Under the pieces are notes generated by a model that ran no database searches, was not told the origin of the DNA, and worked only from the letters and a program-made list of their open reading frames with translations. Both the position numbers and the translations under genes were made by a program. A stretch of 64,000 bases of DNA from NCBI GenBank assembly GCA_964489445.1, contig CAZAYU010000004.1, positions 189-64,188 of the forward strand. Direction: 5' to 3'. Within the stretch, counting starts at the first letter, position 1. Each line of letters opens with the position of its first letter. Of the stretch, positions 1 through 64,000 are shown one piece after another. The stretch comes from an uncultured Planctomycetia bacterium. GTDB taxonomy: Bacteria; Omnitrophota; Gorgyraeia; Duberdicusellales; 4484-171.

Positions 1-641
1 ACTTTTAACTTAACCCAATCATCTAAAAATTGTTTTATTCCGGCATCGGTTAACGGATGGTTCATTAGTTTTTCAATTACCGAAAATGGCACTGTAGCCA
101 CATCAGAACCAATGCGCGCTGATTCTAAAAAATGAATCGGGTTGCGAATTGATGCAGCAATTATTTGTGTAGAAATTCCGTAATTATCATAGATAAGGCG
201 AATATCACTTACTAAATTCATCCCTTCAGAAGATATATCGTCTAATCTTCCGATAAACGGAGAAACATATGTTGCCCCGGCTTTAGCTACTAACAAAGCT
301 TGAGACGGTGAAAAACAAAGAGTAAGATTAGTTTTTATTTCAATATCAGAAAGTACTCTGGTTGCTTTTAATCCTTCGACAGTGCAAGGGATTTTTATAA
401 CAATGTTTGAAGCAATTTTTATTAGCTCTTTTGCTTCATCAACCATCTTTTCACTGTCTAAAGCAGTTACTTCAGCGCTTACTGGCTGTTTAACAATCTC
501 ACATATCTTTTTAAGCTGAGTTTTAGGTTCACCGGCTTCTCTAGACAAAAGTGTAGGATTAGTAGTAACCCCGTCTAACACTCCGTAAGAGTGAGCTTTT
601 TTAATTTCTTCTAAATTAGCGGTATCGATGAATAACTTCAT
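1..641 (-). CDS. Transaldolase / fructose-6-phosphate aldolase family (short TalC/FSA type). Start codon at 639-641; the 3' end of the gene lies just beyond position 1.
   Basis: Manual minus-strand translation from the ATG at 639-641 (RBS GGAGGAG 6 nt upstream) reads [32 protein letters not shown]...[11 protein letters not shown]...[14 protein letters not shown]. This matches the N-terminus and Schiff-base lysine region of ~215-aa transaldolases. The frame is still open at nt 1, which explains why it is missing from the ORF track. Confidence 0.8.
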
Positions 642-654
642 ATCTCCTCCTTCT

Positions 655-1554
655 TTATAGCTTTTCTTTAGCTAGCAAGGCAGCACCGATTATTCCTGGA
701 TTTTTAAGCTTGGCTCTTACTAATTTCAAACCATCCAGCTGAGTCCACATCGCTTGCTGCTTAATTGTCTGCCACACATATGGCTTAAATAATTTAAAGG
801 CGCCAGATACCCCGCCGCCAAAAATAATGACTTCCGGGTTAAATATATTTATCATGCCGGATAAGAATTTTCCCAAACTTTGGGAAAACTCTTTCCAAAC
901 AGTCAACGCTTCTTTTTCGCCACTTAATCCTCTCTGGAATATCTCTTTTACATCTTTAACTTTAGTTTTATTCTTTTTTAATTTACGATACCGCTTTAAA
1001 AGATACGAATTGCCAACATAAGTTTCAATGCAACCTTTTCCGCCGCAGCCACACTGCATTCCGCTTAAGCTTACAGGAACATGTCCTAACTCTCCTGAGC
1101 TTGTTTTTCCTTTTAAAATCTTATTGTCTAAGATTACTGCTCCCCCTAATCCAGTGCCCAGAGTTAAAAATATCCCTCTTGTCTTTCCCTTTCCTGCTCC
1201 GCAGCGACTTTCGGCTAAAGCAAATACATTTGCATCATTATCGATAAATACCGGCAATTTGAGCTTTTTTTGCAGAATATCCTTTAACGGATAATTTTCC
1301 CAGCCAGGAATATTCGGAAGATAATAAATAAATCCTTCTTCAACGTTTAACATTCCCGGAACCCCGATACCTATTCCCTGAATATTAAACTGCTTGAATT
1401 TATTAACCAGCGACTCTATTTCCTTTATAAAACTATCCTTATCTTTTAATTTATCCGAAGCATAGTTTATTTTCTTTATTATTTTACCATCAGAATTAAC
1501 TATACCGGCCTTGATATACGTTCCTCCCCAGTCAATACCTAAGAATACATTCAT
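655..1554 (-). CDS. ROK-family sugar kinase (glucokinase-like)
   Basis: N-terminal [13 protein letters not shown]-binding motif, GIGIGVPG, and the ROK zinc motif [12 protein letters not shown] in the 299-aa translation. Confidence 0.85.
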
Positions 1555-1724
1555 GCTTGTATATTCATCCTTTTAGACTGCTTATTTAAAATAATATTTT
1601 AACCTTTTTAAAGACGAAAAATGATTATACTATAAATTATACGCTATGTCTATTTTAGCTAATAATCCTCTCATTTCAATCAAAAAAGCAATAAATATCA
1701 TCTCTTTCTTGTGTGGATAATGCC

Positions 1725-2999
1725 TTATCCTTTAGGAAAAACTATGGTAAGCGTATCTTGGTTAAGAATAGTTTTAGCTTTTTTTGTATTAGCGTCAGCG
1801 GGCAAAGGAATAATATTGGAATAAAATTCATGGCTTTCTGTTGTATACAAATAGTTTTTGCTGCTTTCTTCTTTACTTACAGAGCGCACAGCGGAGATTA
1901 TAACCATTTCCTCTTTAATCTCAATGTTTACAGTATCCTTATCCAAATTGCTAATATCAACTTCTAAAACATATTCAGTGTCCTTATCCTGAATACCTAA
2001 GGCAGAATTATAAAAAGATTCCGAATCATTAGATTCCGTGTAACTTTCATGATCATAGTTAAAAATATTTTGGAAAAATTGATTTATTTCTTTTTCAGCT
2101 CTTTCTGCCTCAGCAGTTGAACCAGAATTATTTTCTTTAGACAATAAAGCTAAATGTGAATTATTCAAAGACTGAGAAGAGCTTTGCTTACTATTTATAT
2201 TTGATTCCTGATTTAAATAATTATCTAAACTTTCTCTTATATTCTCTACCGGAATCGCAAAGCCAATGCTTTGTGAATCTTGAACCACAGCAACATTAAT
2301 ACCGATAAGCTCACCATCAAGATTAAAAAGTGCTCCACCGCTATTGCCAGGATTAATGGGAGCATCGGTTTGAATAAGCTCCTTGCAAATAACATTACTT
2401 CCCGGAAGATATAGCTCTCTTTGTTTACCGCTGACTACTCCTACTGTAACTGAATTTTCTAACCCCAACGGATTTCCAATAGCAATTGCTGTTTCCCCAA
2501 TCATAATGTCTTGGGGCTTACCCAATTTAATTTCTTGAAGCGGATGAGGAGGGCTAATCTTAATAATCGCTAAATCCTGCTTTAAGTCTTCATAAACTAC
2601 CTCACCCTCGACAGAAACTCCATTACTTAAGATTACAAACACATCGCTGGCCATGTTTACAACATGGGCATTAGTAATAATGATTCCCCGGCTTTCTAAA
2701 ATTACTCCGGAGCCTACGCTTTTTAGCTTTAAAGCGTGTAAATAGCTATACCCACCAAAAAACTGCTCAAACAATAAATCAAACTCATCGCCATATCCTC
2801 CCCAATAGGGATTTTCCTGCAAAAGCACAATATGTTCGGTACTAATATTTACAACTGTCTCTGCGTTTTCCCGAACTACTTCGACAACCGGAGTCTGGCG
2901 CTGGCTCGCAAAAACATTAGAAATAAAACACGAACATCCAATTATAAACAGAAATAAAATAATAGAAATTCGACTAGGGTGTTTGATATTTAGCAGCAT
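1725..2999 (-). CDS. HtrA/DegP-like trypsin-fold serine protease fused to a C-terminal Hsp20/alpha-crystallin domain. The start is moved to the internal Met at 2999.
   Basis: N-terminal TM/signal (ISIILFLFIIGCSCF). Catalytic triad motifs TNAHVV, DLAIIKI and GNSGGALF. A Ser/Asn/Gln-rich linker follows. The C-terminal ~95 aa (YVLEVDISNLDKDTVNIEIKEEMVIISAVR...ESHEFYSNIIPLPADANTKKAKTILNQDTLTIVFPK) match the small-HSP alpha-crystallin pattern. The track ORF's first 23 codons overlap tRNA-Pro, so the start was placed at the Met at 2999. Confidence 0.75.
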   Translation of the reverse strand: MLLNIKHPSRISIILFLFIIGCSCFISNVFASQRQTPVVEVVRENAETVVNISTEHIVLLQENPYWGGYGDEFDLLFEQFFGGYSYLHALKLKSVGSGVILESRGIIITNAHVVNMASDVFVILSNGVSVEGEVVYEDLKQDLAIIKISPPHPLQEIKLGKPQDIMIGETAIAIGNPLGLENSVTVGVVSGKQRELYLPGSNVICKELIQTDAPINPGNSGGALFNLDGELIGINVAVVQDSQSIGFAIPVENIRESLDNYLNQESNINSKQSSSQSLNNSHLALLSKENNSGSTAEAERAEKEINQFFQNIFNYDHESYTESNDSESFYNSALGIQDKDTEYVLEVDISNLDKDTVNIEIKEEMVIISAVRSVSKEESSKNYLYTTESHEFYSNIIPLPADANTKKAKTILNQDTLTIVFPKG

Positions 3000-3009
3000 A
3001 TTTATAAAA

Positions 3010-3084
3010 TCGGGAAGGGCGGACTCGAACCGCCGACCTCTTCGTCCCGAACGAAGCGCGCTAGCCAAGCTGCGCTACTCCCCG
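3010..3084 (-). tRNA. tRNA-Pro (anticodon CGG)
   Basis: Hand-folded 75-nt cloverleaf on the minus strand. Acceptor CGGGGAG/CTTCCCG with C1-G72 (typical of bacterial tRNA-Pro). D-stem GCGC. Anticodon loop TTCGGGA gives anticodon CGG with G37. T-arm GGCGG-TTCGAGT-CCGCC. CCA is not encoded. Confidence 0.8.
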
Positions 3085-3136
3085 ATTAGATACAAGTTAC
3101 AAGGATAAAGGTAAAAGTAAAAAATAAAACCGCGCA

Positions 3137-3712
3137 TTATAACTTGCTCTTTTTAAGAAGATAATCAAATTCGACATTTAAAAAATTTCCCGGACGTTTT
3201 AATTTCAAAGTAGTATGCTCGTAAGTAAACGGAATAATATGAGTTTGAAACATTTTAGGAAAAACTTTTTTTACAGTAAGCGAAATGCCTTCTAAGGCAA
3301 CTGAACCATTGTCGGCAATATATTTTCTAAACGCCGACGGTAAATCTACACTTAACTGCCAATAGCTTCTTTTCTTAATTGCTGTTTTTAATTTTAGCTC
3401 TGCATCAACGTGTCCTAAAACAAAATGTCCACCTAGTTTATCACCTAAGTTTAACGCTGGCTCTAAATTTATTCGATCACCTTTTTTAAGGCGACTAGTA
3501 TTTGTGCTTTTAAGTGTTGAGGCTACTGCTTCAAAGAAAAGCAAATCCTTCTCCTTGTATATTAAGGTAAGGCAAACTCCATTTACCGATATGCTATCTG
3601 ACTTTTCTGATGTTTGAGCAATCAATGGCGCTTTTACCCCTAATTTTATTAAGGAATTAGCTCTGAGTATTTTCTCAACTGTTCCTATTTCTTTTACAAT
3701 TCCGGTAAACAT
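3137..3712 (-). CDS. ribE: Riboflavin synthase alpha subunit
   Basis: MFTGIV... N-terminus and two tandem lumazine-binding repeats (ISVNGVCLT / SVALEGISLT). Confidence 0.85.
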   Translation of the reverse strand: MFTGIVKEIGTVEKILRANSLIKLGVKAPLIAQTSEKSDSISVNGVCLTLIYKEKDLLFFEAVASTLKSTNTSRLKKGDRINLEPALNLGDKLGGHFVLGHVDAELKLKTAIKKRSYWQLSVDLPSAFRKYIADNGSVALEGISLTVKKVFPKMFQTHIIPFTYEHTTLKLKRPGNFLNVEFDYLLKKSKL

Positions 3713-3780
3713 AGCTTATTTTAACCCTAGTTATAAATATGAATTTTCTCAGATTATACCACCAAATAATCTCTTATGCC

Positions 3781-3820
3781 ACAGCAAAAACAAAACCCCG
3801 CACTTAGAGGAAGTGCGGGG
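3781..3820 (-). terminator. Rho-independent terminator downstream of the small K/A-rich ORF
   Basis: 10-bp perfect stem CCCCGCACTT/AAGTGCGGGG (3796-3805 and 3811-3820) with a 5-nt loop. On the minus strand it is followed by TTTTGTTTTTG. Confidence 0.65.
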
Positions 3821-3882
3821 TTAAATACTTACGATGTTATTTCTTTGACAATTAACTAAGATATTTCATCTTCGTTAATCTC

Positions 3883-3999
3883 TTATTTCTTTTTTTTCTT
3901 CGCTGCTACTTTTTTCTTCGGTGCTGCTCTTTTCTTCGCTACCACTTTTTTCTTTGGTGCTGCTTTTTTCTTCGCTGCTGCTTTTTTCTTAACTGCCAT
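3883..3999 (-). CDS. 38-aa lysine/alanine-repeat basic peptide, histone-H1-like/nucleoid-associated type. It is not in the ORF track.
   Basis: Manual translation gives MAVKKKAAAKKKAAPKKKVVAKKRAAPKKKVAAKKKKK. A perfect SD GGAGGTG lies 7 nt upstream of the ATG, and the strong terminator is 60 nt downstream. Confidence 0.55.
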   Translation of the reverse strand: MAVKKKAAAKKKAAPKKKVVAKKRAAPKKKVAAKKKKK

Positions 4000-4141
4000 C
4001 TAACACCTCCTTTATTTTATTCCCAACCTTATATAAATAACCTCTAACTATAATTTAACAAAATTATGCTAGATGTCAACAATTTTTCTGTTTTTTTTAT
4101 AAAAAAATTAAAAATATTTAGGAATGATATTTTTGAAATTT

Positions 4142-4507
4142 TTATTTCGGAGAAAATTTTATTTTTTTAGATTCTTTCCACAGATATTCCAAGTTATAAA
4201 ATTCTCTTGCCTCCTCAATAAAAATATGAAGAATCACATCGAAAAAATCAATAAGAATCCAATGAGACTCTTTGTCTTTTTCCAAGAAACTAATTCTGAT
4301 TTTTTCTTTTCGACTTAACCTTTGAACATTATCACAGATTGCTCTTACCTGCGCCGCTGACTCTCCGGAACAGATAATAAAATAATCACACAAACTGCTA
4401 ATTTCTGATACATCTAAAACAGTTATGTCTTTTGCCTGTTTATCTGAGGCAAACTGTGCTATTCTTAGCGCTATTTTACTATTAGATATTTCTTTTTTAG
4501 TATCCAT
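4142..4507 (-). CDS. rsfS: Ribosomal silencing factor RsfS (Iojap family)
   Basis: ...ITVLDVSEISSLCDYFIICSGESAAQVRAI... core motif of RsfS/Iojap. Overlaps the upstream peptidase gene by 11 nt. Confidence 0.8.
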   Translation of the reverse strand: MDTKKEISNSKIALRIAQFASDKQAKDITVLDVSEISSLCDYFIICSGESAAQVRAICDNVQRLSRKEKIRISFLEKDKESHWILIDFFDVILHIFIEEAREFYNLEYLWKESKKIKFSPK

Positions 4508-5765
4508 TGTTAACTATTTTCCTTATTTTTTCCTCAATCCCTTCATCGATATCACCCACGCAAGAAATACACATATTAGAAAATTTAAATATCGACTGCG
4601 CTATTTTTTTTAAATGTTGGGCATTGATAAGTTTAATCTTTTTCTTTATATCACTTAATAAATCTATCCTTCCTAAATTAATATAGCTTTGTGCGGCATA
4701 GAACATTCTTCCCCCCGGACGCTCCAAGCCCATAGTAACCTGACCCAAAAAATAATCTTTAGCTCGGGAAAGCTCTTTGTTCGAGACTTCTTTTTCTTTT
4801 ATTCTAGACAACTCATCCATTATCGTACGCAAGGCTATCAGTATTTTTCCTTTATCCAGCCCCACATGAATTACAAACGCTCCGCTGTCTTTATACTTTC
4901 GTAGCTCTGTAGAAACATCATAGCATAATGATTTTTTTTCTCTTAAGCTTTCAAACAACCGGCTACTCATGTTAGCACCTAAAATAATATTTATTAATTG
5001 AGCAGCTGTCTTATCTTTGCTTAGATAAGAAATACTTCTAAACCCAACACAAAGATGAGATTGATGAAGACTTTTTTTCTCGCATTTTATCTGTATTCCT
5101 TTTAACTCTACAGGTGCAACTGTTCTAAGCTTTACTCTGTTATTATTCGGAACAGTTTTTAATTTTAAAAAATCGCTAACTTCTTTTTTGCACGCTGCTC
5201 CGCTAAACGCAATCACTGTGTTAGAAGGAATATAGTATTTATTCTTAAAACTATTTAAATCATTTCTATTTATTTTATTTACAGTCGAATTATACCCGAT
5301 AATTTCTTCACCTAAAGGATGATTTTCCCAAAGCAACCTGTCTAAAAGCATAATAGCTCGAGGTGCCGGAAGATCATTATACATTTTTATTTCTTCTAAA
5401 ATTACCGTTCGTTCTTTGTTTATATCCGCAGTCTTTAAAAGCGGATTATACACCATATCTAAAAGAATATCTAATGTATACCTTAAATTTTTACTTAAAA
5501 AATTAGCATAATAAGCGGTTATCTCCTGAGAAGTAAACGCATTTAAATCTCCTCCCCGGCCTTCAACCTCCCGTTTTATCTGACGATGTGAATATTTTTT
5601 ACTACCCTTAAACAACATATGTTCTAAGAAATGGGCAATTCCCTTTACCGGCTTCTTTTCAAACCTAGACCCGATTCGCAAAAACACCCCCAAAGAAGCG
5701 CTTTCCATCCCTTGAAAAGGAGAAAAAATAAATGTTACTTTGTTTATAGTGTTTATTTCGTACAT
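4497..5765 (-). CDS. M16-family zinc peptidase (pitrilysin-like)
   Basis: Inverted zinc motif HFLEHMLFKGS near the N-terminus. 422 aa with two M16 halves. RBS GAGGTGG upstream. Confidence 0.8.
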   Translation of the reverse strand: MYEINTINKVTFIFSPFQGMESASLGVFLRIGSRFEKKPVKGIAHFLEHMLFKGSKKYSHRQIKREVEGRGGDLNAFTSQEITAYYANFLSKNLRYTLDILLDMVYNPLLKTADINKERTVILEEIKMYNDLPAPRAIMLLDRLLWENHPLGEEIIGYNSTVNKINRNDLNSFKNKYYIPSNTVIAFSGAACKKEVSDFLKLKTVPNNNRVKLRTVAPVELKGIQIKCEKKSLHQSHLCVGFRSISYLSKDKTAAQLINIILGANMSSRLFESLREKKSLCYDVSTELRKYKDSGAFVIHVGLDKGKILIALRTIMDELSRIKEKEVSNKELSRAKDYFLGQVTMGLERPGGRMFYAAQSYINLGRIDLLSDIKKKIKLINAQHLKKIAQSIFKFSNMCISCVGDIDEGIEEKIRKIVNNGY

Positions 5766-5868
5766 AACTGTCCACCTCTAAAGGTTAAAGGATAAAGGAT
5801 AAAGGATAAACAAAGATCATAGTTATTAGCTGATAGCTCGTAAATGATAGTAGATGATTACTTTTCTT

Positions 5869-6654
5869 TTATGCGCCACGTAAATATTTAACGTGGTTCT
5901 TCAACTTATTTAAAAAATCCTTTTGCTTGTAATTTTCGTCAATAAACTTTACGATTTCACTTCCGACAATCGCTCCATCACTAAACTTACTTATTTTAAT
6001 TACTTGCTCTCGGCTATGAATCCCAAACCCCACACATACCGGCAAAGTAGTCATTTTTTTAATATTATTTAGATGCTGTCTTACAGACACCAAATCCAAA
6101 TCATTAGCGCCAGTAATTCCGGTAACTGAAATATAGTAGATAAACCCTTTAGAATATTTAGCAATCTTATTTGCACGCTCAGAAGAAGTTACTGGAGTAA
6201 TAAAAAAAATTGTATCCATATTGTACTTGCCAGCCTCTTCTAAATAAATTTTGCCCTCTTCTACAGGCAAATCAACTATAGTAATTGCTGAAAAACCGAT
6301 TGTCTTCATTTTTTGAAAAAACTTATTTATTCCGTATTTATAAATCGGGTTATAGTAAGACATGATAACTACCGGTATTTTTATCAATTTTTTAATTTTA
6401 TCAAAGCTTTTAAAAAAAATGTCTTGGTTTACTCCTTTTTTAAGTGCTATAGAAGTTGCTCTTTGAATGATCGGGCCGTCAGCTAACGGATCGGAAAATG
6501 GTATTCCTATCTCAATAATATCCACCCCTGCTTCCTGAAGGGCTAAAAATATTTTACAGCTTAAATCAACATTAGGAAATCCAAACGGAATATAGGCAAT
6601 AAACGCCTTATTATTTTCTTTTGCCAGCTGTTTAAATTTATCTTTTAATCTCAT
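5869..6654 (-). CDS. trpA: Tryptophan synthase alpha chain
   Basis: TIM-barrel TrpA signature (IEIGIPFSDPLADGP, GFGI), directly downstream of trpB. Confidence 0.9.
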   Translation of the reverse strand: MRLKDKFKQLAKENNKAFIAYIPFGFPNVDLSCKIFLALQEAGVDIIEIGIPFSDPLADGPIIQRATSIALKKGVNQDIFFKSFDKIKKLIKIPVVIMSYYNPIYKYGINKFFQKMKTIGFSAITIVDLPVEEGKIYLEEAGKYNMDTIFFITPVTSSERANKIAKYSKGFIYYISVTGITGANDLDLVSVRQHLNNIKKMTTLPVCVGFGIHSREQVIKISKFSDGAIVGSEIVKFIDENYKQKDFLNKLKNHVKYLRGA

Positions 6655-6693
6655 GCTGTTGGATATTAATTAAAAATTACAAACTGTAACCTG

Positions 6694-7878
6694 TTATGTT
6701 TTATTTTTTCTTTTATAGCCTCTGACAATATCTAAATCTTTATCCCCTCTTCCGGAAAGACAAACTAACACTGTCGCTTTTGGTTTTTCTTTTGCTATTT
6801 TCTTTAAATAATAAATAGCATGTGATGACTCAAGCGCAGGAATTATTCCTTCTGTTTGAGAAAGCAAATTGAATCCTTCTATTGCCTGATCATCGCCCAC
6901 TGTAACATAAGATGCTCTTTTGGTAGTTTTATAAAAAGAATGCTCTGGGCCTACACCAGGATAGTCTAATCCCGGAGCTACAGAATGAGCACTGCTAATT
7001 TGGCCAAATTTATCTTGTAGGACATAGGAGCAAGACCCTTGAAACACTCCCGGCTGGCCCTTAGTCAGTGAAGCAGAATGAGAACTGTTTAAACCTAACC
7101 CGGCAGCTTCAACGCCGATAAATTTTACTGACTTATCGTTGAAGAAAGGATGAAACAAACCGATTGCATTACTTCCCCCGCCCACACAAGCCAATAGATA
7201 GTCGGGCAGCTTGCCTTCCTTCTTGATTATCTGGGCCCTTGACTCTTTGCCGATTACTATCTGAAAATCTCTGACAATCATCGGATACGGATGCGGTCCG
7301 ACCACTGACCCTAATAAATAATAAGTATCTCGGACATTAGTAACCCAGTCCCGAAAAGCTTCATTGCAAGCATCTTTTAGTGTTTGCGATCCACTTTCCA
7401 CCGGTATCACCCGTGCACCAAGCACCTTCATCCGAAATACATTCATACTTTGCCGTTTAATATCTTCCTTACCCATATAGATATCACACTGAAATCCCAT
7501 AAGCCTGGTTACTGTAGCTACTGCCACCCCATGTTGACCGGCTCCGGTTTCCGCAATGACTCGTTTTTTTCCCATAAATTTAGCCAAAAGAACTTGCCCT
7601 AACGCATTATTAATCTTATGTGCTCCGGTATGAAGCAAGTCTTCCCTTTTTAAGTAAATGTTTATTCCCAATAACTTGCTTAAATTACCCGCTGAATAAA
7701 GAATAGTCGGCCTACCAGCATATTCTTTGAGCAATCTTTTAAATTCATCATTAAATTTCCGACTATTTATTTCTTTTTTGTATGCTCTCTCTAATTGCTC
7801 TAAGCAAGCAGAAATAGTCTCAGGAATGTATCTTCCGCCAAAATTACTAAAATATCCTTGTTTATTAGGTACTTTCAT
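6694..7878 (-). CDS. trpB: Tryptophan synthase beta chain
   Basis: PLP-lysine motif HTGAHKINN and GGGSNAIG in a 394-aa product. Confidence 0.95.
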
Positions 7879-8489
7879 TTAATTTTTTTTATAAAAGACG
7901 CCAACAGCTTCTCATCTTTTTTTCCGATAAATTTTTCAACACCACTAGCTACATCAACAGCATAAGGATTGATCTTTTTTATGCTTAAAATGTTACCCGG
8001 GTTAAGGCCACCGGAGATAATCACCCTTTTTTTCTGTTTAATAAAAATAGCTATCTCCTTTAAGGCTTGTTTAGATAACATTTTCTTTCCTTGCTGTTTA
8101 TCCTGATACTGGACATCGAATAAAAAAGCATCCACTTTATAATTATCAATACTAAGTTTAGATAACTTATCGTTAGGAAAAAATACTTTAATTACTTTAA
8201 ATCTTGAATTAAAAAAACGACAATACGAGGAAGACTCTTCTCCGTGAAATTGTAAAACATCAAGCTTTAAAAAAGAGGCAATTTCGGTTACTTCTTCTTT
8301 TTTTTGATTCAAAAAAACACCAACTTTAATTAAAAATGGATCCAGCGTATTAATAATCTTCTGCGCTGATTTTTTATTTATAAACCGAGGACTTCGATGA
8401 GAAAAAATAAACCCTAAAGCATCTGCGCCTAAATCTGCCGCTTTTAATGCATCTTCTGTATTAGTAATACCGCAAATTTTAACTTTCAT
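7875..8489 (-). CDS. trpF: Phosphoribosylanthranilate isomerase
   Basis: [11 protein letters not shown]-terminus. 204 aa. 4-nt overlap with trpB. Confidence 0.85.
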
Positions 8490-8515
8490 ATTATATGATT
8501 AAACCATCCCGCGAA

Positions 8516-9295
8516 TTAAACATCTACATGTAACTCTTGTATTCTCTCTGTAGGATTATCCGCCTTCATCAAAGTTTCCCCGACAAGTAAAGCATCGGCT
8601 CCCAGCCCTTTCAACAATAAAACATCTTTAAGGGAGTTAATTCCGCTTTCTGCTACTTTTATTACATCTTCAGGAACAAACGGCAATAGATTTTTAACCC
8701 GTTCTAAGCTGACTTGAAAAGTATGTAAATTACGGCTATTAATTCCAATGATATCCACGCCTATTTTGATGACTTTTTTCAATTCTTTTTCAGTATGTAC
8801 TTCAACTAACACATCCATTCCTAAATCTTTAGCAAAAGCATACAATTTTTTAACTTGCTCTTCATGGAGAATACCCATAATTAATAAAATCGCGTCAGCG
8901 CCAACAGCTCTGGACTCTAAAATCTGAACTTCATCAAATATAAAATCTTTTCTTAGTATTGGCAAATTAATTTTTTTGCGAATATCTTCAATATAACTAA
9001 TTTTCCCCAAAAAAAAGTCTTGTTCAGTTACAACAGAAATAGCATCAACTTTAGCTTTTTTAAAGCTATCAGCCAAATCTAAATGTGAAAAGTTTTTCCT
9101 CAGCACCCCTTTAGAAGGAGACGCTTGTTTTATCTCCGCAATAAACGAAATCTTTCCTTTTCTGTTGATTGCCTCTTTAAAAGATACAACCGGAGGGGCT
9201 TTCTTGACTAAAGAAATGAATCCTTCTCTATTTTTCTTTAAAATATTAACTTTTCTTTTTTTAGTCTCTACAATACTTAATAATATTTCGTGCAT
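8516..9295 (-). CDS. trpC: Indole-3-glycerol phosphate synthase
   Basis: IAEIKQASPSKG and ...ILLI... TIM-barrel IGPS motifs. Confidence 0.9.
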   Translation of the reverse strand: MHEILLSIVETKKRKVNILKKNREGFISLVKKAPPVVSFKEAINRKGKISFIAEIKQASPSKGVLRKNFSHLDLADSFKKAKVDAISVVTEQDFFLGKISYIEDIRKKINLPILRKDFIFDEVQILESRAVGADAILLIMGILHEEQVKKLYAFAKDLGMDVLVEVHTEKELKKVIKIGVDIIGINSRNLHTFQVSLERVKNLLPFVPEDVIKVAESGINSLKDVLLLKGLGADALLVGETLMKADNPTERIQELHVDV

Positions 9296-9319
9296 TTTAT
9301 CCTTTTGCTATCTTAATGT

Positions 9320-10366
9320 TTATTTTTTAGTTTTGTTAAGAAAACTTTTAAATTTTAAAAATGTATCATTAGCCTTGCCTTGATCAATCAATAAAGCAGC
9401 TGTTTTGGCCCCTTCTTTCAAATTAATCGCTTTACCTAAAATATAAAAACAAACAGCAGCATTAGCCAAAACAATATCCCGGGCCGGAGTCTTTTCACCT
9501 TTAAAAATACCACGGATAACTTTTGCACTTACCTTGGCATTTTTAACTAACAAGTCACTGACCTTGCACTTTTTTAAGCCAAAACTAGCCGGGCTTAAAG
9601 AAAGTTTGGTTATTCTTTTATTATTTAAAAAGGCAACATCAGTTTTTCCGCTAAGTGATACCTCATCCCCCAAATCTTTACTATACACTACAAACGCCTT
9701 CTTTGTTCCTAATCTTCTTAACACTTTCGCTAAGACAACTGTTAATTCCGGACTATACACACCCAATAGTTGATAATTGGCAAGTGCTGGGTTGCATAAT
9801 GGGCCCAAAACATTAAAGATAGTTCTCGTTCCGATATCTTTTCTCACCTCGGCTACTATTTTTAAAGCTGAGTGATACGCCGGAGCATAAAGAAACCCTA
9901 GATTAATTTTTCTAATCGCCTCTTCCATAAGCAAGGGGTTTGCTTGGAAATTAATTCCCATTGCTTCTAAAACATCAGCACTGCCACAGTTAGAAGACAT
10001 AGCCCGATTTCCGTGCTTAGCAACTTTTACTCCCGAAGCCGCCACCACAAATCCTGTTGCCGTAGAAATATTAAACTTATTAATTCCGGAACCACCGGTT
10101 CCACAGGTATCAATGATCGGCTGCTCTTTATCTTCTATCCCTAAAAATCCCTTTTTAACGTTAATTTTTAATGATTTATTTCTGATTACTGTTGCTGCCG
10201 CCCAAATTTCATCTTCCTTCTCTTCTTTCATCTTCAGGGCCGTTAAAAAAGCGGCAATTTGAGCATCACTGACTTTATGATTGAATATTTCTTCAAATAC
10301 TTCCTTTGCTTGAGCAAAAGATAAAGACTCTTTATTAACTAATTTTGCAATGGCTTGTTTAATCAT
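9320..10366 (-). CDS. trpD: Anthranilate phosphoribosyltransferase
   Basis: DTCGTGGSG P-loop-like motif characteristic of TrpD. 348 aa. Confidence 0.9.
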   Translation of the reverse strand: MIKQAIAKLVNKESLSFAQAKEVFEEIFNHKVSDAQIAAFLTALKMKEEKEDEIWAAATVIRNKSLKINVKKGFLGIEDKEQPIIDTCGTGGSGINKFNISTATGFVVAASGVKVAKHGNRAMSSNCGSADVLEAMGINFQANPLLMEEAIRKINLGFLYAPAYHSALKIVAEVRKDIGTRTIFNVLGPLCNPALANYQLLGVYSPELTVVLAKVLRRLGTKKAFVVYSKDLGDEVSLSGKTDVAFLNNKRITKLSLSPASFGLKKCKVSDLLVKNAKVSAKVIRGIFKGEKTPARDIVLANAAVCFYILGKAINLKEGAKTAALLIDQGKANDTFLKFKSFLNKTKK

Positions 10367-10367
10367 C

Positions 10368-10931
10368 TTATTTAATAAAATTTCTTAATATATTTTTTCC
10401 TTCAATAGTTAGAATCGACTCCGGATGAAACTGAACCCCAAATAAAGGATACTTATCCATTTTAATTCCCATTATTATACCATCCCGAGTCCAGGCAGTA
10501 ACTGTTAAATTCTTCGGCAAACTTTTTTTATCAATAATGAGAGAATGATACCTTGTCGCAATAAATGGACTCTTGATTTTATTGAAAATATCTTTTCCAT
10601 TATGATAAATAGAGGAAGTTTTGCCGTGCATTATTATACCGGACTTCTTAATAGATCCTCCGAAATAGTATCCAATACATTGATGTCCTAAGCAAACTCC
10701 CAAAATTGGTACTTTTTTATAAAACTCTCCAATTAAATCACAGCTGATTCCAGCATCTTCCGGGCGACCAGGGCCAGGAGAAATAACTATTCTGTCAGCT
10801 TTAAGTTTTTTAGCTTTACTTAAATTAAGCTTATCGTTTCGGTACACGACAGTATCAGCACCTAATTCCTGCAGATATTGAACCAGGTTATACGTAAACG
10901 AATCGTAGTTATCAATAACTAGTACTTTCAT
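10368..10931 (-). CDS. trpG: Anthranilate synthase component II / glutamine amidotransferase (TrpG/PabA type)
   Basis: Class-I GATase catalytic triad context (GVCLGHQ...HPES). 187 aa. No trpE is adjacent. Confidence 0.8.
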   Translation of the reverse strand: MKVLVIDNYDSFTYNLVQYLQELGADTVVYRNDKLNLSKAKKLKADRIVISPGPGRPEDAGISCDLIGEFYKKVPILGVCLGHQCIGYYFGGSIKKSGIIMHGKTSSIYHNGKDIFNKIKSPFIATRYHSLIIDKKSLPKNLTVTAWTRDGIIMGIKMDKYPLFGVQFHPESILTIEGKNILRNFIK

Positions 10932-10957
10932 GTTCCTCTGGCTAAGCTTATCCTGCT

Positions 10958-12220
10958 TTACCCCTTGATCCTTTTTATTTCCGCGCCTAATAGTCTTAAC
11001 TTATATTCTATTTTCTCATATCCTCTGTCAATATGGTACACCCTTCGAATTTCACTTTTCTGCTCAGCAGCTAATCCAGCGATCACCAAAGCTGCCGAAG
11101 CTCTTAAATCCGATGCCATAATCTCTGCACCATGGAGTTTTTTCTTACCTTCAATTATAGCATAAGGACCACTTCTTTGGATAGAGGCACCCATCCTGTT
11201 TAATTCCGGCACATGCATGAACCTGTCTGGATAAACTTTTTCAGCAATTATCGATATACCATCTGCTAAACAAAGACAAGCTAAAAACTGCGCCTGTAAG
11301 TCAGTAGGAAATCCGGGATAAGCCAGTGTAGTTATATTCACCGGTTTCAATTTATTTCTCGGTTTTACAGTTATTGTCGAATTCTTATCAATTTTAATAT
11401 CAGCACCAATGGCCCTCGCAGTTTCAATTACCGAAGTTAAGTGAAGAAAATTGGCATTTTCTATTGTTAAGTTTGACCGGGTAGCTAAGCTGGCAGCAAT
11501 AAAAGTTCCCGCTTCAATTCGGTCAGAAATAATTGTAAAATTACACCCTTTAAGCTCTTTTACTCCAGAAACCTTAATTAAGGGAGTTCCGGCACCGTTT
11601 ATTATTGCTCCCATCTTCTTCAGAAAATTTGCCAAGCATATTATTTCCGGTTCACAAGCTGCATGCTCAATAAGAGTTTCACCCTCTGCTAACACACACG
11701 CCATTAAGATGTTAGCTGTGGCAAGCACTGAAGATCCAAAAACTCCTCCTAAATAAATATGACTGCCCTTTAATTTTTTAGCTTTTGCCCAGCAATAACC
11801 TTTCTCCACATAGACATCCGCCCCTAGGCATTTTAGTCCCTTGATATGTAAATCTACCGGCCTTGATCCAATAATGCATCCTCCGGGTAAAGCCACTTTA
11901 GCTTTTTTCCTTTTAGCTAAAAGAGGCCCTAAACAACAGAAAGACGCACGCATCGTTCTTACTAGCTTATACGGAGCAACAAAACTTTTATCCTTTTTGT
12001 TATTTATCCTTAAAGTATTATTTTCAAATTTGACCTCTTTGCCTAAACATTCAAGAATGCCAATCATCGTGCGAATATCACTCAAATTCGGAACATTAGA
12101 AATCAGACAAGGCTGGTTAGTTAATATTGACGCTGCCATAATTGGAAGAGCAGCATTTTTTGCTCCACCTATTTTAACAACTCCCGACAGCTTTGATTTA
12201 CAAACAATAAACTTATCCAT
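10958..12220 (-). CDS. murA: UDP-N-acetylglucosamine 1-carboxyvinyltransferase
   Basis: GGAKNAALPIMAASIL N-terminal motif. 420 aa EPT fold. Confidence 0.9.
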   Translation of the reverse strand: MDKFIVCKSKLSGVVKIGGAKNAALPIMAASILTNQPCLISNVPNLSDIRTMIGILECLGKEVKFENNTLRINNKKDKSFVAPYKLVRTMRASFCCLGPLLAKRKKAKVALPGGCIIGSRPVDLHIKGLKCLGADVYVEKGYCWAKAKKLKGSHIYLGGVFGSSVLATANILMACVLAEGETLIEHAACEPEIICLANFLKKMGAIINGAGTPLIKVSGVKELKGCNFTIISDRIEAGTFIAASLATRSNLTIENANFLHLTSVIETARAIGADIKIDKNSTITVKPRNKLKPVNITTLAYPGFPTDLQAQFLACLCLADGISIIAEKVYPDRFMHVPELNRMGASIQRSGPYAIIEGKKKLHGAEIMASDLRASAALVIAGLAAEQKSEIRRVYHIDRGYEKIEYKLRLLGAEIKRIKG

Positions 12221-12262
12221 TTATATTTAGTATTAGGTGCTACTTATATCATAATTACGATA

Positions 12263-13075
12263 CTACATATTCTTCTGCAAAACTACTCCTCTCCAATGAC
12301 CAGAATAATCTTTAATCCACTCTATAACTTTGTAAGTTTTTAGCTTCTGGATTAATTTTGATACCGGCCTTTTATGCTGATAGCCAATTTCCATAACTAA
12401 ATAGCTTTTGCTTTTTAAACATTTACAAGCAGATCTTAATATTCTTTCAATGAAGAGCATCCCGTCTCTTCCGGCTTCCAAAGCCTGCTTCGGCTCAAAA
12501 TTCAAAGTACCTTTTACATTATCAGTTTCTACATACGGAGGATTAGAAATTATCAAATCAAACTTTTCTTTACCAAACGCAGACAATAAATCTGAGTTAA
12601 CTAAGCATAGCGAAGAGCTGTGTTTCTCAGCGTTAGTTTTTGCTACTTTCAATGCCTCCATGTTTAAATCGGAAGCAAAAACAGTTACTGGCCCAAGGGA
12701 TTGCTTCTTAATAGTAATGGCAATGTTCCCACAGCCTGAGCATAAGTCTAAAACAGATTTTAAACGATGACTATTTATAATTTCGATAGCTCTTTCAGTA
12801 ATCAACTCTGTTTCTTTACGGGGAATCAACACTCTTTCGTCCACCATAAATTCACGGCCGAAGAAAGCTTCTTTTCCTAATATATAAGCAGTAGGAACAC
12901 CTTGGCTGTATAGTGTTTTTACTTTTTCTAAATGTTTTAGATTATCTTTACTTAAATAGCTGTCTTCTTCTAAAACCAAAGGAAGACCCCGAGTGAATAA
13001 ACATTTAATTATAAAACTTAAATCACAAATACGAAAGCTGGCTTGATTAGTTCTAAGCCAATCCTTTAGCTTCAT
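12263..13075 (-). CDS. prmC: Release-factor glutamine methyltransferase
   Basis: NPPY motif and SAM-binding DLCSGCG. Overlaps prfA by 23 nt as usual. Confidence 0.85.
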
Positions 13076-14123
13076 ACATCTTCTGCCTTTCTGCTTTAAT
13101 TAACTCCTTAACTATCTCTCCTAAATCTCCCTCGAGTATTGCTTCCAAACGATAAACAGTAAAATTTATCCGATGCTCAGTGACCCGCCTTTCTGGAAAA
13201 TTATACGTTCTGATCTTTTCGCTGCGATCTCCGGTTCCCACCTGTGTTCTCCGGGTTTGAGTAAGCTTATTTGTTTCATCCCGCATCCTTTTTTCCATAA
13301 TTTTTGCTTTTAAGACTCGTAAAGCTTTAGCCCGATTTTTAATTTGTGAGCGCTCATCCTGGCAGCTTACCACAGTACTAGTCGGTAAATGAGTAATACG
13401 AACTGCTGAATCAGTAACATTAACATGCTGACCGCCAGCACCAGAGGAACGAAACGTATCAATTCTTAAATCATCCGGATTTATTTTTAGATCAATTTCT
13501 TTCGGTTCAATTAACACAGCCACCGTAGATGTCGAAGTGTGTACTCTGCCGCCAGATTCAGTAGTCGGAACTCTCTGGACTCGATGTACGCCACTTTCAA
13601 ACTTTAAGTGAGAATAAGCACCTTCGCCTTTTACCGAAAACACTACTTCCTTAAAACCGCCGATTTCTGTAGTGCTTGAACTTAAAACCTCTAACTTCCA
13701 GCCATTTAATTCCGCATATTTTGCATACATTTTAAACAAAGAAGCGGAAAAGAGAGCAGACTCTTCCCCTCCGGCTGCTGAGCGTATTTCGATTATTATA
13801 TCTCTCTGAGGTTCATTCCCCTCAAAAATTTTATCTTCTATTTCCTCTTTTATCGATAAAATTCCTTTTTCAATTTTCTCCAGCTCTTCCTGTGCTAAAA
13901 GTTTAATTTCCGAATCTTCTTGGGAGTCGCTGATAACTTGAGAAAGATTTTCTTTCTCTTTTAGATATCCATCTTGAACCTCTGCTAATTTAAGTATCTT
14001 TTCCAAGTAAGATAGCCTTCTTGTTAGCTGCGTATATTTTTCCCGGTCTTGTACAACTTCTTTAGAAGAAACTTGGCCGCACAAGCTACTATATTCGTCT
14101 TTTAGCTTTTGGAAGTTAATCAT
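13053..14123 (-). CDS. prfA: Peptide chain release factor 1
   Basis: GGQ motif (SGAGGQHVN) and a PTT tripeptide at the RF1 PxT position. Followed by prmC. Confidence 0.9.
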
Positions 14124-14144
14124 TTTTTTGTTACCACCGTTGTA

Positions 14145-14357
14145 TTAAACTTTTTCTTGCTTGTTACCGTATTTCTTTAAGAATTTATCAACTCTTCCTT
14201 CAGAGTCAACAAACTTTTGTTTCCCGGTAAAAAAAGGATGACAATTGGAACAAATCTCTACATTAATCGTTTTTTTAGTAGAGCGGGTATGCACCACATT
14301 GCCGCAAGCACACATAATTGTCGCAAACTCATATTTTGGATGACCTGTCTTTTTCAT
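14145..14357 (-). CDS. rpmE: 50S ribosomal protein L31
   Basis: 70 aa with CxxC...CxxCH zinc ribbon (CACG...[10 protein letters not shown]). Confidence 0.9.
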
Positions 14358-14473
14358 TTATTTTACCTCCTTTATCTCGACTCCTATTCTCAAAAACCAC
14401 CTATTTTTCTTTTCTTTACTTTTTTTCTTAACCTTACCCTTAACCTCAACCTTCATTTTTACTTACCCTATTT

Positions 14474-15781
14474 TTAAATCTGCTTATTAAGCGTAAGCAA
14501 AAACTCAACATTGTTCTTAGTTTTTGATAATTTTTCAATCAGTAATTCTAAAGCTTCCGCAGAGCTTAACTCGTTTAACGCCTTTCTTAAAGCCCATATT
14601 CTTTTAAGTTCATCAGGATGAATAAGCAATTCTTCTCTCCGTGTATTTGAGCGCTTTATATCTATAGAAGGATATATTCTTCTCTGAAATATACTTCTGT
14701 CAAGAGTAATTTCCATGTTTCCAGTTCCTTTGAACTCTTCAAATATTACATCATCCATTCGAGAACCAGTATCTACCAAGGAGGTAGCAATTATCGTTAA
14801 AGAACCGCCTTCTTCTAATGCCCTAGCTGAACCAAAAAACCGCTTAGGCTTATGTAGCGCGTTAGAATCTATTCCTCCGGAAAGGATTCTTCCCGAATGA
14901 GGCTCAACAAGATTATACGCTCTAGCTAAACGAGTAATACTATCAAGAAGAATCACTACATCTTTCTTGTGCTCTACTAACCGTTTTGCCTTATCAATAA
15001 CCATTTCTGCCACCTGAATGTGCCTTTGGGCTGGTTCGTCAAAGGTAGAGCTAGTTACCTCACCCTTTACCGTATTCCTCATTTCAGTGACTTCTTCCGG
15101 GCGCTCATCAATAAGCAGAACCATCAAAATAACTTCCGGATAGTTTGTCATAATAGAGTTAGCTATTCGTTGCAAAAGAACTGTTTTCCCGCTGTAAGGA
15201 GGAGCAACTATCAGGCTCCTCTGCCCCTTGCCAATCGGAGAAAGAAGGTCTAGAATTCGCGCGGATAACTCATCGGGTTCAGATTCCAGGATAAACCTTT
15301 CCTTGGGATAAATAGGTGTTAGATTATCAAATAACACTCGATTTCTAGATTCTTCCGGATTTTCAAAATTAGCTGCTTCTACTTTAAGCAACGCAAAATA
15401 TTTCTCATTATCTTTTGGTGGCCTTATTTGGCCGCTAACAGTATCTCCGGTACGTAGAGAAAACTTTCTGATTTGAGAAGGAGAAACATAGATATCATCC
15501 GGAGAAGGTAAATAATTATAATTTATCGATCGCAGAAAACCAAAACCTTCCGGAAGCACTTCCAAAACTCCTTCTCCAAACATCAACCCTTTCTTTTCTG
15601 CTTGCGCCTGAAGAATCTTGAAAATAAGATCCTGTTTTTTTAATCCACTTACGCCGTTTACTTCTAATTTTTTGGATATTTTATTCAGCTCGGATACTTT
15701 CATCGCCTTTAGGGTGGCGATATTAATTTTTACATCAATATCTGAATGTTTGTCATCCACCTTTACGTTATTTTTTTCCAC
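14474..15781 (-). CDS. rho: Transcription termination factor Rho
   Basis: N-terminal OB/RNA-binding region followed by a RecA-type ATPase with Walker A (GKT) and Rho Q/R-loops. 435 aa. Confidence 0.95.
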
Positions 15782-16347
15782 AATAAATCAACCTCCTTTT
15801 TCAGATTCCTTAAATCTGACTTATTATTAATGACAAAATCTGCTTTTTTTGTTTTCTCTTTAGCCGGCATGTATAAAGAAAGCCGACTTTTAGCTTTCGT
15901 TTCGGAAAAATTATATTTTTTAATAATCCTTTGGATTAAAACCTGCCGCTTAGTATTCACTAAAATTACCTTTCCAAAATAACAAGACAAGTTCTTTTCA
16001 AACAATAACGGAACTTCAGCAATACGCATTGCTTTATCTTTATCTATTTTGTAAACCCATTTAATAAGATCTTCAATGATTACCGGATGAACAATATTCT
16101 CGATCTTTCTCAAATGTGCTTTTTTGGTAAATACTATTTCTGATAATCGTTTCCGACAAATACATTTATTCACTAATGACCCCGGAAAAGCTTTCGCTGT
16201 CTGTTTATATATTAGGCTTCGTTTATCCTTATAATGTTGATGAATTTTTTGATCAGTATTAAAAATTGCCGCACCTTTTTTTTCTAACAATTTCAGCACT
16301 GTTGTTTTACCGCTGGATAAATTTCCGGTTAATCCAAAAACAATCAT
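15763..16347 (-). CDS. coaE: Dephospho-CoA kinase
   Basis: [18 protein letters not shown]-loop N-terminus. Overlaps the rho start and the glgA end. Confidence 0.85.
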
Positions 16348-17726
16348 TTCTTTTTACCCAATTTTTTATACACATTAATATATTCTTGTGCAGTTTTATC
16401 CCAAGAAAAATCATAACGACTAATTTTTTTTAAAATACTATTCCATTTGTCTTTACGATTAAATACTCTTTCTGCTCTTTTTACCGCCGACAAGAAACAG
16501 GTATGAGTATACTTTTTAAACACAACCCCGCCGCCACCTTGAGAAATATCCTTAACAGTATCGATTAAGCCTCCAGTATGATAAACAATAGGAACTGTTG
16601 CATATTTATAGCTGATTAACTGTGAAAGCCCACAAGGCTCAAAACGAGAAGGCATTAAAAAACAATCACCTGCAGCATATATTTTATGCGCTAGTTTCTC
16701 ATCAAATTTCAACTGCACAGAAAAGGAATTTTTAAATTTTTCTTGAATTTTTGCTAAGCTTCGATGATATTTGACATTACCGGTGCCTAAAATAACCACC
16801 TGATGCTTTTGCAGAATAAAATCAAGCACTTCATTCAAAAGATCTAATCCTTTTTGTTCGGCAAGCCGACTAACCATGACGAGTAAAAAAGAATTCTTAT
16901 TAATCTTTAATCCTAGTTCTTTCTGTAGGCGCACCTTGTTAAATGTTTTATTTTTAAGCGTATCTATTGAATACTTGCGATAAATAAGCTTGTCAGTTTT
17001 CGGATTCCAAATGTCGTAGTCAACAGCATTAAGTATCCCTCTGATGCCTGTACTTTTACTCTTTAATACTTTATTTAAGCCGCATCCATGCTCAGAACTC
17101 TTAATTTGTTTAGCATAGCTTAAACTTACTGTATTAACCATATCCGAGAATACAATTCCACCTTTGAGAACATTTATTTGATCATAAAATTTTAAATATC
17201 GCAGGGAAAAATATTTATTTGGAATTCCCAAACAAAAAAATTTATCTTTACTGAACAACCCTTGATACGCTAAATTATGAATAGTTAATAAAAGCTTGGT
17301 ATTCTGAAAAAATTTATCAGATTTATAAAGAATCTTAAAATAAACACTCACCAAAGAAGAATGCCAATCATTATTATGAATAATATCCGGAATAAAGTTA
17401 ATCTGCTTAAGGATCTCTAACACTCTCCGGCTAAAAAACGAAAACCGTTCTAAATTATCCGGATAATCCTTCGTTTTTGTGCCATAAATAAATTTTCGCT
17501 TAAAATAACTAGAGTTCTTGATAAAAAATATTTCCAAATTACCACGCCTATTTACTCCAAAATATTTATAGTTTTCCTCAGGAACGATATTTTTATAAAG
17601 CGGCATAAAAACTTTAACCACACATCCTGCTTTTGCTAAACTCTTGGGTAAAGCTAACCCTACATCGCCCAAGCCTCCGGTTTTGGCAAAAGGAGAAATC
17701 TCTGAAGAACAAAATACTACATTCAT
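16344..17726 (-). CDS. glgA: Glycogen/starch synthase (GT5, ADP-glucose type)
   Basis: N-terminal SEISPFAKTGGLGDV motif diagnostic of GlgA. 460 aa. Confidence 0.85.
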   Translation of the reverse strand: MNVVFCSSEISPFAKTGGLGDVGLALPKSLAKAGCVVKVFMPLYKNIVPEENYKYFGVNRRGNLEIFFIKNSSYFKRKFIYGTKTKDYPDNLERFSFFSRRVLEILKQINFIPDIIHNNDWHSSLVSVYFKILYKSDKFFQNTKLLLTIHNLAYQGLFSKDKFFCLGIPNKYFSLRYLKFYDQINVLKGGIVFSDMVNTVSLSYAKQIKSSEHGCGLNKVLKSKSTGIRGILNAVDYDIWNPKTDKLIYRKYSIDTLKNKTFNKVRLQKELGLKINKNSFLLVMVSRLAEQKGLDLLNEVLDFILQKHQVVILGTGNVKYHRSLAKIQEKFKNSFSVQLKFDEKLAHKIYAAGDCFLMPSRFEPCGLSQLISYKYATVPIVYHTGGLIDTVKDISQGGGGVVFKKYTHTCFLSAVKRAERVFNRKDKWNSILKKISRYDFSWDKTAQEYINVYKKLGKKK

Positions 17727-17776
17727 TAATTTAGCTTTTACTATTTACTAACTATTATCAGATGAGTCTTTTAATT

Positions 17777-20287
17777 TTATTGTTCAAATAAAACCATTTG
17801 CGACCAATTTTTCCCGGTTTTTAGATTAACCTCCACCGGAACAATTAGTTTAATCGCATTTTCCATATACTGTTTAACAAACTCAGATACCTCTGCTAGC
17901 TCATCGGGATAAACATCAAAGACTAGTTCATCATGTATTTGAATTATTAATTTTGTTTTCAAGGCTCTTTCTTTAATCTTGTCCGCTATTTTTACCATTG
18001 CTATCTTAATAATATCAGCTGAAGAACCTTGGATTGGAGCGTTCACTGCTTGCCGATAAGCAAACTCTCTAAGCTGAAGATTAACATTTTTGATATCCGG
18101 CAGAATTCTTCTCCTTCCCAAGATTGTCTCTACATACCCTTTGCTCTCTGCTTGCTCTTTCATCAGAGATACATAATCCTTAATCCCCGGATAACGCTTG
18201 AAATAATCATCAATAAAACTCTGTGATTGTTGGACTGGGATCTTCAATTCCCGGGAAAGACCATATGCTCCCATCCCATAAACTATCCCAAAATTAACCC
18301 GTTTTGCCGTGTTACGCTGAGAATTGGTAATTTCTTCTTCCTTTGCTCCGAATAACAAGCTTGCCGTGAAACTATGGATATCCCGCTTTTGATTAAAAGC
18401 GTCAATAAGCTTTTCGTCTTTAGACAAATGGGCAAGTATTCTTAGCTCGATTTGAGAATAGTCACCAGCTAAAAAACATCCGCCCACAGAGGAAGGAACA
18501 AAAGCTTCCCGCAAGCGGGAAGAAAGCTCTCCCTTTACCGGAATATTTTGCAAATTAGGAGACGAACTGGAAAGTCTTCCTGTCTGAGCTATAGTTTGAT
18601 GAAAATGAGTGTGCAAGTAACCGTTATGTTTTTTAACTTCTTCAATCAACGGAGAAAGATAGGTTGTTTTAATCTTATTTAGATACCGATACTCTAGAAC
18701 AGATTCAGCAATCGGATATTCCAGAGATAGCTTTTCCAAGACTTCTTCGTTAGTTGAATAACCGGTCTTTGTTTTCTTGATAGGTTTTATTTTTAATTTC
18801 TCAAACAAAATAATGCTTAACTGCTTGGGAGAGTTTAAATTAAAATTTTCGCCAGCCTGCTTGATAACATCATTCTTTACCGAACTTATTCTTTTATCTA
18901 CTTCCGCAAATAACTCATTTAAAATATTAATATTAATTTTTACCCCATCTTTCTGCATTTGGGCCAATACACTAAGAAGCGGCATTTCTACTTTTTCAAA
19001 TAACTCCCACAAACCTTCTTTCTTTAATTCCGAGGATAAATGGCAGTACAGCTCATATATAAAATAGGCCTCATAATGCGCAGGGATATCAACAGTATGA
19101 CGATCCAAAAAATGGGAAACCAAAGAAGAAAGACTGTAGTCGGATAAAGAAGAATCTAACAGATAAGAGGCAATCTTTACGTCAAAAAAAATACCTTGAA
19201 AATTTACAGAATCCGAGCATAAAATTTGCTCTTTTACACTGTAAGATATTTTTTTTATTTTTCCATCCTCTAGTATTGTTTTTGCATTATTAATGCTATC
19301 TTTATACATAATTTCTTTTTGATGATCAAAAATAAATATCTCTTCCCCCCGAATAGTAAAGGATAGACAATCATTAGCTACTTTTTTAAGAGCGCTGCCT
19401 GAGGCGCCATTTACAACTTTAATATCCAAATTTAATTGCGGTGCAGGAACACTTTTGAGAAGATTTTTAAACTCTAGCTCTTTAAACATCTTGTAAAGCT
19501 CTTGATTGTTTTGTTCTTTAATTTTTAAATCCTTCCAGCTTACATCTAAATCACAACAGCATAATGTAACTAATTCTTTGCTCAGCAATATATTTTCCTT
19601 ATCATTGTTCAGCATCTCTTTCGTCCGAGAAGGAATCTTGTCTAGATTATCGAAGATATTGTCTAATGTTCCAAATTCTTTTACAAGTTTAGCTGCCCCC
19701 ACTTTGCCAATCCCTTTAGCTCCCGGAACATTATCTGTTGCGTCACCGGCTAAAGAAAGATAATCTACCATAAACTCCGGAGGAAATCCCCATTCACTGA
19801 TAAAATTATCTCTATTAACCATTTTATCTTTAACGTAGTTATAAACCATGACCTGCTCATTGTCTATTAATTGGTAGAGATCTTTATCGGAGGTGACAAT
19901 AACTACTTTTAATCCGTCAGCTACTGCTTTTTGGCATAAAGAAGCAATAACATCATCAGCTTCAAAATTTCTTTTCTCTATATTTTTTACTCCCAATGCT
20001 TCAATTATTTGTTTAACCGGGGAAAACTGCATTTTTAATCCTTCGGGAAGCGGTGGGCGTTGTATTTTGTACTCCTTGAACTTTTCCTGACGGAACGTCT
20101 TTCGGGAAACATCAAAGCAAACTCCCATATAAGTAACCTTATATTTGGAAATGATTTTGTTCAACGTCTGATGTACTCCATAAACCGCACCCGTAGGCAC
20201 TCCTTCTTTCGTAGAAAGTTTAATTGCAAAGAAAGAACGGTAGCATAAAGAAGTTCCATCAATAAGATATAGTGTTTCTCGCGACAT
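17777..20287 (-). CDS. polA: DNA polymerase I
   Basis: 836 aa with a 5'-nuclease N-domain and C-terminal family-A polymerase motifs (DYSQIELR, QGSSADIIK, HDE). Confidence 0.95.
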   Translation of the reverse strand: MSRETLYLIDGTSLCYRSFFAIKLSTKEGVPTGAVYGVHQTLNKIISKYKVTYMGVCFDVSRKTFRQEKFKEYKIQRPPLPEGLKMQFSPVKQIIEALGVKNIEKRNFEADDVIASLCQKAVADGLKVVIVTSDKDLYQLIDNEQVMVYNYVKDKMVNRDNFISEWGFPPEFMVDYLSLAGDATDNVPGAKGIGKVGAAKLVKEFGTLDNIFDNLDKIPSRTKEMLNNDKENILLSKELVTLCCCDLDVSWKDLKIKEQNNQELYKMFKELEFKNLLKSVPAPQLNLDIKVVNGASGSALKKVANDCLSFTIRGEEIFIFDHQKEIMYKDSINNAKTILEDGKIKKISYSVKEQILCSDSVNFQGIFFDVKIASYLLDSSLSDYSLSSLVSHFLDRHTVDIPAHYEAYFIYELYCHLSSELKKEGLWELFEKVEMPLLSVLAQMQKDGVKININILNELFAEVDKRISSVKNDVIKQAGENFNLNSPKQLSIILFEKLKIKPIKKTKTGYSTNEEVLEKLSLEYPIAESVLEYRYLNKIKTTYLSPLIEEVKKHNGYLHTHFHQTIAQTGRLSSSSPNLQNIPVKGELSSRLREAFVPSSVGGCFLAGDYSQIELRILAHLSKDEKLIDAFNQKRDIHSFTASLLFGAKEEEITNSQRNTAKRVNFGIVYGMGAYGLSRELKIPVQQSQSFIDDYFKRYPGIKDYVSLMKEQAESKGYVETILGRRRILPDIKNVNLQLREFAYRQAVNAPIQGSSADIIKIAMVKIADKIKERALKTKLIIQIHDELVFDVYPDELAEVSEFVKQYMENAIKLIVPVEVNLKTGKNWSQMVLFEQ

Positions 20288-20697
20288 AAAAATACTGGAA
20301 AGCTTTAGAGTTATTTTTTGCTAATTTTTTTCTAACAACATCATTATAGATCCAAGGGGAAAGTGGGCAGTACGGCCTTCATCTTAAATGCTTGAATGAT
20401 TATATTTTTTTAAATTCTGCTTTTTATCTAATTTAACGTTATTTGCTAAATACTGTTTAGTTATAATATTTACAGCTATTTATTAAAGATATTATTTTGA
20501 AGCTTCATACGGGGAATACCCAAGAAAGGATTCTTCAATGGAGAACGATTTAATTAAAAATAACATAAATAGCTCACCCTGTCAAGGTATTTTATGAAAT
20601 ATATACTGTACTCTAGAAAATACAACGCTAAAATTGTCCTGCTTAACTACCCTATCTTCCTATTTTCTGTTTAAAAAGCAAACAAAATTCAAAGAAT

Positions 20698-22488
20698 TTA
20701 TTTCTCCTTAACATAGATATATTCTATTTCCGAAAATGCACCACCATAAGGAGTAGGATATAAATTGCCAAATTTATTGCTGACCGCGTAAATAGAGTAA
20801 GGAATAACTGTATAAATAAGCGGAAGCTGCTCAGAAGCTATCTTCTGCCATTGAGAAAAAAGCTTTTTTCTTTCAGATTCATCAACTGTTCGAGCAGAAA
20901 GATTAAAAATATTTTCAATTTGTCGTTCATAATCAGCTTGTGGTTTTCCGGAAGTGTTCCAAAAGTGTAGATTTCCTTTATATGACCAAACATTTTTACC
21001 AAAATAAGGTTCAATTCCTCCGGTAAGCCCGATGAGAATTAGCTCCCAATCAAAAGTCGCTGTTAACTTATTAACCAAATTATTAAAATCCAACGGTAGA
21101 AAATGCACTTTTATTCCAATTGTTTCTAAGTCTTTCTTAATCAAAGCAGCAACTTGAATTCTTTGCATATCGCTGGCAACCGTAAAAAAAACAATTTCTA
21201 GCTTGTTTCCTGTCTTATCTTCTAAAAACCCATCCTTATCTTTATCAGAGAAATTCATGCTTGCTAAAATTTTTTTCGCTTTTTGCGGAGAATAAGGATA
21301 TTTCATTACATGTTCATCATAATATTGAACATTTGCTGTCGACAATGGTGAGTGCTGAACTACTCCTAAGCCACTCATGATAATATCAATAATTTTTTGC
21401 CGGTTAAGCGCAAAAGAAATTGCCTTTCGAAATCGCTTATCCTTAAACCAGTTCAATTTATACGGCTTAACAAAAGGTTTATTTGTCTTTCCATTTTTTC
21501 CCGGATTCTGGTTAAAAACCAGAAAATTTGACCCAAATGACGGACCAGCATTATAAATAGAAAAATCATTGCTTTCTTGTATTGGGCCCAAAATACTTAA
21601 ATCCTGCGGTCGTAAAGAATAGTAATCGATTTCCTTTTCCATAAACTTCAATAACGCCGTATCCTGGCTAGGTAAAATAATAAATATTATTTTTTCCAAA
21701 TACGGTAATTGTTGCCCACAAGAATCTTTTTTGTAATATAAATTATTTTTTTCTAAGATTACATTTTCACCGGGAAGATATTTTTTAAGCTTAAACGGCC
21801 CTGTACCTACAATATCTTTGGATTTCGTATCTAACCCTAAGGTAAAAGAAAATTTACCGGAAACCGCCGAAGAAGCATACTTGTGCTCAGGCAAAATATC
21901 TTGTGAAAGCGACCGCAGAAAGGGAGAAAAAGTAAAGGGAAGTAGAAAACGTACAGTACATTCATCAACTGCCTCAACCAATATTTTCTTTCCTTCTATA
22001 GTAAATATATCCCGAGAACCACTGGGAATGTCCGGATTGTAAACTAGATTATTGAACGTAAACTCTACATCTTTACTGGTAAACTTTACTCCGTCATTCC
22101 AATAAACATCATCGCGTAAATGAAAAATCCACTCTTTTCCGTCGGTAGTTTCCCAGTTAGAAGCTAACCCAGGTAATACTTCTAAAGTAACTGGGTCAGT
22201 ACGCGTTAGCCCTTCAAAGATATATCTGGTTACTTGGGTAGTAGAAGTTTCCTGGGCAACTATCGGATTAAATGATTTAGGTCCGGAAGTAACCGCAGTA
22301 ATTAATTCTCCTCCGGGAGAACCACATTCCAAGCTATATTCTTGATGAAGTTTTTGAAATAATTCTTGCGCATTTACCTTTACGGAAAAAGGAAGAAATA
22401 TCAAAATAGATAAAAAAAAAGATAAGAATGGTTTATTTTTGTTCATCCTGAGAAGAAACAGGCGCCTGAGAAGAAGTCTGGACATCAT
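20698..22488 (-). CDS. ABC-transporter family-5 (OppA/DppA-like) periplasmic solute-binding protein, orphan. The start may be the Met at 22446.
   Basis: Signal peptide (…FLSFFLSILIFLPFSVKVNAQE) and a ~560-aa cluster-C SBP fold by motif similarity. No permease or ATPase genes are adjacent. The 5' end overlaps secG. Confidence 0.75.
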   Translation of the reverse strand: MMSRLLLRRLFLLRMNKNKPFLSFFLSILIFLPFSVKVNAQELFQKLHQEYSLECGSPGGELITAVTSGPKSFNPIVAQETSTTQVTRYIFEGLTRTDPVTLEVLPGLASNWETTDGKEWIFHLRDDVYWNDGVKFTSKDVEFTFNNLVYNPDIPSGSRDIFTIEGKKILVEAVDECTVRFLLPFTFSPFLRSLSQDILPEHKYASSAVSGKFSFTLGLDTKSKDIVGTGPFKLKKYLPGENVILEKNNLYYKKDSCGQQLPYLEKIIFIILPSQDTALLKFMEKEIDYYSLRPQDLSILGPIQESNDFSIYNAGPSFGSNFLVFNQNPGKNGKTNKPFVKPYKLNWFKDKRFRKAISFALNRQKIIDIIMSGLGVVQHSPLSTANVQYYDEHVMKYPYSPQKAKKILASMNFSDKDKDGFLEDKTGNKLEIVFFTVASDMQRIQVAALIKKDLETIGIKVHFLPLDFNNLVNKLTATFDWELILIGLTGGIEPYFGKNVWSYKGNLHFWNTSGKPQADYERQIENIFNLSARTVDESERKKLFSQWQKIASEQLPLIYTVIPYSIYAVSNKFGNLYPTPYGGAFSEIEYIYVKEK

Positions 22489-22750
22489 CAGCGGAAATAT
22501 CAGTATATTTGTCCATTAATGATTTTCCTTTTTGCTTAGAAAGGTAGGCTAAGGAAATAGAGGTTACAAAGAAAAGTACTGCCAAAACTACAGTTACTTT
22601 TACAAAAAACGAACTAGTTTTAGTTCCAAATATTGACTCTACTCCTCCTAGTGCTTCCACCAATCCTCCACTTCTACCTCGTTGCACAAGAATCATAGCC
22701 ACCAACCCAAAAGCAACCCCTATATGAAACGCTAAAACTAAATTGTACAT
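22433..22750 (-). CDS. secG: Preprotein translocase subunit SecG
   Basis: 105 aa with two TM segments and the Gly-rich loop LVQRGRSGGL. Confidence 0.85.
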   Translation of the reverse strand: MYNLVLAFHIGVAFGLVAMILVQRGRSGGLVEALGGVESIFGTKTSSFFVKVTVVLAVLFFVTSISLAYLSKQKGKSLMDKYTDISADDVQTSSQAPVSSQDEQK

Positions 22751-22793
22751 GTTAACCTGACTTTTTTAATATTTCTTAATAACTTTTATTTAT

Positions 22794-23549
22794 TTACCGA
22801 GACTCTTTTACAATTTGAGCGAATGAATCAATTTCTAATGCAGCTCCCCCGACTAAGGCGCCATCAATATCTGTCTTTTGCATTAATTCTTTAGTATTTG
22901 CCGGCTTTACACTTCCGCCATAAATAATTCTCAAGCCCTCGCTAACCGCCTCTGAATAATTACTTTTAATCCAATTACGAATAAATTGATGCACTTCCTG
23001 CGCCTGCTCAGGAGTAGCAGTTTTGCCAGTTCCAATAGCCCATACCGGTTCATAAGCAATAATTATTTTCGAAACACTTTCTTGGTCAAGTCCAGATAAT
23101 CCGCCTTCAAGCTGCCCTTTAATAATATTAATAGTTTCATTGTTTTCCCGTTCTTCTAGCGTCTCACCCAAACAAAAAATCGGCGTTAGTTCTTCAGCCT
23201 CAACAGTTTTTATTTTTTTATTTACAATGTCCTCATTCTCAGAAAAATACTTTCTCCGTTCTGAATGACCAACAATAACATAACGACATCCAGCATCTTT
23301 TAACATCCTAACAGATATCTCTCCAGTAAACGCACCCTCTTTCTGCCAAGAAACATCCTGGGCACCCAACTCAACGTTGGAATCTACCAAAACATCAGAT
23401 ATATCAGAAAGCAATGTGTATGGTGGGCAAACAACAATATCTACACCGCTTAAATCGGCTAACTCTCTCTTTAATCCATTAACCAATTCAACACCTTCTT
23501 TGCTTATTTTCTTCATTTTCCAATTGCCAGCAATAAATGGTTTGCGCAT
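22794..23549 (-). CDS. tpiA: Triosephosphate isomerase
   Basis: AGNWKM, VGHSERR and AYEPVWAIGTG motifs. Confidence 0.95.
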   Translation of the reverse strand: MRKPFIAGNWKMKKISKEGVELVNGLKRELADLSGVDIVVCPPYTLLSDISDVLVDSNVELGAQDVSWQKEGAFTGEISVRMLKDAGCRYVIVGHSERRKYFSENEDIVNKKIKTVEAEELTPIFCLGETLEERENNETINIIKGQLEGGLSGLDQESVSKIIIAYEPVWAIGTGKTATPEQAQEVHQFIRNWIKSNYSEAVSEGLRIIYGGSVKPANTKELMQKTDIDGALVGGAALEIDSFAQIVKESR

Positions 23550-23560
23550 TTTTATCTCCT

Positions 23561-24748
23561 TTATTGTTTGTCTGCTAAGGCGGCAATTCCCGGTAAAATT
23601 TTACCCTCTAAATACTCTAAAGATGCACCGCCACCGGTAGAAATATGCGACATTTTCTCGCCCAACGAAAACTTTGCTACCGCACAAGCTGTATCCCCGC
23701 CGCCGATTACTGACACCCCTTCAGACTCGGCAACGCTACGCGCTATACTTTTTGTTCCTTGAGCAAATTTATCATTTTCAAATATTCCTAAAGGCCCGTT
23801 CCAAACTATTGTTTTAGCTTCCTTGATTATTCCTGAAAAAAGCTCTATTGTTTTCGGCCCAATATCTACCCCTATCCACATACTAGGTATTGACTCCGAA
23901 TCAGTAGTTTTTACATTCTCCGCTGTTTCGATATTATCAGTAATCACATTGTCAATCGGAAGTAAAATATCTACTTTTTCCTCTTTTGCTTTTAATAAAA
24001 TTCTATTAACAATCTCTAAACTTTCCTGTTCCAAGCGAGAAGAACCAATGTCTATTCCTTTTGCTTTCATAAAGGTATAAGCCATGGCTCCTCCGATCAA
24101 CAGGCAATCAGCTTTTTTTAGCATATTTTCGATAACCGGAATCTTGTCAACGACTTTAGCTCCCCCGAGAATAAATACAAAAGGTTTTTGGCTCTGGGTA
24201 AGAACCCTTTGAAAGTACTCTATTTCTTTTTGGACTAGAAAACCAGACACCGCTTCTAGATGATGCGTAACACCTTCTGTGGAAGCATGTGCTCGATGAC
24301 AAGTTCCAAACGCATCATTAACAAATATATCCCCTAACTCTGCTAGCTGCCTGGCAAATTCAGAATCATTCTTAGTTTCTGCTTTGTGGAATCGTAAATT
24401 TTCCAGCAACACTACATCACCTTCAGACATAGATAATACTTGCCGCTTGACTTCTTCGCCAATGCAATCATCAAGAATCTTAACTGGCTTTTTTAATAAT
24501 TGCTCAAGACGCAGAGCAACTGGTTTTAAACTGAGCTCTGCTTTTTTTTCACCCTTTGGACGTCCTAAATGGCTCATTAGAATTAGCTTACCACCATTTT
24601 CAATAATATACTTTATAGTGGAAAGCGCAGCAGTAATCCGATTGTCATCAGTAATATTTAAGTCTTTATCCAAAGGCACATTAAAGTCTGCACGCATTAG
24701 CACTCGCTTTCCTTTAACATCAACATCAGATATAGACTTCTTATTCAT
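23561..24748 (-). CDS. pgk: Phosphoglycerate kinase
   Basis: RADFNVP N-terminal motif. 395 aa. Confidence 0.95.
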   Translation of the reverse strand: MNKKSISDVDVKGKRVLMRADFNVPLDKDLNITDDNRITAALSTIKYIIENGGKLILMSHLGRPKGEKKAELSLKPVALRLEQLLKKPVKILDDCIGEEVKRQVLSMSEGDVVLLENLRFHKAETKNDSEFARQLAELGDIFVNDAFGTCHRAHASTEGVTHHLEAVSGFLVQKEIEYFQRVLTQSQKPFVFILGGAKVVDKIPVIENMLKKADCLLIGGAMAYTFMKAKGIDIGSSRLEQESLEIVNRILLKAKEEKVDILLPIDNVITDNIETAENVKTTDSESIPSMWIGVDIGPKTIELFSGIIKEAKTIVWNGPLGIFENDKFAQGTKSIARSVAESEGVSVIGGGDTACAVAKFSLGEKMSHISTGGGASLEYLEGKILPGIAALADKQ

Positions 24749-24777
24749 TGCTTAATCCTAAAAATTGACTTAACCGA

Positions 24778-25794
<1,017 letters not shown>

Positions 25795-25986
25795 TTACCT
25801 TCAAGCTAAATATTTTTACCTTACATTTGTGATGCTTATTATAGCAATCGATAAATAAAATGCAAGATATTTAACAACCGCCTTATTTCTTAACTCATTT
25901 GAATATATTGCTTACCTTATGCTTATTAAGCACTCTTTTTGCTTGCTTTTTTGTTGATTGTCCACCACAGAAATAAATTAGAAATG

Positions 25987-26463
25987 TTAATCTTGACGAG
26001 TATAATTATTGTTTTTTCTATTGTAAGTAAACTTTGCCTCCCCTAAATTATTCTGAAACAGAGGAGAAACAGAAATAACTAATGATCCTCTTCCATAAGA
26101 ACATTCAAACTTAATAATACATATTTCCTGATCATTATTAAAACTTAATAATGTTTCTTCACCTTCGATAATATTAAGTATCCGCCAATTATTACTTGTC
26201 ATATATTCTTTATAAAACCGGACAATACTATCTGGCCAAGCTGCACCTTGATATTTCATCTTCCCCACTCTTATCTCCGACGATTCATATATAAAAGAAC
26301 TGTTCGGAATAAATTTAAACCCTTTAGGTACTGGTAAATCTGGAAAACGAAAAGCACTGGCTACCTGTAGGCTTTGCTCGCTTGTGTAATAGTGTCCAGA
26401 AGCACACCCACTAGTAAAAAATAAACCCAACAATATCAAGAGAAACATTAAGATTCTGTTCAT
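25987..26463 (-). CDS. Hypothetical lipoprotein. The start is placed at the Met giving MNRILMFLL...
   Basis: Signal peptide plus lipobox (LFFTSGC). No recognisable catalytic motifs. Confidence 0.5.
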   Translation of the reverse strand: MNRILMFLLILLGLFFTSGCASGHYYTSEQSLQVASAFRFPDLPVPKGFKFIPNSSFIYESSEIRVGKMKYQGAAWPDSIVRFYKEYMTSNNWRILNIIEGEETLLSFNNDQEICIIKFECSYGRGSLVISVSPLFQNNLGEAKFTYNRKNNNYTRQD

Positions 26464-26676
26464 TGCATTTATCTCCATAATTTTGATTGTACTTATTAAT
26501 AAACCAAAATAAAAAAAACGCCTTTCTCACAAAAGAAAAGACGCCTTTATCTTGTCTTTAAATATATTTAAAAAAACATGCTCTCTACGCAGAGAACATG
26601 TAAGTATACAAACTTTTACTCAATTGTCAATATTTTTGTGTAGCACATAAGAGAGCAATTCGCACCAATTGCTCTC

Positions 26677-27873
26677 TTACTTGATTATTTTCAAAAATCG
26701 TTTTTTGCCAATCTTGAGAATTACTCCTTCCGGTGGAATAATTAAAGCAGAATCTTTAATGGTATTAATTGATAGATGATTACTTGGGCTGACAGAAGAA
26801 ATCCCACCTTGGGATAAAAGACGCCTAATCTCGTTTTTGGAGGTAAATATTTTTGCTTTATATAACACCGTAATTAAATCCACTCTATCGCTTTCAACTT
26901 TCTGCGTGGGGATTTCTTCGGGTATTTGTTTTTTAGAAAATACTCTTTCAAATTCACTTTCTTCCTTTTTAGCCAATTTCAATGAATGGTATCCGGCAGT
27001 TATTTGTGTAGCTAAAATTGATTTAGCAGTTTTCGGATGTTCTTTTTTAAGGCTCTCAAAATCACAATCAGTAAGAAGCCGGAAATACTCCCACATTAAA
27101 TCATCGGGAATGCTCATTAATTTTCCAAACATCTGCTTTGGGCTTTCGGTTATGCCGATATAATTATTAAGCGACTTTGACATTTTATTTTTTCCGTCTA
27201 AACCAGCTATAATCGGCATAGTGATAACTACTTGTGATTTTTGGCCAAAAGTTTGTTGAAGATGCCGCCCGACAATTAAATTAAATTTTTGGTCAGTTCC
27301 TCCAAATTCAACATCCGCCTCTAACTTATAAGAATCATATCCTTGTATTAAAGGGTAAATCACCTCTAAAAGAGTTAGGGGGCGATTATTTTTTATCCTC
27401 TGGGAAAAATCATCTCTTTCCAATATCCGCGCTATAGTGTAAGAAGAAAGTATTGACAAAAATCCGGTTAGATCCATCTTTTTATACCAAATGCTATTAT
27501 AAATAACTGTTGTTTTGCGCTTATCTAAGATTTTAAACGCCTGCTTGGTATACGTGGAAGCATTAGTTTTAATTTGTTTATCGGTTAATATCGGACGAGT
27601 AGCGATTCTGCCTGAAGGATCTCCGATCTTAGCTGTAAAGTCTCCCACAATAAAATAGACTTCATGCCCGAAGTCCTGTAAAATACGCAATTTTTTTAAA
27701 AGTACAGTATGCCCTAGATGAATATCACAAGAGGTAGGATCAAAGCCAATTTTTATCTTAAGCGGTTTATTATTGCTAACTGACTCTTTCAGCTTAACAG
27801 TTAATTCTTGTTCGCTAATTAAATCAATCGTGTTTCTTTTGAATTCCGCAACCTGTTGGGATAACTCCTTCAT
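26677..27873 (-). CDS. tyrS: Tyrosine--tRNA ligase
   Basis: Class-I HIGH (CDIHLGHTV) and KMSKS motifs. C-terminal S4-like domain. Confidence 0.95.
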   Translation of the reverse strand: MKELSQQVAEFKRNTIDLISEQELTVKLKESVSNNKPLKIKIGFDPTSCDIHLGHTVLLKKLRILQDFGHEVYFIVGDFTAKIGDPSGRIATRPILTDKQIKTNASTYTKQAFKILDKRKTTVIYNSIWYKKMDLTGFLSILSSYTIARILERDDFSQRIKNNRPLTLLEVIYPLIQGYDSYKLEADVEFGGTDQKFNLIVGRHLQQTFGQKSQVVITMPIIAGLDGKNKMSKSLNNYIGITESPKQMFGKLMSIPDDLMWEYFRLLTDCDFESLKKEHPKTAKSILATQITAGYHSLKLAKKEESEFERVFSKKQIPEEIPTQKVESDRVDLITVLYKAKIFTSKNEIRRLLSQGGISSVSPSNHLSINTIKDSALIIPPEGVILKIGKKRFLKIIK

Positions 27874-27992
27874 AGATTCAAAGCCTCCCTGTTAAAATAA
27901 CTAACACTATCTCTACTGTAACTATAGCACTAAATCGTACTTCTTAAAGAAGTAATGCGAAAGAAACCGCGGGTTTTAAACTCCGAAAAGTT

Positions 27993-29546
27993 TTATTGCA
28001 GATCTTCTGGCTTAGCTGAAAGCCCTATTTTTGCTGAACCAGGATCAACCTTTATAATCTTTACCTTCAAAACATCCCCAGGCTTGATTGTCTTCAATTG
28101 TTCTTCGTCAATTTCACCGGAGAATACTAAGCCTTCTAAATCTTCGCCTATCTCTACAAAAACGCCAAAATTAGTAATTTTAACAATTTTTCCTTCGGTC
28201 ACATGGCCAATAGGAAATTTTTCCATTATCTCCGGCCACGGATCTTTCTCTGCTTGCTTTAAGCCTAAAATAATTTTACGATTACTTCGGTCTACACCTA
28301 AAATTTTCCAAGTATAGTTATGTCCTCTTTTTAAAATTTCTCCAGCCCGAGCAATTCTTTTAGTCCAAGAAATATCCTCATTATAGACTATACCTTCTAG
28401 GCCATTTTCTAATTCTACGTAGCCGCATCCATCTCCATAGCTACACACTCTTCCCTGGGTCTCGCCATCAATAGTTACTAAATTAGCTACATCTTCCCAA
28501 GGATCTTTTTCTAACCGCTTTACACTTAAGGATATTTTCCGCTCGCCTACATCTACACTCATAACTTTTACTTCTAAAGCATCTCCAATCGCAAAAGATT
28601 CCTGCAAGCTAACAAAACGTTTAGTCCAGGAAATTTCACTAATATGCACTAGCCCTTCAATCCCATTCTCTAGTTCTACAAATATTCCATAATTTTGAAT
28701 ATTAGTAATTTTCCCCTTAACTAAAGAATCTTGAGGAAACTTCTTGCCAATTTCATTCCACGGGTCAGCAGTAGTTTGCTTTAAACCTAGAGAAATTTTT
28801 CCTTTTTCTTTATCAAACCCTAGAATTACCACTTTAATATCACCATTCACTGCAACTATTTCTGAAGGATGAGTAATTTTCTTCCAACTCATGTCGGCAA
28901 TATGAAGCAATCCGTCTACTCCTCCTAAATCAATGAAAGCACCGAAATTAGTAATACTTTTTACCCGGCCTTTCATTATTTCACCGGCTTTGATAGTTTC
29001 CCAAATCTGCTTCCGAGAGGTTTCTCTTTCCATCCGAACAGCATCTTTACGAGAAATAATAAAACTGCCCTTGGCTTTATTCATTTTAATAATTTGAAAT
29101 TTAAATATCTGCCCAATTACATCTTCTTCTTCCAAATTTCTAAAAGAAGAAAGACTCTGAGGCAAAAAACCTTCTACACCAAAAACACTCACAATATAGC
29201 CACCTTTAACCTTGCGTTTCACATTACCTTCGGCTAAATCACCTTCTTTATAGCTACTGGATAAAGTTAGCCAGCCTCTTGCCTCCTGAGCTTTACGAAA
29301 CGAAAGAATGATTCTCCCATCTTCATCTTCAACATTATCTATGTAAACATCGATTTCTGCTAGACTCTCGATATCCACACCTTTAAATTCTTCCCGCAAG
29401 ATTATTCCCTCTGATTTATATCCGACATCGATAATAACTTCAGTAGGGCTGACTCTGACTATTTTACCCTTTACAACTTCCCCTTCTTTCAATTCCTTAA
29501 TTGAATCATAATAGGCCTTTGCCAATTCTGTAGACGCTTGTTCCAT
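27993..29546 (-). CDS. rpsA: 30S ribosomal protein S1
   Basis: 517 aa of repeated S1 domains. Strong RBS GGAGG upstream. Confidence 0.9.
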   Translation of the reverse strand: MEQASTELAKAYYDSIKELKEGEVVKGKIVRVSPTEVIIDVGYKSEGIILREEFKGVDIESLAEIDVYIDNVEDEDGRIILSFRKAQEARGWLTLSSSYKEGDLAEGNVKRKVKGGYIVSVFGVEGFLPQSLSSFRNLEEEDVIGQIFKFQIIKMNKAKGSFIISRKDAVRMERETSRKQIWETIKAGEIMKGRVKSITNFGAFIDLGGVDGLLHIADMSWKKITHPSEIVAVNGDIKVVILGFDKEKGKISLGLKQTTADPWNEIGKKFPQDSLVKGKITNIQNYGIFVELENGIEGLVHISEISWTKRFVSLQESFAIGDALEVKVMSVDVGERKISLSVKRLEKDPWEDVANLVTIDGETQGRVCSYGDGCGYVELENGLEGIVYNEDISWTKRIARAGEILKRGHNYTWKILGVDRSNRKIILGLKQAEKDPWPEIMEKFPIGHVTEGKIVKITNFGVFVEIGEDLEGLVFSGEIDEEQLKTIKPGDVLKVKIIKVDPGSAKIGLSAKPEDLQ

Positions 29547-29763
29547 TTTATCTAGTTCCTCCTTTATATTTTACCTTCATAGGTTGCGCAATTATCCCTT
29601 ACATCAGTACCTTTGTCAATGAAAACCTTTCAAATAAATTATCGCAATATAGCTACACAATTTAGAGATTAAAATAAAAAAGTTTCCTGCAAAAATACTT
29701 TTTCCTTTATAGATTTACTTTAAAAAATAACTCCACAACACGACAAAGCAAAATGTAATTATC

Positions 29764-31152
29764 TTATAAAGCATGAATCATTTTTTCGCCTAAAGCAACA
29801 AGCTTCTCACCTTCTTTTTTGCTTTTACTTTCTGCATAAACTCTAACAATTGGTTCTGTCCCAGATTTTCTAAGCATCAGCCAACTGTCTTCAGTGATCA
29901 ATTTAACTCCGTCAAGAGTATTGACTCTTTTGATTTTCTTCCCACAGAGGGCTTTTGGTATCTTAATGTCGGCAAGGCTTTTCTTCAAACTTTTTACCGG
30001 CATTGAAGTACGAGTATAGTGATATTTTCCGTATTGTTTATAGAATTCATCTAGCAGAGTGTTGAAACTCTTCCCCTCCGAGGCCATCATTTCTAGCATT
30101 AAAAGAAAAGAAACAGATCCGTCCCTTTCCGGTATATATCCTTGAAATCCGATACCTCCGGCTTCCTCGCCTCCAATACAAATAAGATTATCTGCAAATA
30201 AGCTAGATAGATATTTAAACCCGATTGGGGTTTCATAACACGCCACACCTAAAGAAAGAGCCACATTATCAATTACATTACTTCCAACAACAGTTTTTCC
30301 AATGCCCCCTTTCTCCTTACGGTTTTTAATCATGTGTGTCGCCAAAAGCGGCAAAATAATCTGCGCATTTATATAATTTCCTTTACCGTCAATCATCGCA
30401 ATTCTGTCAGCATCTCCGTCTAATACCAGCCCTAGATCGTATCCTCCCTTTTTCATTCTGCTGATTATTTCCTTTAAATTGCTCTCTACCGGCTCAGGAT
30501 GGATACCACCAAAAGAAGGATTAAACTGGTCATGCAAATATTCTATTTTTACTTTTGATTTACCCAATATCTTCTCAGCAAAATTACCTCCGGACCCATA
30601 CATCAGGTCCACCAAAACTTTCAGTTTTAGCTTTCCTATCTTTCTTAAGTCTATAAAGTCCTTTAAAAAATCAATTTGGATGCCGGTTAAATCATCCACT
30701 TTTAATAAATTTTTATTTTTTGCCGTTACAAAGTCTATTTTTTTAACTTTGCTTTTACCAAGATAACTTTCTACCTCATTAGTAAGCGATTTATCAGCTG
30801 AACCACCCTGAGGAGTTTTAATTTTTAAACCGTTAAACACTGCCGGATTATGCGACGCAGTAATCATCACTCCCAGCTCATATCTTCGATAATGACAATG
30901 ATAACTAATAGTAGGAGTAGGCACTGCTTTATCTGATAAAGTAACTTTAATATTATTAGCAGTAAGCACTAAAGATACCTCTTTAGCGAATTCTTTAGAT
31001 AAAAAACGACAATCATAGCCAACCACTACTTTATTTTTCTTTTTTCTTTTTTTCAGATAGTCAGCTATTGATTGAGCAACAATAGCCACATTCTCAAAAG
31101 TAAAGTCACGAGCAATAACTGCTCTCCATCCGTCAGTGCCAAACTTGATCAT
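29764..31152 (-). CDS. Phosphoglucomutase/phosphomannomutase-family phosphohexomutase
   Basis: GTDGWRAV N-terminus, phosphoserine loop TASHNP, metal loop DGDADR. Confidence 0.85.
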   Translation of the reverse strand: MIKFGTDGWRAVIARDFTFENVAIVAQSIADYLKKRKKKNKVVVGYDCRFLSKEFAKEVSLVLTANNIKVTLSDKAVPTPTISYHCHYRRYELGVMITASHNPAVFNGLKIKTPQGGSADKSLTNEVESYLGKSKVKKIDFVTAKNKNLLKVDDLTGIQIDFLKDFIDLRKIGKLKLKVLVDLMYGSGGNFAEKILGKSKVKIEYLHDQFNPSFGGIHPEPVESNLKEIISRMKKGGYDLGLVLDGDADRIAMIDGKGNYINAQIILPLLATHMIKNRKEKGGIGKTVVGSNVIDNVALSLGVACYETPIGFKYLSSLFADNLICIGGEEAGGIGFQGYIPERDGSVSFLLMLEMMASEGKSFNTLLDEFYKQYGKYHYTRTSMPVKSLKKSLADIKIPKALCGKKIKRVNTLDGVKLITEDSWLMLRKSGTEPIVRVYAESKSKKEGEKLVALGEKMIHAL

Positions 31153-31196
31153 TTAATCCCCCTTCTTTTGAATAATAAGCTTAATTTATAGCGACT

Positions 31197-31760
31197 TCAA
31201 TCTAAATAAATTTTATGCTTACTTATATAATCAATGATGTTATCGTTCAAAAAATACCTTACCGAGCGCCCTTCTTTAATTGTCTGCCTAATTCGTGAAG
31301 AAGAAATATTAATTTGCGTTATTTTTGCTTTTAGCCAATCCTTCTCTGTTTCTGAAGCATAATTTTCTCTTTGAGCAACAATTATTTTAGTTATTTTTTT
31401 TAATTCGTCAAACTCTTTCCAAGTAGAAAATGACCCAGACAAATCCGAGCCAACAATAAGATATAGCTCATCATGAGGATAATCTTTCTTAAGCTGATTA
31501 ACTGTATTAATGGTGTAAGAAATCCCACCTCTTTTAATTTCGAGATCTAGGGCTTCAAATTTATCGTTCCCAGCGATGGCTAAATTAACCATATTAAACC
31601 GATGCTTAGCTTCAGTGATACCGTTTGTTTTATGAGGAGATATGTTGGTAGGAATAAAAAATATTTTATCCAGACCGAAAGACCCTAAAGCTTCTTCTCC
31701 TAAAATGAGATGACCGATATGCGGCGGATTAAATGCTCCTCCGAGCAGCCCTAATTTCAT
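31197..31760 (-). CDS. nadD: Nicotinate-nucleotide adenylyltransferase
   Basis: GGAFNPPHIGHL (H/T)xGH nucleotidyltransferase motif. Confidence 0.9.
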   Translation of the reverse strand: MKLGLLGGAFNPPHIGHLILGEEALGSFGLDKIFFIPTNISPHKTNGITEAKHRFNMVNLAIAGNDKFEALDLEIKRGGISYTINTVNQLKKDYPHDELYLIVGSDLSGSFSTWKEFDELKKITKIIVAQRENYASETEKDWLKAKITQINISSSRIRQTIKEGRSVRYFLNDNIIDYISKHKIYLD

Positions 31761-31790
31761 TTATTACTTTTCTTACTTAGTTGCAATTGA

Positions 31791-33041
31791 CTAATCCCTA
31801 ACTTGTCCATTTCCGGTTGCTACCCATTTGTAAGTAGTTAGCTCTTCTAAACCCATCGGACCCCGAGCATGTAGTTTATCCGTGGAAATACCTATTTCTG
31901 CTCCTAAACCAAACTGAAACCCATCACTGAAACGAGTAGAAATATTCACAAAGCAACAAGCCGAATCTATTTCTCTTGTGAACGTCTTAGCATTATCTTT
32001 ATTTTCTGTAATAATTGTATCAGTATGATGAGAACCATATGTATTAATATGTTTTACAGCTGCCTTTATATTGCTAACTATCTTAATCGCAACAATTAAA
32101 TCCAGATATTCAGCAAACCAATCTTCTTCGGTGGCTTTTTCTGCCTGAGGGATAATCTTTCTTGCCTGGTTGCAGGCACGAACAATAACTCCACTTGAAT
32201 CAAATTCTTTCATTAGCGCTGGAATGAATTCTCTTGCTATCTCTTTATGGACTAAAATAGTCTCTGCAGCATTACAAACTGAAGGCCTTTGAGTTTTAGC
32301 ATTAATACATATCTTTAAAGCTTTACGAATATTTGCACTTTTATCTACAAAAATATGACAAACGCCTTTATAGTGTTTTATAACCGGAATTCGGGAATTT
32401 TCTACCACTGTACGGATTAATGACTCTCCTCCTCTGGGAATAACTAAATCAATATACTCGTCTGCTTTGAGCAATTCATGGATAATTTTCCTATCCGTTT
32501 TTTCCACTACAAAAAACACCGGAAAATTAATTCCACTTAGCTTTAAAGCTTTTTTTAGCACTAAGCCTATTGCCTTGTTAGAGCAAACAGCATTTCTCCC
32601 GCCTCTTAGAATACCGACATTAGAAGTTTTGAACAACAGCCCCGCACAATCAGCCGTTACATTCGGGCGAGCCTCATAAACAATTAATACTACTCCCAAC
32701 GGAACTCTAACTTTTTTTATTCTTATCCCGTTAGATTTTTGATAATCAGAGATTACTTTGCCTACCGGATCCGGCAGAAATGATACTTCTTTTAGCGAAA
32801 CACTCATTTCTTTTAATCTTTTATCCGTTAACTTCAAACGATCAATAAGATTGGCTTTTAAATTATTTTTTACAGCCTTTTTGATATCCTTTTCATTTTC
32901 CTTTATAATAAACTCTCTATTGTCCATAATTGCTTTAGACATATTCTTTAAAGCGTTATTCTTCTGACGTGTAGTTAGCTGAGCCAGTAAATAGCTTGAC
33001 TGTTTAGCTTGGTTTATTATTTTATTTACATAATCACTCAT
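31791..33041 (-). CDS. proA: Gamma-glutamyl phosphate reductase
   Basis: 416-aa ALDH-fold protein with the catalytic Cys context typical of ProA. Adjacent to proB. Confidence 0.9.
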   Translation of the reverse strand: MSDYVNKIINQAKQSSYLLAQLTTRQKNNALKNMSKAIMDNREFIIKENEKDIKKAVKNNLKANLIDRLKLTDKRLKEMSVSLKEVSFLPDPVGKVISDYQKSNGIRIKKVRVPLGVVLIVYEARPNVTADCAGLLFKTSNVGILRGGRNAVCSNKAIGLVLKKALKLSGINFPVFFVVEKTDRKIIHELLKADEYIDLVIPRGGESLIRTVVENSRIPVIKHYKGVCHIFVDKSANIRKALKICINAKTQRPSVCNAAETILVHKEIAREFIPALMKEFDSSGVIVRACNQARKIIPQAEKATEEDWFAEYLDLIVAIKIVSNIKAAVKHINTYGSHHTDTIITENKDNAKTFTREIDSACCFVNISTRFSDGFQFGLGAEIGISTDKLHARGPMGLEELTTYKWVATGNGQVRD

Positions 33042-33051
33042 AATTTTTTAA

Positions 33052-34095
33052 TTAATTTGACCGGACAAAATCGTTTCGATGGATAACTTCCTTAACAAAT
33101 TTTTTACTTTTAATGTCTGTTAAATCTTCACAAGAATAATTAATTAACCCACTCCCAACCATCAGGCCTTGTTCATCTAAGATAATAACAGCATCTCGTT
33201 TTTTAAAAAATCCTTCCACTTTTACTATTCCTACACCTAATAAACTTTTTCCATTATTAATAATTGCTTCTTTAGCTCCGGCATCAATAAAGATAACACC
33301 TTTTGGTTTTTTGCTAAACGCTATCCATCTTTTCCTAGCTTTATGCTTTTTTTTATCGGCAACAAATAAAGTGCCCAAAGATTCCCTATTGATAAGGCGC
33401 GACACCACTTCTTTTTCCTTTCCGCAAGCAATTACCGTTTCAACACCTGAAGAAACAGCTACCTTAACCGCTTGCAACTTAGCAATCATCCCCCCAGCAG
33501 TATGAGTTTTGTCTTCTTTCCTTGCCAAAGAAAGTATTTCCACCCCAATACGCTCTACTCTCGGAATAACCTCTTCGCCCTTCTGTAACCCTTGAACATC
33601 GGAAAGAATAATCAACTTGTCAGCTTCAATCAAACCAGCTACTAAAGCCGAAAGACGATCGTTGTCGCCAAAGCAAATTTCCTCACATGATATCACATCA
33701 TTCTCGTTAATAACTGGAATAACGTTCATGGTTAATAGCTTATCGATTGTTTTTTGGATATTTATAAAACGCTTACGATTATCAAAATCATCCCAGGTAA
33801 GCAAAACCTGAGCACAAGCCCGTTTATATTTTTTGAATGCCCGGTTAAATACATCCATCAAAATAATCTGCCCAATTGACGAAATTGCCATTAAAGAACA
33901 AACATCTGCCGGTTTACGCTTATGCCCTAATATGTGCAGTCCACAGGCGATAGCTCCGGAACTTACTAAAACAACTTTAGTTTTTTTGTCTTCCGCTTTA
34001 AGAACATCTTTAACCAGTTTATTAACTAGCAAAGAGTCAATTTTCCCTTTGGGGGCAATAATGCTGCTACCAATCTTGACTATTATTTTTTTCAT
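33052..34095 (-). CDS. proB: Glutamate 5-kinase (with C-terminal PUA domain)
   Basis: Amino-acid kinase fold N-terminus (IVKIGSS...), C-terminal PUA-like segment. Confidence 0.9.
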   Translation of the reverse strand: MKKIIVKIGSSIIAPKGKIDSLLVNKLVKDVLKAEDKKTKVVLVSSGAIACGLHILGHKRKPADVCSLMAISSIGQIILMDVFNRAFKKYKRACAQVLLTWDDFDNRKRFINIQKTIDKLLTMNVIPVINENDVISCEEICFGDNDRLSALVAGLIEADKLIILSDVQGLQKGEEVIPRVERIGVEILSLARKEDKTHTAGGMIAKLQAVKVAVSSGVETVIACGKEKEVVSRLINRESLGTLFVADKKKHKARKRWIAFSKKPKGVIFIDAGAKEAIINNGKSLLGVGIVKVEGFFKKRDAVIILDEQGLMVGSGLINYSCEDLTDIKSKKFVKEVIHRNDFVRSN

Positions 34096-34322
34096 TGTCT
34101 ATTTATTTGATTAATCTGATAAATACCACAAAATATATTATTAATTATTACAAAACTTTTATCTGCTTTTTAAAAAAAGTCTTTTTCTTTTCCCTTATTC
34201 TACCAAGTTTACTATGTAAGTAAACTCAATTATCAGCGGAAGTTAATACTTAATGCCCTTTTAGATTGAAACCAATTAAAAAAATACACTTACAAAGATT
34301 ATAACCTATTGATAGAGTAAGA

Positions 34323-34646
34323 CTAAGATTTTTTTGAAGAATCAGCAATAATTCGCTTAATCTTTATTTTGGTGTGGATTTGACGATGCCCTTGTTTTTT
34401 GCGGTATTTTTTACGACGATTAAATTTATAAACAATGATTTTTTTCGCTTTATTTTCCCCTTCGACTTGAGCTTCAACTGTAACTTTGTCTAAATAAGGA
34501 GTACCGATACTTACCTGTTCGCCATCAGCAAGCAAAAGCACCTTGTCGAAAGAGATTTCACCTTCAGCATCCAAGCGCTCAACCTCTATGCTGTCTCCTT
34601 CCTTGACTAAATATTGTTTTTTACCTATTTCTACTACTGCTAACAT
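34323..34646 (-). CDS. rplU: 50S ribosomal protein L21
   Basis: MLAVVEIGKKQYLVKEGD N-terminus typical of L21. Confidence 0.9.
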   Translation of the reverse strand: MLAVVEIGKKQYLVKEGDSIEVERLDAEGEISFDKVLLLADGEQVSIGTPYLDKVTVEAQVEGENKAKKIIVYKFNRRKKYRKKQGHRQIHTKIKIKRIIADSSKKS

Positions 34647-34754
34647 AAGAGCAAAATATTAACACATCAATAAGCAGACGTCAAGTATTTCTTAATAAAC
34701 AAAAAAAAATCCGTAAGCTGCGTTTTTTTAAAAAAACCCGTGTTCTTTATGAAT

Positions 34755-35003
34755 TTAAACCTGTTCTACGCTTTTTATTTCCGGTATTAATTCTTTTATT
34801 TTTTTCTCAATACCCATTTTAAGCGTATAGGTACTCATCGGACAGCTTCCGCAGGCACCAGTTAATTTAACTTTAACAATTCCATCGTCAGTAACTTCTA
34901 CCAACTCCACATTTCCACCATCAGCTTGTAGCGCCGGTCTAATTTCTTCTAATGCTTTTTCCACTTTCTCTTTCATATCAACCTCCTTAATGAGACTAAC
35001 CAT
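34755..35003 (-). CDS. Nfu/NifU C-terminal-domain Fe-S cluster carrier protein
   Basis: 82 aa with GACGSCPMS CxxC motif. Confidence 0.8.
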
Positions 35004-35138
35004 TTTTCGAAGAAAAATGTTTAGTCGAATTGGCCCACCACTTTAAGAGGCGGGATACGTTAGTAATTAAAATCCCCATACTTATTGCTTCTTTTTTAAA
35101 AAAACAGAAAAAGAAATAGTACACATCTCTACCTATTC

Positions 35139-36248
35139 TTAAAAAGCATCTTCAAGCATTTTTTCTTCCAGTTTTTTAATCTCATTTTTAATTATTTCTG
35201 GAAGAGCTAAAATATTAACATCCATGAATCCGCGGACAATAGTTGACTGTGCTTCAGAGGCAGTCATTCCTCGAGAGCACAAATAGTCTATTTCTTCTTT
35301 ATTAATCTTACCAATAGCCGCCTCATGAGATAGATCAACATCCTGCAAATCAGTTTCTAGCTCCGGAATTGCATGAATTCCTCCTTTTTCCGATAACACC
35401 AAACCTCTGCATTCCAAATGTCCTTTTGTATTCTTTTCTCCAGCCTTAAGGTGACCACGGGCAATAATTTTTCCACCCACACTTACTGCACGAGAAATAA
35501 TTTCCCCTTGCCCTCCCTCGGCGTTCAGAATAATTCGAGAACCAATATCTTGAACAGAATCCGGGTAAGAAAGAATTAAAGAATTGAAACTAACTCTTCC
35601 ATTTCTTCCGGAGATAATTGCTGTAGGATACATTACTACTTCCTTGACTGGCTTAAGACAAACATAATTAGAAACAAAAGTTCCGTTTTCTTTTACTACT
35701 GCAACACTCATCGGCTTAACAGAAGTATCCTCTCTAAAATTATGAATCATTGTGAAATTCAAATAAGCTCCCTTTTCCACATAAAATTCAGAAATTCCTA
35801 AATGAAATCCTTCTTTAGCTGCCCGAGACGCAGAACAACCAGTGATCAAATTCACCTTTGCTCCTTCTTCAACAATAACCAGATTATGAACTTTCTGTTT
35901 AAATCCTTGCGCCTTAAGAAATAAGCACGCCTGTATCGGCAATTCTACTGTCTTTCCTTTTTTTATTCTAATAAAGTATCCACCCTCAATATTTTTCGGA
36001 TATTCTTTGCCTAACAATCGGAAAGACTCACCTAAATATTTTCGGGCTCCAGAATCATTGGCCAACGCTTCTTTAATATCTAAAATATCTACCGATCCGG
36101 AAAGGCTACGTGACAGGAGCACTTCGGCATCTTTTTGAAAGAAAGTTGCCGAACGTTCTTTTTCTTGAAAATCCATTCCCGAAAAAGCTATTTTTTCTTT
36201 ATCTTGAGAATCAATATGTCTATCTATACCTTCTGCTGCCATTGACAC
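35139..36248 (-). CDS. sufD: SufB/SufD-family Fe-S cluster assembly protein
   Basis: 369-aa beta-helix SufBD-family protein, translationally coupled (25-nt overlap) to sufC. Confidence 0.8.
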   Translation of the reverse strand: MSMAAEGIDRHIDSQDKEKIAFSGMDFQEKERSATFFQKDAEVLLSRSLSGSVDILDIKEALANDSGARKYLGESFRLLGKEYPKNIEGGYFIRIKKGKTVELPIQACLFLKAQGFKQKVHNLVIVEEGAKVNLITGCSASRAAKEGFHLGISEFYVEKGAYLNFTMIHNFREDTSVKPMSVAVVKENGTFVSNYVCLKPVKEVVMYPTAIISGRNGRVSFNSLILSYPDSVQDIGSRIILNAEGGQGEIISRAVSVGGKIIARGHLKAGEKNTKGHLECRGLVLSEKGGIHAIPELETDLQDVDLSHEAAIGKINKEEIDYLCSRGMTASEAQSTIVRGFMDVNILALPEIIKNEIKKLEEKMLEDAF

Positions 36249-36943
36249 CCCTTACATTTCTCGTATCCTGATTCTCGGACACTGTTAAATATTTCTTTTG
36301 GCTTGCCTTTACACCAAAGTTTTCCTTCAAACATTACACACCCTTTTTCGCTATTAACGTAATCTAGGATGTATCCGGTGTGCGTAATTATTATAGCTGA
36401 TTTATGGGAATTTTTTAAGTATTCATCTAGCACTTTTCCCATTATTGATATATTTTCAATATCTACTCCGGATTCCGGTTCGTCAAGAAGAAGAAAGTCA
36501 GCATCTTGAAGAATAAGCTGAAATAACTCTGCCCGTTTCATTTCTCCACCCGAAAAATTAACATTCAACTCTCGTTGTAAATGATCTTCTAACGCAAGCT
36601 TTTGCGCTAATACCTTTATTTTTTGCTGGTCTGAACACAAAAACTGAGCAATTTGAATAAGCTTAACTCCTCGTATTTTCGGAGGGTATTGATGCATTAT
36701 TCCCAATCCTCTCTTTACTCTCTCAGTAATTGATAAATGACTTATTTCTTTCCCCTTAAAGATTACCTCTCCTTTGTCTAGAGAACAGCTTCCTAATCCA
36801 ATAATTGCCTTTATTAATGTCGATTTACCGCTTCCGTTAGGGCCAAAAAGAGATAACACCTCTCCTTCTTTTACTGAAAAAGTAACATTATCAACTATTT
36901 TTTTGCTCCCAGCAGTAATTGTAGCATTTTTTATTTTTAACAT
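36224..36943 (-). CDS. sufC: Fe-S cluster assembly ATPase SufC
   Basis: Walker A GPNGSGKST, ABC signature FSGGE, Walker B LLLDE, H-loop. Confidence 0.9.
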   Translation of the reverse strand: MLKIKNATITAGSKKIVDNVTFSVKEGEVLSLFGPNGSGKSTLIKAIIGLGSCSLDKGEVIFKGKEISHLSITERVKRGLGIMHQYPPKIRGVKLIQIAQFLCSDQQKIKVLAQKLALEDHLQRELNVNFSGGEMKRAELFQLILQDADFLLLDEPESGVDIENISIMGKVLDEYLKNSHKSAIIITHTGYILDYVNSEKGCVMFEGKLWCKGKPKEIFNSVRESGYEKCKGCQWQQKV

Positions 36944-37373
36944 GTTACCTTCCTTATCTATATCATTGCTGCAACCTGCAAATTAAATCACTCAAGCTCA
37001 ATGCTCTTCTATCAAATATGCTTAGCTACAGTACCCTTCTCTTACAGATAAGACTTCATTGATATTTCCGCATTCTATATATACTATCTTCGTTGCATTG
37101 GTCAAGGATTATTTTCTTTACACTCCTATTAACTTGATTTGAAACAATTTTTGCACATTATTTCTCTTTATAGCATAAGATATATTTTGCTTGAAAAAGT
37201 ATTTGAATATGATATAAATTATAATATAGTTATAAGTTATTCATTTAATGGAACGGTATTATCACAACGCAAAAAGAGGAGGAAAAACATAGATAATAAA
37301 GAAAACGTTAGTAAACGTTAAAATTGAAAAGGATATTTTTTTGTGTGAACTTGTTTAAAAGGAGAAAAAAGTA

Positions 37374-37688
37374 ATGGAAGAAGAAAAGAAAATCTATATC
37401 GGCAACTTAGAATTCGGCCTCAGTGAAGAAGAATTAAAAAAAATAATTGAAGAAAAAGGCGTAAGCGTAAAAGAAGTAAAAATTATCAAAGACAAATATA
37501 CTGGCAGATCTAAAGGTTTTGGATTTGCAGAATTTGAAACCGAAGAGCAAACCCAGCAAGCAATAGATGCTTTAAACGGCCAGGATTTGAACGGAAGAGC
37601 ATTGAGAGTAAACAAAGCTCAAAAGATGCGCCCAAGAAGTGATAATTTTGGCGGCGGAAGCGGCGGCGGACAAAACTCCAGATATTAA
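37374..37688 (+). CDS. RRM-type RNA-binding protein with a Gly-rich C-terminal tail
   Basis: RNP2 (IYIGNL) and RNP1 (KGFGFAEF) motifs, and a GGGSGGG tail. RBS GGAG upstream. The only convincing plus-strand gene in the window. Confidence 0.9.
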   Translation: MEEEKKIYIGNLEFGLSEEELKKIIEEKGVSVKEVKIIKDKYTGRSKGFGFAEFETEEQTQQAIDALNGQDLNGRALRVNKAQKMRPRSDNFGGGSGGGQNSRY

Positions 37689-37698
37689 TACATAAAAA

Positions 37699-37741
37699 AC
37701 GGACAGAAGAAATTACCGTTCCCTTCTGTCCGTTTTTTTTT
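37699..37741. terminator. Bidirectional rho-independent terminator between the RRM gene (+) and the BAT cluster end (-)
   Basis: 11-bp stem ACGGACAGAAG / CTTCTGTCCGT, followed by T8 on the plus strand and by TTTTTTAT on the minus strand. Confidence 0.7.
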
Positions 37742-38519
37742 ATATTCTTTCTAATTGTCTTTTTTTAATCCAACCAACTTTATCGTCAGCACGTTTTATT
37801 TTAAACCAACCATCACCCGTTGAAATTATTTCTACCTCCATTCCTTCATAAAGATTAAAGTAAACCGCCGCGCTGGCAAATGGTTCAAATTTAGCTTCTA
37901 CGGTTTCTTCTATAATAACCGCATTCTTATTCGAATAGAATATACGCTGGGAAAGAAAACCAATGCTAATCAGAAAAGCAATTCCTAAAATCGTAACCAG
38001 GCCCGATAATTTTAATCTAGACATTTTCGTTATACACCCCAGCCCCAACACAATAATCAATAAAATATAGATAAGAAATAAAAACACCGTTAACCCATCA
38101 ATCGTAAACTGATTAAAAAAACTATTGGCAAATTTTGTTATCCACGATTGAGAAGAAGCAACAACACTTCTTTTTATTAACGATTTAGCATACTTATAAT
38201 TTGCCTGTAAATCTCTATCTCTGGGAATCAATCTCTTAGCGCGAGCATAATTTAAAATAGTTTTTCCTAGATTATCTTTTTTAAAGTAACAATTACCCAG
38301 GTTGTAATAAATATTCCCGCTTTCTAAGCCTTTTTCTAGTATGCCTCTATAAGCTGAGATAGCTTCATTATAATCTCCCTGCTCGTAAAGCAGATTTGCT
38401 TTAATAAAAGCTATATCCAATGTTTTTTTCTCGAAAGCAAACCCATTAAACACAACACTGGTCAAAATTAAGCATAAAAAAATAATCTTTATCTTCCTGT
38501 TTTTTGCTTTTCTAATCAT
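37740..38519 (-). CDS. BatE-like TPR-repeat protein with C-terminal SH3-like domain
   Basis: TPR repeats (YNLGNCYFKK...), TM segments, C-terminal SH3b-like GWFKI...GWIKK. Last gene of the BAT-type cluster. Confidence 0.65.
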   Translation of the reverse strand: MIRKAKNRKIKIIFLCLILTSVVFNGFAFEKKTLDIAFIKANLLYEQGDYNEAISAYRGILEKGLESGNIYYNLGNCYFKKDNLGKTILNYARAKRLIPRDRDLQANYKYAKSLIKRSVVASSQSWITKFANSFFNQFTIDGLTVFLFLIYILLIIVLGLGCITKMSRLKLSGLVTILGIAFLISIGFLSQRIFYSNKNAVIIEETVEAKFEPFASAAVYFNLYEGMEVEIISTGDGWFKIKRADDKVGWIKKRQLERI

Positions 38520-40321
38520 ATCTTTTGCTTTTGGAGAGAATTAATTATTATTTTTATCTGACGAAAAGTATTTTCCATCCCTCCGGTTCCAACATCCAAG
38601 GGAGCATAACGCGCAAAATCACACTTCTTGAATGTTTCTTCTATCTGTAACAAAACTTCTTTTTTAACATTTTTATTTTTTAAGATTTCCTTAACTTTGT
38701 CCAACACAATTTCTCCCGGAGGTAAATGAAGCTTATCCCCGAGATACTCTTGAAAAGTCTTAAACGCATCATTGTAAAACTCGTTTTGTTTATTTTGTTT
38801 TAAGTATTGCTCGACTCTTTTAAGCCCTATTTTCGCCTTCTTAAAAGCATTTATCCTTCGAGCATAACGATAATCTGATTTTATCTTTTCCCTTCGGCTA
38901 TAAAAAATCAATGTTATGCTTAAGATAATTAACGGTAGTAACCCGCTGAATAAAAATAATTTATTGTTATATAGATACATACGCTGTTTTATTATTTTTC
39001 CCGGATAATTCTTGATATAGACTATTCCTCTGCCGATTTTTTCCTTACCCAGCGGTCTTTGAGTAATATTTGAATTTTCTAATATCTTTAGTTCTCCGCC
39101 TTTTTCTAATGGTTTCACTTCTATAGATATCGGACCTTTGGATATTGTTTTGTACTGTTTATCATTAGGATTAAAAAAACTAAACTCTACTAAAGGAAGC
39201 TGGTTAGATTTATCATCCTTTGGCATAAATATTTGTTCAAACGTTTTCTGATTGTTGCCTACAGTTACTTGTGGTTTGTAAACTTTAAAATCTTCTTGAT
39301 GTCCAACCCAAGGAGTACCTACTGTATCAAAATTTCCTTGGCCAGACACAACCATTTTCATGGTAATTGGATCCCCAACATTAACGCTTGTCGGGCTAGC
39401 ATCTACATTAAATCTAAAATTACCAACTGCTCCTTTAAAACTTTTTGGTGAATTTTCCGGTAGCGGCAATACAGAAAACTTAGCTTTTCCAGATTTTATA
39501 ATTACCGGATAAGTCTGATATCTTTGAAAAAAATCATTAAATCCTCCCCTAAAAAAATCATCAAACGCTGAGTTTCCTCTTCGTTGCTGTTTCTTTTTTA
39601 CTGCAACAGACATTTGGATATTAACTGGCCCAATAGCAAATTCTCCGGATCTAGTTCCAAAAACCCTAGTATTAAATTCAACAACCCTATACGATAGTCC
39701 GTTTAAAACCTCAGAATACTGTCGGGGCTGTCCATATTCACCCACGAATAATCCATCTTGCTCAAACTGAGGATATTGGATATCGGTTGCCTGGATCCCC
39801 CGAGTGTACAGTTTTATAACTAACGGAATAACTTCTTTTAAATAAACTTTGTCTTTTGCTGGAATAATTTTTACAAGCGCTCTTTCTTCTAAATCTAAAC
39901 TATTATTTGAAGTCTGACTAGAATTAGTTCCGGTCACCGGACCGCTGACTATCTCCACATTTAAAGAATCTGATTGGTAAGCATTACCCTGATAATCAAC
40001 AGAAAAAGGTCCAATAACAAAATTTCCTATTTTTTGGGGGGTAAGAGAATAATTATGTGTCGTGGAACTAGTAACTTCTCCATTAACTACGGACATCATT
40101 GTTGACGGGCCTATATAACGTATAGTGCAATCCTGTATATCAGGAAGATTAAAATGTGATACATTTTGTGCATTATGCAATGTAAGACTTAGCTTTATGT
40201 TTGAACCTAAGGAAATTTTACTTTTATCTATTGATGCGTTAAAACTTACATCCGCAGCGTTAGTGTTTACGGAAAATAGCAAAACCAATGACAATAAAAA
40301 TATTACTTTAGCTTTCTTCAT
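38516..40321 (-). CDS. BatD-like large exported/membrane protein
   Basis: 601 aa, signal peptide plus one C-terminal TM. Position between BatC and BatE as in described BAT operons. Confidence 0.7.
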   Translation of the reverse strand: MKKAKVIFLLSLVLLFSVNTNAADVSFNASIDKSKISLGSNIKLSLTLHNAQNVSHFNLPDIQDCTIRYIGPSTMMSVVNGEVTSSTTHNYSLTPQKIGNFVIGPFSVDYQGNAYQSDSLNVEIVSGPVTGTNSSQTSNNSLDLEERALVKIIPAKDKVYLKEVIPLVIKLYTRGIQATDIQYPQFEQDGLFVGEYGQPRQYSEVLNGLSYRVVEFNTRVFGTRSGEFAIGPVNIQMSVAVKKKQQRRGNSAFDDFFRGGFNDFFQRYQTYPVIIKSGKAKFSVLPLPENSPKSFKGAVGNFRFNVDASPTSVNVGDPITMKMVVSGQGNFDTVGTPWVGHQEDFKVYKPQVTVGNNQKTFEQIFMPKDDKSNQLPLVEFSFFNPNDKQYKTISKGPISIEVKPLEKGGELKILENSNITQRPLGKEKIGRGIVYIKNYPGKIIKQRMYLYNNKLFLFSGLLPLIILSITLIFYSRREKIKSDYRYARRINAFKKAKIGLKRVEQYLKQNKQNEFYNDAFKTFQEYLGDKLHLPPGEIVLDKVKEILKNKNVKKEVLLQIEETFKKCDFARYAPLDVGTGGMENTFRQIKIIINSLQKQKI

Positions 40322-40357
40322 GAATTTCTATTTTTAATCTTTACTCGCTTTGACAAC

Positions 40358-41242
40358 TCACCAGTCTTTTAGCACATCAGGATAATTCTGAGTTTTTTTC
40401 CGCTTCTGCACATCTAGAGTTTCCTCTTCTTGGCGATAATTCTCTAACAATAGTTTTGCCTCTTCTTCATTCATTTTTCTATTATCTATGGATTCTTTTT
40501 CCGAGTTACCCTCTTTGGGCTGATCTTCTTCTTTTTTTTCATTTTCCGGAGGCGCCTTTTCTTGTTTTCCTTCTTTTTTTTCTTCTGCTTTGTCAGGTTC
40601 AGAAGATTGATCTTCCTGCTTATCTTGGCTTTGGCTATCTTCCCTTTCCTCTGGCTGGTTAGTTTGTTGTTGATTTTGTTGACTTTCTTTATTGTCTTGT
40701 TTTTTCTCCTTTTTTTTAGTCTTGTCACTTTGAGAAGATTGCTGTTGTTTTAGCTGTTCTTTAAGAATCTCTATTTTTTCTTTAGTAAATTCGTAATTAA
40801 TTTTAGCATCTTTATCTTCTCCTTCAAGCTCTATCGCCCGTTTATAATAGTTTAATGAATCGCTGAGCAAATTAATAGCTTCCTGAAGATTATTTTTTTC
40901 TTTACTGCGAGCTTGCTGATATTTACTATTACCAATATTATAATTTGCTTTGGCCTCTAACTTCTTATCTTGGGAAACTAACGCTTTAGTAAAGGAACTT
41001 TCCGCTTGTTGATAATCCCCCTGTTTATAATAAGCTGCTCCTTGATCAAAGTTAACGACACCTGAATTAGGATCAATTTCTTGTGCTTCGTTGTAACGCT
41101 TTAAAGCTTCGGCAAAATTCTGTTGGTTATAAAAACTATTTCCTTTATTCACTAGCCCAGATACCGAATCAGCAAAAGCAAATTGATAAGTAAATACTAA
41201 ACAAAACAAACCAATAGTTATTACACGCCAATACAATCTCAT
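40358..41242 (-). CDS. BatC-like TPR protein with a low-complexity K/E/Q-rich tail
   Basis: Signal/TM, TPR repeats (ALKRYNEAQEIDPN...), then a ~130-aa charged low-complexity tail. Confidence 0.7.
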   Translation of the reverse strand: MRLYWRVITIGLFCLVFTYQFAFADSVSGLVNKGNSFYNQQNFAEALKRYNEAQEIDPNSGVVNFDQGAAYYKQGDYQQAESSFTKALVSQDKKLEAKANYNIGNSKYQQARSKEKNNLQEAINLLSDSLNYYKRAIELEGEDKDAKINYEFTKEKIEILKEQLKQQQSSQSDKTKKKEKKQDNKESQQNQQQTNQPEEREDSQSQDKQEDQSSEPDKAEEKKEGKQEKAPPENEKKEEDQPKEGNSEKESIDNRKMNEEEAKLLLENYRQEEETLDVQKRKKTQNYPDVLKDW

Positions 41243-42243
41243 AGTGTTCTCTTTCTTTCAAAGATAAATGACTCCAGCAGAAGAATTAACAAAGCAACAG
41301 CTAACGGTATTTGGAACCGTTCATCATAGCGCTTTCTCATTTTTCCTTCAAAATCTTTTTTCTCCATTTTTGAAAGCTTTTCTTCATAAATCAAATCTAG
41401 CCCGAATTCTGCCCCGGCAGCTTTAACATACCCGCCTCCGGTGATTAATCCTACTTCCTGCAATACAGTCTCTCCTAACCGAGACTTAACAAAGTTACCC
41501 TGTCTATCTCTTAAGAATAAATTTTTCCCCTGATTATCAGGAACCGGTATCAGCTCTCCTTCTTTTGTGCCTATCCCGATGCAAAATATTTTTACACCCT
41601 CTTTTTTAGCTTGTTTAGCAGCATTAATAACTTTGCCTTTGTGATCCTCCCCATCAGTAATAATTATTAGTATTTTATATTTGTTTAGTCCACCTTCATA
41701 ACTTTTTAACGCTTCAAAAATAGCGCTAGAAACAGAAGTTCCCCCTTTAGGGATAGTATTTACTCCGAGACCATCCAAAGAAATCATAAATCCGCTGTAA
41801 TCAAGAGTCAGGGGACACTGTAAAAATGCTTTTCCGGCAAAAGCAATCAATCCGATTCTATCGCCTTTTAATTTCTTGATTAAATCTTTAACTGCCAATT
41901 TTGAACGATTCAATCTGTTAGGCTTAACATCTTCAGCCAACATACTCTTAGAAGTGTCTACTGCTATTAGGATATCGAGACCTTTACGCTTAACCTCTTC
42001 CCACTGAAATCCCCACTGCGGCCGCATTAAAGCAAATAAACAAAAAAACACCGAAAGGTTAAATAAAATTAATTTTACTTTTCTTTTATTGTTATCTAAC
42101 GAAAAACTTAAATCATTTAAAAGATTACTCTCGGCAAATTTATTTAGCATTTTTTTTCTGTTTCGAAAAGATAAAAAGCAGAAAAAAATCAATAACGCTA
42201 AAAGCCAAAACAAATAACCCGCATAAACATTAGCAAATCTCAT
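41239..42243 (-). CDS. BatB-like von Willebrand factor A domain membrane protein
   Basis: Two N-terminal TM helices and a vWA MIDAS motif (DTSKSM). Confidence 0.85.
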   Translation of the reverse strand: MRFANVYAGYLFWLLALLIFFCFLSFRNRKKMLNKFAESNLLNDLSFSLDNNKRKVKLILFNLSVFFCLFALMRPQWGFQWEEVKRKGLDILIAVDTSKSMLAEDVKPNRLNRSKLAVKDLIKKLKGDRIGLIAFAGKAFLQCPLTLDYSGFMISLDGLGVNTIPKGGTSVSSAIFEALKSYEGGLNKYKILIIITDGEDHKGKVINAAKQAKKEGVKIFCIGIGTKEGELIPVPDNQGKNLFLRDRQGNFVKSRLGETVLQEVGLITGGGYVKAAGAEFGLDLIYEEKLSKMEKKDFEGKMRKRYDERFQIPLAVALLILLLESFIFERKRTL

Positions 42244-42283
42244 ATTTCTTATTTAATCACTAAACACCCTTAACCATACTTAA

Positions 42284-43282
42284 TTAAGGATTAACTCGTA
42301 AAATCGTATTCATTAAAACAAATTCTAAGAAAAGTAAAAACAACGCCGAAAATAAAAAATAAAAAAATAACTCATGGTAATCTGAATACCCTTTCTCTTC
42401 TACAGAAGTAGTTTCCAGCTTATCAATCTCCTGGTAAATTTTTCGCAAAGACTCAGTATCCGTAGCTAAATAATATTTAGCATCTGTTATTTGCGCAATT
42501 TCCTTAAGTATTTTTTCGTCAATTTTTATTTCCACCTGTTGATAGCCTTTATTACCGAAACGATCTCTGACTGGATAAGGTACCGGTCCTTGTGTTCCTA
42601 CCCCAATAGTATAGACTTTAATTCCTAATGCCCCTGCCGCATCTGCAGCAGTAATCGGAGAAATTTTTCCGGCATTATTGGCACCGTCGGTAAGCAAGAT
42701 AACTGCCTTTCCTTTAGCTTGTGTGTCTTCTAAACGGTTTAAGCTGCAAACTATTCCCGAACCAATTGCCGTCCCATCATCTTCCATCATTCCGGATTCA
42801 ACTCTTTCAAGATTTTTTATAAGCCAGCTGTAATCAAGAGTTAACGGACAAATAGTATACGCTCTTCCGGCAAACGCAACTATCCCAATTCTATCACTTC
42901 TTCTCTCTTCAATAAAATTCTCTACCACATTTTTAACTACTGTTATCCTATCCGCTATCTTTCCTTTAAGTTTAAAATCACAAGCAAGCATGCTTGTTGA
43001 ACAATCTATCGCCAGCACAATGTCTATTCCTTCACTTTGAACCTTTGTGTCTTCTATCGGAGTTTGCAATCGGCTTAAAGCAAACACTAACAAACAACAA
43101 GAAATAACCCTTAAAAATATTAAATTTTTTCTTAATTTTACTTTAAAAGAAAACTGAATATTTTCAAAAAACCTTGTAGAAGAAAAACGAATTCCAGGAT
43201 ATTTATTGCGTTTATTGTTGTAAAGCAACAAAACAATTACTAATGGAATTAATAATAAAAAAAATGGATTACGGAAAATCAT
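42284..43282 (-). CDS. BatA-like von Willebrand factor A domain membrane protein
   Basis: TM helices and MIDAS motif DCSTSM. Confidence 0.85.
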   Translation of the reverse strand: MIFRNPFFLLLIPLVIVLLLYNNKRNKYPGIRFSSTRFFENIQFSFKVKLRKNLIFLRVISCCLLVFALSRLQTPIEDTKVQSEGIDIVLAIDCSTSMLACDFKLKGKIADRITVVKNVVENFIEERRSDRIGIVAFAGRAYTICPLTLDYSWLIKNLERVESGMMEDDGTAIGSGIVCSLNRLEDTQAKGKAVILLTDGANNAGKISPITAADAAGALGIKVYTIGVGTQGPVPYPVRDRFGNKGYQQVEIKIDEKILKEIAQITDAKYYLATDTESLRKIYQEIDKLETTSVEEKGYSDYHELFFYFLFSALFLLFLEFVLMNTILRVNP

Positions 43283-44232
43283 TGTTTATTCTCTTTAGTT
43301 TGCTCTACTAATCTCACCGCCGACTCAAAGCTAGCACCCATTTCATTGACAGATGGGCCATATTTAGCAAATTTTACCAAATCACAATGGATTAAGAACT
43401 CACGCAAAAGTTTTTTGTGTTCGCCTGATAGTTTGTCAGAATTTTCTGCCGTAAACAAAAATTCTTCCGTGGTCATCTCTGGAGCTTTAAAACTAAACCG
43501 ATTCTCTAAATAGCATCTGGCAATTGACGAAAGCTCTTCGTAGTATTCTTTAATTTTTCCTTTGTTAATATAATCCTTTTGCTTTAACAATTCTAACTCT
43601 TCATAAGCTATTAAATGAGCTGGTCTAGCCATAACAACTTCTTTGCATGCTATTTGTTTCTTTCGAGAAACAATCCTCCAAATAGCTAAACCAACAATCA
43701 CTAACCCCAGCAATAACAAAATATAAACCCATCTACCCAGCGGTAAGCTAACCGGGCCTTTGATGTCGGAAATATTATCTACTTTCTCATCTTTATCCAG
43801 CAAGCTTTGTATTTCTACCTCTAATTCATTTGTTTCTATTTCCTGATACTGACTGTCTTGTTTTGTTTTATACTTTATTACTACCGAAGGAATTACAAAT
43901 TCACCAATCTCGTAATTTACTAATAAATACCACTGGGTGATATCTTTCTTCCCGAAAAAATCTCGCTTTTTTAATCCAGAATCTTCAACTTTGAAGTCTC
44001 CTAAGCTTTTGGGAATATCCGGCAATTGAATTTCTGTGTTGCTTTTAGTTTGAACGGATATCTGATATTTTATTTTATCTCCGACATAAAAAATATTTTT
44101 TCCACCACTGATTTCTACACTAACAACTGGCTGTTCATTAATATCGATTCCTGCCCAGCAAAAATATTGCCCTAATAGGATGAATGAAACAATAAAAAAT
44201 ATTCTTGAAACCATATTCTTTTTCATTTTCAC
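43279..44232 (-). CDS. Hypothetical membrane protein of the BAT-type cluster
   Basis: Signal peptide plus a central TM (WVYILLLLGLVIVGLAIW). No catalytic motifs. Sits at the conserved position between DUF58 and BatA. Confidence 0.6.
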   Translation of the reverse strand: MKMKKNMVSRIFFIVSFILLGQYFCWAGIDINEQPVVSVEISGGKNIFYVGDKIKYQISVQTKSNTEIQLPDIPKSLGDFKVEDSGLKKRDFFGKKDITQWYLLVNYEIGEFVIPSVVIKYKTKQDSQYQEIETNELEVEIQSLLDKDEKVDNISDIKGPVSLPLGRWVYILLLLGLVIVGLAIWRIVSRKKQIACKEVVMARPAHLIAYEELELLKQKDYINKGKIKEYYEELSSIARCYLENRFSFKAPEMTTEEFLFTAENSDKLSGEHKKLLREFLIHCDLVKFAKYGPSVNEMGASFESAVRLVEQTKENKQ

Positions 44233-44234
44233 AA

Positions 44235-45113
44235 TTACCTCATCCTTCTTTCTCGCATCTTAAAAAACATTACCAGCTCTTTAGTGTAAGAAGAATCTGT
44301 ACGCACATCGATACTATCAATGCTTACAGAACTAAGCAATTTTTTGCGTTGGCTAAACTTTAATAGTGCATCATCACTAAATTTTTTCCTAACAGATTTG
44401 CTAGAAGTATCAATAAAGTAGCTTTTACCGCCTTCGGAATCATCAAACTTAACTATTCCGATATTCGGTAAATTTATTTCTTTAGGGTCAGTTATTGTTA
44501 TTGCTATGATATCATGACGTTTGTTAGAGACAGATAAAGACTTCTTAAGATCAGGAGCATAAAAGTCAGAAATAATAAATACGACAGCTTTCCGCTTAAT
44601 AACTCTGTTTAAATATTCAATAGCCTTAGGGATGTCTGTTCCTTTACCTTCCGGTTTAAAGTATAAAGCCTCCCGGACAACCCGTAAAACATGCTGAACT
44701 CCTTTTCGCGAAGGAATAAATTTTTCAATTCTGTCGGTAAACGCGATTAATCCTACTTTGTCATTATTCTTAATCGCTGAGAATGCTAAAACTGAAGAAA
44801 TCTCTGCGGCCAATTGTGCTTTTAAGTTATTTACTGTCCCAAAATAAGAAGAACCGGACATATCCAAAAGAATCATGACTGTTAACTCTCTTTCTTCAGT
44901 AAACTTTTTTACATAAGGATGGCCCATTCGTGCAGTTACATTCCAATCTATCGAACGAATCTCGTCACCTGGCTGATACTGTCGAACTTCATCAAATTCC
45001 ATTCCCTGCCCCTTAAACACACTTTGATATTGGCCGGCAAAAACATCAGTAACCATCCTAGAGGTATTTATTTGAATCCGACGAATTTTTTTAAGTACTT
45101 CTTTAGGAATCAT
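44235..45113 (-). CDS. DUF58-family protein (vWA-like, MoxR-associated)
   Basis: 292 aa. The pattern DWNVTAR...LLDMSGS is typical of DUF58 proteins that pair with MoxR ATPases. Confidence 0.8.
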   Translation of the reverse strand: MIPKEVLKKIRRIQINTSRMVTDVFAGQYQSVFKGQGMEFDEVRQYQPGDEIRSIDWNVTARMGHPYVKKFTEERELTVMILLDMSGSSYFGTVNNLKAQLAAEISSVLAFSAIKNNDKVGLIAFTDRIEKFIPSRKGVQHVLRVVREALYFKPEGKGTDIPKAIEYLNRVIKRKAVVFIISDFYAPDLKKSLSVSNKRHDIIAITITDPKEINLPNIGIVKFDDSEGGKSYFIDTSSKSVRKKFSDDALLKFSQRKKLLSSVSIDSIDVRTDSSYTKELVMFFKMRERRMR

Positions 45114-45235
45114 TTTGCTTCCTTCTTGAGCTTATCTTGTTAACTTACGCTATCTGTTTATAAAATAATGTTTTGCACGCTACATAATTTTTTCTAATTA
45201 CACTCTTTCTACTCTCTGCTTTTTCAATAGACTAC

Positions 45236-46228
45236 TTACGGCACCTCTACTTCTTCAAAGACTCTTTTAACTATATCTTCAGAAGTTTTTTCTTCAGCCT
45301 CTGCTTCATAGCTTACAATAACTCGATGTCTTAAAATATCCGGTCCAATAGATTTAACATCCTGCGGAGTAACATATCCTCTTCCTTTAATAAAAGCATG
45401 CGCCTTAGCAGCAAGAGTTAAACATATTGTTGCACGAGGAGAAGCTCCATATTGAATGAATCCAGATAAATCCTTCATGTTATAATTTTGCGGTTCTCTA
45501 GTAGCAAACACGATATCTAATATATACTTTTCAATCTTTTCATCCATATATATTTCGTCTACTACCCCTCTAGCCTTAATTATATCTTCTGGTCCGACCA
45601 CCGGATTAACTGTTATTTTCTTGTCGGTAAAGCTCATTCTTTTCAGAATCTGAGCCTCTTCTTTAATGTTCGGATAAGTAACATTTATTTTTAACATAAA
45701 CCTGTCAACCTGAGCTTCTGGCAATGAATAAGTACCTTCCTGCTCTATCGGATTCTGAGTCGCCATAACCAAGAATGGATTACCCAGCGGAAAAGTATTC
45801 TCACTAATTGTAACCTGCCTTTCTTGCATTGCTTCCAATAAAGCACTTTGAACCTTAGCCGGAGCACGATTTATTTCATCAGCAAGGATAATATTGGAGA
45901 ATATCGGACCTTTTTTAGTAACAAAAGACCCCTCTTTGGGATTATAAATTAGTGTACCTAAAATATCAGCCGGAAGTAAGTCGGGAGTAAACTGTATTCT
46001 TTGAAATTTTGTGTTAATCGCTTGGGCCAGAGTCTTAATAAATAATGTTTTTGCTAAGCCAGGTACTCCTTCTACTAAAATATGGCCATTAGCTAATAAC
46101 CCGACTAAGAACCTTTCGATTAAATAATCCTGCCCGATGATTACCTTTTTTATCTCTGTAATCAAATTTTCTACAAAAACACTTTCTTGTTTAACTTTCT
46201 CATTTATCGCAGTTATTCCTGTATCCAT
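45236..46228 (-). CDS. MoxR-family AAA+ ATPase
   Basis: Walker A GVPGLAKT and Walker B ILADEINRA. 330 aa. Confidence 0.9.
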   Translation of the reverse strand: MDTGITAINEKVKQESVFVENLITEIKKVIIGQDYLIERFLVGLLANGHILVEGVPGLAKTLFIKTLAQAINTKFQRIQFTPDLLPADILGTLIYNPKEGSFVTKKGPIFSNIILADEINRAPAKVQSALLEAMQERQVTISENTFPLGNPFLVMATQNPIEQEGTYSLPEAQVDRFMLKINVTYPNIKEEAQILKRMSFTDKKITVNPVVGPEDIIKARGVVDEIYMDEKIEKYILDIVFATREPQNYNMKDLSGFIQYGASPRATICLTLAAKAHAFIKGRGYVTPQDVKSIGPDILRHRVIVSYEAEAEEKTSEDIVKRVFEEVEVP

Positions 46229-46318
46229 CGTTCCCTCCTTTAAATATTATGTGTACAGTTAAAATATTTTAACTTTTACAATATTTTTTCTCATTAATAA
46301 CATTTGGTAACTAGATTA

Positions 46319-48694
46319 CTAACTGGAAAGTAGTTTTTTAACCTTTTTTGTTATCGTGAGAATATTTTTTTCCTCTTTTCTATTGTATTCTACTTTATCC
46401 ATTAGTTTACGAACAAGATATATTCCCAGCCCCCCTATCTTTCTTTCTTCCAAAGGCTTGTTAATATCCGGCTCAGGAGCCATAAGCGGATTAAAAGGGC
46501 TGGCATCGTCGGTAACTTCAATAGTCAGTTCTCCTTTGGCTAAAACAAAATTAATAATAACCCAATGTCTTTGAGAATTATCATAACCATAAGTAATAAT
46601 ATTACTCACCACTTCTTCTAGCGCTAGATTAATGTCGTTTGTATCTTCATTTGACAAATCATTTTTTTTGCTGAATACGGAGACAATCTTAGCTAAAGTT
46701 TGAATTTCGGAAAGATCATTCTTTAAAGCAAATTTTCTTTTATTTATTTCTTCAACTATATTTTTTGTAGAACAAAAATATTTTAAAACCATAATTGTAA
46801 TATCATCTGATTGATCTATTCCTTTGGAGTAGTTTCTTACTTCCTTTAATGTCTTTTTTACTAATTTTTCAGCAGAATCATCCCTGTGAATATAAACAAG
46901 ATCTCTTAATCTTTCTTCAGAAAACTGTTCCCCGTTTTCGTTAAAAGCTTCGTTAACGCCATCGGTATATAGATAAATCACATCGTCAGGCATTAATGTT
47001 AACTTTCCTTTACCAAAGGCAGCGCCCTCAATTACTCCAACAACAGTGCCTCCTGTTCCTTTAATAAATTTAACTTCTCCGTTTCGACGAATAATTAAAG
47101 GCGGATTATGGCCAGCATTTGCATAATTTACTTCACCGTTTTCTGTATTAAGGATACCGCAAAAAACAGTAATAAACATACAAGAATCATTTTCAGCGAA
47201 AATTTCTTTATTTACTCTTTCTAGAATTTTCTGTGGTGCAATCGTTTCTGAAGCAATTGTTTTAATTAATGTTTTAACCACCGCCATAAAAAGCGCCGCT
47301 GGTACTCCTTTTCCAGAAACATCCCCAATCACAAAACAAAGATGCTTACTATCAACAAAAAAGAAATCATATAAATCTCCGCCAACTTCTTTTGCTGGAG
47401 CTAATACAGCATAAATATCAAATTCAGATCTTTGGGGAAAAGGCGGAAATAGTTTGGGAACAATTCCCATTTGAATATTATGAGCAATCCGTAACTCACT
47501 TTCCATTCGTTCTTTGATCACCGTTGTTTCTTTTAATTTTTTGATATATTTTTTTAGGGCTTCACGCATATAGACAAATGAGTTAGTAAGCTTTCCGACC
47601 TCATCATTGGTTTTAACTGTTGAAAAACTAAAATCCAAATTTCCTTTAGCAATATCCTTAGTCCTTCGCGCTAGCATTCTTAAAGGCTTGGTAATTGTGC
47701 CGGATATTAGAACAACAACAATTAATAAAAATAAGAATCCTAAAATACCTAACGCGAATACACTCTTATTTAAATTAATAATATCCAACATTAATTCATC
47801 TTGTGGAAAAAGCACTCCCAAGGACCAACCGCTAGAAGGAATAGGTTCATAAGCCATCCAACATTTCTTCCCAGTAACAATACTTTCAAAAGGAACAAAA
47901 CCAGAACCGCCGTTAATCATTTTTTTTCCTATATACCGAAGATTATCATCGCTGCGTGATTCAGCTACACTAAATATAGTTTCGTGCATAATTAGATCTT
48001 TATAAGGGTGAGTAACAATTATTCCGTTATCGGAAATTAGAAAACCATATCCCGTATCAGCTATCTTAATCGATGAAACAATATTTTGAAGCCAAGATAA
48101 AGAAACATCGGCAGTAACCACCCCCTCAAATACCCTTTCCCCGTTAACGTTACGATAGAAGGGAACCGAATAAGTGGACATTATAATATTACCCCCTCCC
48201 TCATCGTAATAGGGAGCACTCCAACCAGGCTTTTGCAGCTCTTTAGGCATTTGATACCAATCTCGATAAAAATAATTATAGTCATCGTTACCTAAATAAG
48301 TAAATTTTATATCACCATCATTCTTGTAGAAATAAGGAGCGAAATATACCAAATTTTTATCAAAAAAATTAGGCTCAAAAGCAATTGCCCCTCCATAAAT
48401 TTCCGGATTATTTTTAATCGCCAAGCGTAATAAGCTAAGCAGCTCATTTTTCTTGTAAGAAAATTTCTCCAAAGAAAAAGCTAAACTTTGCGGAACTTTT
48501 TCGATAGGCCGTAATACAGTTTCAATTTTATTTACTGTTAATAAAGCCAAATTTTCGGCATTTTCTTTAATTTGCCGAACAATAATCCGACGAGAAAAGG
48601 AATAATTATACCCAAATACAATTAAAAAAATAAACGTAGAACTGCATAAAATAGAAAAAACTAACTTAAAAGCTATTCCTTTATTTTTAATCAT
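46319..48694 (-). CDS. Membrane sensor with periplasmic Cache-like domain, HAMP, PP2C/SpoIIE phosphatase and a C-terminal RsbW-type GHKL serine-kinase domain (fused RsbU-RsbW-like protein)
   Basis: 791 aa. TM1 (~res 10-30), periplasmic ~270 aa, TM2 (ALGILGFLFLLIVVVLI), HAMP. SpoIIE motifs GGDLYDF, GDVSGKG, TDGVNEA, DDITIMV. C-terminal N-box LALEEVVSNIITYG, G1 EVTDDASPFNP, G2 IGGLGIYLVRKLMD. Confidence 0.8.
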   Translation of the reverse strand: MIKNKGIAFKLVFSILCSSTFIFLIVFGYNYSFSRRIIVRQIKENAENLALLTVNKIETVLRPIEKVPQSLAFSLEKFSYKKNELLSLLRLAIKNNPEIYGGAIAFEPNFFDKNLVYFAPYFYKNDGDIKFTYLGNDDYNYFYRDWYQMPKELQKPGWSAPYYDEGGGNIIMSTYSVPFYRNVNGERVFEGVVTADVSLSWLQNIVSSIKIADTGYGFLISDNGIIVTHPYKDLIMHETIFSVAESRSDDNLRYIGKKMINGGSGFVPFESIVTGKKCWMAYEPIPSSGWSLGVLFPQDELMLDIINLNKSVFALGILGFLFLLIVVVLISGTITKPLRMLARRTKDIAKGNLDFSFSTVKTNDEVGKLTNSFVYMREALKKYIKKLKETTVIKERMESELRIAHNIQMGIVPKLFPPFPQRSEFDIYAVLAPAKEVGGDLYDFFFVDSKHLCFVIGDVSGKGVPAALFMAVVKTLIKTIASETIAPQKILERVNKEIFAENDSCMFITVFCGILNTENGEVNYANAGHNPPLIIRRNGEVKFIKGTGGTVVGVIEGAAFGKGKLTLMPDDVIYLYTDGVNEAFNENGEQFSEERLRDLVYIHRDDSAEKLVKKTLKEVRNYSKGIDQSDDITIMVLKYFCSTKNIVEEINKRKFALKNDLSEIQTLAKIVSVFSKKNDLSNEDTNDINLALEEVVSNIITYGYDNSQRHWVIINFVLAKGELTIEVTDDASPFNPLMAPEPDINKPLEERKIGGLGIYLVRKLMDKVEYNRKEEKNILTITKKVKKLLSS

Positions 48695-49700
48695 TACTTA
48701 CACAATTTTTATAAAAATTATTAAACTCCGGAATTGCACTAATCATTTTAGCTTTTTTTAGCTCTTCTCCTACTCGTAAATAATCTCCGGGTGAGAGCTT
48801 ACCGGAAATTTTATTTTGTCCGCTAGTCATTATCAAGTCTTCCATTCTTCCCAGCATCCACTTTTGATGGACTCTATTCGCCGGCATATTAGCTGCTTTT
48901 ATGTACTTTAAAACTATATCTAAGGCTTCATCCTGATGAGCAAAGGCATACTCCCATCCTTTGATTGTAGCCATAACAAAAGAGCAGCAAAGACGAGGAT
49001 TACTTAAAAATGTTTCTTTTACCGTATAAATTCCATCTTCAGGAAAGCTTAAGCCGTACTCAGAAAAAAAGAATGTCGTTAACTCTTCCGGGTCGTAACC
49101 AGAATTCAATATGGTATGATATTCGTTGTACCACATGGCTGAAGCCACATCAATGCCTCCACGCAAAAACAAATTTACAGAATATGTCTGAGGAACAATT
49201 GTTACTTTAAGGTTATATTTTTCAATAAAACTTAGTGCCTGCATTTGAGAAATTCCTGTCCAAACTCCTACTTTTTTATTATTAATATCTTCTATTTTTT
49301 TAATACCGCTTGATTTTTTTGCCACCAGCATAAACGCTGACTTCTGCATTATCTGAGCAATATTAACCAATTCTAACCCTTTAGCATGAGCCTGTATTGC
49401 TGTATTTAAGCTTAGATTGATAAAATCAACTTTACCCTGTTTTAAAAAATCACAAGGGGAACACTGAGGACCTCCGGTTGCAATATCAAGCTCTATTCCG
49501 TAATCCCGATAGAATCCTTTTTCATAGGCTACATAGTATCCGGCAAATTGAGCCTGAGGGACCCACTGAGCAACAAACGAACTTTTTTCAAGATTCTTCG
49601 AGCTATTTTGAGCTTCAACTGGAGACAATAATATAAAGCGGATAAAAAAAAGATATGCGACTATACTTAAGAAAACTTTTTGGTTAGACTTAAACACCAT
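48687..49700 (-). CDS. NMT1/THI5/SsuA-like periplasmic substrate-binding protein
   Basis: Signal peptide, 337-aa type-II SBP fold by motif similarity. Overlaps the sensor gene start by 8 nt. Confidence 0.7.
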   Translation of the reverse strand: MVFKSNQKVFLSIVAYLFFIRFILLSPVEAQNSSKNLEKSSFVAQWVPQAQFAGYYVAYEKGFYRDYGIELDIATGGPQCSPCDFLKQGKVDFINLSLNTAIQAHAKGLELVNIAQIMQKSAFMLVAKKSSGIKKIEDINNKKVGVWTGISQMQALSFIEKYNLKVTIVPQTYSVNLFLRGGIDVASAMWYNEYHTILNSGYDPEELTTFFFSEYGLSFPEDGIYTVKETFLSNPRLCCSFVMATIKGWEYAFAHQDEALDIVLKYIKAANMPANRVHQKWMLGRMEDLIMTSGQNKISGKLSPGDYLRVGEELKKAKMISAIPEFNNFYKNCVSND

Positions 49701-49823
49701 TGATTTTGTTTCTTTACAAGCTAGTGATGAATAGTAAATGTTTTCTTAGCTGTTCCCTAACAAATACTCTGTGAATTAATGCACTATTTTCTGTAAAAAT
49801 AAATGACCAATAATATTTATTTT

Positions 49824-50153
49824 TTATGTAGCGTCCTTCAACGCCTCCTCTTCTGATGAAGATATTTGGAATAATTTAACAAGTCCTGCTGTTTCAAAAA
49901 CTTCCAACACGCGCTCTTTAAGAGAAAACAATATTAATTTTCCAGAAACTTGTTTCACCCTCTTGGCAGCAAGCAGAAAAACTCTTAAACCCGCACTTGA
50001 TACATAATCGGTTTGAGAAAAATCACAGATAATCTTTTTATTTCCTTCTTCAACTAGACCAATAAGTAAATTTTCTGTCTCTTTCGCTGAAGAAGCATCA
50101 ATCTTACTGTCAACAATCATTATTTTTATATCGTTTACTGTTCTTATTCCCAT
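49824..50153 (-). CDS. STAS-domain anti-sigma-factor antagonist (SpoIIAA/RsbV family), paralogue B
   Basis: 109 aa. Conserved phosphorylatable-serine context DYVSSAGLRVFL. Confidence 0.85.
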   Translation of the reverse strand: MGIRTVNDIKIMIVDSKIDASSAKETENLLIGLVEEGNKKIICDFSQTDYVSSAGLRVFLLAAKRVKQVSGKLILFSLKERVLEVFETAGLVKLFQISSSEEEALKDAT

Positions 50154-50159
50154 AATTCA

Positions 50160-50169
50160 CCCCCCCCCC
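50160..50169. repeat. C10/G10 homopolymer in the ribosome-binding region of STAS paralogue B
   Basis: The plus strand reads A-C10-GG. On the coding (minus) strand this is CC-G10-TGAATT-ATG, so the tract sits 6 nt upstream of the start codon. Confidence 0.9.
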
Positions 50170-50185
50170 GGATTAAATTCACGCT

Positions 50186-50557
50186 TTATTCACTTATTTC
50201 TTTTTTTTGCATTTTATCAAGATAATCATCCAATTCCTCAATACTTGAAAAAATTTCCTGAATCGGTAAAGCATTGACAATATCAAAAACTTTCTTTATC
50301 GAAGAAGAAAGATTTACCATATACATATTCCCTTTGTTTTGCTTAAGATTCTTTTTAGTTTTAAAAATAACTCTCAATCCCGCACTGCTAATATAATTAA
50401 CCCTATCCATATCCAAAATAATAACCTCTGGGCGGTTTTTTAATATTGAATCGACTTCTTTTTCCAAGATCATATAGGTATTAGAATCAACAGTGCCAGA
50501 CAATGAAATAATAAATGTGCCTTGTCGTTTTTCATCTGTAACAACACTTAAAGGCAT
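50186..50557 (-). CDS. STAS-domain anti-sigma-factor antagonist (SpoIIAA/RsbV family), paralogue A
   Basis: 123 aa. DMDRVNYISSAGLRVIF conserved serine loop. RBS GGAGGAAATAATG. Confidence 0.85.
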   Translation of the reverse strand: MPLSVVTDEKRQGTFIISLSGTVDSNTYMILEKEVDSILKNRPEVIILDMDRVNYISSAGLRVIFKTKKNLKQNKGNMYMVNLSSSIKKVFDIVNALPIQEIFSSIEELDDYLDKMQKKEISE

Positions 50558-50848
50558 TATTTCCTCCTTGTTATTCTATTATCGTTAATTATCATTGTAA
50601 AAATTAGGTAAAAACAAACCCTAAATACTTTAAAAACATAATCCTAAGACTTAATTTTTAAGATATCACAGTTGTTAAAGATAGTCAAGAATCTACCTAT
50701 TAATTTAATCAAAATGATGGTTCTGACAAAGAGAAAAGGTGTTAGCACCTACAACCATTTAATCACAAAAAAATGTATAAATATGCATAAACAGTCCTTC
50801 CAGCCAGAAAAGATTCCGTTTCAAAAGAAGCGAGAAAACTATCTACTT

Positions 50849-50923
50849 CCGTTTAAAATGGTTGCCCCGCCTAGACTCGAACTAGGAATAACTGATCCAG
50901 AATCAGTCGTGTTACCAATTACA
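50849..50923 (-). tRNA. tRNA-Gln (anticodon CUG)
   Basis: Hand-folded 75-nt cloverleaf. U1-A72 acceptor (TGCCCCG/CGGGGCA) typical of bacterial tRNA-Gln. Anticodon loop TTCTGGA. T-arm CCTAG-TTCGAGT-CTAGG. CCA is encoded. Confidence 0.8.
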
Positions 50924-51016
50924 CTACGGGGCAATTGGCTATTATTGTAGTATTTTCAATGGGTTCTGGCAAGTATTTTCCTAAATTAAGGATTAGATTA
51001 TTTCGAGAGTATAAAT

Positions 51017-52156
51017 TTATCTGAATAATCTTGAAATAATAATCAATAAGAAAGGTATTAAGAAAAATACACCAGCTACATAGAAAATAGCATACCTTCT
51101 CTTACGAAAAGCTAACTCTCCCAATCCCTTAGCAAGAGCTATTGGAATTTTCCTAAAGATTTTTATTGGATAAATACATAGTACTCCGACTAAATTAAAT
51201 AAAAAATGGACAAAGGCAATAGTAATTGCTGCGATATTACCAGTTGCAAATGAAGCTAAAATAGCAGTAGTCGTTGTCCCAATATTTGCACCTAATGTTA
51301 TCGGAAATATACACTCAACCGTGATAATTCCCGCGCCAATCAACGGAATTAAAAGTGAAGTAGTTATTGAACTACTTTGAACTATAGTTGTAAAAAACAA
51401 TCCGGCAATAATCCCAATAATTCCGTTTTGCTCCAGAACTTTACTCAAAGCAATCTCTGTATTTTTAATGACTAATGATTTCATCAAACGCACGATAAAG
51501 TATAAAGATGAAAAAAGAATCACAGCAGACAAAACTAAAATTAGAACATAACCAAACTTCTCACTAATCGGGAGAATATCTATAAATAGTTTTTTTATTA
51601 CATTTATCAGTGGTTGAGTAACTGTTTTTAGTGGACTAGTAAATCTAATTCCACCAGTATTCGAAAATAAATGAGCCAAGCCAGCTGCTGCTTTCTGTAA
51701 AAACCCAGTAGCAAGCTCCAGCGGAAACATTATTAGCACACAAATAACATTAAAAAAGTCATGAACAGATGCTCCAGAAATTGCTCTTTTGAATTCTTCC
51801 TTACGAGTAATGTGCCCTAAGGAAACCAATAAATTAGTTACTGTTGTGCCAATATTTGCACCCATAATAATAGGAACAGCGTTAGTAATGGTAATAATAC
51901 CTGAAGCTACCATGCCTACTAATATTGATGTGACAGTAGAAGAACTTTGTACTAAGCTTGTGGCTAAAATTCCGATAAATAATCCGGTAAACGGGTTAGA
52001 TGTAGTTTCCAGAAGTGCTTCGGCAAATCCCTTACCAAAACCTTTAAAAGCCACTCCCATCAACCCAATGCTTACTAGAAATAAGTAAAGGAAAGTAATT
52101 ACGAATACTAGCTTGCCGTAAGTTTTAAGTTTATCTTTATTCATTATTAAATACAA
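51017..52156 (-). CDS. Na+/phosphate cotransporter (NptA/PF02690 family)
   Basis: 379-aa polytopic protein with duplicated QSSS(T/I)T motifs (LVQSSSTVTSILVG / IVQSSSITTSLLIP). Confidence 0.8.
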   Translation of the reverse strand: MYLIMNKDKLKTYGKLVFVITFLYLFLVSIGLMGVAFKGFGKGFAEALLETTSNPFTGLFIGILATSLVQSSSTVTSILVGMVASGIITITNAVPIIMGANIGTTVTNLLVSLGHITRKEEFKRAISGASVHDFFNVICVLIMFPLELATGFLQKAAAGLAHLFSNTGGIRFTSPLKTVTQPLINVIKKLFIDILPISEKFGYVLILVLSAVILFSSLYFIVRLMKSLVIKNTEIALSKVLEQNGIIGIIAGLFFTTIVQSSSITTSLLIPLIGAGIITVECIFPITLGANIGTTTTAILASFATGNIAAITIAFVHFLFNLVGVLCIYPIKIFRKIPIALAKGLGELAFRKRRYAIFYVAGVFFLIPFLLIIISRLFR

Positions 52157-52241
52157 TTTGTATAATTGTGCTAATTATATTGCAGTTATGTGTACTCCAT
52201 ATGAAGAGAATGTGAAGATTATGTGAAGATTAAAATATCTA

Positions 52242-53663
52242 TCAAGCTTTAGGGATGCTAACCACAACTTGTGTGCCTTTTCCGCTGCTTTTCGCTTGTA
52301 CATCGCCACGAAGAAGCACGATAATATGTTTTACTATCGCTAATCCCAGGCCAGTTCCTGCTTGGCCTTGCGATCTTGCTTTATCTACACGATAAAACCT
52401 TTCAAAAATTCGATCAATATGCTCATCAGAAATTCCAATACCATTATCTTTGATAACGCCCAGAAAGGAATCTTTTTTTTCTGACAAAACAATCTTGATC
52501 ACTCCTCCTGGTTCTGTATACTTAATAGCATTATCAATAATATTTACAAAAACCTGTTCTACCCTCATCCGATCAGAATTAATTCTAAAATCACTTCCAA
52601 CAAACTCTACCAGCAATTTATGTTTTTTAGCAGAAGTAGCATGTCCAAACCCTAAAATAATTTCATTTAACAATAATTCAAAATCAAACACCGCATAGTT
52701 AACCTTGCTTTCCTTTAGCTCTAGCTCAGAAAGCTTTAGCAAATCATCGACAATATTATTCAACCCTTCAGCGTGTTTTTTAATAATTGCAATAAATCTT
52801 CGAGCGTTTTGTTTATCTTCTAAGGCCCCATCTTCCAGAGTTTCCACAAATCCTTTAATAGACGTAAGCGGAGTTTTTAATTCATGTGATACATTCGCCA
52901 CAAAATCAGCTCTGACTTTATCAATAATTTTTAAATTATCAATTCGAAGCTGTAACTCGTCAGCCATTTTGTTTAATGCTTCCCCTAATTCACCAAGCTC
53001 ATCTTTACTGCGTATCCTTACTCGTTTATCAAAATTACCAGAGGCAATACTTTGCGCAACTTCCTTCATTTGTCCAATAGGATCGGCAATTTTCATTGAA
53101 ACAAAATAGCCAAGCAGCAAAGCAAACATTATGGTAACTATCCCCCCAGTTAAAACTACTCGATAGATAAATCTTATTTGCGAATCCACATCTACCAACG
53201 GCAAAGCCACCCTTATTAAACTTATAACTTTTTCATCTTTTTTAACTGGTATTGCCACATATTTCATGCTATATCCCAACACATCACTAAATCGATTGCT
53301 CTCTCCGGACCCTGAGTTAATAGCTCTGATTAATTCAAGCTGATCTTCATATTTTTCTTTTTTCTGAAAATTCCGCTCCGAATCACTAAATATTCGATAA
53401 TGCTTATCAATCACAGTTATTCTTAATCCAAGGATAGTGGATAATTCTTGGATTTTATCCTGAACAACACCTTGGTTATTAGATAATAAGTCATCTTTTA
53501 AAATTTCACCCACTAAAAATGCATTACTTTTCAACCGCTCAGATATTTTTAATTCATAATAATCACGTAATTTTAAACTAACAAAAAAATTTAAGACAAA
53601 AACAGCAATCACAATTAGCAAAATATAGGCCGTTAGTATTTTCCAAACAATTTTTACCTTCAT
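52242..53663 (-). CDS. Sensor histidine kinase (PhoR-like)
   Basis: Two TMs, HAMP, H-box VANVSHELKTPLTSI, N/G boxes (DNAIKYT, DNGIGI, GTGLGLAIVKH). 4-nt overlap with the response regulator gene. Confidence 0.85.
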   Translation of the reverse strand: MKVKIVWKILTAYILLIVIAVFVLNFFVSLKLRDYYELKISERLKSNAFLVGEILKDDLLSNNQGVVQDKIQELSTILGLRITVIDKHYRIFSDSERNFQKKEKYEDQLELIRAINSGSGESNRFSDVLGYSMKYVAIPVKKDEKVISLIRVALPLVDVDSQIRFIYRVVLTGGIVTIMFALLLGYFVSMKIADPIGQMKEVAQSIASGNFDKRVRIRSKDELGELGEALNKMADELQLRIDNLKIIDKVRADFVANVSHELKTPLTSIKGFVETLEDGALEDKQNARRFIAIIKKHAEGLNNIVDDLLKLSELELKESKVNYAVFDFELLLNEIILGFGHATSAKKHKLLVEFVGSDFRINSDRMRVEQVFVNIIDNAIKYTEPGGVIKIVLSEKKDSFLGVIKDNGIGISDEHIDRIFERFYRVDKARSQGQAGTGLGLAIVKHIIVLLRGDVQAKSSGKGTQVVVSIPKA

Positions 53664-54349
53664 TTGCGTACGTCTTTAAAGCGATATCCAATGCCTCTAA
53701 TTGTTTCAATTTGATTTCTTGATTTTCCCAATTTTTTCCGCAAGGATTTCATATGTGTGTCAATGGTCCGATCATATATATCAGCATTATAACCAAATAC
53801 TACATTTAATATTTTATCCCGAGACAAAACAACTCCTGGTTGTTTAATCATCATCTCCAGCAATTTAAACTCTGTAGGAGTAAGTGAGATATTTCTATTA
53901 AAAGCAGTAACTTTATGCTTAAGAATATCTAAACTAATGTTATTAACAATTATCCTCTTATTAGATGAAGCAATGCTGTATCTTCTTAATACAGCTTTAA
54001 TCCTAGCCATTAGCTCTCGGGGACTAAATGGTTTAGGCAGATAATCGTCAGCCCCAATCTCTAGGCCAATGACTTTATCAGCTTCTTGAGATTTTGCAGT
54101 AAGCATAATAATTGGAACAGTTGATGTATTTTCTTGGCTCTTTAAAATTCTGCAAATCTCTAAGCCGTCAATCTCCGGAAGCATTAAATCTAGAATAATT
54201 AAATCTGGTTGTTCTTTCTTTATTAAATCAACTGCTTTGCGACCATTAGTTACAAAAGAAGTTCTATAGCCTTCTTTCTTTAAATTATAGCTGACCATCT
54301 CCACTATATCTAAATCATCCTCAACAATTAAAATTCTTTTTAAACTCAT
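53660..54349 (-). CDS. OmpR/PhoB-family response regulator
   Basis: Receiver domain (DD...D54 in ILDLMLPEIDG...K) plus winged-helix trans_reg_C (GYRFK). Confidence 0.9.
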   Translation of the reverse strand: MSLKRILIVEDDLDIVEMVSYNLKKEGYRTSFVTNGRKAVDLIKKEQPDLIILDLMLPEIDGLEICRILKSQENTSTVPIIMLTAKSQEADKVIGLEIGADDYLPKPFSPRELMARIKAVLRRYSIASSNKRIIVNNISLDILKHKVTAFNRNISLTPTEFKLLEMMIKQPGVVLSRDKILNVVFGYNADIYDRTIDTHMKSLRKKLGKSRNQIETIRGIGYRFKDVRK

Positions 54350-54365
54350 CTAATTGCCCTCATAA

Positions 54366-54722
54366 TTAATTACTATCAATTGCCTTTGTTAAGGCATCCT
54401 CTACTGCTTTTATTACATTTTCACTGCTTATTGTAGCGCCACTAACAGCATCAACGTTAGTCGACTGACAAGCAATAATTTCATTACTTACCCTGCTAAC
54501 TAAATTTTCATATTTATTGCTGTTGGTTGTATGACTTATTATTTTAATTCCTTCAACTTTTTCATCTTTTACAGTTACTAGAACAACTACCGAAGAAAAA
54601 CTCCCTTGGTAAGTTCCATCTATTAATTTAATATCTAAATTATTGTTACAATCAAAAGCAAATATCGAAAAAACAATAGAACACGCTCCTAATAAAAAAA
54701 TAATTAACTTGGTCATATACAT
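54366..54722 (-). CDS. Small exported FMN-binding-domain protein
   Basis: Signal peptide, and the FMN_bind-type motif VDAVSGATISS near the C-terminus. 118 aa. Confidence 0.55.
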   Translation of the reverse strand: MYMTKLIIFLLGACSIVFSIFAFDCNNNLDIKLIDGTYQGSFSSVVVLVTVKDEKVEGIKIISHTTNSNKYENLVSRVSNEIIACQSTNVDAVSGATISSENVIKAVEDALTKAIDSN

Positions 54723-54759
54723 TTTTTCTTATTTAGTCTATATCTTTTATTATACTATG

Positions 54760-55092
54760 CTATAAATCATCCTTTTTGATAAAAATATAGTACATTATTG
54801 TAAATATAAGTACGCATATCATAATCATTCTTACCGTCGGATAACCGAATAGCATTGCAGATGTTAGGCTATCTACTCTTGTAGAAAGCAACAAAGTAAC
54901 CCCTATAGCGAAACAAAAAGAAAAAGATTTTTTTGCACGCCAGAAAAATAAAGATAAAAAAAACAGTAAAGTAAGAAAAATCCAGAATAAAGGATTTGAA
55001 TAATAAAAATGCCAATCACCAAGCTCTTTAATATAAGAAGATGAATATTCTTTTGCTATTAAAAGCTCTTTGTAGAATGTACATAAATCCAT
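54760..55092 (-). CDS. Hypothetical small membrane protein (3 predicted TM segments)
   Basis: 110 aa with three hydrophobic segments (PLFWIFLTLLFFLSLFFW, FSFCFAIGVTLLLS and MIMICVLIFTIMYYIFI). No motifs recognised. Confidence 0.4.
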   Translation of the reverse strand: MDLCTFYKELLIAKEYSSSYIKELGDWHFYYSNPLFWIFLTLLFFLSLFFWRAKKSFSFCFAIGVTLLLSTRVDSLTSAMLFGYPTVRMIMICVLIFTIMYYIFIKKDDL

Positions 55093-55289
55093 CGACTAAA
55101 TATTTACTGTACAGGTTATCATTGACATATCGAAGGTAATGCAAAACTCTGATAACTTTTGAATTTTTTTACTATTATAGCATTGCACGTTCAGCAGTAA
55201 GTTCTTTAGGTATTGAATAAAAAGATATAAAAAACTAAATTTTTCTACAATAAATATTTTTGAAAAAAAAATTAAACTAGATTTAAAGC

Positions 55290-55451
55290 TTACCAATAAT
55301 TTTCTTGAAATTTATCATCGGCTTTTTCTAAAGATTGCCAATCTTTCTTCATTCCTGCGCTTGCTCCTTCTCCAATGCCTTTGACAGTGTTACACCCGCT
55401 GATACAGATTAAAAAAGAAACACAAACAAATCCTAAAAATAATTTAAGCAT
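55290..55451 (-). CDS. Entericidin-like 53-aa lipoprotein. Not in the ORF track.
   Basis: Manual translation gives MLKLFLGFVCVSFLICISGCNTVKGIGEGASAGMKKDWQSLEKADDKFQENYW. Perfect SD AGGAGG is 6 nt upstream. Lipobox ISGC followed by NT.KG.GE, resembling EcnA/EcnB (LTGCNTARGFGED). Confidence 0.5.
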   Translation of the reverse strand: MLKLFLGFVCVSFLICISGCNTVKGIGEGASAGMKKDWQSLEKADDKFQENYW

Positions 55452-56745
55452 CGCAGCCTCCTTTCCAATAGTTAATTAACTTTTCTAATCTTGATGTTAC
55501 CTTTTGTTTACCTAATACTTCCATAGTCTCAAACAACCCTGGGCCAACTTTTTCTCCAGTAAGAGCAACTCTCACCGGGTGCACTAAATCCCTTGCCTTC
55601 AAACCTAAGCTCGAAGCAACATCTCTAAATTCTTTTTCAATGCCCTGACTAGAAAAATCATCTATCAAAGATAGTTTTCCAATTAACACGTTTACTTCTT
55701 CGGTCAAATCTTTGCTTAGAACACTCAACGCATTATCACTATACTTATAATTATCATAAAAGCAAAAGTAAGCAGAGTCAAGCAAATCATTTAACTTTTT
55801 GATTCTCCCTTTGAATAACCCTATAACCTTTTCAAAATAATCCTTGCTGATATTTTCTGTTAAAAATCCCTTTTCTTTTAAAAAATCAGCCGCTAAGCTA
55901 CTTAAGGATTTCAAATCTTCATTCTTGATGTACTCGGAATTAATCCAATCCATTTTCTCTATAGAAAATGCCGCTCCTGTCTTATTAACACTTCTGATTT
56001 TAAAACATTTCGCAGCCTCATTTAAAGAAATTGTTTCCTGATTTTTACCCGGAGACCATCCTAAGAGTAAAAGATAGTTAGATAGAGCGCTAGATAAATA
56101 GCCTTGATTCTTATACTCTCTTATAGAAGTTGCTCCAAACCTTTTAGAAAGTCGACCTCCTTGTGGTGATAAAATGAGCGGTAAATGGGCAAACTCTGGT
56201 TCCGGAAAATCTAAAGCTCGATAAATCAAAATCTGCTTAGGAGTGTTCGATATATGATCTTCTCCTCTGACTACACAACTTATTTCCATTAAAGCATCAT
56301 CCACGCAACAACAAAAATTATAGGTGGGAGAGTTATTGCTTTTGATAATAACCTCTTCATTCTTAGGTAACTCCCTGAAAATAATCTCACCCCGAATTAA
56401 ATCATTAATTTTTATACTATCAAAATTATATTTAAAGAATACTGCTCCGTCTTTACGATAAGCCTTATTCTCCTTAATTAATTTTTCCGCATAATTTTGA
56501 TAGATATCAAATCTTTGAGACTGATAATAAATCTGCTTCCAGTCCATGCCTAGCCATTTTATGCTCTCTAGAATTTCATCCACATATTCTTTCTTTGACC
56601 TTTCTACGTCAGTATCTTCAATTCTTAAAATAAATTCACCGTTGATTTCTTTAGCGTAAAGCCAATTAAACAAACAAGTCCTTGCCCCGCCAATATGCAG
56701 ATACCCCGTAGGAGAAGGAGCGAATCTTACCCTTTTCATACACAC
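55444..56745 (-). CDS. gltX: Glutamate--tRNA ligase
   Basis: RFAPSPTGYLHIGGAR HIGH region and KLSKR (KMSKS-type) motif. Confidence 0.9.
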   Translation of the reverse strand: MCMKRVRFAPSPTGYLHIGGARTCLFNWLYAKEINGEFILRIEDTDVERSKKEYVDEILESIKWLGMDWKQIYYQSQRFDIYQNYAEKLIKENKAYRKDGAVFFKYNFDSIKINDLIRGEIIFRELPKNEEVIIKSNNSPTYNFCCCVDDALMEISCVVRGEDHISNTPKQILIYRALDFPEPEFAHLPLILSPQGGRLSKRFGATSIREYKNQGYLSSALSNYLLLLGWSPGKNQETISLNEAAKCFKIRSVNKTGAAFSIEKMDWINSEYIKNEDLKSLSSLAADFLKEKGFLTENISKDYFEKVIGLFKGRIKKLNDLLDSAYFCFYDNYKYSDNALSVLSKDLTEEVNVLIGKLSLIDDFSSQGIEKEFRDVASSLGLKARDLVHPVRVALTGEKVGPGLFETMEVLGKQKVTSRLEKLINYWKGGCDA

Positions 56746-56793
56746 CTCTTTTCTTTTTTTAAATGTCTACTATTTTCCATTTGTTTCTTTTTA

Positions 56794-57375
56794 TTACAAC
56801 TTCTTTTCTCCGCGTCTACGCTCTATCTTTCCCATTTTTTCGCCCTTACAGAATGCTTTTATATTTTGTTCTCTGACAATATCCTGACTAAATACATCCC
56901 TTAATACATTACTAACTGTTTCTCTTTTGAGAAAATTATTTTTAACAAAAATCAATGCTCCTAGGGCCACAATATTAGCAGCCTTTATATTGCCACAATC
57001 TAAAGCAATCTTGTTAAGCGGCAAGCTAAGATTTAGAATGTCTGAAGAAAGAATTACTTTGTCTACTAAATCAGAATTAAAAATTACCAAGCTATTTCTT
57101 TTAATCTTCCCTTGGAACTTATTAAAAGAAGGTTGATTCAAAATTATGCTCACATCCGGAAAATCAATGAATGGTGAATAGATATTTTCCGAAGATATCT
57201 TTACGAAGCAGTGAGCAGTCCCGCCGCGCATTTCTGCCCCATATGAAGGAAACCAAGTAGTATATTTTTCTTCTTCAATGGCAGATTGCGCTAATATTTT
57301 TCCTAATCTCATGACCCCTTGTCCTCCAAATCCGGAAATCAAAATTTTTGTTTCTGTCTTCATTCTAATACTCAT
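56794..57375 (-). CDS. 2-oxoacid:ferredoxin oxidoreductase gamma subunit. Start uncertain, with candidates at 57363, 57375 and 57417.
   Basis: ILISGFGGQGVMRLGKILAQ is the hallmark N-terminus of POR/KOR gamma subunits. Confidence 0.7.
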   Translation of the reverse strand: MSIRMKTETKILISGFGGQGVMRLGKILAQSAIEEEKYTTWFPSYGAEMRGGTAHCFVKISSENIYSPFIDFPDVSIILNQPSFNKFQGKIKRNSLVIFNSDLVDKVILSSDILNLSLPLNKIALDCGNIKAANIVALGALIFVKNNFLKRETVSNVLRDVFSQDIVREQNIKAFCKGEKMGKIERRRGEKKL

Positions 57376-57406
57376 AATTTGAATAACTCTAACATTAAGT
57401 ATGCTC

Positions 57407-58156
57407 TTACAAATCAATACTATTATTCTTAATAATTCCTAAAGGAAATTCCTGCACCATAACCATTTCAATCCACTTAACCGATTCTACAGGGGTTTTC
57501 CGCCAAATAGTCGGACAAGGACTTAAAATTTCAACTAATGAAAATCCTTTATTTTTAATCTGATTAGTAAAGGCAATTTTAATATATTCAGAAACTTGCT
57601 TTACTTTTTGTGGACTGCTTACTGCCCCCCGGGCAACAAAACCGACACCTTTTAAATTTGATAAAAGTTCACTTACCTTTAGCGGCCATCCATCTCCAGC
57701 AGAAGGATCTCTTCCCCAAGGAGTAGTTGTTGTTTTTTGTCCTATAATCGTAGTCGGTGCCATTTGACCTCCAGTCATTCCATAGCAAGCATTATTAATA
57801 AAAAAACAAGTTAAATTCTCTCCCCGATTAGCAGCATGAAGCGTCTCAGCAATACCAATCGACGCTAAATCACCATCCCCTTGATAGGTAAATACTGTTA
57901 ATTTTGGCTGGCATCTCTTTATTCCAGTAGCTACAGCTAAAGCTCTCCCGTGCGCAGCTTCTGAAACATCAAAATTCCAATAGTCATAAGCAATCACCGC
58001 ACAACCTACAGGAGCTATTCCTACTGTTTGCTCTCTAATACCCAAATCATCAATGGCTTGCGCAACCAGTCTATGGATAATTCCATGGCCACACCCGGCA
58101 CAGTAGTGAGTCTCCACATCTTTAAGGCTTGCGGATACTGAACTATTTTTCTTCAT
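57407..58156 (-). CDS. 2-oxoacid:ferredoxin oxidoreductase beta subunit (TPP-binding)
   Basis: HYCAGCGHG... and GDGD TPP-binding motifs. Confidence 0.85.
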   Translation of the reverse strand: MKKNSSVSASLKDVETHYCAGCGHGIIHRLVAQAIDDLGIREQTVGIAPVGCAVIAYDYWNFDVSEAAHGRALAVATGIKRCQPKLTVFTYQGDGDLASIGIAETLHAANRGENLTCFFINNACYGMTGGQMAPTTIIGQKTTTTPWGRDPSAGDGWPLKVSELLSNLKGVGFVARGAVSSPQKVKQVSEYIKIAFTNQIKNKGFSLVEILSPCPTIWRKTPVESVKWIEMVMVQEFPLGIIKNNSIDL

Positions 58157-58160
58157 AAGC

Positions 58161-59225
58161 TTATTTTATTTTTTTAAAAAATCTTACAATTTCCGCCGCG
58201 GAGGGAATCCCTCCTCCGGCTTTTCCTAAAAAATGAATTGTCTCACCCGGTAAAGAAAGCCTTGCATCCTCAACCATTTGCCCCAACGATTGCTCAACCA
58301 CTAATATTTTTTTTGTTTTTTTAGCAACACTTTTTAATCCGCGCTCAGGATAAGGCCAAAGAGATATGGGCCTAAATAATCCAGCATTTATATTTTGCAT
58401 CCTTAATAAATCTACCGCTTCAAAAGCAATCCGTGCTTGCGACCCGTAAGCAATAATTAAATATTCTGCATCCTTTGCTTTGTAAGTCGAAAATCTTTGT
58501 TCATTTTTGTTTATCTTCAACCGTTTTAGCCTTAATTTTTCGTTAAATTGTTCAAGTACTCCTTCTTTTAAAAATAAAGACCTTATTATATTAGATGGCC
58601 TATTTTTTGCACCATTAAGTGCCCAACATTTAGAAATAATGTTTTTTTGAGATTTATTTTTGTAAGAAAAATCTACCGGCTCCATCATCTGCCCTACTAT
58701 TGCATCTGCTAAAACCAATACTGGATTTCGATAATAGTCAGCTAAATCAAATGCCTTATCTGTTACTTCTGCTGCCTCCTGAGCACTCCAGGGAGCCAAT
58801 ACAATTGTAAAATAATCTCCATGACCACCTCCTCTAGTCGCCTGAAAATAATCACTTTGAGCAGAAGTAATATTCCCTAGGCCAGGGCCAGCTCTCATTA
58901 CATTTACAATAACCGCAGGAAGCTGGCATCCTGCTAAATAAGAGATTCCTTCCTGCTTTAATGATATTCCCGGACTCGAAGAAGAAGTCATCGCTCGAAT
59001 TCCAGAAACAGCTGCGCCAAAAACCATATTAATTGCCGCTAATTCACTCTCTGCCTGAACAAACGGAAGATTTTTTTCTTTCATTCTTCTGGCCATATAA
59101 GCGATTAATTCATTTTGCGGAGTTATAGGGTATCCAGCATAAAAACCACATCCGGCTTTTACTGCCGCTTCTCCTATCGCCTCATTTCCACTCATCAAGA
59201 TTTTTTTATTTATCTCTTTCAACAT
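58161..59225 (-). CDS. 2-oxoacid:ferredoxin oxidoreductase alpha subunit
   Basis: 354-aa POR/KOR alpha-type protein positioned between the delta and beta subunits. Confidence 0.85.
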   Translation of the reverse strand: MLKEINKKILMSGNEAIGEAAVKAGCGFYAGYPITPQNELIAYMARRMKEKNLPFVQAESELAAINMVFGAAVSGIRAMTSSSSPGISLKQEGISYLAGCQLPAVIVNVMRAGPGLGNITSAQSDYFQATRGGGHGDYFTIVLAPWSAQEAAEVTDKAFDLADYYRNPVLVLADAIVGQMMEPVDFSYKNKSQKNIISKCWALNGAKNRPSNIIRSLFLKEGVLEQFNEKLRLKRLKINKNEQRFSTYKAKDAEYLIIAYGSQARIAFEAVDLLRMQNINAGLFRPISLWPYPERGLKSVAKKTKKILVVEQSLGQMVEDARLSLPGETIHFLGKAGGGIPSAAEIVRFFKKIK

Positions 59226-59256
59226 AACATTTTTCGTTTAATCATTTACAATCTTC

Positions 59257-59511
59257 TTATCTCTTCCTGCTTATTGTTTTCTTCATTACTATACAGCTAT
59301 CCGGACAGATTAGAACGCAAAGCCCACACCCAATACATGCATTATTTTTTTCTGTTTTTGCAAACTTTATTCCCCTGATATTTAATCCCGAAGATAATTT
59401 TAAGTGCCCACTAGAACAATAGAAAATACAAAGTTCACATCCTTTACATCTATCTTTGTTAATTTTAACTGTTGCTCTCTGTTTAGTATTTTTTGTTTTT
59501 CTATCTATCAT
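59257..59511 (-). CDS. 2-oxoacid:ferredoxin oxidoreductase delta subunit (2x[4Fe-4S] ferredoxin). Start chosen at Met-12 of the track ORF (ATGA overlap with dxs).
   Basis: CKGCELC...CIGCGLCVLICP double cluster motif. Starting at 59511 gives the classic ATGA stop/start overlap with dxs. Confidence 0.75.
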   Translation of the reverse strand: MIDRKTKNTKQRATVKINKDRCKGCELCIFYCSSGHLKLSSGLNIRGIKFAKTEKNNACIGCGLCVLICPDSCIVMKKTISRKR

Positions 59512-61394
59512 TTTATTCTCTTTTTTAAATTTATCTTTATCCATTCCGATAACGATACTGCATCAAGACCATAAAGACTAAACAACTTTTCTCTTTTTCC
59601 GGCTGTGATAAATTCATCAGAGAATCCTTTTATTGTTAAATGAGTTTTGTTCAAAAGATTTTCTTTTTCAAGAAATTCCAATATTGCACTTCCAAATCCA
59701 CAAACTATACTTCCTTCTTCAAGGGTAACGATCATTTTAAATTCTGAAGCTATTTTTTTTAGTAATTGTTCATCCAATGGTTTTATAAAACGTGCATTTA
59801 TTAAAGAGATATTTATATTTTCCTTTTCTAAAAGTTCTGCGCACTTCATAGCTTCTTTAACCATTGAGCCTAAAGCAATCAAACATAAATCTTTGCCTTT
59901 TTTTATTATTTGTGACTCTCCAATTTTTATTGCCTTTCGATGCCCCAGTGAATAAGCTTCTCCTTTTGGGTAGCGAATGCTTACCGGTTGATTAAGAGAA
60001 AAAGAAAATTCCAGCATATCCTCTAATTCTTCTTTATCTTTAGGAGCCATGCAAATCATGCCGGGAATTAACCTTAAGTATCCTACATCAAATAATCCGT
60101 GATGAGTCGGCCCATCTTCTCCGACTGCTCCTGCCCTGTCAACAGCAAAAACAACCCCTAAATTCTGTAAGGCAACATCATGTATTATTTGATCAAAGCT
60201 CCGCTGCAAAAATGTAGAATATATCGCTACTATTGGCATTAATCCTTTTTTTGCTAAACCACTGGCAAACCCCACTGCATGTGCTTCAGCGATACCTACA
60301 TCAAAAAATCTTTTGGGGAATTTATCGGCAAAAAGATATAGCCCGGTACCCTTAGGCATTGCTGCGGTTATTGCCGTTATTTTTTTATTACTCTCTGCTA
60401 AACAAATTAGTTTTTTAGCCAACACTTCACCGAAGACATCACTTCTTTTACGACGCTCATTACCATTCTCAACGTCGAATTTAGATGCACCGTGAAAATA
60501 TTCCGGATCTTCTTCCGAAAATCTATATCCTTTTCCCTTCTTAGTAATTATGTGTAGTATGCGCGGTCCTTTCAGAGAAATAACATTTTTAAAAGTAGGT
60601 ATTAATACGTTTAAATTGTGCCCGTCTATCGGCCCAAAATAACGAAATCCCAACTCTTCAAAGAATATTCCCGGGACTATCAGCCCTTTTATTGTTTCTT
60701 CAAATTTTTTTGCTTTATTAACTAACCTTTTCATAACCGAAAAATGTTTTAAGAAATCATTGAGCTCTTCTCTAATCCGATTATATATGGGTGTTGATAT
60801 TATTTTTACCAAATAATTACTTAATGCCCCCACTGAAGGAGAAATACTCATTTCATTATGGTTAACAACTACTAAAACATCATTTTGTGAATGTCCGCAA
60901 GCATTAAGCGCCTCGAAACACATTCCTCCGGTTAACGACCCATCGCCAATGATTGCTACTGTTTTAGAATCATCCTGTTGTATTTTTTTTGCTTCAGATA
61001 TTCCTTCAGCCCAAGAAACAGCTGTAGATGCATGGCCAGAAGTATACACATCGTATATTGATTCTTGAAAATTAGGAAAACCACTAAGCCCTTTATAATC
61101 TCTTAATTGAGAAAATAAATTCTTTCTTCCAGTAAGGACTTTGTGGGCATAAGATTGATGCCCAACATCGAAAATAATAGAATCAACCGGGGCATTAAGA
61201 CAATAGTGTAAAGATACACATAGCTCAACCGCTCCTAAAGACGAAGCCAAGTGACCTCCTCTTCGCGATACAGCCTCGATGATGAACTCTCTTATTTCCC
61301 GGCTTACAATCTCTAACTCAGCTATGGAAAGTTTTTTTAAGTCTTGAGGATAGTTGATATTATCTAAAAACATTTTGCAGGACTTCTTGCGCAA
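59508..61394 (-). CDS. dxs: 1-deoxy-D-xylulose-5-phosphate synthase
   Basis: TPP motif GDGSLTGG, transketolase-like PYR and C-terminal domains. 628 aa. The true start is possibly the Met at 61373. Confidence 0.9.
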   Translation of the reverse strand: MRKKSCKMFLDNINYPQDLKKLSIAELEIVSREIREFIIEAVSRRGGHLASSLGAVELCVSLHYCLNAPVDSIIFDVGHQSYAHKVLTGRKNLFSQLRDYKGLSGFPNFQESIYDVYTSGHASTAVSWAEGISEAKKIQQDDSKTVAIIGDGSLTGGMCFEALNACGHSQNDVLVVVNHNEMSISPSVGALSNYLVKIISTPIYNRIREELNDFLKHFSVMKRLVNKAKKFEETIKGLIVPGIFFEELGFRYFGPIDGHNLNVLIPTFKNVISLKGPRILHIITKKGKGYRFSEEDPEYFHGASKFDVENGNERRKRSDVFGEVLAKKLICLAESNKKITAITAAMPKGTGLYLFADKFPKRFFDVGIAEAHAVGFASGLAKKGLMPIVAIYSTFLQRSFDQIIHDVALQNLGVVFAVDRAGAVGEDGPTHHGLFDVGYLRLIPGMICMAPKDKEELEDMLEFSFSLNQPVSIRYPKGEAYSLGHRKAIKIGESQIIKKGKDLCLIALGSMVKEAMKCAELLEKENINISLINARFIKPLDEQLLKKIASEFKMIVTLEEGSIVCGFGSAILEFLEKENLLNKTHLTIKGFSDEFITAGKREKLFSLYGLDAVSLSEWIKINLKKRIK

Positions 61395-61478
61395 TTACAA
61401 CAAATATCATAAATTAAATCCGAAAGATTCTCGTCTCCTGCAGTAAACCAGTGATTTTCTGCAAAGAAGAATAAATAT

Positions 61479-61832
61479 TTATTTTTCAATAATTGCTTTA
61501 ACTAGACTATTAATCACTTCTTGGTTTTCTTGAGAAATTTGATAAAATTCAATACCTGTATCAAACATACGAGGTTGACCGGTAATAGGATTAACCTTTC
61601 CTACAACCCAAACTATCCTTCCTTTACATTTTACAGGATCGGTGTCTAAATATACTTCTAAATCAACAACAGAAGAAATATTTAATTCTTCATTAATAAT
61701 AACCCTCACTCCACCAGCACCGATATTTTCAGTATGCGACATAATCTCGTGTTCCTGGGGGCCATAAATAACTATACGACAAGGAAAATCTGCCCTGATA
61801 AACCGTCTTTTATCTGAATTATTTTCTTTCAT
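61479..61832 (-). CDS. Stand-alone PilZ-domain (c-di-GMP binding) protein
   Basis: RRFIRADF (RxxxR) followed by ENIGAGGVRV (D/NxSxxG) in 117 aa. Confidence 0.65.
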   Translation of the reverse strand: MKENNSDKRRFIRADFPCRIVIYGPQEHEIMSHTENIGAGGVRVIINEELNISSVVDLEVYLDTDPVKCKGRIVWVVGKVNPITGQPRMFDTGIEFYQISQENQEVINSLVKAIIEK

Positions 61833-61846
61833 AGACGTACCTCTTT

Positions 61847-62635
61847 TTATTTATTTAAATCCCTACCGTATTCTACTCTTTTTATAGAAGCTGCTGCTCC
61901 AGTAGCCTCATCGACCTCCACCAAAATCCCTTGCATTCGGATATCATTTTGAGCCAAATTAAATCTTACTGGCATATTAGTAACAAATCTTTCAATAATC
62001 TGGTGCTTTTCTCTTCCTAGTACCGAATCAAAGCTACCAGTCATACCTACATCGGTAATATAAGCAGTAAAGCCATCAATAATTCGCTCGTCAGCTGTTG
62101 GTATATGCGTGTGTGTTCCAGCAACAATGCTTACCTTACCAGAAAGAAAATATCCCATTGCTAGTTTTTCACTAGTTGCCTCTGCATGCATATCTACAAT
62201 AATCACTTTTACTTCTTTTTGAATATCATTTAAAATTTCCTTAACCGCTTTAAATGGGCAATCAGCAGGCTGCATAAACACTCTTCCTAATAAATTAATA
62301 ATCCCTATTTTCAACCCATTTGATTCTTTAATTAGATATCCTCTTCCCTCAGCTAGCTCACCATAATTCAAAGGACGGATAACATCGCTAGTTCTTAAAA
62401 CTTCTTTTGATTCCTTTTTTTTAAAAATATGATCGCCAGTCGTAACTACATCAATACCACTATTAAAAAGATCTTTGGATGTATCCGGAGTTATGCTTGA
62501 TCCTCCAGCAGAATTTTCACCATTAGCAATAATCCAGTCTAACTTTAGTTTATTCCTTAATTCGGGAAGCAATTCTTTAAGATACACCCTGGCAGGCTTA
62601 CCAACAATATCTCCGATAAATAAAATTCTTACCAT
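61847..62635 (-). CDS. ymdB: YmdB-like 2',3'-cyclic-nucleotide phosphodiesterase (calcineurin-like metallophosphoesterase)
   Basis: MVRILFIGDIVG N-terminus and GNHEF-type metal ligand motifs. Immediately downstream of rny, as in many genomes. Confidence 0.8.
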   Translation of the reverse strand: MVRILFIGDIVGKPARVYLKELLPELRNKLKLDWIIANGENSAGGSSITPDTSKDLFNSGIDVVTTGDHIFKKKESKEVLRTSDVIRPLNYGELAEGRGYLIKESNGLKIGIINLLGRVFMQPADCPFKAVKEILNDIQKEVKVIIVDMHAEATSEKLAMGYFLSGKVSIVAGTHTHIPTADERIIDGFTAYITDVGMTGSFDSVLGREKHQIIERFVTNMPVRFNLAQNDIRMQGILVEVDEATGAAASIKRVEYGRDLNK

Positions 62636-62687
62636 AATAATTAAGTTATTTTATACCTTATTTTTTCTTTCGCCAAATAAATTATTT

Positions 62688-64000
62688 TTATTTAGCATAA
62701 TCTATTGATCGAGTTTCCCGGATAACAACTATTTTAATATTGCCCGGATAATCCATCTCCTGCTCTAACTTTTTCTTAATGTCATGAGCAAGAAGATTAA
62801 TTTCGTTATCTTTTACCTTGTTCGGATGTACGATAACCCTCACTTCCCTGCCAGCTTGAATTGCAAAACTCTTATCCACCCCTTCAAAAGAATTAGCAAC
62901 TTTTTCTAACTGGGTTAACCGCTTTACGTAAGACTCCAATGTTTCCCTTCTTGCCCCAGGACGTGAAGCTGAAATTGCATCTGATACTAACGCGAGCACA
63001 GAATACAAACTTTTGAATTCTACCTCTTCATGGTGGGATTCAGCTGCATTTATTACTACTTCACTTTCACCATATTTTTTTAGCAAGTCAGCTCCAATCT
63101 GTGCATGTGTACCTTCAACCTGATGATCAATAGCCTTGCCAACATCATGCAAAAGGCCCGCTCGCTTAGCTATTCGAGAGTCAAGTTTTAGTTCTGAAGC
63201 TAATACCCCCATCAAGATTCCTACTTCTTTTGAATGTTGAAGAGCGTTCTGGCCAAAACTTGTACGATATCTCAATTTTCCCAACAGCTTAATCAACTCC
63301 GGATGAAGATTATGGATTCCTACTTCAAAAGCCGCAGATTTTCCTTCTTCTACTATTTTTTTGTCAAATTCTTGTTTAGCTTTTTCGATTACCTCTTCTA
63401 TCCTCGCCGGATGTATTCTACCATCTTGGACTAGTTTTTCTAAAGCAATGCGCGCAATCTCCCGCCTAATCGGATCAAACCCAGAAATACTAACTGCCTC
63501 GGGAGTATCATCAATAATTAAGTCGACTCCACTAATCATTTCAAAAGTCCTTATGTTGCGCCCTTCCCGGCCGATAATTCTTCCTTTTATTTCATCATTA
63601 GGGAGAGGAACTACACTAACTGTACTTTCCGTAGCATGCTCTACAGCACATCTTTGGATAGCACAAGAGACAATCTCTCTGGCTTTACTCTCTGATTCTT
63701 CCTTGATTTCTTCTTCCATCTCTCTAATCATTTTTGCTTTTTCACTACGTAGTTCTTCTTCGTAGCGCCTAAGCAGAAGCTCCCTTGCCTCCTGCGGCGA
63801 TAAGGAAGATATGCTTTTTAATTTTTCCTTTTCTTCTTCAATTAAGCAACTTAAAACTTGCTTATTATCCTTAACCTCCTGCAACATTTTTTTAATGGCT
63901 TCCTCGGATTTACTAATTTCGCTTTCCTTGCCTTCAATAAAACCCAGCCTTCTTTCTAGGTTCTCTTCTCTCTGAGAAATACGTTTTTCTAGCTGAGACA
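62688..64000 (-). CDS. rny: Ribonuclease Y (5' end beyond the window)
   Basis: KH domain ([24 protein letters not shown]) and HD domain (H...HD..K). The reading frame stays open upstream of the Met at 63887 all the way to nt 64000, so the N-terminal TM/coiled-coil is cut by the window edge. Confidence 0.85.

Follow-up and report, generated by a model that had tools for sequence, protein, structure and literature searches.

An HtrA-type serine protease of Omnitrophota with an alpha-crystallin domain where PDZ domains are expected

One gene in the window, by which we mean the whole 64,000-nucleotide stretch of DNA analyzed here, raises the question of what a small heat shock protein (sHSP) domain does at the end of an HtrA protease, in the position where PDZ domains are expected. 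In the bacterial envelope, as in chloroplasts and mitochondria, the central enzymes of ATP-independent quality control are the HtrA proteases; their basic unit is a trimer, with higher oligomers forming on activation, and in the members that have been studied the PDZ domains bind substrates and activators and build cages. To our knowledge, all studied HtrA relatives have PDZ domains, and we know of no current model of HtrA activation or cage assembly that does not rest on them.

The gene occupies one unbroken frame at 1725..2999 on the minus strand, and the domain order of its product is Sec signal peptide, S1C/HtrA protease, 67-residue linker, and alpha-crystallin domain (ACD), with masses of 46.7 kDa for the precursor, 43.2 kDa for the mature protein, 10.3 kDa for the ACD, and 7.6 kDa for the linker. 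A longer, TTG-initiated open reading frame (to 3068) was rejected, as it overlaps a tRNA-Pro(CGG) gene lying 9 nt upstream of the ATG; because that frame runs through the tRNA gene, the ATG at 2999 was taken as the start and the 23-codon N-terminal extension of the longest open reading frame as spurious. No second copy of the protease or ACD was found in the window by tblastn, and a scan for promoters and terminators gave nothing beyond shuffled expectation. The features are as follows.

1725..2999, minus strand: complete gene, 424 codons plus TAA stop (1725-1727), from the open reading frame list and domain searches
2907..2999, minus strand: predicted Sec-type signal peptide, residues 1-31, from heuristic analysis
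2205..2906, minus strand: S1C (HtrA/Do-type) chymotrypsin-fold protease domain, residues 32-265, from Pfam, NCBIfam, and structure matches
2664-2666, minus strand: catalytic H112, in TNAHVV
2574-2576, minus strand: catalytic D142, in DLAIIKI
2340-2342, minus strand: catalytic S220, in GNSGGALF
2004..2204, minus strand: Ser/Asn/Glu-rich disordered linker, residues 266-332, from composition and pLDDT
2061-2120, minus strand: amphipathic helix in the linker, residues 294-313, from AlphaFold2 with low to medium confidence
1728..2003, minus strand: alpha-crystallin (HSP20) domain, residues 333-424, from Pfam, Foldseek, and AlphaFold2
3009..3085, minus strand: tRNA-Pro(CGG), from ARAGORN, outside the protein

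The original prediction had read the protein as a canonical S1C core behind a signal or transmembrane anchor, and this description held: Pfam placed Trypsin_2 at residues 96-234 with 110 bits, behind what appears to be a cleavable signal peptide, and the three motifs quoted at the time are all present and hold the triad. The NCBIfam model degP_htrA_DO (TIGR02037, 434 positions) scored 218 bits, with an alignment confined to profile positions 3-231, the protease half, and since nothing but this half aligns, the score falls below the cutoff of 416; whole-protein NCBIfam cutoffs are not reached by the window protein. The best solved relative was the protease domain of Thermotoga HtrA (1L1J, E = 2e-42), and HhoA (5T63, E = 1e-41) was also among the best solved matches. 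Among 93 family members, the triad is kept at 93/93 for His, 91/93 for Asp, and 93/93 for Ser, and pLDDT of the protease domain in the full-length AlphaFold2 model is mostly >90. By its peptidase unit, the window protein is classed from sequence as a member of the HtrA/Do family (MEROPS S1C).

The window signal peptide has an n-region with K6 and R10, followed by a hydrophobic core and the sequence VFA/SQ, the slash marking the predicted cleavage site. In a heuristic analysis, a hydrophobic core above 1.8 on the Kyte-Doolittle scale was present in all 87 complete N-termini of the family and an AXA-like site (small residues at -3 and -1) in 86 of them, directly preceding a conserved mature N-terminus, R-E/Q-T-P-V-V. 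A lipoprotein was considered and rejected: the window protein has a lipobox-like string, IIGC, which recurs in only 2/87 relatives, and cleavage by signal peptidase I is favored because the AXA-like site is found in 86/87. This conservation shows the HtrA-sHSP fusion to be a predicted exported, extracytoplasmic (periplasmic) protein.

An alpha-crystallin segment had been proposed in the place of PDZ domains, and each search of the C-terminal region bore this out. Pfam HSP20 matched residues 336-423 with 33.0 bits (E = 6.8e-8; gathering cutoff, 20.8), rising to 35.9 bits when the C-terminal 151 residues were searched alone; 44/44 family members matched the same family (best E = 1.3e-18), and a profile built from the C-terminal regions of these 44 matched solved sHSPs with E values of 2e-17 to 1e-14. 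In monomer models, AlphaFold2 gave a confident beta-sandwich, with mean pLDDT of 10-residue blocks at 88-97 in a model of the C-terminal region and 67-95 in the full-length model, and in a Foldseek search of the PDB, 50/50 among the matches listed by E-value were alpha-crystallin domains. Pfam found no PDZ family in the window protein even at E<=10, nor in the 44 relatives at E<=1. The suggestion that the domain is a divergent PDZ domain scoring as HSP20 by chance, whose sole basis is that PDZ domains are what one would expect beforehand at the end of an HtrA protein, is refuted by these Pfam, profile, and Foldseek results and is left with practically no probability.

The domain is an sHSP module lacking its tail. 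The window protein ends one residue past the 'PK' of beta9, without a C-terminal extension or an I-x-I motif; an I/V-x-I/V tail motif was found in 0/93 relatives, in which the median tail is 2 residues. In sHSPs, this motif docks in the beta4/beta8 groove of a neighboring subunit. Of the features that define the sHSP family, the ACD is present, and the C-terminal I/V-x-I/V extension and the small free subunit are absent. The beta5-beta7 loop is kept in the AlphaFold2 models of the window protein. Where the ACD has its conserved arginine, the family has R in 54 members, K in 28, Q in 9, and N in 2; the two with Asn are P0002 and the window protein, to which P0002 is the closest relative.

The linker was correctly called rich in Ser and Asn (15 and 11, respectively, of 67 residues). 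Mean pLDDT of 10-residue blocks is 31-40 outside the helix and 54-56 within it (AlphaFold2). At the position of this helix, 55/93 relatives have a W-D-P-F...M..M...M..MF motif. The family consensus, WDPFxEMxRMRxxMDxMF, can be matched to the N-terminal regions of both Hsp21 and Xanthomonas HspA, in alignments that end at beta9. The N-terminal region of canonical sHSPs is a main client-binding element. The WDPF motif is gone from both the window protein and P0002, and the linker helix of the window protein appears from sequence and model to be a degenerate remnant of the sHSP N-terminal region. Because WDPF is lost and Asn stands at the ACD arginine, any holdase function may be weaker in the window copy, which is an atypical, divergent family member. 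Across the family the linker has a median of 79 residues (range, 15-89) and is variable in sequence. One subclade of fusions (354-394 amino acids, e.g., P0069-P0093) lacks the N-terminal region wholly, an observation that counts against reading these proteins as combined holdases and proteases.

The same architecture is found well beyond the window. Eight contigs carry the identical protein (P0001), and two of these loci trace to separate JGI metagenome samples. A database search returned >90 sequence clusters with both Trypsin_2 and HSP20, 42-71% identical and belonging to Omnitrophota metagenome-assembled genomes where named, a divergence similar to what PolA shows within this phylum (51-63%). 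Since >90 clusters at this level of identity all have both domains, the fusion appears to be under selection. The original prediction had named a frameshift or an assembly join within the linker as a point to check, and either is refuted by these clusters and by the identical protein on 8 contigs. More generally, truncated or chimeric sequences do occur among the database relatives (P0088 stops within the N-terminal region, P0099 has only a remnant of it, and the N-terminus of P0126 is unrelated), as might be expected if an HtrA gene had been joined to a neighboring sHSP gene through a frameshift, by chimeric assembly, or in a pseudogene undergoing decay, but the single open frame, the recurrence of the protein in different samples, and the invariant catalytic triad across the clusters make such an artefact very improbable. 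We regard the fusion as confirmed to be real and conserved across Omnitrophota. The remark that no characterized protease-sHSP fusion was known stood: full-text literature searches turned up neither an HtrA-sHSP fusion nor a periplasmic sHSP, but relatives already carry the JGI auto-annotation 'S1-C subfamily serine protease/HSP20 family molecular chaperone IbpA', so that the architecture is uncharacterized rather than unseen.

The nearest relatives of the fusion's sHSP module are stand-alone sHSPs consisting of a signal peptide, a heptad helix, an N-terminal region, and an ACD, without a tail. A neighbor-joining tree of ~240 ACDs did not gather the fusions into a single clean clade; as the ACD is too short for a dependable tree, nearest-neighbor and mean-identity statistics were used. 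For 89/92 fusions, the nearest non-fusion ACD was of the exported stand-alone type, and mean ACD identity was 0.46 between fusions and stand-alone exported sHSPs and 0.49 among fusions. These statistics show a probable descent of the module from a clade of signal-peptide-bearing, tail-less, stand-alone sHSPs. Among 20 stand-alone examples looked up, 3 were named, all of them Omnitrophota; 2 are tail-less, and 1 is a signal-peptide form with a tail.

In 3/5 independent loci, the stand-alone sHSP gene follows genes for an OmpR-type regulator, a HAMP-HisKA kinase, and a REC domain. At one locus, 40 nt separate an sHSP gene from a downstream HtrA gene with one PDZ domain, and the pair is, at this single locus, a split counterpart of the fusion; the adjacency, seen once, limits the support that it can lend to a joint holdase-protease role. 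Bare paralogues made of a signal peptide and the protease only (257-263 amino acids; e.g., P0103, P0104, and P0111, from Omnitrophota) share 52-54% identity with the window protein in best local BLASTP alignments covering 59-61% of the query, and no split sHSP gene was found beside them at loci L081 and L082. A genome-collection scan with generic HtrA motifs had no Omnitrophota fusion locus among the matches listed but gave at least three loci in Acidobacteriota with the gene order clpB-sHSP-HtrA; because the sHSP there has no signal peptide and bears an I-K-I tail, and is thus cytoplasmic, we take these clusters to reflect shared heat shock regulation, not physical coupling.

On balance, we lean toward the reading that the fusion is an ATP-free periplasmic holdase-protease, with most of an sHSP in place of the PDZ domain(s); the holdase activity and the substrate hand-off are what we infer from these comparisons. 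The protease domain would trimerize as HtrAs do and would thereby supply the oligomeric scaffold normally given by the lost I-x-I tail. Three tethered sHSP modules could then take hold of unfolding envelope proteins at their exposed hydrophobic segments, through the Met-rich N-terminal helix and the vacant beta4/beta8 groove of the ACD. Dimers between ACDs, formed through the retained beta5-beta7 loop, may join trimers into larger assemblies or, alternatively, may recruit free exported sHSPs already loaded with clients. Since ATP-dependent refolding machinery that could receive captured clients is absent from the periplasm, these would pass along the flexible linker of ~70 residues to the active site next to it and be degraded there. 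Such an ATP-independent hold-then-degrade cycle would put hydrophobic-surface capture in the role that C-terminus recognition by PDZ domains plays in DegP, DegQ, and DegS. The fusion gene has no conserved operon partners in the window or in three orthologue contexts (L083/L084, L085, and L086), where the neighbors differ; its context is not conserved, and the model therefore draws no backing from partner genes.

Two other readings of the intact fusion were weighed. According to the first, the HtrA domain would cut the linker after export to give a free periplasmic sHSP and a bare protease, so that the fusion would be a device for co-export or stoichiometry and not a working two-domain enzyme. 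Autocleavage is known for HtrA proteases, the linker is long, of low complexity, and predicted to be disordered, and both products are separately encoded in the phylum; however, no conserved cleavage motif was seen in the linker, which varies in both sequence and length, and the released module, having neither the I-x-I tail nor the coiled-coil helix of the free exported sHSPs, would have no evident route to oligomerization. We consider this reading improbable.

According to the second, which we think unlikely though it deserves more credit, the ACD would be an assembly or regulatory module only and not a client-binding holdase. Dimers of ACDs would hold HtrA trimers together as hexamers or cages, or else would gate the active site, the same structural job as the PDZ1-PDZ2 contacts of DegP and DegQ, and the protease domain would itself recognize substrates. 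The ACD is constantly conserved and the N-terminal region is not, being missing in a subclade and degenerate in the window protein; the beta5-beta7 loop, a dimerization element in non-metazoan sHSPs, is kept; and the bare paralogues indicate that the protease can evidently work without a C-terminal domain. Set against this, the Met-rich WDPF region kept by 55/93 members is under evident selection and would be needless for pure assembly, and the closest relatives of the module, themselves free exported sHSPs, share this N-terminal region.

A wider scheme can be put forward tentatively, as a possibility that we ourselves find somewhat doubtful: Omnitrophota may have moved an sHSP system into the periplasm, where exported sHSPs and the HtrA-sHSP fusion would form an ATP-free triage network; no periplasmic sHSPs would have been described before them. 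The free exported sHSPs, under the control of a Cpx-like two-component system that would switch them on, would capture unfolding envelope proteins; the ACD of the fusion would heterodimerize with client-loaded sHSPs or capture clients directly, and those that cannot be refolded would be degraded. The ACD would in this way replace the PDZ domain as both substrate sensor and cage-building element.

The exchange of PDZ for sHSP domains across a phylum amounts to a natural experiment on what the C-terminal domain of an HtrA must do, and it also asks whether capture of hydrophobic surfaces can replace recognition of C-termini. If true, the covalent link of holdase and protease, together with the stand-alone exported relatives, would be evidence for sHSPs outside the cytoplasm and would bear on the fate of sHSP-bound clients where refolding is absent, there being no Hsp70 or ClpB to release them. 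We consider the fusion protein small, soluble, and easy to express, which makes these hypotheses directly testable, and a self-contained hold-and-degrade module could serve as a tool.

Compared with known systems, the fusion shares with the HtrA/Do proteases (DegP, DegQ, DegS, Thermotoga HtrA, and Synechocystis HhoA) the signal peptide, the S1C domain with its His-Asp-Ser triad, a conserved N-terminal helix and FxQFF segment, and a presumed role in ATP-independent envelope protein quality control, but it has no PDZ domain and carries the sHSP module in the PDZ position. HtrA homologues without PDZ domains have precedents: plant Deg5 is one, a comparison drawn from general knowledge, and the bare Omnitrophota proteases (e.g., P0103, P0104, and P0111) likewise have S1C without PDZ and the same conserved N-terminal motifs. 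Whereas PDZ-less homologues end after the protease domain, the window protein adds the linker and the sHSP module.

With the canonical sHSPs (Xanthomonas HspA, wheat Hsp16.9, chloroplast Hsp21, and E. coli IbpA/B), the fusion shares the alpha-crystallin beta-sandwich, the motifs GxF-x-R-x-x-x-LP and, at beta9, G-x-L-x-I-x-x-PK, the beta5-beta7 loop, and, in most fusion members, a Met-rich amphipathic N-terminal region that aligns with that of Hsp21. Those proteins are free, of 12-43 kDa, and cytoplasmic, whereas the module of the fusion is the C-terminal third of a 47-kDa protease predicted to be exported behind a signal peptide into a compartment without an ATP-dependent Hsp70/ClpB partner; the I/V-x-I/V extension that builds their oligomers occurs in 0/93 fusions. 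Closest of all to the sHSP module are the stand-alone exported sHSPs of Omnitrophota (e.g., P0128, MGE0268587.1; P0136, MFP4473226.1), which likewise have a cleavable signal peptide, the same WDPF region, and no tail but differ in carrying a short heptad-repeat helix before the sHSP module instead of a protease and in being often encoded behind a two-component system.

Pfam analysis of the 424-aa protein placed an HSP20 domain, that is, an alpha-crystallin domain (ACD), at residues 336-423 (33.0 bits, and 35.9 bits for the isolated C-terminal 151 aa; gathering cutoff, 20.8 bits), and no PDZ model was found in it up to an E value of ≤10. All 44 C-terminal segments tested likewise matched HSP20 (best E, 1.3e-18) and none matched PDZ. 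A profile built from these segments matched solved small heat shock proteins (sHSPs), namely, chloroplast Hsp21 (E, 2e-17), Xanthomonas HspA (E, 5e-17), pea Hsp18.1, and wheat Hsp16.9. In the full AlphaFold2 model (mean pLDDT, 77), the protease domain and a beta-sandwich at residues 333-423 are both predicted with confidence; in the linker between them (residues 266-332), a helix at 294-313 is of low-to-medium confidence and block means elsewhere are 31-40. When the C-terminal model was compared to the PDB with Foldseek, the 50 matches listed by E-value rank were all ACDs. The original prediction of an ACD instead of a PDZ domain is thus borne out by Pfam, profile, and structural comparisons; a divergent PDZ domain was ruled out, as no PDZ match was obtained and the fold is that of alpha-crystallin.

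The N-terminal half is an HtrA protease. Trypsin_2 covers residues 96-234 (110 bits); among solved structures, the closest are the HtrA protease domains of Thermotoga (1L1J; E, 2e-42) and Synechocystis (HhoA; E, 1e-41). The NCBIfam Do-family model TIGR02037 aligns only over its protease half (positions 3-231 of 434; 218 bits) and misses its cutoff because 416 bits requires the PDZ half. In an alignment of 93 fusion-family sequences, the catalytic histidine and serine are present in all 93 and the aspartate in 91. In the window, the triad codons are as follows.

nt 2664-2666, minus strand, catalytic H112 (TNAHVV)
nt 2574-2576, minus strand, catalytic D142 (DLAIIKI)
nt 2340-2342, minus strand, catalytic S220 (GNSGGALF)

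The LA-loop region (residues 58-91; nt about 2727-2828) has a pLDDT below 50; despite this poor modelling, its aromatic motif, NPxWGxYGxEFDxxFxQFF, is strongly conserved, with P64, W66, G67, Y69, G70, and F77/F80 at least 90% conserved and D74 invariant. Bare protease paralogues share this motif too. Such bare HtrA-like proteins, of 257-263 aa with a signal peptide and protease only, occur in Omnitrophota (P0103, P0104, and P0111).

Signal peptides were judged heuristically, not with SignalP, on 87 complete fusion-family N-termini. A positively charged n-region and hydrophobic core were present in all 87, and small residues at -3/-1 in 86, a few residues ahead of the conserved mature N-terminus R-E/Q-T-P-V-V; no twin-arginine motif was found. 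For the window protein, cleavage is predicted after residue 31 (VFA|SQ). By this heuristic, the export signal is uniform across the family and fits the compartment in which HtrA works.

The gene itself (window 1725..2999, minus strand) is a single unbroken ORF of 424 codons. A mechanical call of the longest ORF begins at TTG 3068, but the first 23 codons of that ORF are a read-through of a tRNA gene on the same strand, which rules this start out and upholds ATG 2999, the start proposed originally.

3009..3085, minus strand, tRNA-Pro(CGG), upstream of the protease gene

Only 9 nt separate the tRNA gene from the ATG, and no Shine-Dalgarno sequence is recognisable in this gap; the protease gene may be co-transcribed with tRNA-Pro, or its translation may not depend on a canonical ribosome-binding site. 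The window, part of an Omnitrophota chromosome, is a stretch of housekeeping genes (PolA, Rho, ribosomal protein S1, Dxs, and trp genes), and the named relatives of its PolA (51-63% identical) are from Omnitrophota/Omnitrophica MAGs, with the sole exception of a partial sequence labelled Aenigmatarchaeota. All 45 ORFs of ≥200 aa in window 1-64000 lie on the minus strand, a complete gene-strand bias across 64 kb, and GC skew stays below zero throughout (2-kb bins, -0.09 to -0.36).

About 95 clusters (354-449 aa) came out of a search of 5.8 billion proteins; each combines Trypsin_2 with HSP20 and shares 42-71% identity with the window protein. Where the source is named, it is nearly always Omnitrophota, Ca. 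Makaraimicrobium among them. A protein identical to that of the window is found on 8 contigs; the two loci displayed come from different JGI metagenome samples, and their gene neighbours match those in the window. Given these contigs, the conserved clusters, and the conserved triad, a frameshift or assembly join in the linker, which had been raised as a concern, is excluded.

Between protease and ACD, the family consensus reads WDPFxEMxRMRxxMDxMFxxxF, and HMMER matches this stretch to the N-terminal regions, likewise Met rich, of Hsp21 and HspA. The two alignments stop at beta9 'PK', where the fusion proteins also end (median tail, 2 residues in 93 sequences), and an I/V-x-I/V motif was found in none of the 93 tails; the graft therefore comprises the N-terminal region and ACD, minus the C-terminal extension, the oligomer-building element of canonical sHSPs. 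Members vary considerably: the WDPF motif is present in 55 of 93, linkers range from 15 to 89 residues (median, 79), and a subclade of 354-394 aa lacks the N-terminal region entirely. The window protein and P0002, its closest relative, carry a Ser/Asn-rich segment plus a residual amphipathic helix in place of the motif, and both have Asn at the conserved ACD arginine/lysine position (R in 54, K in 28, Q in 9, and N in 2 of 93). The window copy is thus a genuine yet divergent, degenerate member, and this divergence explains its modest HSP20 score.

To trace the module, the C-terminal region was used in an exhaustive profile search of 1.84 billion representatives, which yielded 179 at E≤1e-30. 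The best 150 of these are mostly stand-alone, non-fusion proteins of ~200 aa, in two classes. Type A (65 representatives) has a cleavable signal peptide, a heptad-like helix (judged by eye; for example, LKAQIEALQKRVEELE), a WDPF N-terminal region, and an ACD, without a C-terminal extension; its helix occupies the position of the protease in the fusion. Type B (73 representatives, such as P0168, P0195, and P0202) has a transmembrane anchor at its N-terminus, positive charges clustered after the anchor helix, and a tail of 14-17 residues with I/V-x-I/V at its end, and in the one context examined its gene overlaps the 5' start of the gene for a ClpB-like AAA+ protein.

L095/L096, 4001-4660, type B sHSP; 4657-6807, ClpB-like AAA+ gene

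The anchor and charges, tail, and AAA+ overlap suggest that type B is membrane anchored and faces the cytoplasm, probably coupled to a disaggregase; type A is predicted to be periplasmic. Mean ACD identity is 49% among the fusions, 46% between fusions and type A, and 41% between fusions and type B; outside the fusions, the sequence closest to 89 of 92 of them is a type A protein. By these measures, the fused module belongs to an sHSP clade already exported and already tail-less; a neighbour-joining tree of the short ACD did not separate a single from a repeated origin. Among the 20 looked up, three stand-alone proteins have a named source, which is Omnitrophota each time: two are type A, and the third combines a signal peptide with a retained tail. 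Stand-alone Omnitrophota sHSPs of ~200 aa with the type A architecture form a large clade (proteins P0124-P0265). P0152 (360 aa) and P0157 (371 aa), with a hydrophobic N-terminal segment and two tandem units of N-terminal region plus ACD, are apparently duplicated sHSPs, exported or membrane anchored.

No conserved neighbours of the fusion gene were found in the window or orthologue contexts examined. The contexts of type A genes and of three Acidobacteriota loci are as follows.

L089, 6001-6603, type A sHSP
L092, 5001-5612, type A sHSP
L093, 3156-3773, type A sHSP, signal peptidase I gene directly after
L090, 5001-5618, type A sHSP, preceded by two ordinary HSP20 genes and a MerR regulator
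L091, 279-917, type A sHSP; HtrA at 957-2030, same strand
L007, 777-1253, sHSP; 1304-2734, PDZ-bearing HtrA (476 aa)
L010, 5322-5852, sHSP; 6013-7290, PDZ-bearing HtrA (425 aa)
L009, 4628-5116, sHSP; HtrA ORF runs past the locus end

At three of five independent type A loci, the sHSP follows genes for an OmpR-type regulator, a HAMP-HisKA kinase, and a REC-only protein, with signal peptidase I (one locus) or PTS_EIIA_2 (two loci) downstream. In E. coli, Cpx and Bae control degP and spy, and the type A gene order resembles such envelope-stress control. At L091, the sHSP lies 40 nt upstream of a one-PDZ HtrA (Trypsin_2 and PDZ_2; 38% identical to the window protease), a single case of a split counterpart of the fusion. 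The last three loci, from Thermoanaerobaculia/Acidobacteriota MAGs, have the order clpB, cytoplasmic sHSP (with an I-K-I tail), HtrA, which indicates co-regulation only and looks like a compact heat shock cluster across both compartments. One form of the bare Omnitrophota proteases, P0099 (301 aa; L082, 4001-4906), lacks an ACD and retains an sHSP N-terminal region remnant, KWNPMTKMQQIQKKL, which suggests secondary ACD loss from a fusion; it shares an upstream Cyclophil_like gene with the fusion P0078.

The protein is thus shown to be an exported HtrA protease domain with an intact triad, flexibly tethered to a tail-less sHSP module of exported ancestry. Its function we infer entirely: the HtrA trimer would supply the oligomeric scaffold for the tail-less module, the N-terminal helix and vacant beta4/beta8 groove would capture hydrophobic segments of unfolding envelope proteins, and ACDs may pair through the beta5-beta7 loop, which is retained, either across trimers or with exported sHSPs that are free. 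Captured clients would be degraded rather than refolded, since no ATP-dependent partner that could free them exists in the periplasm. That the ACD serves only in assembly or gating is the main alternative; members without the N-terminal region and the degenerate window copy speak for it, and we consider it unlikely, if worth keeping in mind. It is improbable that autoprocessing in the linker frees the sHSP. The replacement of PDZ by an sHSP is a clean, ancient, phylum-wide, and testable domain swap, and the fusion and the exported stand-alone sHSPs point to an undescribed extracytoplasmic sHSP system.

In full-text searches covering part of the journals, neither an HtrA-sHSP fusion nor a periplasmic sHSP turned up as the subject of a paper, nor was any literature found on exported stand-alone sHSPs of the type A kind. 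The architecture is uncharacterised, not undiscovered, because automatic annotations already show it; JGI labels several relatives 'S1-C subfamily serine protease/HSP20 family molecular chaperone IbpA'. Compared with known systems, the protein belongs to the S1C (HtrA-type) proteases by its peptidase unit but has no PDZ domain, and it shares an authentic ACD with the sHSPs but is not a free small subunit and has no I-x-I tail.

Follow-up and report, generated by a model that had tools for sequence, protein, structure and literature searches.

Fusions of a PP2C phosphatase with an RsbW-type kinase have already been described in several bacteria. HsbR of P. aeruginosa and CrsR of S. oneidensis are REC-PP2C-kinase/anti-sigma fusions, each with one STAS protein, and target RpoS, which is encoded elsewhere (PMC6482189). 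Rv1364c of Mycobacterium tuberculosis is arranged as PAS-PP2C-anti-sigma-anti-anti-sigma (PMC12143880), and SypE of Vibrio fischeri is a dual Ser kinase/phosphatase for S56 of the STAS protein SypA (PMC8256260). The chlamydial Rsb system combines an RsbU that sits in the membrane and senses through a periplasmic domain with the antagonists RsbV1 and RsbV2, in a locus without a dedicated sigma factor (PMC11619594, PMC4552016).

The locus reported here belongs to an uncultured Omnitrophota bacterium and lies in the window, i.e. the complete 64-kb stretch of DNA that was analysed. Four co-directional genes on the minus strand (46319-50557) encode two STAS proteins, an NMT1-type solute-binding protein (SBP) and a 791-aa fusion protein. 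All four open reading frames were found where an earlier note on this DNA had placed them, and the domain order it had proposed for the fusion protein (dCache, HAMP, SpoIIE, HATPase_c_2) was borne out by a Pfam run. Including the membrane segments, the order is TM, dCache, TM, HAMP, PP2C (SpoIIE) and RsbW-type GHKL. All domain matches of the four proteins exceed the Pfam thresholds.

Table 1 Genes, predicted domains and candidate sites of the partner-switching locus, listed in the direction of the minus strand.
Feature	Coordinates	Strand	Description
Candidate promoter TTTACA-17-TAGAAT	50573..50601	-	Upstream of STAS-A; 10/12 consensus positions matched; weak
STAS-A gene	50186..50557	-	123 aa; conserved anti-sigma-antagonist-type substrate; predicted phospho-Ser S58 in YISSAGL
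G10 homopolymer	50160..50169	-	Shine-Dalgarno position of STAS-B
STAS-B gene	49824..50153	-	109 aa; second STAS, lineage-specific; predicted phospho-Ser S53 in YVSSAGL
SBP gene	48687..49700	-	337 aa; secreted NMT1/ThiY-type solute-binding protein; probable co-sensor
Sensor/phosphatase/kinase fusion gene	46319..48694	-	791 aa; whole gene including stop codon
dCache_1 domain	47813..48586	-	Periplasmic; residues 37-294; Pfam dCache_1 3.8e-25, MCP-like_PDC_1 1.2e-32
HAMP domain	47552..47710	-	Residues 329-381; Pfam 1.3e-10
Long linker helix	47462..47545	-	Residues 384-411, HAMP to PP2C; AF2 model helix at model residues 2-29
PP2C/SpoIIE phosphatase domain	46778..47350	-	Residues 449-639; Pfam SpoIIE 2.7e-51
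RsbW/SpoIIAB-type GHKL Ser kinase/anti-sigma domain	46346..46720	-	Residues 659-783; Pfam HATPase_c_2 4.5e-27

Around the candidate promoter, promoter-like sites were not more numerous than expected from shuffled sequence. A tRNA-Gln gene (50859-50933) and a terminator-like site (50750-50737) are situated upstream of STAS-A. The G10 tract preceding STAS-B is the sole G/C run of eight or more in the window and has the same length in three assemblies; the related locus L094 carries GGAGG in its place.

As in HsbR-HsbA and CrsR-CrsA, a single polypeptide contains PP2C and, C-terminal to it, a GHKL kinase/anti-sigma domain, the adjacent substrate is a single-domain STAS protein with an SSAG-type phospho-Ser (S56 in HsbA), and the locus is without a sigma gene (PMC6482189). 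HsbR and CrsR differ in their input, which a phosphorelay delivers to a REC domain in the cytoplasm, whereas the window protein is a membrane protein with a periplasmic dCache domain and HAMP; the window system also adds a co-encoded SBP and, in its lineage, a second STAS protein. Rv1364c has the same order of PP2C (RsbU) and RsbW in one chain, at a sequence identity of about 22%. In contrast to the window protein with its periplasmic input and separate STAS genes, it is cytoplasmic, uses PAS input and has its STAS domain fused at the C-terminus. An AF2 model of residues 383-791 of the window protein (pLDDT 88.4, pTM 0.71) predicts that the linker at the N-terminal end is a long helix and that seven flexible residues connect the two domains. 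The top Foldseek match of this model is 3KE6, the crystal structure of the RsbU and RsbW domains of Rv1364c (E 3e-23, 372 aligned columns, both domains). SypE-SypA is comparable in that a dual kinase/phosphatase controls how far the STAS protein is phosphorylated, and SypA does not act through a known sigma factor. SypE, however, starts with the kinase and has a REC input (RsbW-REC-PP2C), and is without a membrane sensor. The chlamydial system, taken as the closest analogue in the earlier note, shares the membrane phosphatase with a periplasmic sensor, the two STAS antagonists and the lack of a dedicated sigma factor in the locus. Its RsbW is a separate protein, however, and the two-STAS feature is not conserved among the relatives of the window system. 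Its rank as the closest analogue is not supported, given that HsbR, CrsR and Rv1364c fuse both activities and 3KE6 is the best structural match. Nor is there support for the fusion of kinase and phosphatase as a distinguishing feature, as had been proposed, since HsbR, CrsR, SypE and Rv1364c precede it and 78 of the best 120 database clusters carry a fused HATPase_c_2 domain.

The sensor half of the protein was compared with amine-binding dCache_1AM sensors, namely PctD, PacA, M. mazei HK (3LIB) and the D. inopinatus phosphatase R3. Hydrophobic segments at about residues 6-30 and 305-342 flank the dCache domain, as expected of a periplasmic sensor. In the PDB, this domain is closest in sequence to 3LI8 (E 2e-25) and 3LIB (E 1e-24). 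Methylamines are ligands of the latter, which served as target R1 in PMC10589655; target R3 of the same study, a dCache Ser/Thr phosphatase from D. inopinatus (Desulfovibrio), binds ethanolamine, and SpoIIE phosphatases are listed there among the receptor classes with dCache_1AM (PMC10589655). Residues K82, D112, W146, Y163, M172, T174 and D196 of the fusion protein map to amine-motif positions of PctD. Five of them (D112, W146, Y163, M172 and D196) match PctD D133, F188, Y206, M215 and D235, whereas K82 and T174 are conservative substitutions for R103 and S217; an equivalent of PctD W155 could not be aligned. Against an amine sensor weighs that, in the two control proteins of that study, single substitutions are reported to have abolished binding (PMC10589655). 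Judged by the PctD residues rather than by the exact motif definition, the predicted pocket resembles that of amine-binding dCache_1AM sensors. RsbU-type HAMP/PAS/REC-PPM phosphatases are controlled by a coiled-coil linker (PMC12143880), and the modelled helix between HAMP and PP2C would be compatible with such a mechanism.

The SBP matches Pfam NMT1 (6.1e-40) and, weakly, SsuA_fam; in the PDB, 4NMY and ThiY (3IX1) come nearest to it. The periplasmic location previously suggested for it is supported by a hydrophobic N-terminal segment (residues 7-30), which fits a secreted protein. Transport is the best-known role of the SBP family (ThiY, SsuA, TauA), and the protein might do nothing but bind substrate for an ABC importer whose other subunits are encoded elsewhere, its gene lying upstream by chance and being no part of the signalling module. 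ABC transporter genes do occur near the module in some distant loci (L013; 10 loci), and the SBP is missing from the majority of fused loci in the wider family (21 of 26), so it is not obligatory for this sensor class. On the other hand, a Pfam scan of the ORFs detected no ABC permease or transport ATPase in the window, the sole ABC_tran protein of which adjoins a SufBD-core gene (Fe-S cluster assembly). Furthermore, the SBP stop overlaps the start of the sensor gene by 8 nt in the window and by 8-14 nt across the window, L094, L095, L097 and L010. At 31 of the 66 related loci with enough upstream DNA, from several phyla and habitats, an SBP gene lies directly upstream of the sensor gene. We thus regard an importer subunit outside the module as unlikely.

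Both STAS proteins were recognized by Pfam (STAS-A 7.6e-19, STAS-B 4.9e-18), STAS-A also by ant_ant_sig of NCBIfam (1.3e-18). S58 of STAS-A aligns with the phospho-Ser of SpoIIAA (PDB 1TH8/1TID; 1TID carries Ala at this position), and S53 of STAS-B is its equivalent by the common SSAGL motif. In agreement with the earlier note, the phosphorylatable Ser is retained in both sequences. The same note had called the two proteins antagonist paralogues; both are indeed STAS proteins, but with 36.5% identity over 63 residues they are not close paralogues. STAS-A orthologues (45-82% identity) are encoded upstream of SBP/fusion genes in L094, L095, L014, L001, L096, L002, L097 and L010. The only close counterpart of STAS-B is found in L094 (68%), all other STAS proteins of related loci being at most 46% identical. 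By sequence comparison, only STAS-A is conserved among relatives and STAS-B is restricted to the nearest lineage.

No match to a sigma or anti-sigma family (Pfam, including Sigma70) was obtained in the window, where the scan took in all ORFs from 110 aa upwards plus three smaller ones in gaps, or in ~1.6 kb past its high end; the longer contig there encodes RNase Y and 5-FTHF cyclo-ligase. The locus had been described as sigma-less, neither a sigma nor an anti-sigma gene being present within 15 kb. This holds for about 15 kb to each side, and the term itself applies in cis only, as the known fused systems likewise have their sigma factor elsewhere. No sigma gene adjoins the module at about 95 related loci. 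Since the output is not encoded beside the module in any relative examined, it would act in trans. It need not involve a sigma factor: non-sigma outputs of STAS proteins are documented, and free STAS proteins could act on non-transcriptional targets (cf. SypA, BtrV, HsbA-HsbD), possibly on the downstream MoxR-DUF58-BatA-E machinery, with STAS-B as a second output branch. MoxR starts 90 nt past the stop of the fusion gene, no terminator-like site was found between the two genes, and their order is kept in L094. However, MoxR/Bat adjacency is limited to the window's own lineage and L094 and absent in L010, L011, L095, L096 and L097, unbiased clustering of neighbouring genes at related loci yielded no recurrent partner besides the SBP, and in HsbR and CrsR a fused RsbW domain can hold a far-encoded sigma factor. 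An output other than sigma is conceivable, though improbable.

In the phosphatase, 29 relatives show no variation at the candidate metal-binding Asp residues (D440, D458, D578, D630 and D631), and structural matches include the PP2C domains of RssB, SiaA, SpoIIE and RsbX. That the C-terminal region is a GHKL/RsbW-type ATPase, as proposed earlier, is confirmed by the HATPase_c_2 match, which scores 95 bits (gathering score 27.4). NCBIfam RsbW (5.6e-14) and SpoIIAB (4.3e-11) match below their respective cut-offs, and PDB sequence matches are SpoIIAB (2e-5) and RsbW 6M36 (3e-5). Of the N, G1 and G2 boxes, all of which had been reported as present, the N box (E694, N698) and the G2 box (G755-x-G757) are intact, whereas the G1 box (D729-D-A-S-P-F) is only partly so, because A731 replaces the sole Gly usual for the family (D-x-G-x-x-F). 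This exchange may weaken ATP binding or kinase activity, and the domain could in principle be a pseudo-kinase that merely docks the STAS proteins and a partner in an anti-sigma-like manner, the STAS proteins being phosphorylated by another kinase or never. In keeping with this, the closest kinase-less relatives L001 and L014 (65-66% identity) encode STAS-A, SBP and phosphatase with RsbW nowhere on their contigs; a local kinase is thus not a requirement of the module. Yet E694, N698, the adenine-contacting D729, F734, P736, G755 and G757 are invariant across 75 fused homologues, and the Ala is common to 23 of 78 fused relatives that keep all other ATP-site residues and thus looks like a tolerated substitution rather than decay. 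As the phospho-Ser is also kept in both STAS proteins, we consider a pseudo-kinase quite unlikely. Comparison of the sequences indicates that the phosphatase and most of the kinase have intact catalytic signatures, and that catalytic residues of both are under purifying selection. Finally, a conventional SigB/SigF-type module with sigma and anti-sigma genes just outside the four-gene locus is extremely improbable, being refuted over about 46 kb on the downstream side and about 15 kb on the upstream side by the empty scan, with RNase Y and 5-FTHF cyclo-ligase past the end and sigma genes absent at related loci as well.

Of 86 independent related loci, 29 carry the fusion and 30 encode RsbW as a protein of its own no more than 2.5 kb away. 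On a 184-member tree, the state switched between fused and unfused at least 18 times; with shuffled labels the number was 61 +/- 4. L010, L094, L095 and L097 each combine STAS-A with the SBP and the fusion gene, and STAS-A, SBP and the sensor gene form a conserved core. The unfused version of the same module is present in other phyla. In L013 from Aminicenantes, STAS, RsbW (135 aa), NMT1-type SBP and dCache-HAMP-PP2C are four separate genes. This locus shares the STAS type, the SBP family directly upstream and a sensor-phosphatase with 58% identity over residues 1-640, but differs by its stand-alone RsbW, encoded between the STAS and SBP genes. Judging from these similarities, unfused STAS-RsbW-SBP-(dCache-HAMP-PP2C) modules such as L013 are the closest relatives evolutionarily; no characterised example was found. 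The fusion probably arose by joining two adjacent genes, for an RsbU-type phosphatase and an RsbW-type kinase.

Taken together, we favour, with some reservation, a transmembrane ligand-gated partner-switching protein in which the fused RsbU-type phosphatase and RsbW-type kinase set STAS phosphorylation and the output is exerted in trans. The dCache domain would read a periplasmic signal: it probably binds a small amine-type ligand itself, has a ligand presented to it by the NMT1-type SBP, or both. The signal would pass the membrane and be relayed via HAMP and a dimeric helical linker, switching PP2C on or off, while the RsbW-type domain would use ATP to phosphorylate STAS-A at S58 and STAS-B at S53. 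STAS phosphorylation would then reflect a ligand-controlled balance of kinase and phosphatase within one polypeptide. Unphosphorylated STAS may bind the RsbW domain and displace a membrane-held partner, or have a different target; HsbR and CrsR suggest by analogy that the membrane-held partner may be a sigma factor encoded elsewhere. To judge from the sequences recovered, this sensor-fusion architecture is not rare and the family is common in metagenomes. Beside the PP2C-RsbW fusions described before, the system represents a modest variation rather than a novel type.

The four genes described in the earlier note are all present on the minus strand, and in the 791-aa fusion protein Pfam finds the domain order expected there, dCache, HAMP, SpoIIE and HATPase_c_2. 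The two small proteins, STAS-A and STAS-B, match Pfam STAS and NCBIfam anti-sigma-antagonist models above the cut-offs, and the start of the fusion gene overlaps the stop of the preceding gene for the NMT1-type binding protein (SBP) by 8 nt. The fusion protein has hydrophobic segments at residues 6-30 and 305-342 and the SBP has one at residues 7-30, as expected if the sensor is periplasmic and the binding protein is secreted. With Pfam, neither a Response_reg match nor PAS or STAS domains were detected in the 791-aa protein, the N-terminal half of which reads TM-dCache-TM-HAMP.

Genes of the module and of the neighbouring operon, domains of the fusion protein, and window residues aligned with PctD, an amine-sensing dCache protein
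Feature	Position	Strand	Assignment
STAS-A, 123 aa	50186-50557	minus	Pfam STAS
STAS-B, 109 aa	49824-50153	minus	Pfam STAS
SBP, 337 aa	48687-49700	minus	Pfam NMT1
Fusion protein, 791 aa	46319-48694	minus	Pfam multidomain
Complete Bat-type operon	37740-46228		MoxR AAA+, DUF58/vWA, 317-aa protein, BatA, BatB, TPR, BatD, TPR-SH3
dCache_1	fusion residues 37-294		Pfam
HAMP	fusion residues 329-381		Pfam
SpoIIE (PP2C)	fusion residues 449-639		Pfam, E 2.7e-51
HATPase_c_2	fusion residues 659-783		Pfam, E 4.5e-27, 95 bits vs gathering score 27.4
PctD R103	window K82
PctD D133	window D112
PctD F188	window W146
PctD A204	window Y162
PctD Y206	window Y163
PctD M215	window M172
PctD S217	window T174
PctD D235	window D196

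We regard it as reasonably probable that the module is a ligand-gated, membrane-bound bifunctional STAS kinase/phosphatase, a mechanism whose anatomy, conservation, fusion origin and structural match are established and for which we infer both activities, the ligand, the role of the SBP and the output. The dCache domain would read a periplasmic signal, directly and/or via the SBP, and the HAMP domain together with the linker helix would relay it so that the PP2C domain is switched. The RsbW-type domain would re-phosphorylate STAS-A and, in the lineage of the window, also STAS-B. Depending on its phosphorylation state, a STAS protein could then bind the RsbW domain and displace a partner encoded elsewhere, or it could act on another target.

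On the input side, the best PDB sequence matches of the dCache domain are 3LI8 (E 2e-25) and 3LIB (1e-24), both sensor domains of Methanosarcina mazei histidine kinases. An amine-binding dCache_1AM class has been defined, in which methyl-, dimethyl-, trimethyl- and ethylamine are ligands of 3LIB (target R1), the dCache Ser/Thr phosphatase R3 of Desulfovibrio inopinatus binds ethanolamine (2.3 uM), and the AM_motif residues in PctD are R103, D133, W155, F188, M215, S217 and D235 (PMC10589655). PctD was mapped by a phmmer alignment to 7PRQ_A, in which the chain index plus 11 restores R103, D133, F188, A204, Y206, M215, S217 and D235; W155 has no aligned residue in the window protein. The alignment is suggestive of a small-amine sensor, but two of the positions carry conservative substitutions, and the domain is therefore a candidate for this class. 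A dCache_1AA amino-acid sensor, for which Y139, R144, W146, Y162 and D196 of the window protein were considered, is less favoured than the amine-type reading because at the position of R144 most relatives (21 of 29) have W and 3LIB has S.

Among solved structures, those closest to the SBP are 4NMY and that of ThiY, which binds thiamine precursors. In SBP-dependent sensors of the LuxP-LuxQ and NspS-MbaA kind, a periplasmic binding protein physically contacts the periplasmic domain of the sensor. Of the 66 loci with enough upstream DNA, 31 have the SBP gene immediately before the sensor gene, and the overlap between SBP stop and sensor start is conserved in close relatives. On this genomic evidence the SBP is a candidate co-receptor of the dCache sensor, and we consider it unlikely that it is a mere transport component, as its kinship with ThiY might also be read.

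The source organism belongs to Omnitrophota, and every named relative of its DNA polymerase I is a Candidatus Omnitrophota MAG. Homologues of the fusion protein number in the thousands; most of those with names are likewise from Omnitrophota, and a few are from Aureabacteria and Phycisphaerae. Among the best 120 clusters, 78 carry a fused HATPase_c_2 domain; the rest do not have it, and these kinase-less relatives (~640-656 aa) are 58-71% identical over residues 1-640. The relatives used for statistics stem from an alignment-based metagenome scan, while a single-protein search of genome contigs gave six loci. In a complete Aminicenantes genome (locus L013) the gene order is STAS, RsbW (135 aa), NMT1-type SBP and dCache-HAMP-PP2C, an arrangement that equals the present module except that the kinase has its own gene. 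When 86 independent loci were compared, 29 proved fused, 30 had a separate RsbW gene within 2.5 kb and 27, many of them on short contigs, showed neither. In a neighbour-joining tree built on the sensor-phosphatase region common to 184 members, 98 of which are fused, the fused state changes at least 18 times, against 61 +/- 4 with shuffled labels. Fusion and fission of the neighbouring rsbU and rsbW genes are recurrent in this sensor family, and the fusion is evolutionarily labile.

The core of the Omnitrophota-type clade consists of STAS-A, the SBP and the fusion gene (L010, L094, L095 and L097; in L096 the SBP is missing), with STAS-A orthologues at 45-82% identity. STAS-B shares 36.5% identity with STAS-A over 63 residues and has its sole counterpart in L094, the nearest relative (68%). 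Seven nucleotides upstream of the STAS-B start, in the Shine-Dalgarno position inside the 32-nt gap between the two STAS genes, lies a G10 homopolymer (50160-50169, minus strand), the only G/C run of at least 8 nt in the 64-kb window (~35% GC); L094 has a canonical GGAGG in its place. This tract could be a slippage-prone translation signal, though its length is the same in three assemblies (the window, L007 and L009).

Further combinations of the same parts were seen in other relatives. In distant relatives from human-gut and other metagenomes (L026-L031, L038 and L043; ~36% identity), an RsbW-STAS fusion of 244-281 aa, which is another fusion inside the same module, is encoded upstream of the SBP, followed by dCache-HAMP-PP2C and a separate RsbW of 135-138 aa. 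STAS-containing proteins of ~403-418 aa adjoin the unfused module in L013 (12016-17853), L004, L068 and L092, and in L013 an ABC transporter, its binding protein and permease fused in one gene, comes after such a protein; they may point to an output or transport connection in these lineages. The Omnitrophota relative L010 encodes a second bifunctional enzyme of reversed order (HATPase_c_2, cNMP_binding, SpoIIE; 20624-22370) right after a STAS gene, and two more STAS genes among glycogen-related genes, and partner-switch parts seem to be expanded in Omnitrophota.

As to the output, the earlier note had stated that no sigma or anti-sigma gene lies within 15 kb. Probes with SigF, SigB, RpoE and FliA gave no match in the window or in ~1.1 Mb of loci. 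Because these probes had no positive control, the conclusion is based on Pfam scans of the window instead, which took in all ORFs from 110 aa upwards plus three shorter ones from gaps. Neither in these ORFs of the 64 kb nor in the ~1.6 kb past the window was a sigma or anti-sigma family found, and no sigma gene adjoins any related locus with Pfam-annotated genes. The longer contig adds only the remainder of RNase Y and 5-FTHF cyclo-ligase beyond the window end, with no adjoining sigma/anti-sigma pair. In cis, the module thus lacks a sigma gene over ~46 kb downstream and ~15 kb upstream, in agreement with the earlier note, and these sigma-free surroundings refute the reading as a conventional module that has its sigma gene next to it.

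The upstream side of the module carries tRNA-Gln, genes for a Na/Pi cotransporter and for a HAMP-containing histidine kinase paired with an OmpR-type regulator, gltX, 2-oxoacid:ferredoxin oxidoreductase genes, dxs, and the genes for a PilZ protein, YmdB and RNase Y. The cotransporter, the histidine kinase (sCache-like/HAMP) and the response regulator, at 51017-54349, possibly form a phosphate-responsive two-component system, with no sign of a tie to the module. Downstream, housekeeping genes follow the Bat operon, the 317-aa protein of which has a weak BatD-like match only. An Rfam scan of the window yielded nothing but two tRNAs. All window ORFs of at least 110 aa with a Pfam match are on the minus strand, and a 104-aa RRM_1 protein (37374-37688) is encoded by the sole plus-strand gene found. 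The uniformly negative GC skew suggests that the window is one long co-oriented replichore segment.

A non-sigma output, perhaps the Bat machinery, would leave the core mechanism untouched, since it bears on the output alone; we consider it rather doubtful. The fusion gene is separated from moxR by a gap of 90 nt without a terminator-like site. The promoter/terminator scan, in which promoter-like sites were no more numerous than in shuffled sequences, cannot settle the operon boundaries. A functional tie to the MoxR/Bat operon was downgraded because the adjacency is confined to the lineage of the window and L094. Unbiased clustering of the neighbours in 90 loci gave no recurrent output gene, and the SBP was the sole recurrent partner. 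The next most frequent neighbours, ABC_tran (10 loci), RelA_SpoT (5 loci) and HD_4 (5 loci), all belong to distant rumen-type loci. In these (L055, L052, L079 and similar loci) they lie near HAMP-less fused dCache-PP2C-RsbW genes, which hints at a tie to (p)ppGpp metabolism in this subgroup.

Turning to the two enzymatic domains, the candidate metal-binding aspartates of the PP2C domain (D440, D458, D578, D630 and D631) are invariant across 29 relatives. The C-terminal domain scores as a GHKL/RsbW-type ATPase and has weak NCBIfam matches to RsbW and SpoIIAB; an RsbT-like role as phosphatase activator was rejected, because RsbT is absent from the NCBIfam and PDB matches, which are to RsbW and SpoIIAB. 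The earlier note had described N, G1 and G2 boxes as all present. This holds for the N and G2 boxes: among 75 fused homologues, no variation was seen at E694 and N698 (N box), D729 (the G1 Asp), F734, P736 or G755-x-G757 (G2). It holds only in part for the G1 box, which in the family reads D-x-G-x-x-F and keeps its Asp, while Gly is replaced by Ala in the window protein and 23 of 78 fused relatives. Kinase competence of the window protein is therefore likely rather than proven. As the earlier note had stated, both STAS proteins keep the predicted phosphorylatable serine: S58 of STAS-A, the second Ser of YISSAGL, aligns with the SpoIIAA Ser replaced by Ala in PDB 1TID, and S53 of STAS-B is its equivalent by the common SSAGL motif.

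An AlphaFold2 model of residues 383-791, built from a 75-sequence alignment (mean pLDDT 88.4, pTM 0.71), shows a long N-terminal helix (384-411), the PP2C domain and an alpha/beta domain preceded by a 7-residue linker of low confidence (644-650). When this model was compared with the PDB by Foldseek, the two-domain RsbU-RsbW structure of Mycobacterium tuberculosis Rv1364c, 3KE6, ranked first (E 3e-23; the 372 aligned columns cover both domains), and the PP2C domains of RssB, SiaA, SpoIIE and RsbX came next. That the GHKL domain is a pseudo-kinase serving for docking, a reading to which the altered G1 Gly would lend itself, appears improbable next to the invariant N and G2 residues. Also improbable is a self-contained sigma-independent device that converts an SBP-assisted periplasmic amine signal into STAS phosphorylation, with the STAS proteins acting on non-transcriptional targets, here the adjacent MoxR-vWA (Bat) machinery, and STAS-B as a second output branch.

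The earlier note had set the locus apart by its fusion of kinase and phosphatase and had named the chlamydial Rsb system as the closest described analogy, and neither view can be upheld. HsbR and CrsR combine receiver, PP2C and kinase/anti-sigma (GHKL) domains in one protein, set the phosphorylation of a single STAS protein (HsbA S56 and CrsA) and bind RpoS, whose gene lies outside the locus (PMC6482189). SypE acts on SypA both as Ser kinase and as phosphatase (PMC8256260), and Rv1364c has the architecture PAS-PP2C-anti-sigma-anti-anti-sigma (PMC12143880). Genomic surveys mention periplasmic-sensor PP2C proteins paired with STAS kinases as well as bifunctional REC-PP2C-kinase proteins (PMC9239204), and dCache-serine phosphatases count among the recognised classes of receptors (PMC4822843). 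Like HsbR and CrsR, the window protein has PP2C followed by GHKL in one polypeptide and an adjacent STAS gene, but their N-terminal REC input is replaced by TM-dCache-TM-HAMP. With Rv1364c it shares the central RsbU-RsbW pair alone; the mycobacterial protein takes its input through PAS and has a STAS domain fused at its C-terminus, and the STAS proteins of the window are encoded by separate genes. The chlamydial system likewise has an RsbU part with a periplasmic sensor and two STAS genes, but its RsbW is separate, and the second STAS protein is confined to the nearest lineage. For the enzyme pair, HsbR/CrsR and Rv1364c are therefore the closest analogues, and the chlamydial system compares in no more than its periplasmic input and its pair of antagonists.

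The locus overturns nothing established, for PP2C-RsbW fusions, partner switches with a distant sigma gene and phosphatases coupled to dCache were all known before. What differs here is that a periplasmic dCache/HAMP input and a candidate SBP co-receptor are joined to a PP2C-RsbW pair of the HsbR/Rv1364c type. In the literature searched we found neither signalling experiments on Omnitrophota, an uncultured phylum, nor any experimental characterisation of the wider sensor family, which is abundant in sediments, guts and rumen. The module offers a compact and experimentally tractable pathway from input to switch, as a single membrane protein unites the sensor with both enzymes and is accompanied by its small substrates and a candidate co-receptor. 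Because fused and unfused forms both exist, the family can be used to ask how fusing opposing enzymes alters a partner switch, and also what partner switches control without a nearby sigma gene.

Follow-up and report, generated by a model that had tools for sequence, protein, structure and literature searches.

Known G tracts and the present locus

Long runs of G or C are classic contingency elements. In Moraxella catarrhalis, a change of one G in the G(n) tract upstream of uspA1 alters the mRNA about 20-fold, and the lengths of this tract vary between strains and passages (PMC7302503). In M. tuberculosis, one additional G in a run within the espR 5'UTR raises translation (PMC11898584), and the G-repeat in the leader of H. 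pylori tlpB is the target of the RepG sRNA (PMC8295292).

The locus described here carries a run of ten G residues (G10) between two tandem genes for STAS-domain proteins, STAS1 and STAS2. Like the uspA1 and espR tracts, this is a G homopolymer of similar length in an untranslated region just upstream of a gene, and slippage-prone in principle; unlike them, it shows no variation in length and is missing from relatives, whereas the lengths of the uspA1 and espR tracts vary with measurable one-G effects. The tract here also appears to be the Shine-Dalgarno (SD) sequence itself, with a fixed 3' boundary. The tlpB repeat likewise lies in an mRNA leader near the translation start, where such a repeat could affect translation, but it is located upstream of the SD while the repeat here overlaps it; in addition, a cognate C/U-rich sRNA was not found in the 64-kb window and no strain-to-strain length variation is seen here. 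The canonical SD (GGAGG, extended AAGGAGGTGA) is matched in the placement of a G block 6 nt from the ATG, in homologous position and in complementarity to the anti-SD, and the gene here looks to be co-transcribed with its upstream neighbor. The differences from the canonical site are the central A, which here is a G and gives a G:U wobble, and the five extra 5' G's that make up a 10-nt homopolymer.

The STAS locus

The window, which is the whole 64-kb stretch of DNA analysed, contains the following features at this locus.

46319..48694, - strand: 791-aa dCache-HAMP-PP2C(SpoIIE)-HATPase_c_2 protein (Pfam)
48687..49700, - strand: NMT1/THI5-like solute-binding protein (Pfam PF09084, E = 6e-40; syntenic in relatives)
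49824..50153, - strand: STAS2, 109 aa, anti-sigma-antagonist-type STAS protein (Pfam PF01740, E = 4.9e-18)
50154..50185, - strand: intergenic spacer of 32 nt, STAS1 stop to STAS2 start (sequence, ORF list)
50157..50164, - strand: putative functional Shine-Dalgarno core (GGGGGTGA), composed of the five 3'-most G's and TGA (orthologue comparison and duplex model)
50160..50169, - strand: G10 homopolymer, C10 on the + strand (direct sequence; identical in 12 assemblies)
50186..50557, - strand: STAS1, 123 aa, second conserved STAS subtype (Pfam PF01740, E = 8e-19)

N-terminal conservation in the orthologue alignment confirms the ATG at 50151-50153 as the STAS2 start. STAS2 matches RsbV (6m36) and TM1442 (1sbo) in the PDB, and its Ser53 (YVSSAGL) aligns with the phospho-serine of these proteins (YMDSTGL in RsbV, YMDSAGL in TM1442), giving it both the STAS sequence and the conserved, predicted phosphorylatable serine of the RsbV/SpoIIAA type. 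As in the RsbV/SpoIIAA-RsbW-RsbU modules, a PP2C phosphatase and an RsbW-like HATPase_c_2 kinase domain are present nearby, but here they are fused in one dCache/HAMP membrane sensor, the 791-aa protein, which is presumed to be the partner of STAS1 and STAS2. The module differs further from those systems in having two tandem STAS subtypes and no sigma factor gene adjacent to it in the window. Homologues of the 791-aa protein are named as SpoIIE family phosphatases and are mostly from Candidatus Omnitrophota; among the best homologues listed, about one in four (roughly 640-660 aa) has no kinase domain. STAS1 has a canonical SD of its own (AAGGAGG, 50563-50569), and STAS1 and STAS2 look co-transcribed.

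Of the two conserved STAS types, type 1 has 121-123 aa and a C-terminal ...EELDxYLDxMQ tail, and type 2 has 106-110 aa. In relatives, the NMT1-like and dCache-HAMP-PP2C-kinase genes are accompanied by either of the two types; among the loci L018, L101, L102 and L128-L130, the tandem STAS1+STAS2 arrangement is found only in L018, the closest relative, as it is in the species of the window.

Positions 50154-50185 read AATTCACCCCCCCCCCGGATTAAATTCACGCT on the + strand. With its borders, the STAS1 TAA stop (50186-50188) and the STAS2 ATG, the spacer reads TAA-AGCGTGAATTTAATCC-GGGGGGGGGG-TGAATT-ATG on the coding (-) strand. The G10 tract begins 16 nt past the STAS1 stop, and its last G is separated from the STAS2 ATG by 6 nt (TGAATT). 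A previous reading made from the sequence alone (the sequence-only reading) had described the tract as the sole long G/C homopolymer in the stretch and as highly improbable by chance, had placed it at the SD position of STAS2 with poly-G pairing to the anti-SD through G:U wobbles, and had proposed on these grounds a phase-variable translational switch. The descriptive part of that reading holds: no other G/C homopolymer in the 64-kb window exceeds 6 nt, and the window has six C6 runs and one G6. At the window GC content of 34.8%, the expected number of runs of at least 10 in 64 kb is 0.009 with independent bases and 0.030 under a first-order Markov model, so that the tract is unlikely for a stretch of this size. 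The Markov rate corresponds to ~0.5 per Mb, at which chance could produce roughly one such run per genome; a single run of this type in a whole genome is therefore not extraordinary.

The same position in relatives

No STAS2 relatives between 49% and 100% identity were found in the databases, and orthologous loci were found via the 791-aa protein. The set of 29 relatives compared consists of the two closest (L018 and L101) and 27 more distant loci, 26 STAS2-type. The sequences upstream of the start codon in the named loci are as follows.

L018: phosphatase 86% and STAS2 66% identical, gene order STAS1-STAS2-NMT1-phosphatase; ...AATTTAATCC-GGAGG-TAAGCC-ATG
L101: phosphatase 68% identical, STAS2-type; GC-GGAGG-TGAAGG-ATG
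L128: STAS2-type; AAGGGAGGTTAAT-ATG
L129: STAS2-type; TTAGGAGGTTGAATCA-ATG
L102: STAS1-type; AGGAGG
L130: STAS1-type; AGGAGG

Both of the closest relatives have GGAGG exactly 6 nt before the equivalent STAS2 ATG, the same gap as in the window, which bears out the placement of the tract at the SD position. In L018 the bases directly 5' of GGAGG are AATCC. The flank AATTTAATCC is common to the window and L018, and together with the equal gap to the ATG this indicates that GGAGG, after a change of its A to G, is represented by the five 3'-most G's of the tract. By this alignment, the remaining five G's appear to be an addition on the 5' side. The SDs of L128, L129, L102 and L130 are GGGAGG, GGAGG or AGGAGG, and 24 more distant STAS2-like metagenome loci also have ordinary SDs, GGAGG in most cases and GGGGAG or GGGGGAG in a few, with no long G run at the SD in any of the 24. 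The GGGGAG and GGGGGAG sites suggest that the A-to-G step does happen. A G tract at the homologous position was found in none of the 29 relatives, all of which have ordinary SDs, and by this comparison the G10 tract is lineage-specific.

Pairing with the anti-Shine-Dalgarno sequence

The purine-rich tract is complementary to the 3' tail of the 16S rRNA, for which the canonical sequence (GAUCACCUCCUUU) was assumed, and the 6 nt between its last G and the start codon are within the ~5-10 nt usual for an SD. With this assumed anti-SD, the region upstream of STAS2 forms a duplex of -16.1 kcal/mol, the strongest among 53 ORF upstream regions in the window. Canonical SDs are in use elsewhere in the window, by STAS1 (AAGGAGG) and rho (AAGGAGGTTGA), and a G5-type SD (AAGGGGGA) precedes another gene (29764-31152). 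In silico, the tract was replaced by G0 to G14 or by GGAGG, and the unpaired probability was averaged over positions -12 to +3. The values below come from a thermodynamic model that ignores kinetics, low temperature and trans factors.

GGAGG: duplex -15.4 kcal/mol, mean unpaired probability 0.50
G3: duplex -8.4 kcal/mol, mean unpaired probability 0.56
G4: duplex -10.9 kcal/mol, mean unpaired probability 0.49
G5: duplex -14.5 kcal/mol, mean unpaired probability 0.61
G6: duplex -15.3 kcal/mol, mean unpaired probability 0.42
G8-G14: duplex -16.0 to -16.1 kcal/mol, mean unpaired probability 0.30-0.38

In the modelled duplexes, the register for G8-G14 is always anchored on the 3' GGGGGUGA, and the SD core serves as the anchor for every length of at least G5, with weakening of the duplex beginning only at G4 or below. 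Because the tract lies wholly 5' of the constant TGAATT, slippage cannot change the distance between the AUG and the SD at its 3' end. The gain or loss of 1-4 G's is accordingly predicted by the model to be phenotypically silent, and only a contraction of at least 6 G's would be predicted to weaken the site.

Assemblies and samples

The G10 tract and its flanks are identical in 12 of 12 assemblies from three pipelines, the contigs having been retrieved by exact-protein look-ups with STAS2, STAS1 and the NMT1-like protein. These comprise five MEGAHIT/ENA assemblies (ERZ27315937, ERZ27316143, ERZ27315652, ERZ27315643 and ERZ27315617), four Logan assemblies (SRR7526679, SRR7529181, SRR7529149 and SRR7529180) and three JGI assemblies (3300022826, 3300023253 and 3300022871). 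The assemblies come from Ace Lake in Antarctica, where the JGI samples were taken at the interface (13.5 m, 26 Nov 2013; 13.4 m, 4 Dec 2014) and in the lower zone (14 m, 4 Dec 2014) (PMC7416419 and its supplement). Candidatus Omnitrophota have been reported from the lower zone of Ace Lake. All these contigs are 100% identical to the window across 4-5 kb and thus sample a single clonal lake population; some of the assemblies are probably re-assemblies from the same reads.

An apparent rearrangement at tRNA-Gln was rejected, as the seemingly different upstream gene is a truncated Na/Pi cotransporter call and the contigs are 100% identical. The contig ends close to the tract were likewise rejected as a sign of heterogeneity, being 26 and 44 nt away from it, with many other breaks spread over the locus.

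Origin and function of the tract

The G10 tract is probably an ordinary strong ribosome binding site (RBS) of STAS2 that carries a near-neutral homopolymer expansion of GGAGG. The ancestral site would have been GGAGG(TGA), 6 nt before the ATG and equivalent in position to the SD core GGGGGTGA, and a change of A to G in this lineage would have given G5. Five further G's would then have been gained on the 5' side, by slippage or by one 5-nt duplication. The 3'-most GGGGGUGA would pair with the 16S anti-SD (CCUCC plus flank) at a normal distance and with one G:U wobble, and the extra G's would merely lengthen the duplex upstream through G:U pairs, leaving the tract to act as an ordinary strong RBS for a gene co-transcribed with STAS1. 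Since changes among the 5' G's are predicted to alter neither spacing nor pairing, changes in length would be nearly neutral, which would have allowed the run to grow; the same property would make it a poor switch. The mutability of the tract probably exceeds that of average DNA, as with any G10. This explanation has to accommodate the rarity of G10 in the window, and pure neutrality is an assumption. The ~20-fold effect of a single G at uspA1 arises by a mechanism that models of this kind would miss (PMC7302503), and the +1 G in espR raises translation (PMC11898584); the model used here, with its assumed 16S tail, takes no account of kinetics, low temperature or trans factors. In an AT-rich genome, a G-rich SD is a natural seed for the growth of a G run, and near-neutrality is to be expected of a homopolymer that lengthens an SD only in the 5' direction; such runs should therefore not be called switches unless there is evidence of length polymorphism.

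A second explanation, which we regard as unlikely, is that the tract is a selected, unusually strong SD or standby site that holds 30S subunits or ribosomes terminating on STAS1 and so raises or stabilises translation of STAS2, for example in the cold, with its length fixed by selection. The duplex predicted for STAS2 is the strongest of the 53 upstream regions, the tract could capture terminating ribosomes from its position 16 nt past the STAS1 stop, and its length is invariant in all 12 assemblies. However, the modelled gain over the ancestral GGAGGTGA amounts to only 0.7 kcal/mol, no relative shows a trend to longer G runs, and clonality explains the invariance equally well.

The phase-variable switch proposed in the sequence-only reading is about as unlikely, and no positive evidence speaks for it. 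Slipped-strand changes in the length of the G tract would alter translation of STAS2, and hence the STAS1:STAS2 ratio in the partner-switching module, in the manner of a switch or rheostat. The tract does lie on the RBS, and its length of 10 is above the ~8 or more at which G/C runs become hypermutable simple-sequence repeats and within the hypermutable range of Campylobacter, Neisseria and Moraxella (PMC7302503). Expansion from G5 also implies slippage or duplication at least once. Against this, the reading suggested inspecting other assemblies for heterogeneity in length, and none appeared there, as every assembly has exactly G10, including those from samples of Nov 2013 and Dec 2014. This invariance argues weakly against variability, because the assemblies derive from one clonal population and are consensus sequences, which hide minor variants. 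The presence of ordinary SDs in all of the relatives is one half of the outcome which that reading had itself named as counting against a switch. Its further claim, that slippage would move or weaken the SD relative to the ATG, does not hold with the fixed TGAATT spacer and the modelled equivalence of G8-G14, in which a change of one unit leaves energy, register and accessibility equal in silico. A weakening that needs the loss of six or more G's would not amount to a reversible one-step switch, and the geometry is thus unsuited to the function proposed. Were the switch real, it would extend homopolymer phase variation to an environmental candidate phylum and to a signalling module, the known cases being surface antigens.

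In a related and improbable version, an Antarctic-lake member of the Omnitrophota, free-living or episymbiotic, would have a genuine contingency tract here, with length variants at the level of reads tuning the ratio of the two antagonist paralogues. Such a tract would possibly act via a trans factor or low-temperature ribosome kinetics, without simple SD spacing, and the output of the partner-switching module would then be heritably heterogeneous within a clonal population.

It is very unlikely that the tract is a regulatory G-repeat, either as the target of a C/U-rich sRNA or of a protein or as a hairpin loop in a structure masking the AUG, so that translation of STAS2 would be conditional. 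Folding predicts a hairpin (-6.9 kcal/mol) with a stem formed by GCGUGAAUUUAAUCC and GGGUGAAUUAUG and a loop of six G's. The modelled accessibility of the SD and AUG falls from 0.5-0.6 with G3-G5 or GGAGG to ~0.31 with G7 and above, a drop which this G6-loop hairpin would explain. The hairpin is weak, though, and no better than those of shuffled sequences (z = -1.7 for 51 nt and -0.67 for 91 nt), and it is absent in L018 and L101; the sequestering hairpin was rejected on these grounds. When both strands of the 64 kb were scanned for duplexes, the C/U-rich matches numbered in the thousands and were non-specific, the best of them all being antisense to coding genes, and an antisense partner in the window was rejected as well. 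The region has no match in Rfam and was rejected as a known RNA family. Two other roles were considered: no ORF crosses the tract on either strand, so it does not lie within a coding sequence, and no promoter-like or terminator-like consensus was found to span it, which led to rejection of a promoter with the tract inside its -35/-10 spacer.

Finally, the sequence-only reading also raised an assembly artefact. An error in assembly or sequencing, for instance through a poly-G signal of Illumina reads or the mis-joining of a contig, is hardly credible and effectively refuted. Two contigs do end less than 50 nt from the tract (the start of L008 is 44 nt ahead of it and the end of L017 is 26 nt beyond it), as would fit read quality falling around G runs. 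Against an error, G10 recurs with unchanged unique flanks in all 12 assemblies and all three pipelines, both flanking STAS genes are intact and syntenic as in L018, and the tract lies inside contigs as long as 194 kb.

Other features of the window

Contig ends are shared at two other positions: L004 and L134 both end at ~46448, near a C6 run (46430-46435), and L001 and L017 both end at 51804. These shared ends at ~46448 and ~51804 hint at local drops in coverage or at strain micro-heterogeneity.

Two further repeats were noted. At 5779-5810, the gene strand (-) carries three copies of the heptamer TTTATCC followed by TTTAACC (TRF: TAAAGGA x4.6, 96% matches), directly upstream of the SD (GAGGTGGA) and ATG of the ORF at 4497-5765; this could be a regulator-binding array or another upstream simple-sequence repeat. 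An 18-nt tandem repeat of 5.5 copies (GCAGCAGCGAAGAAAAAA on the - strand) is located at 3892-3990, between the ORFs at 3137-3712 and 4142-4507, and would be Ala/Lys-rich if coding.

The content of the window is chromosomal housekeeping, including PolA, Rho, ribosomal protein S1, DXS, GltX, glycogen synthase and BatD. Of 59 ORFs with 120 aa or more, 51 are on the - strand, among them all those with a domain match, and the eight on the + strand mostly overlap them. The + strand is skewed, with C exceeding G (13509 vs 8743) and T exceeding A, and the strand bias and skew are consistent with a single replichore in which the genes are fully co-oriented.
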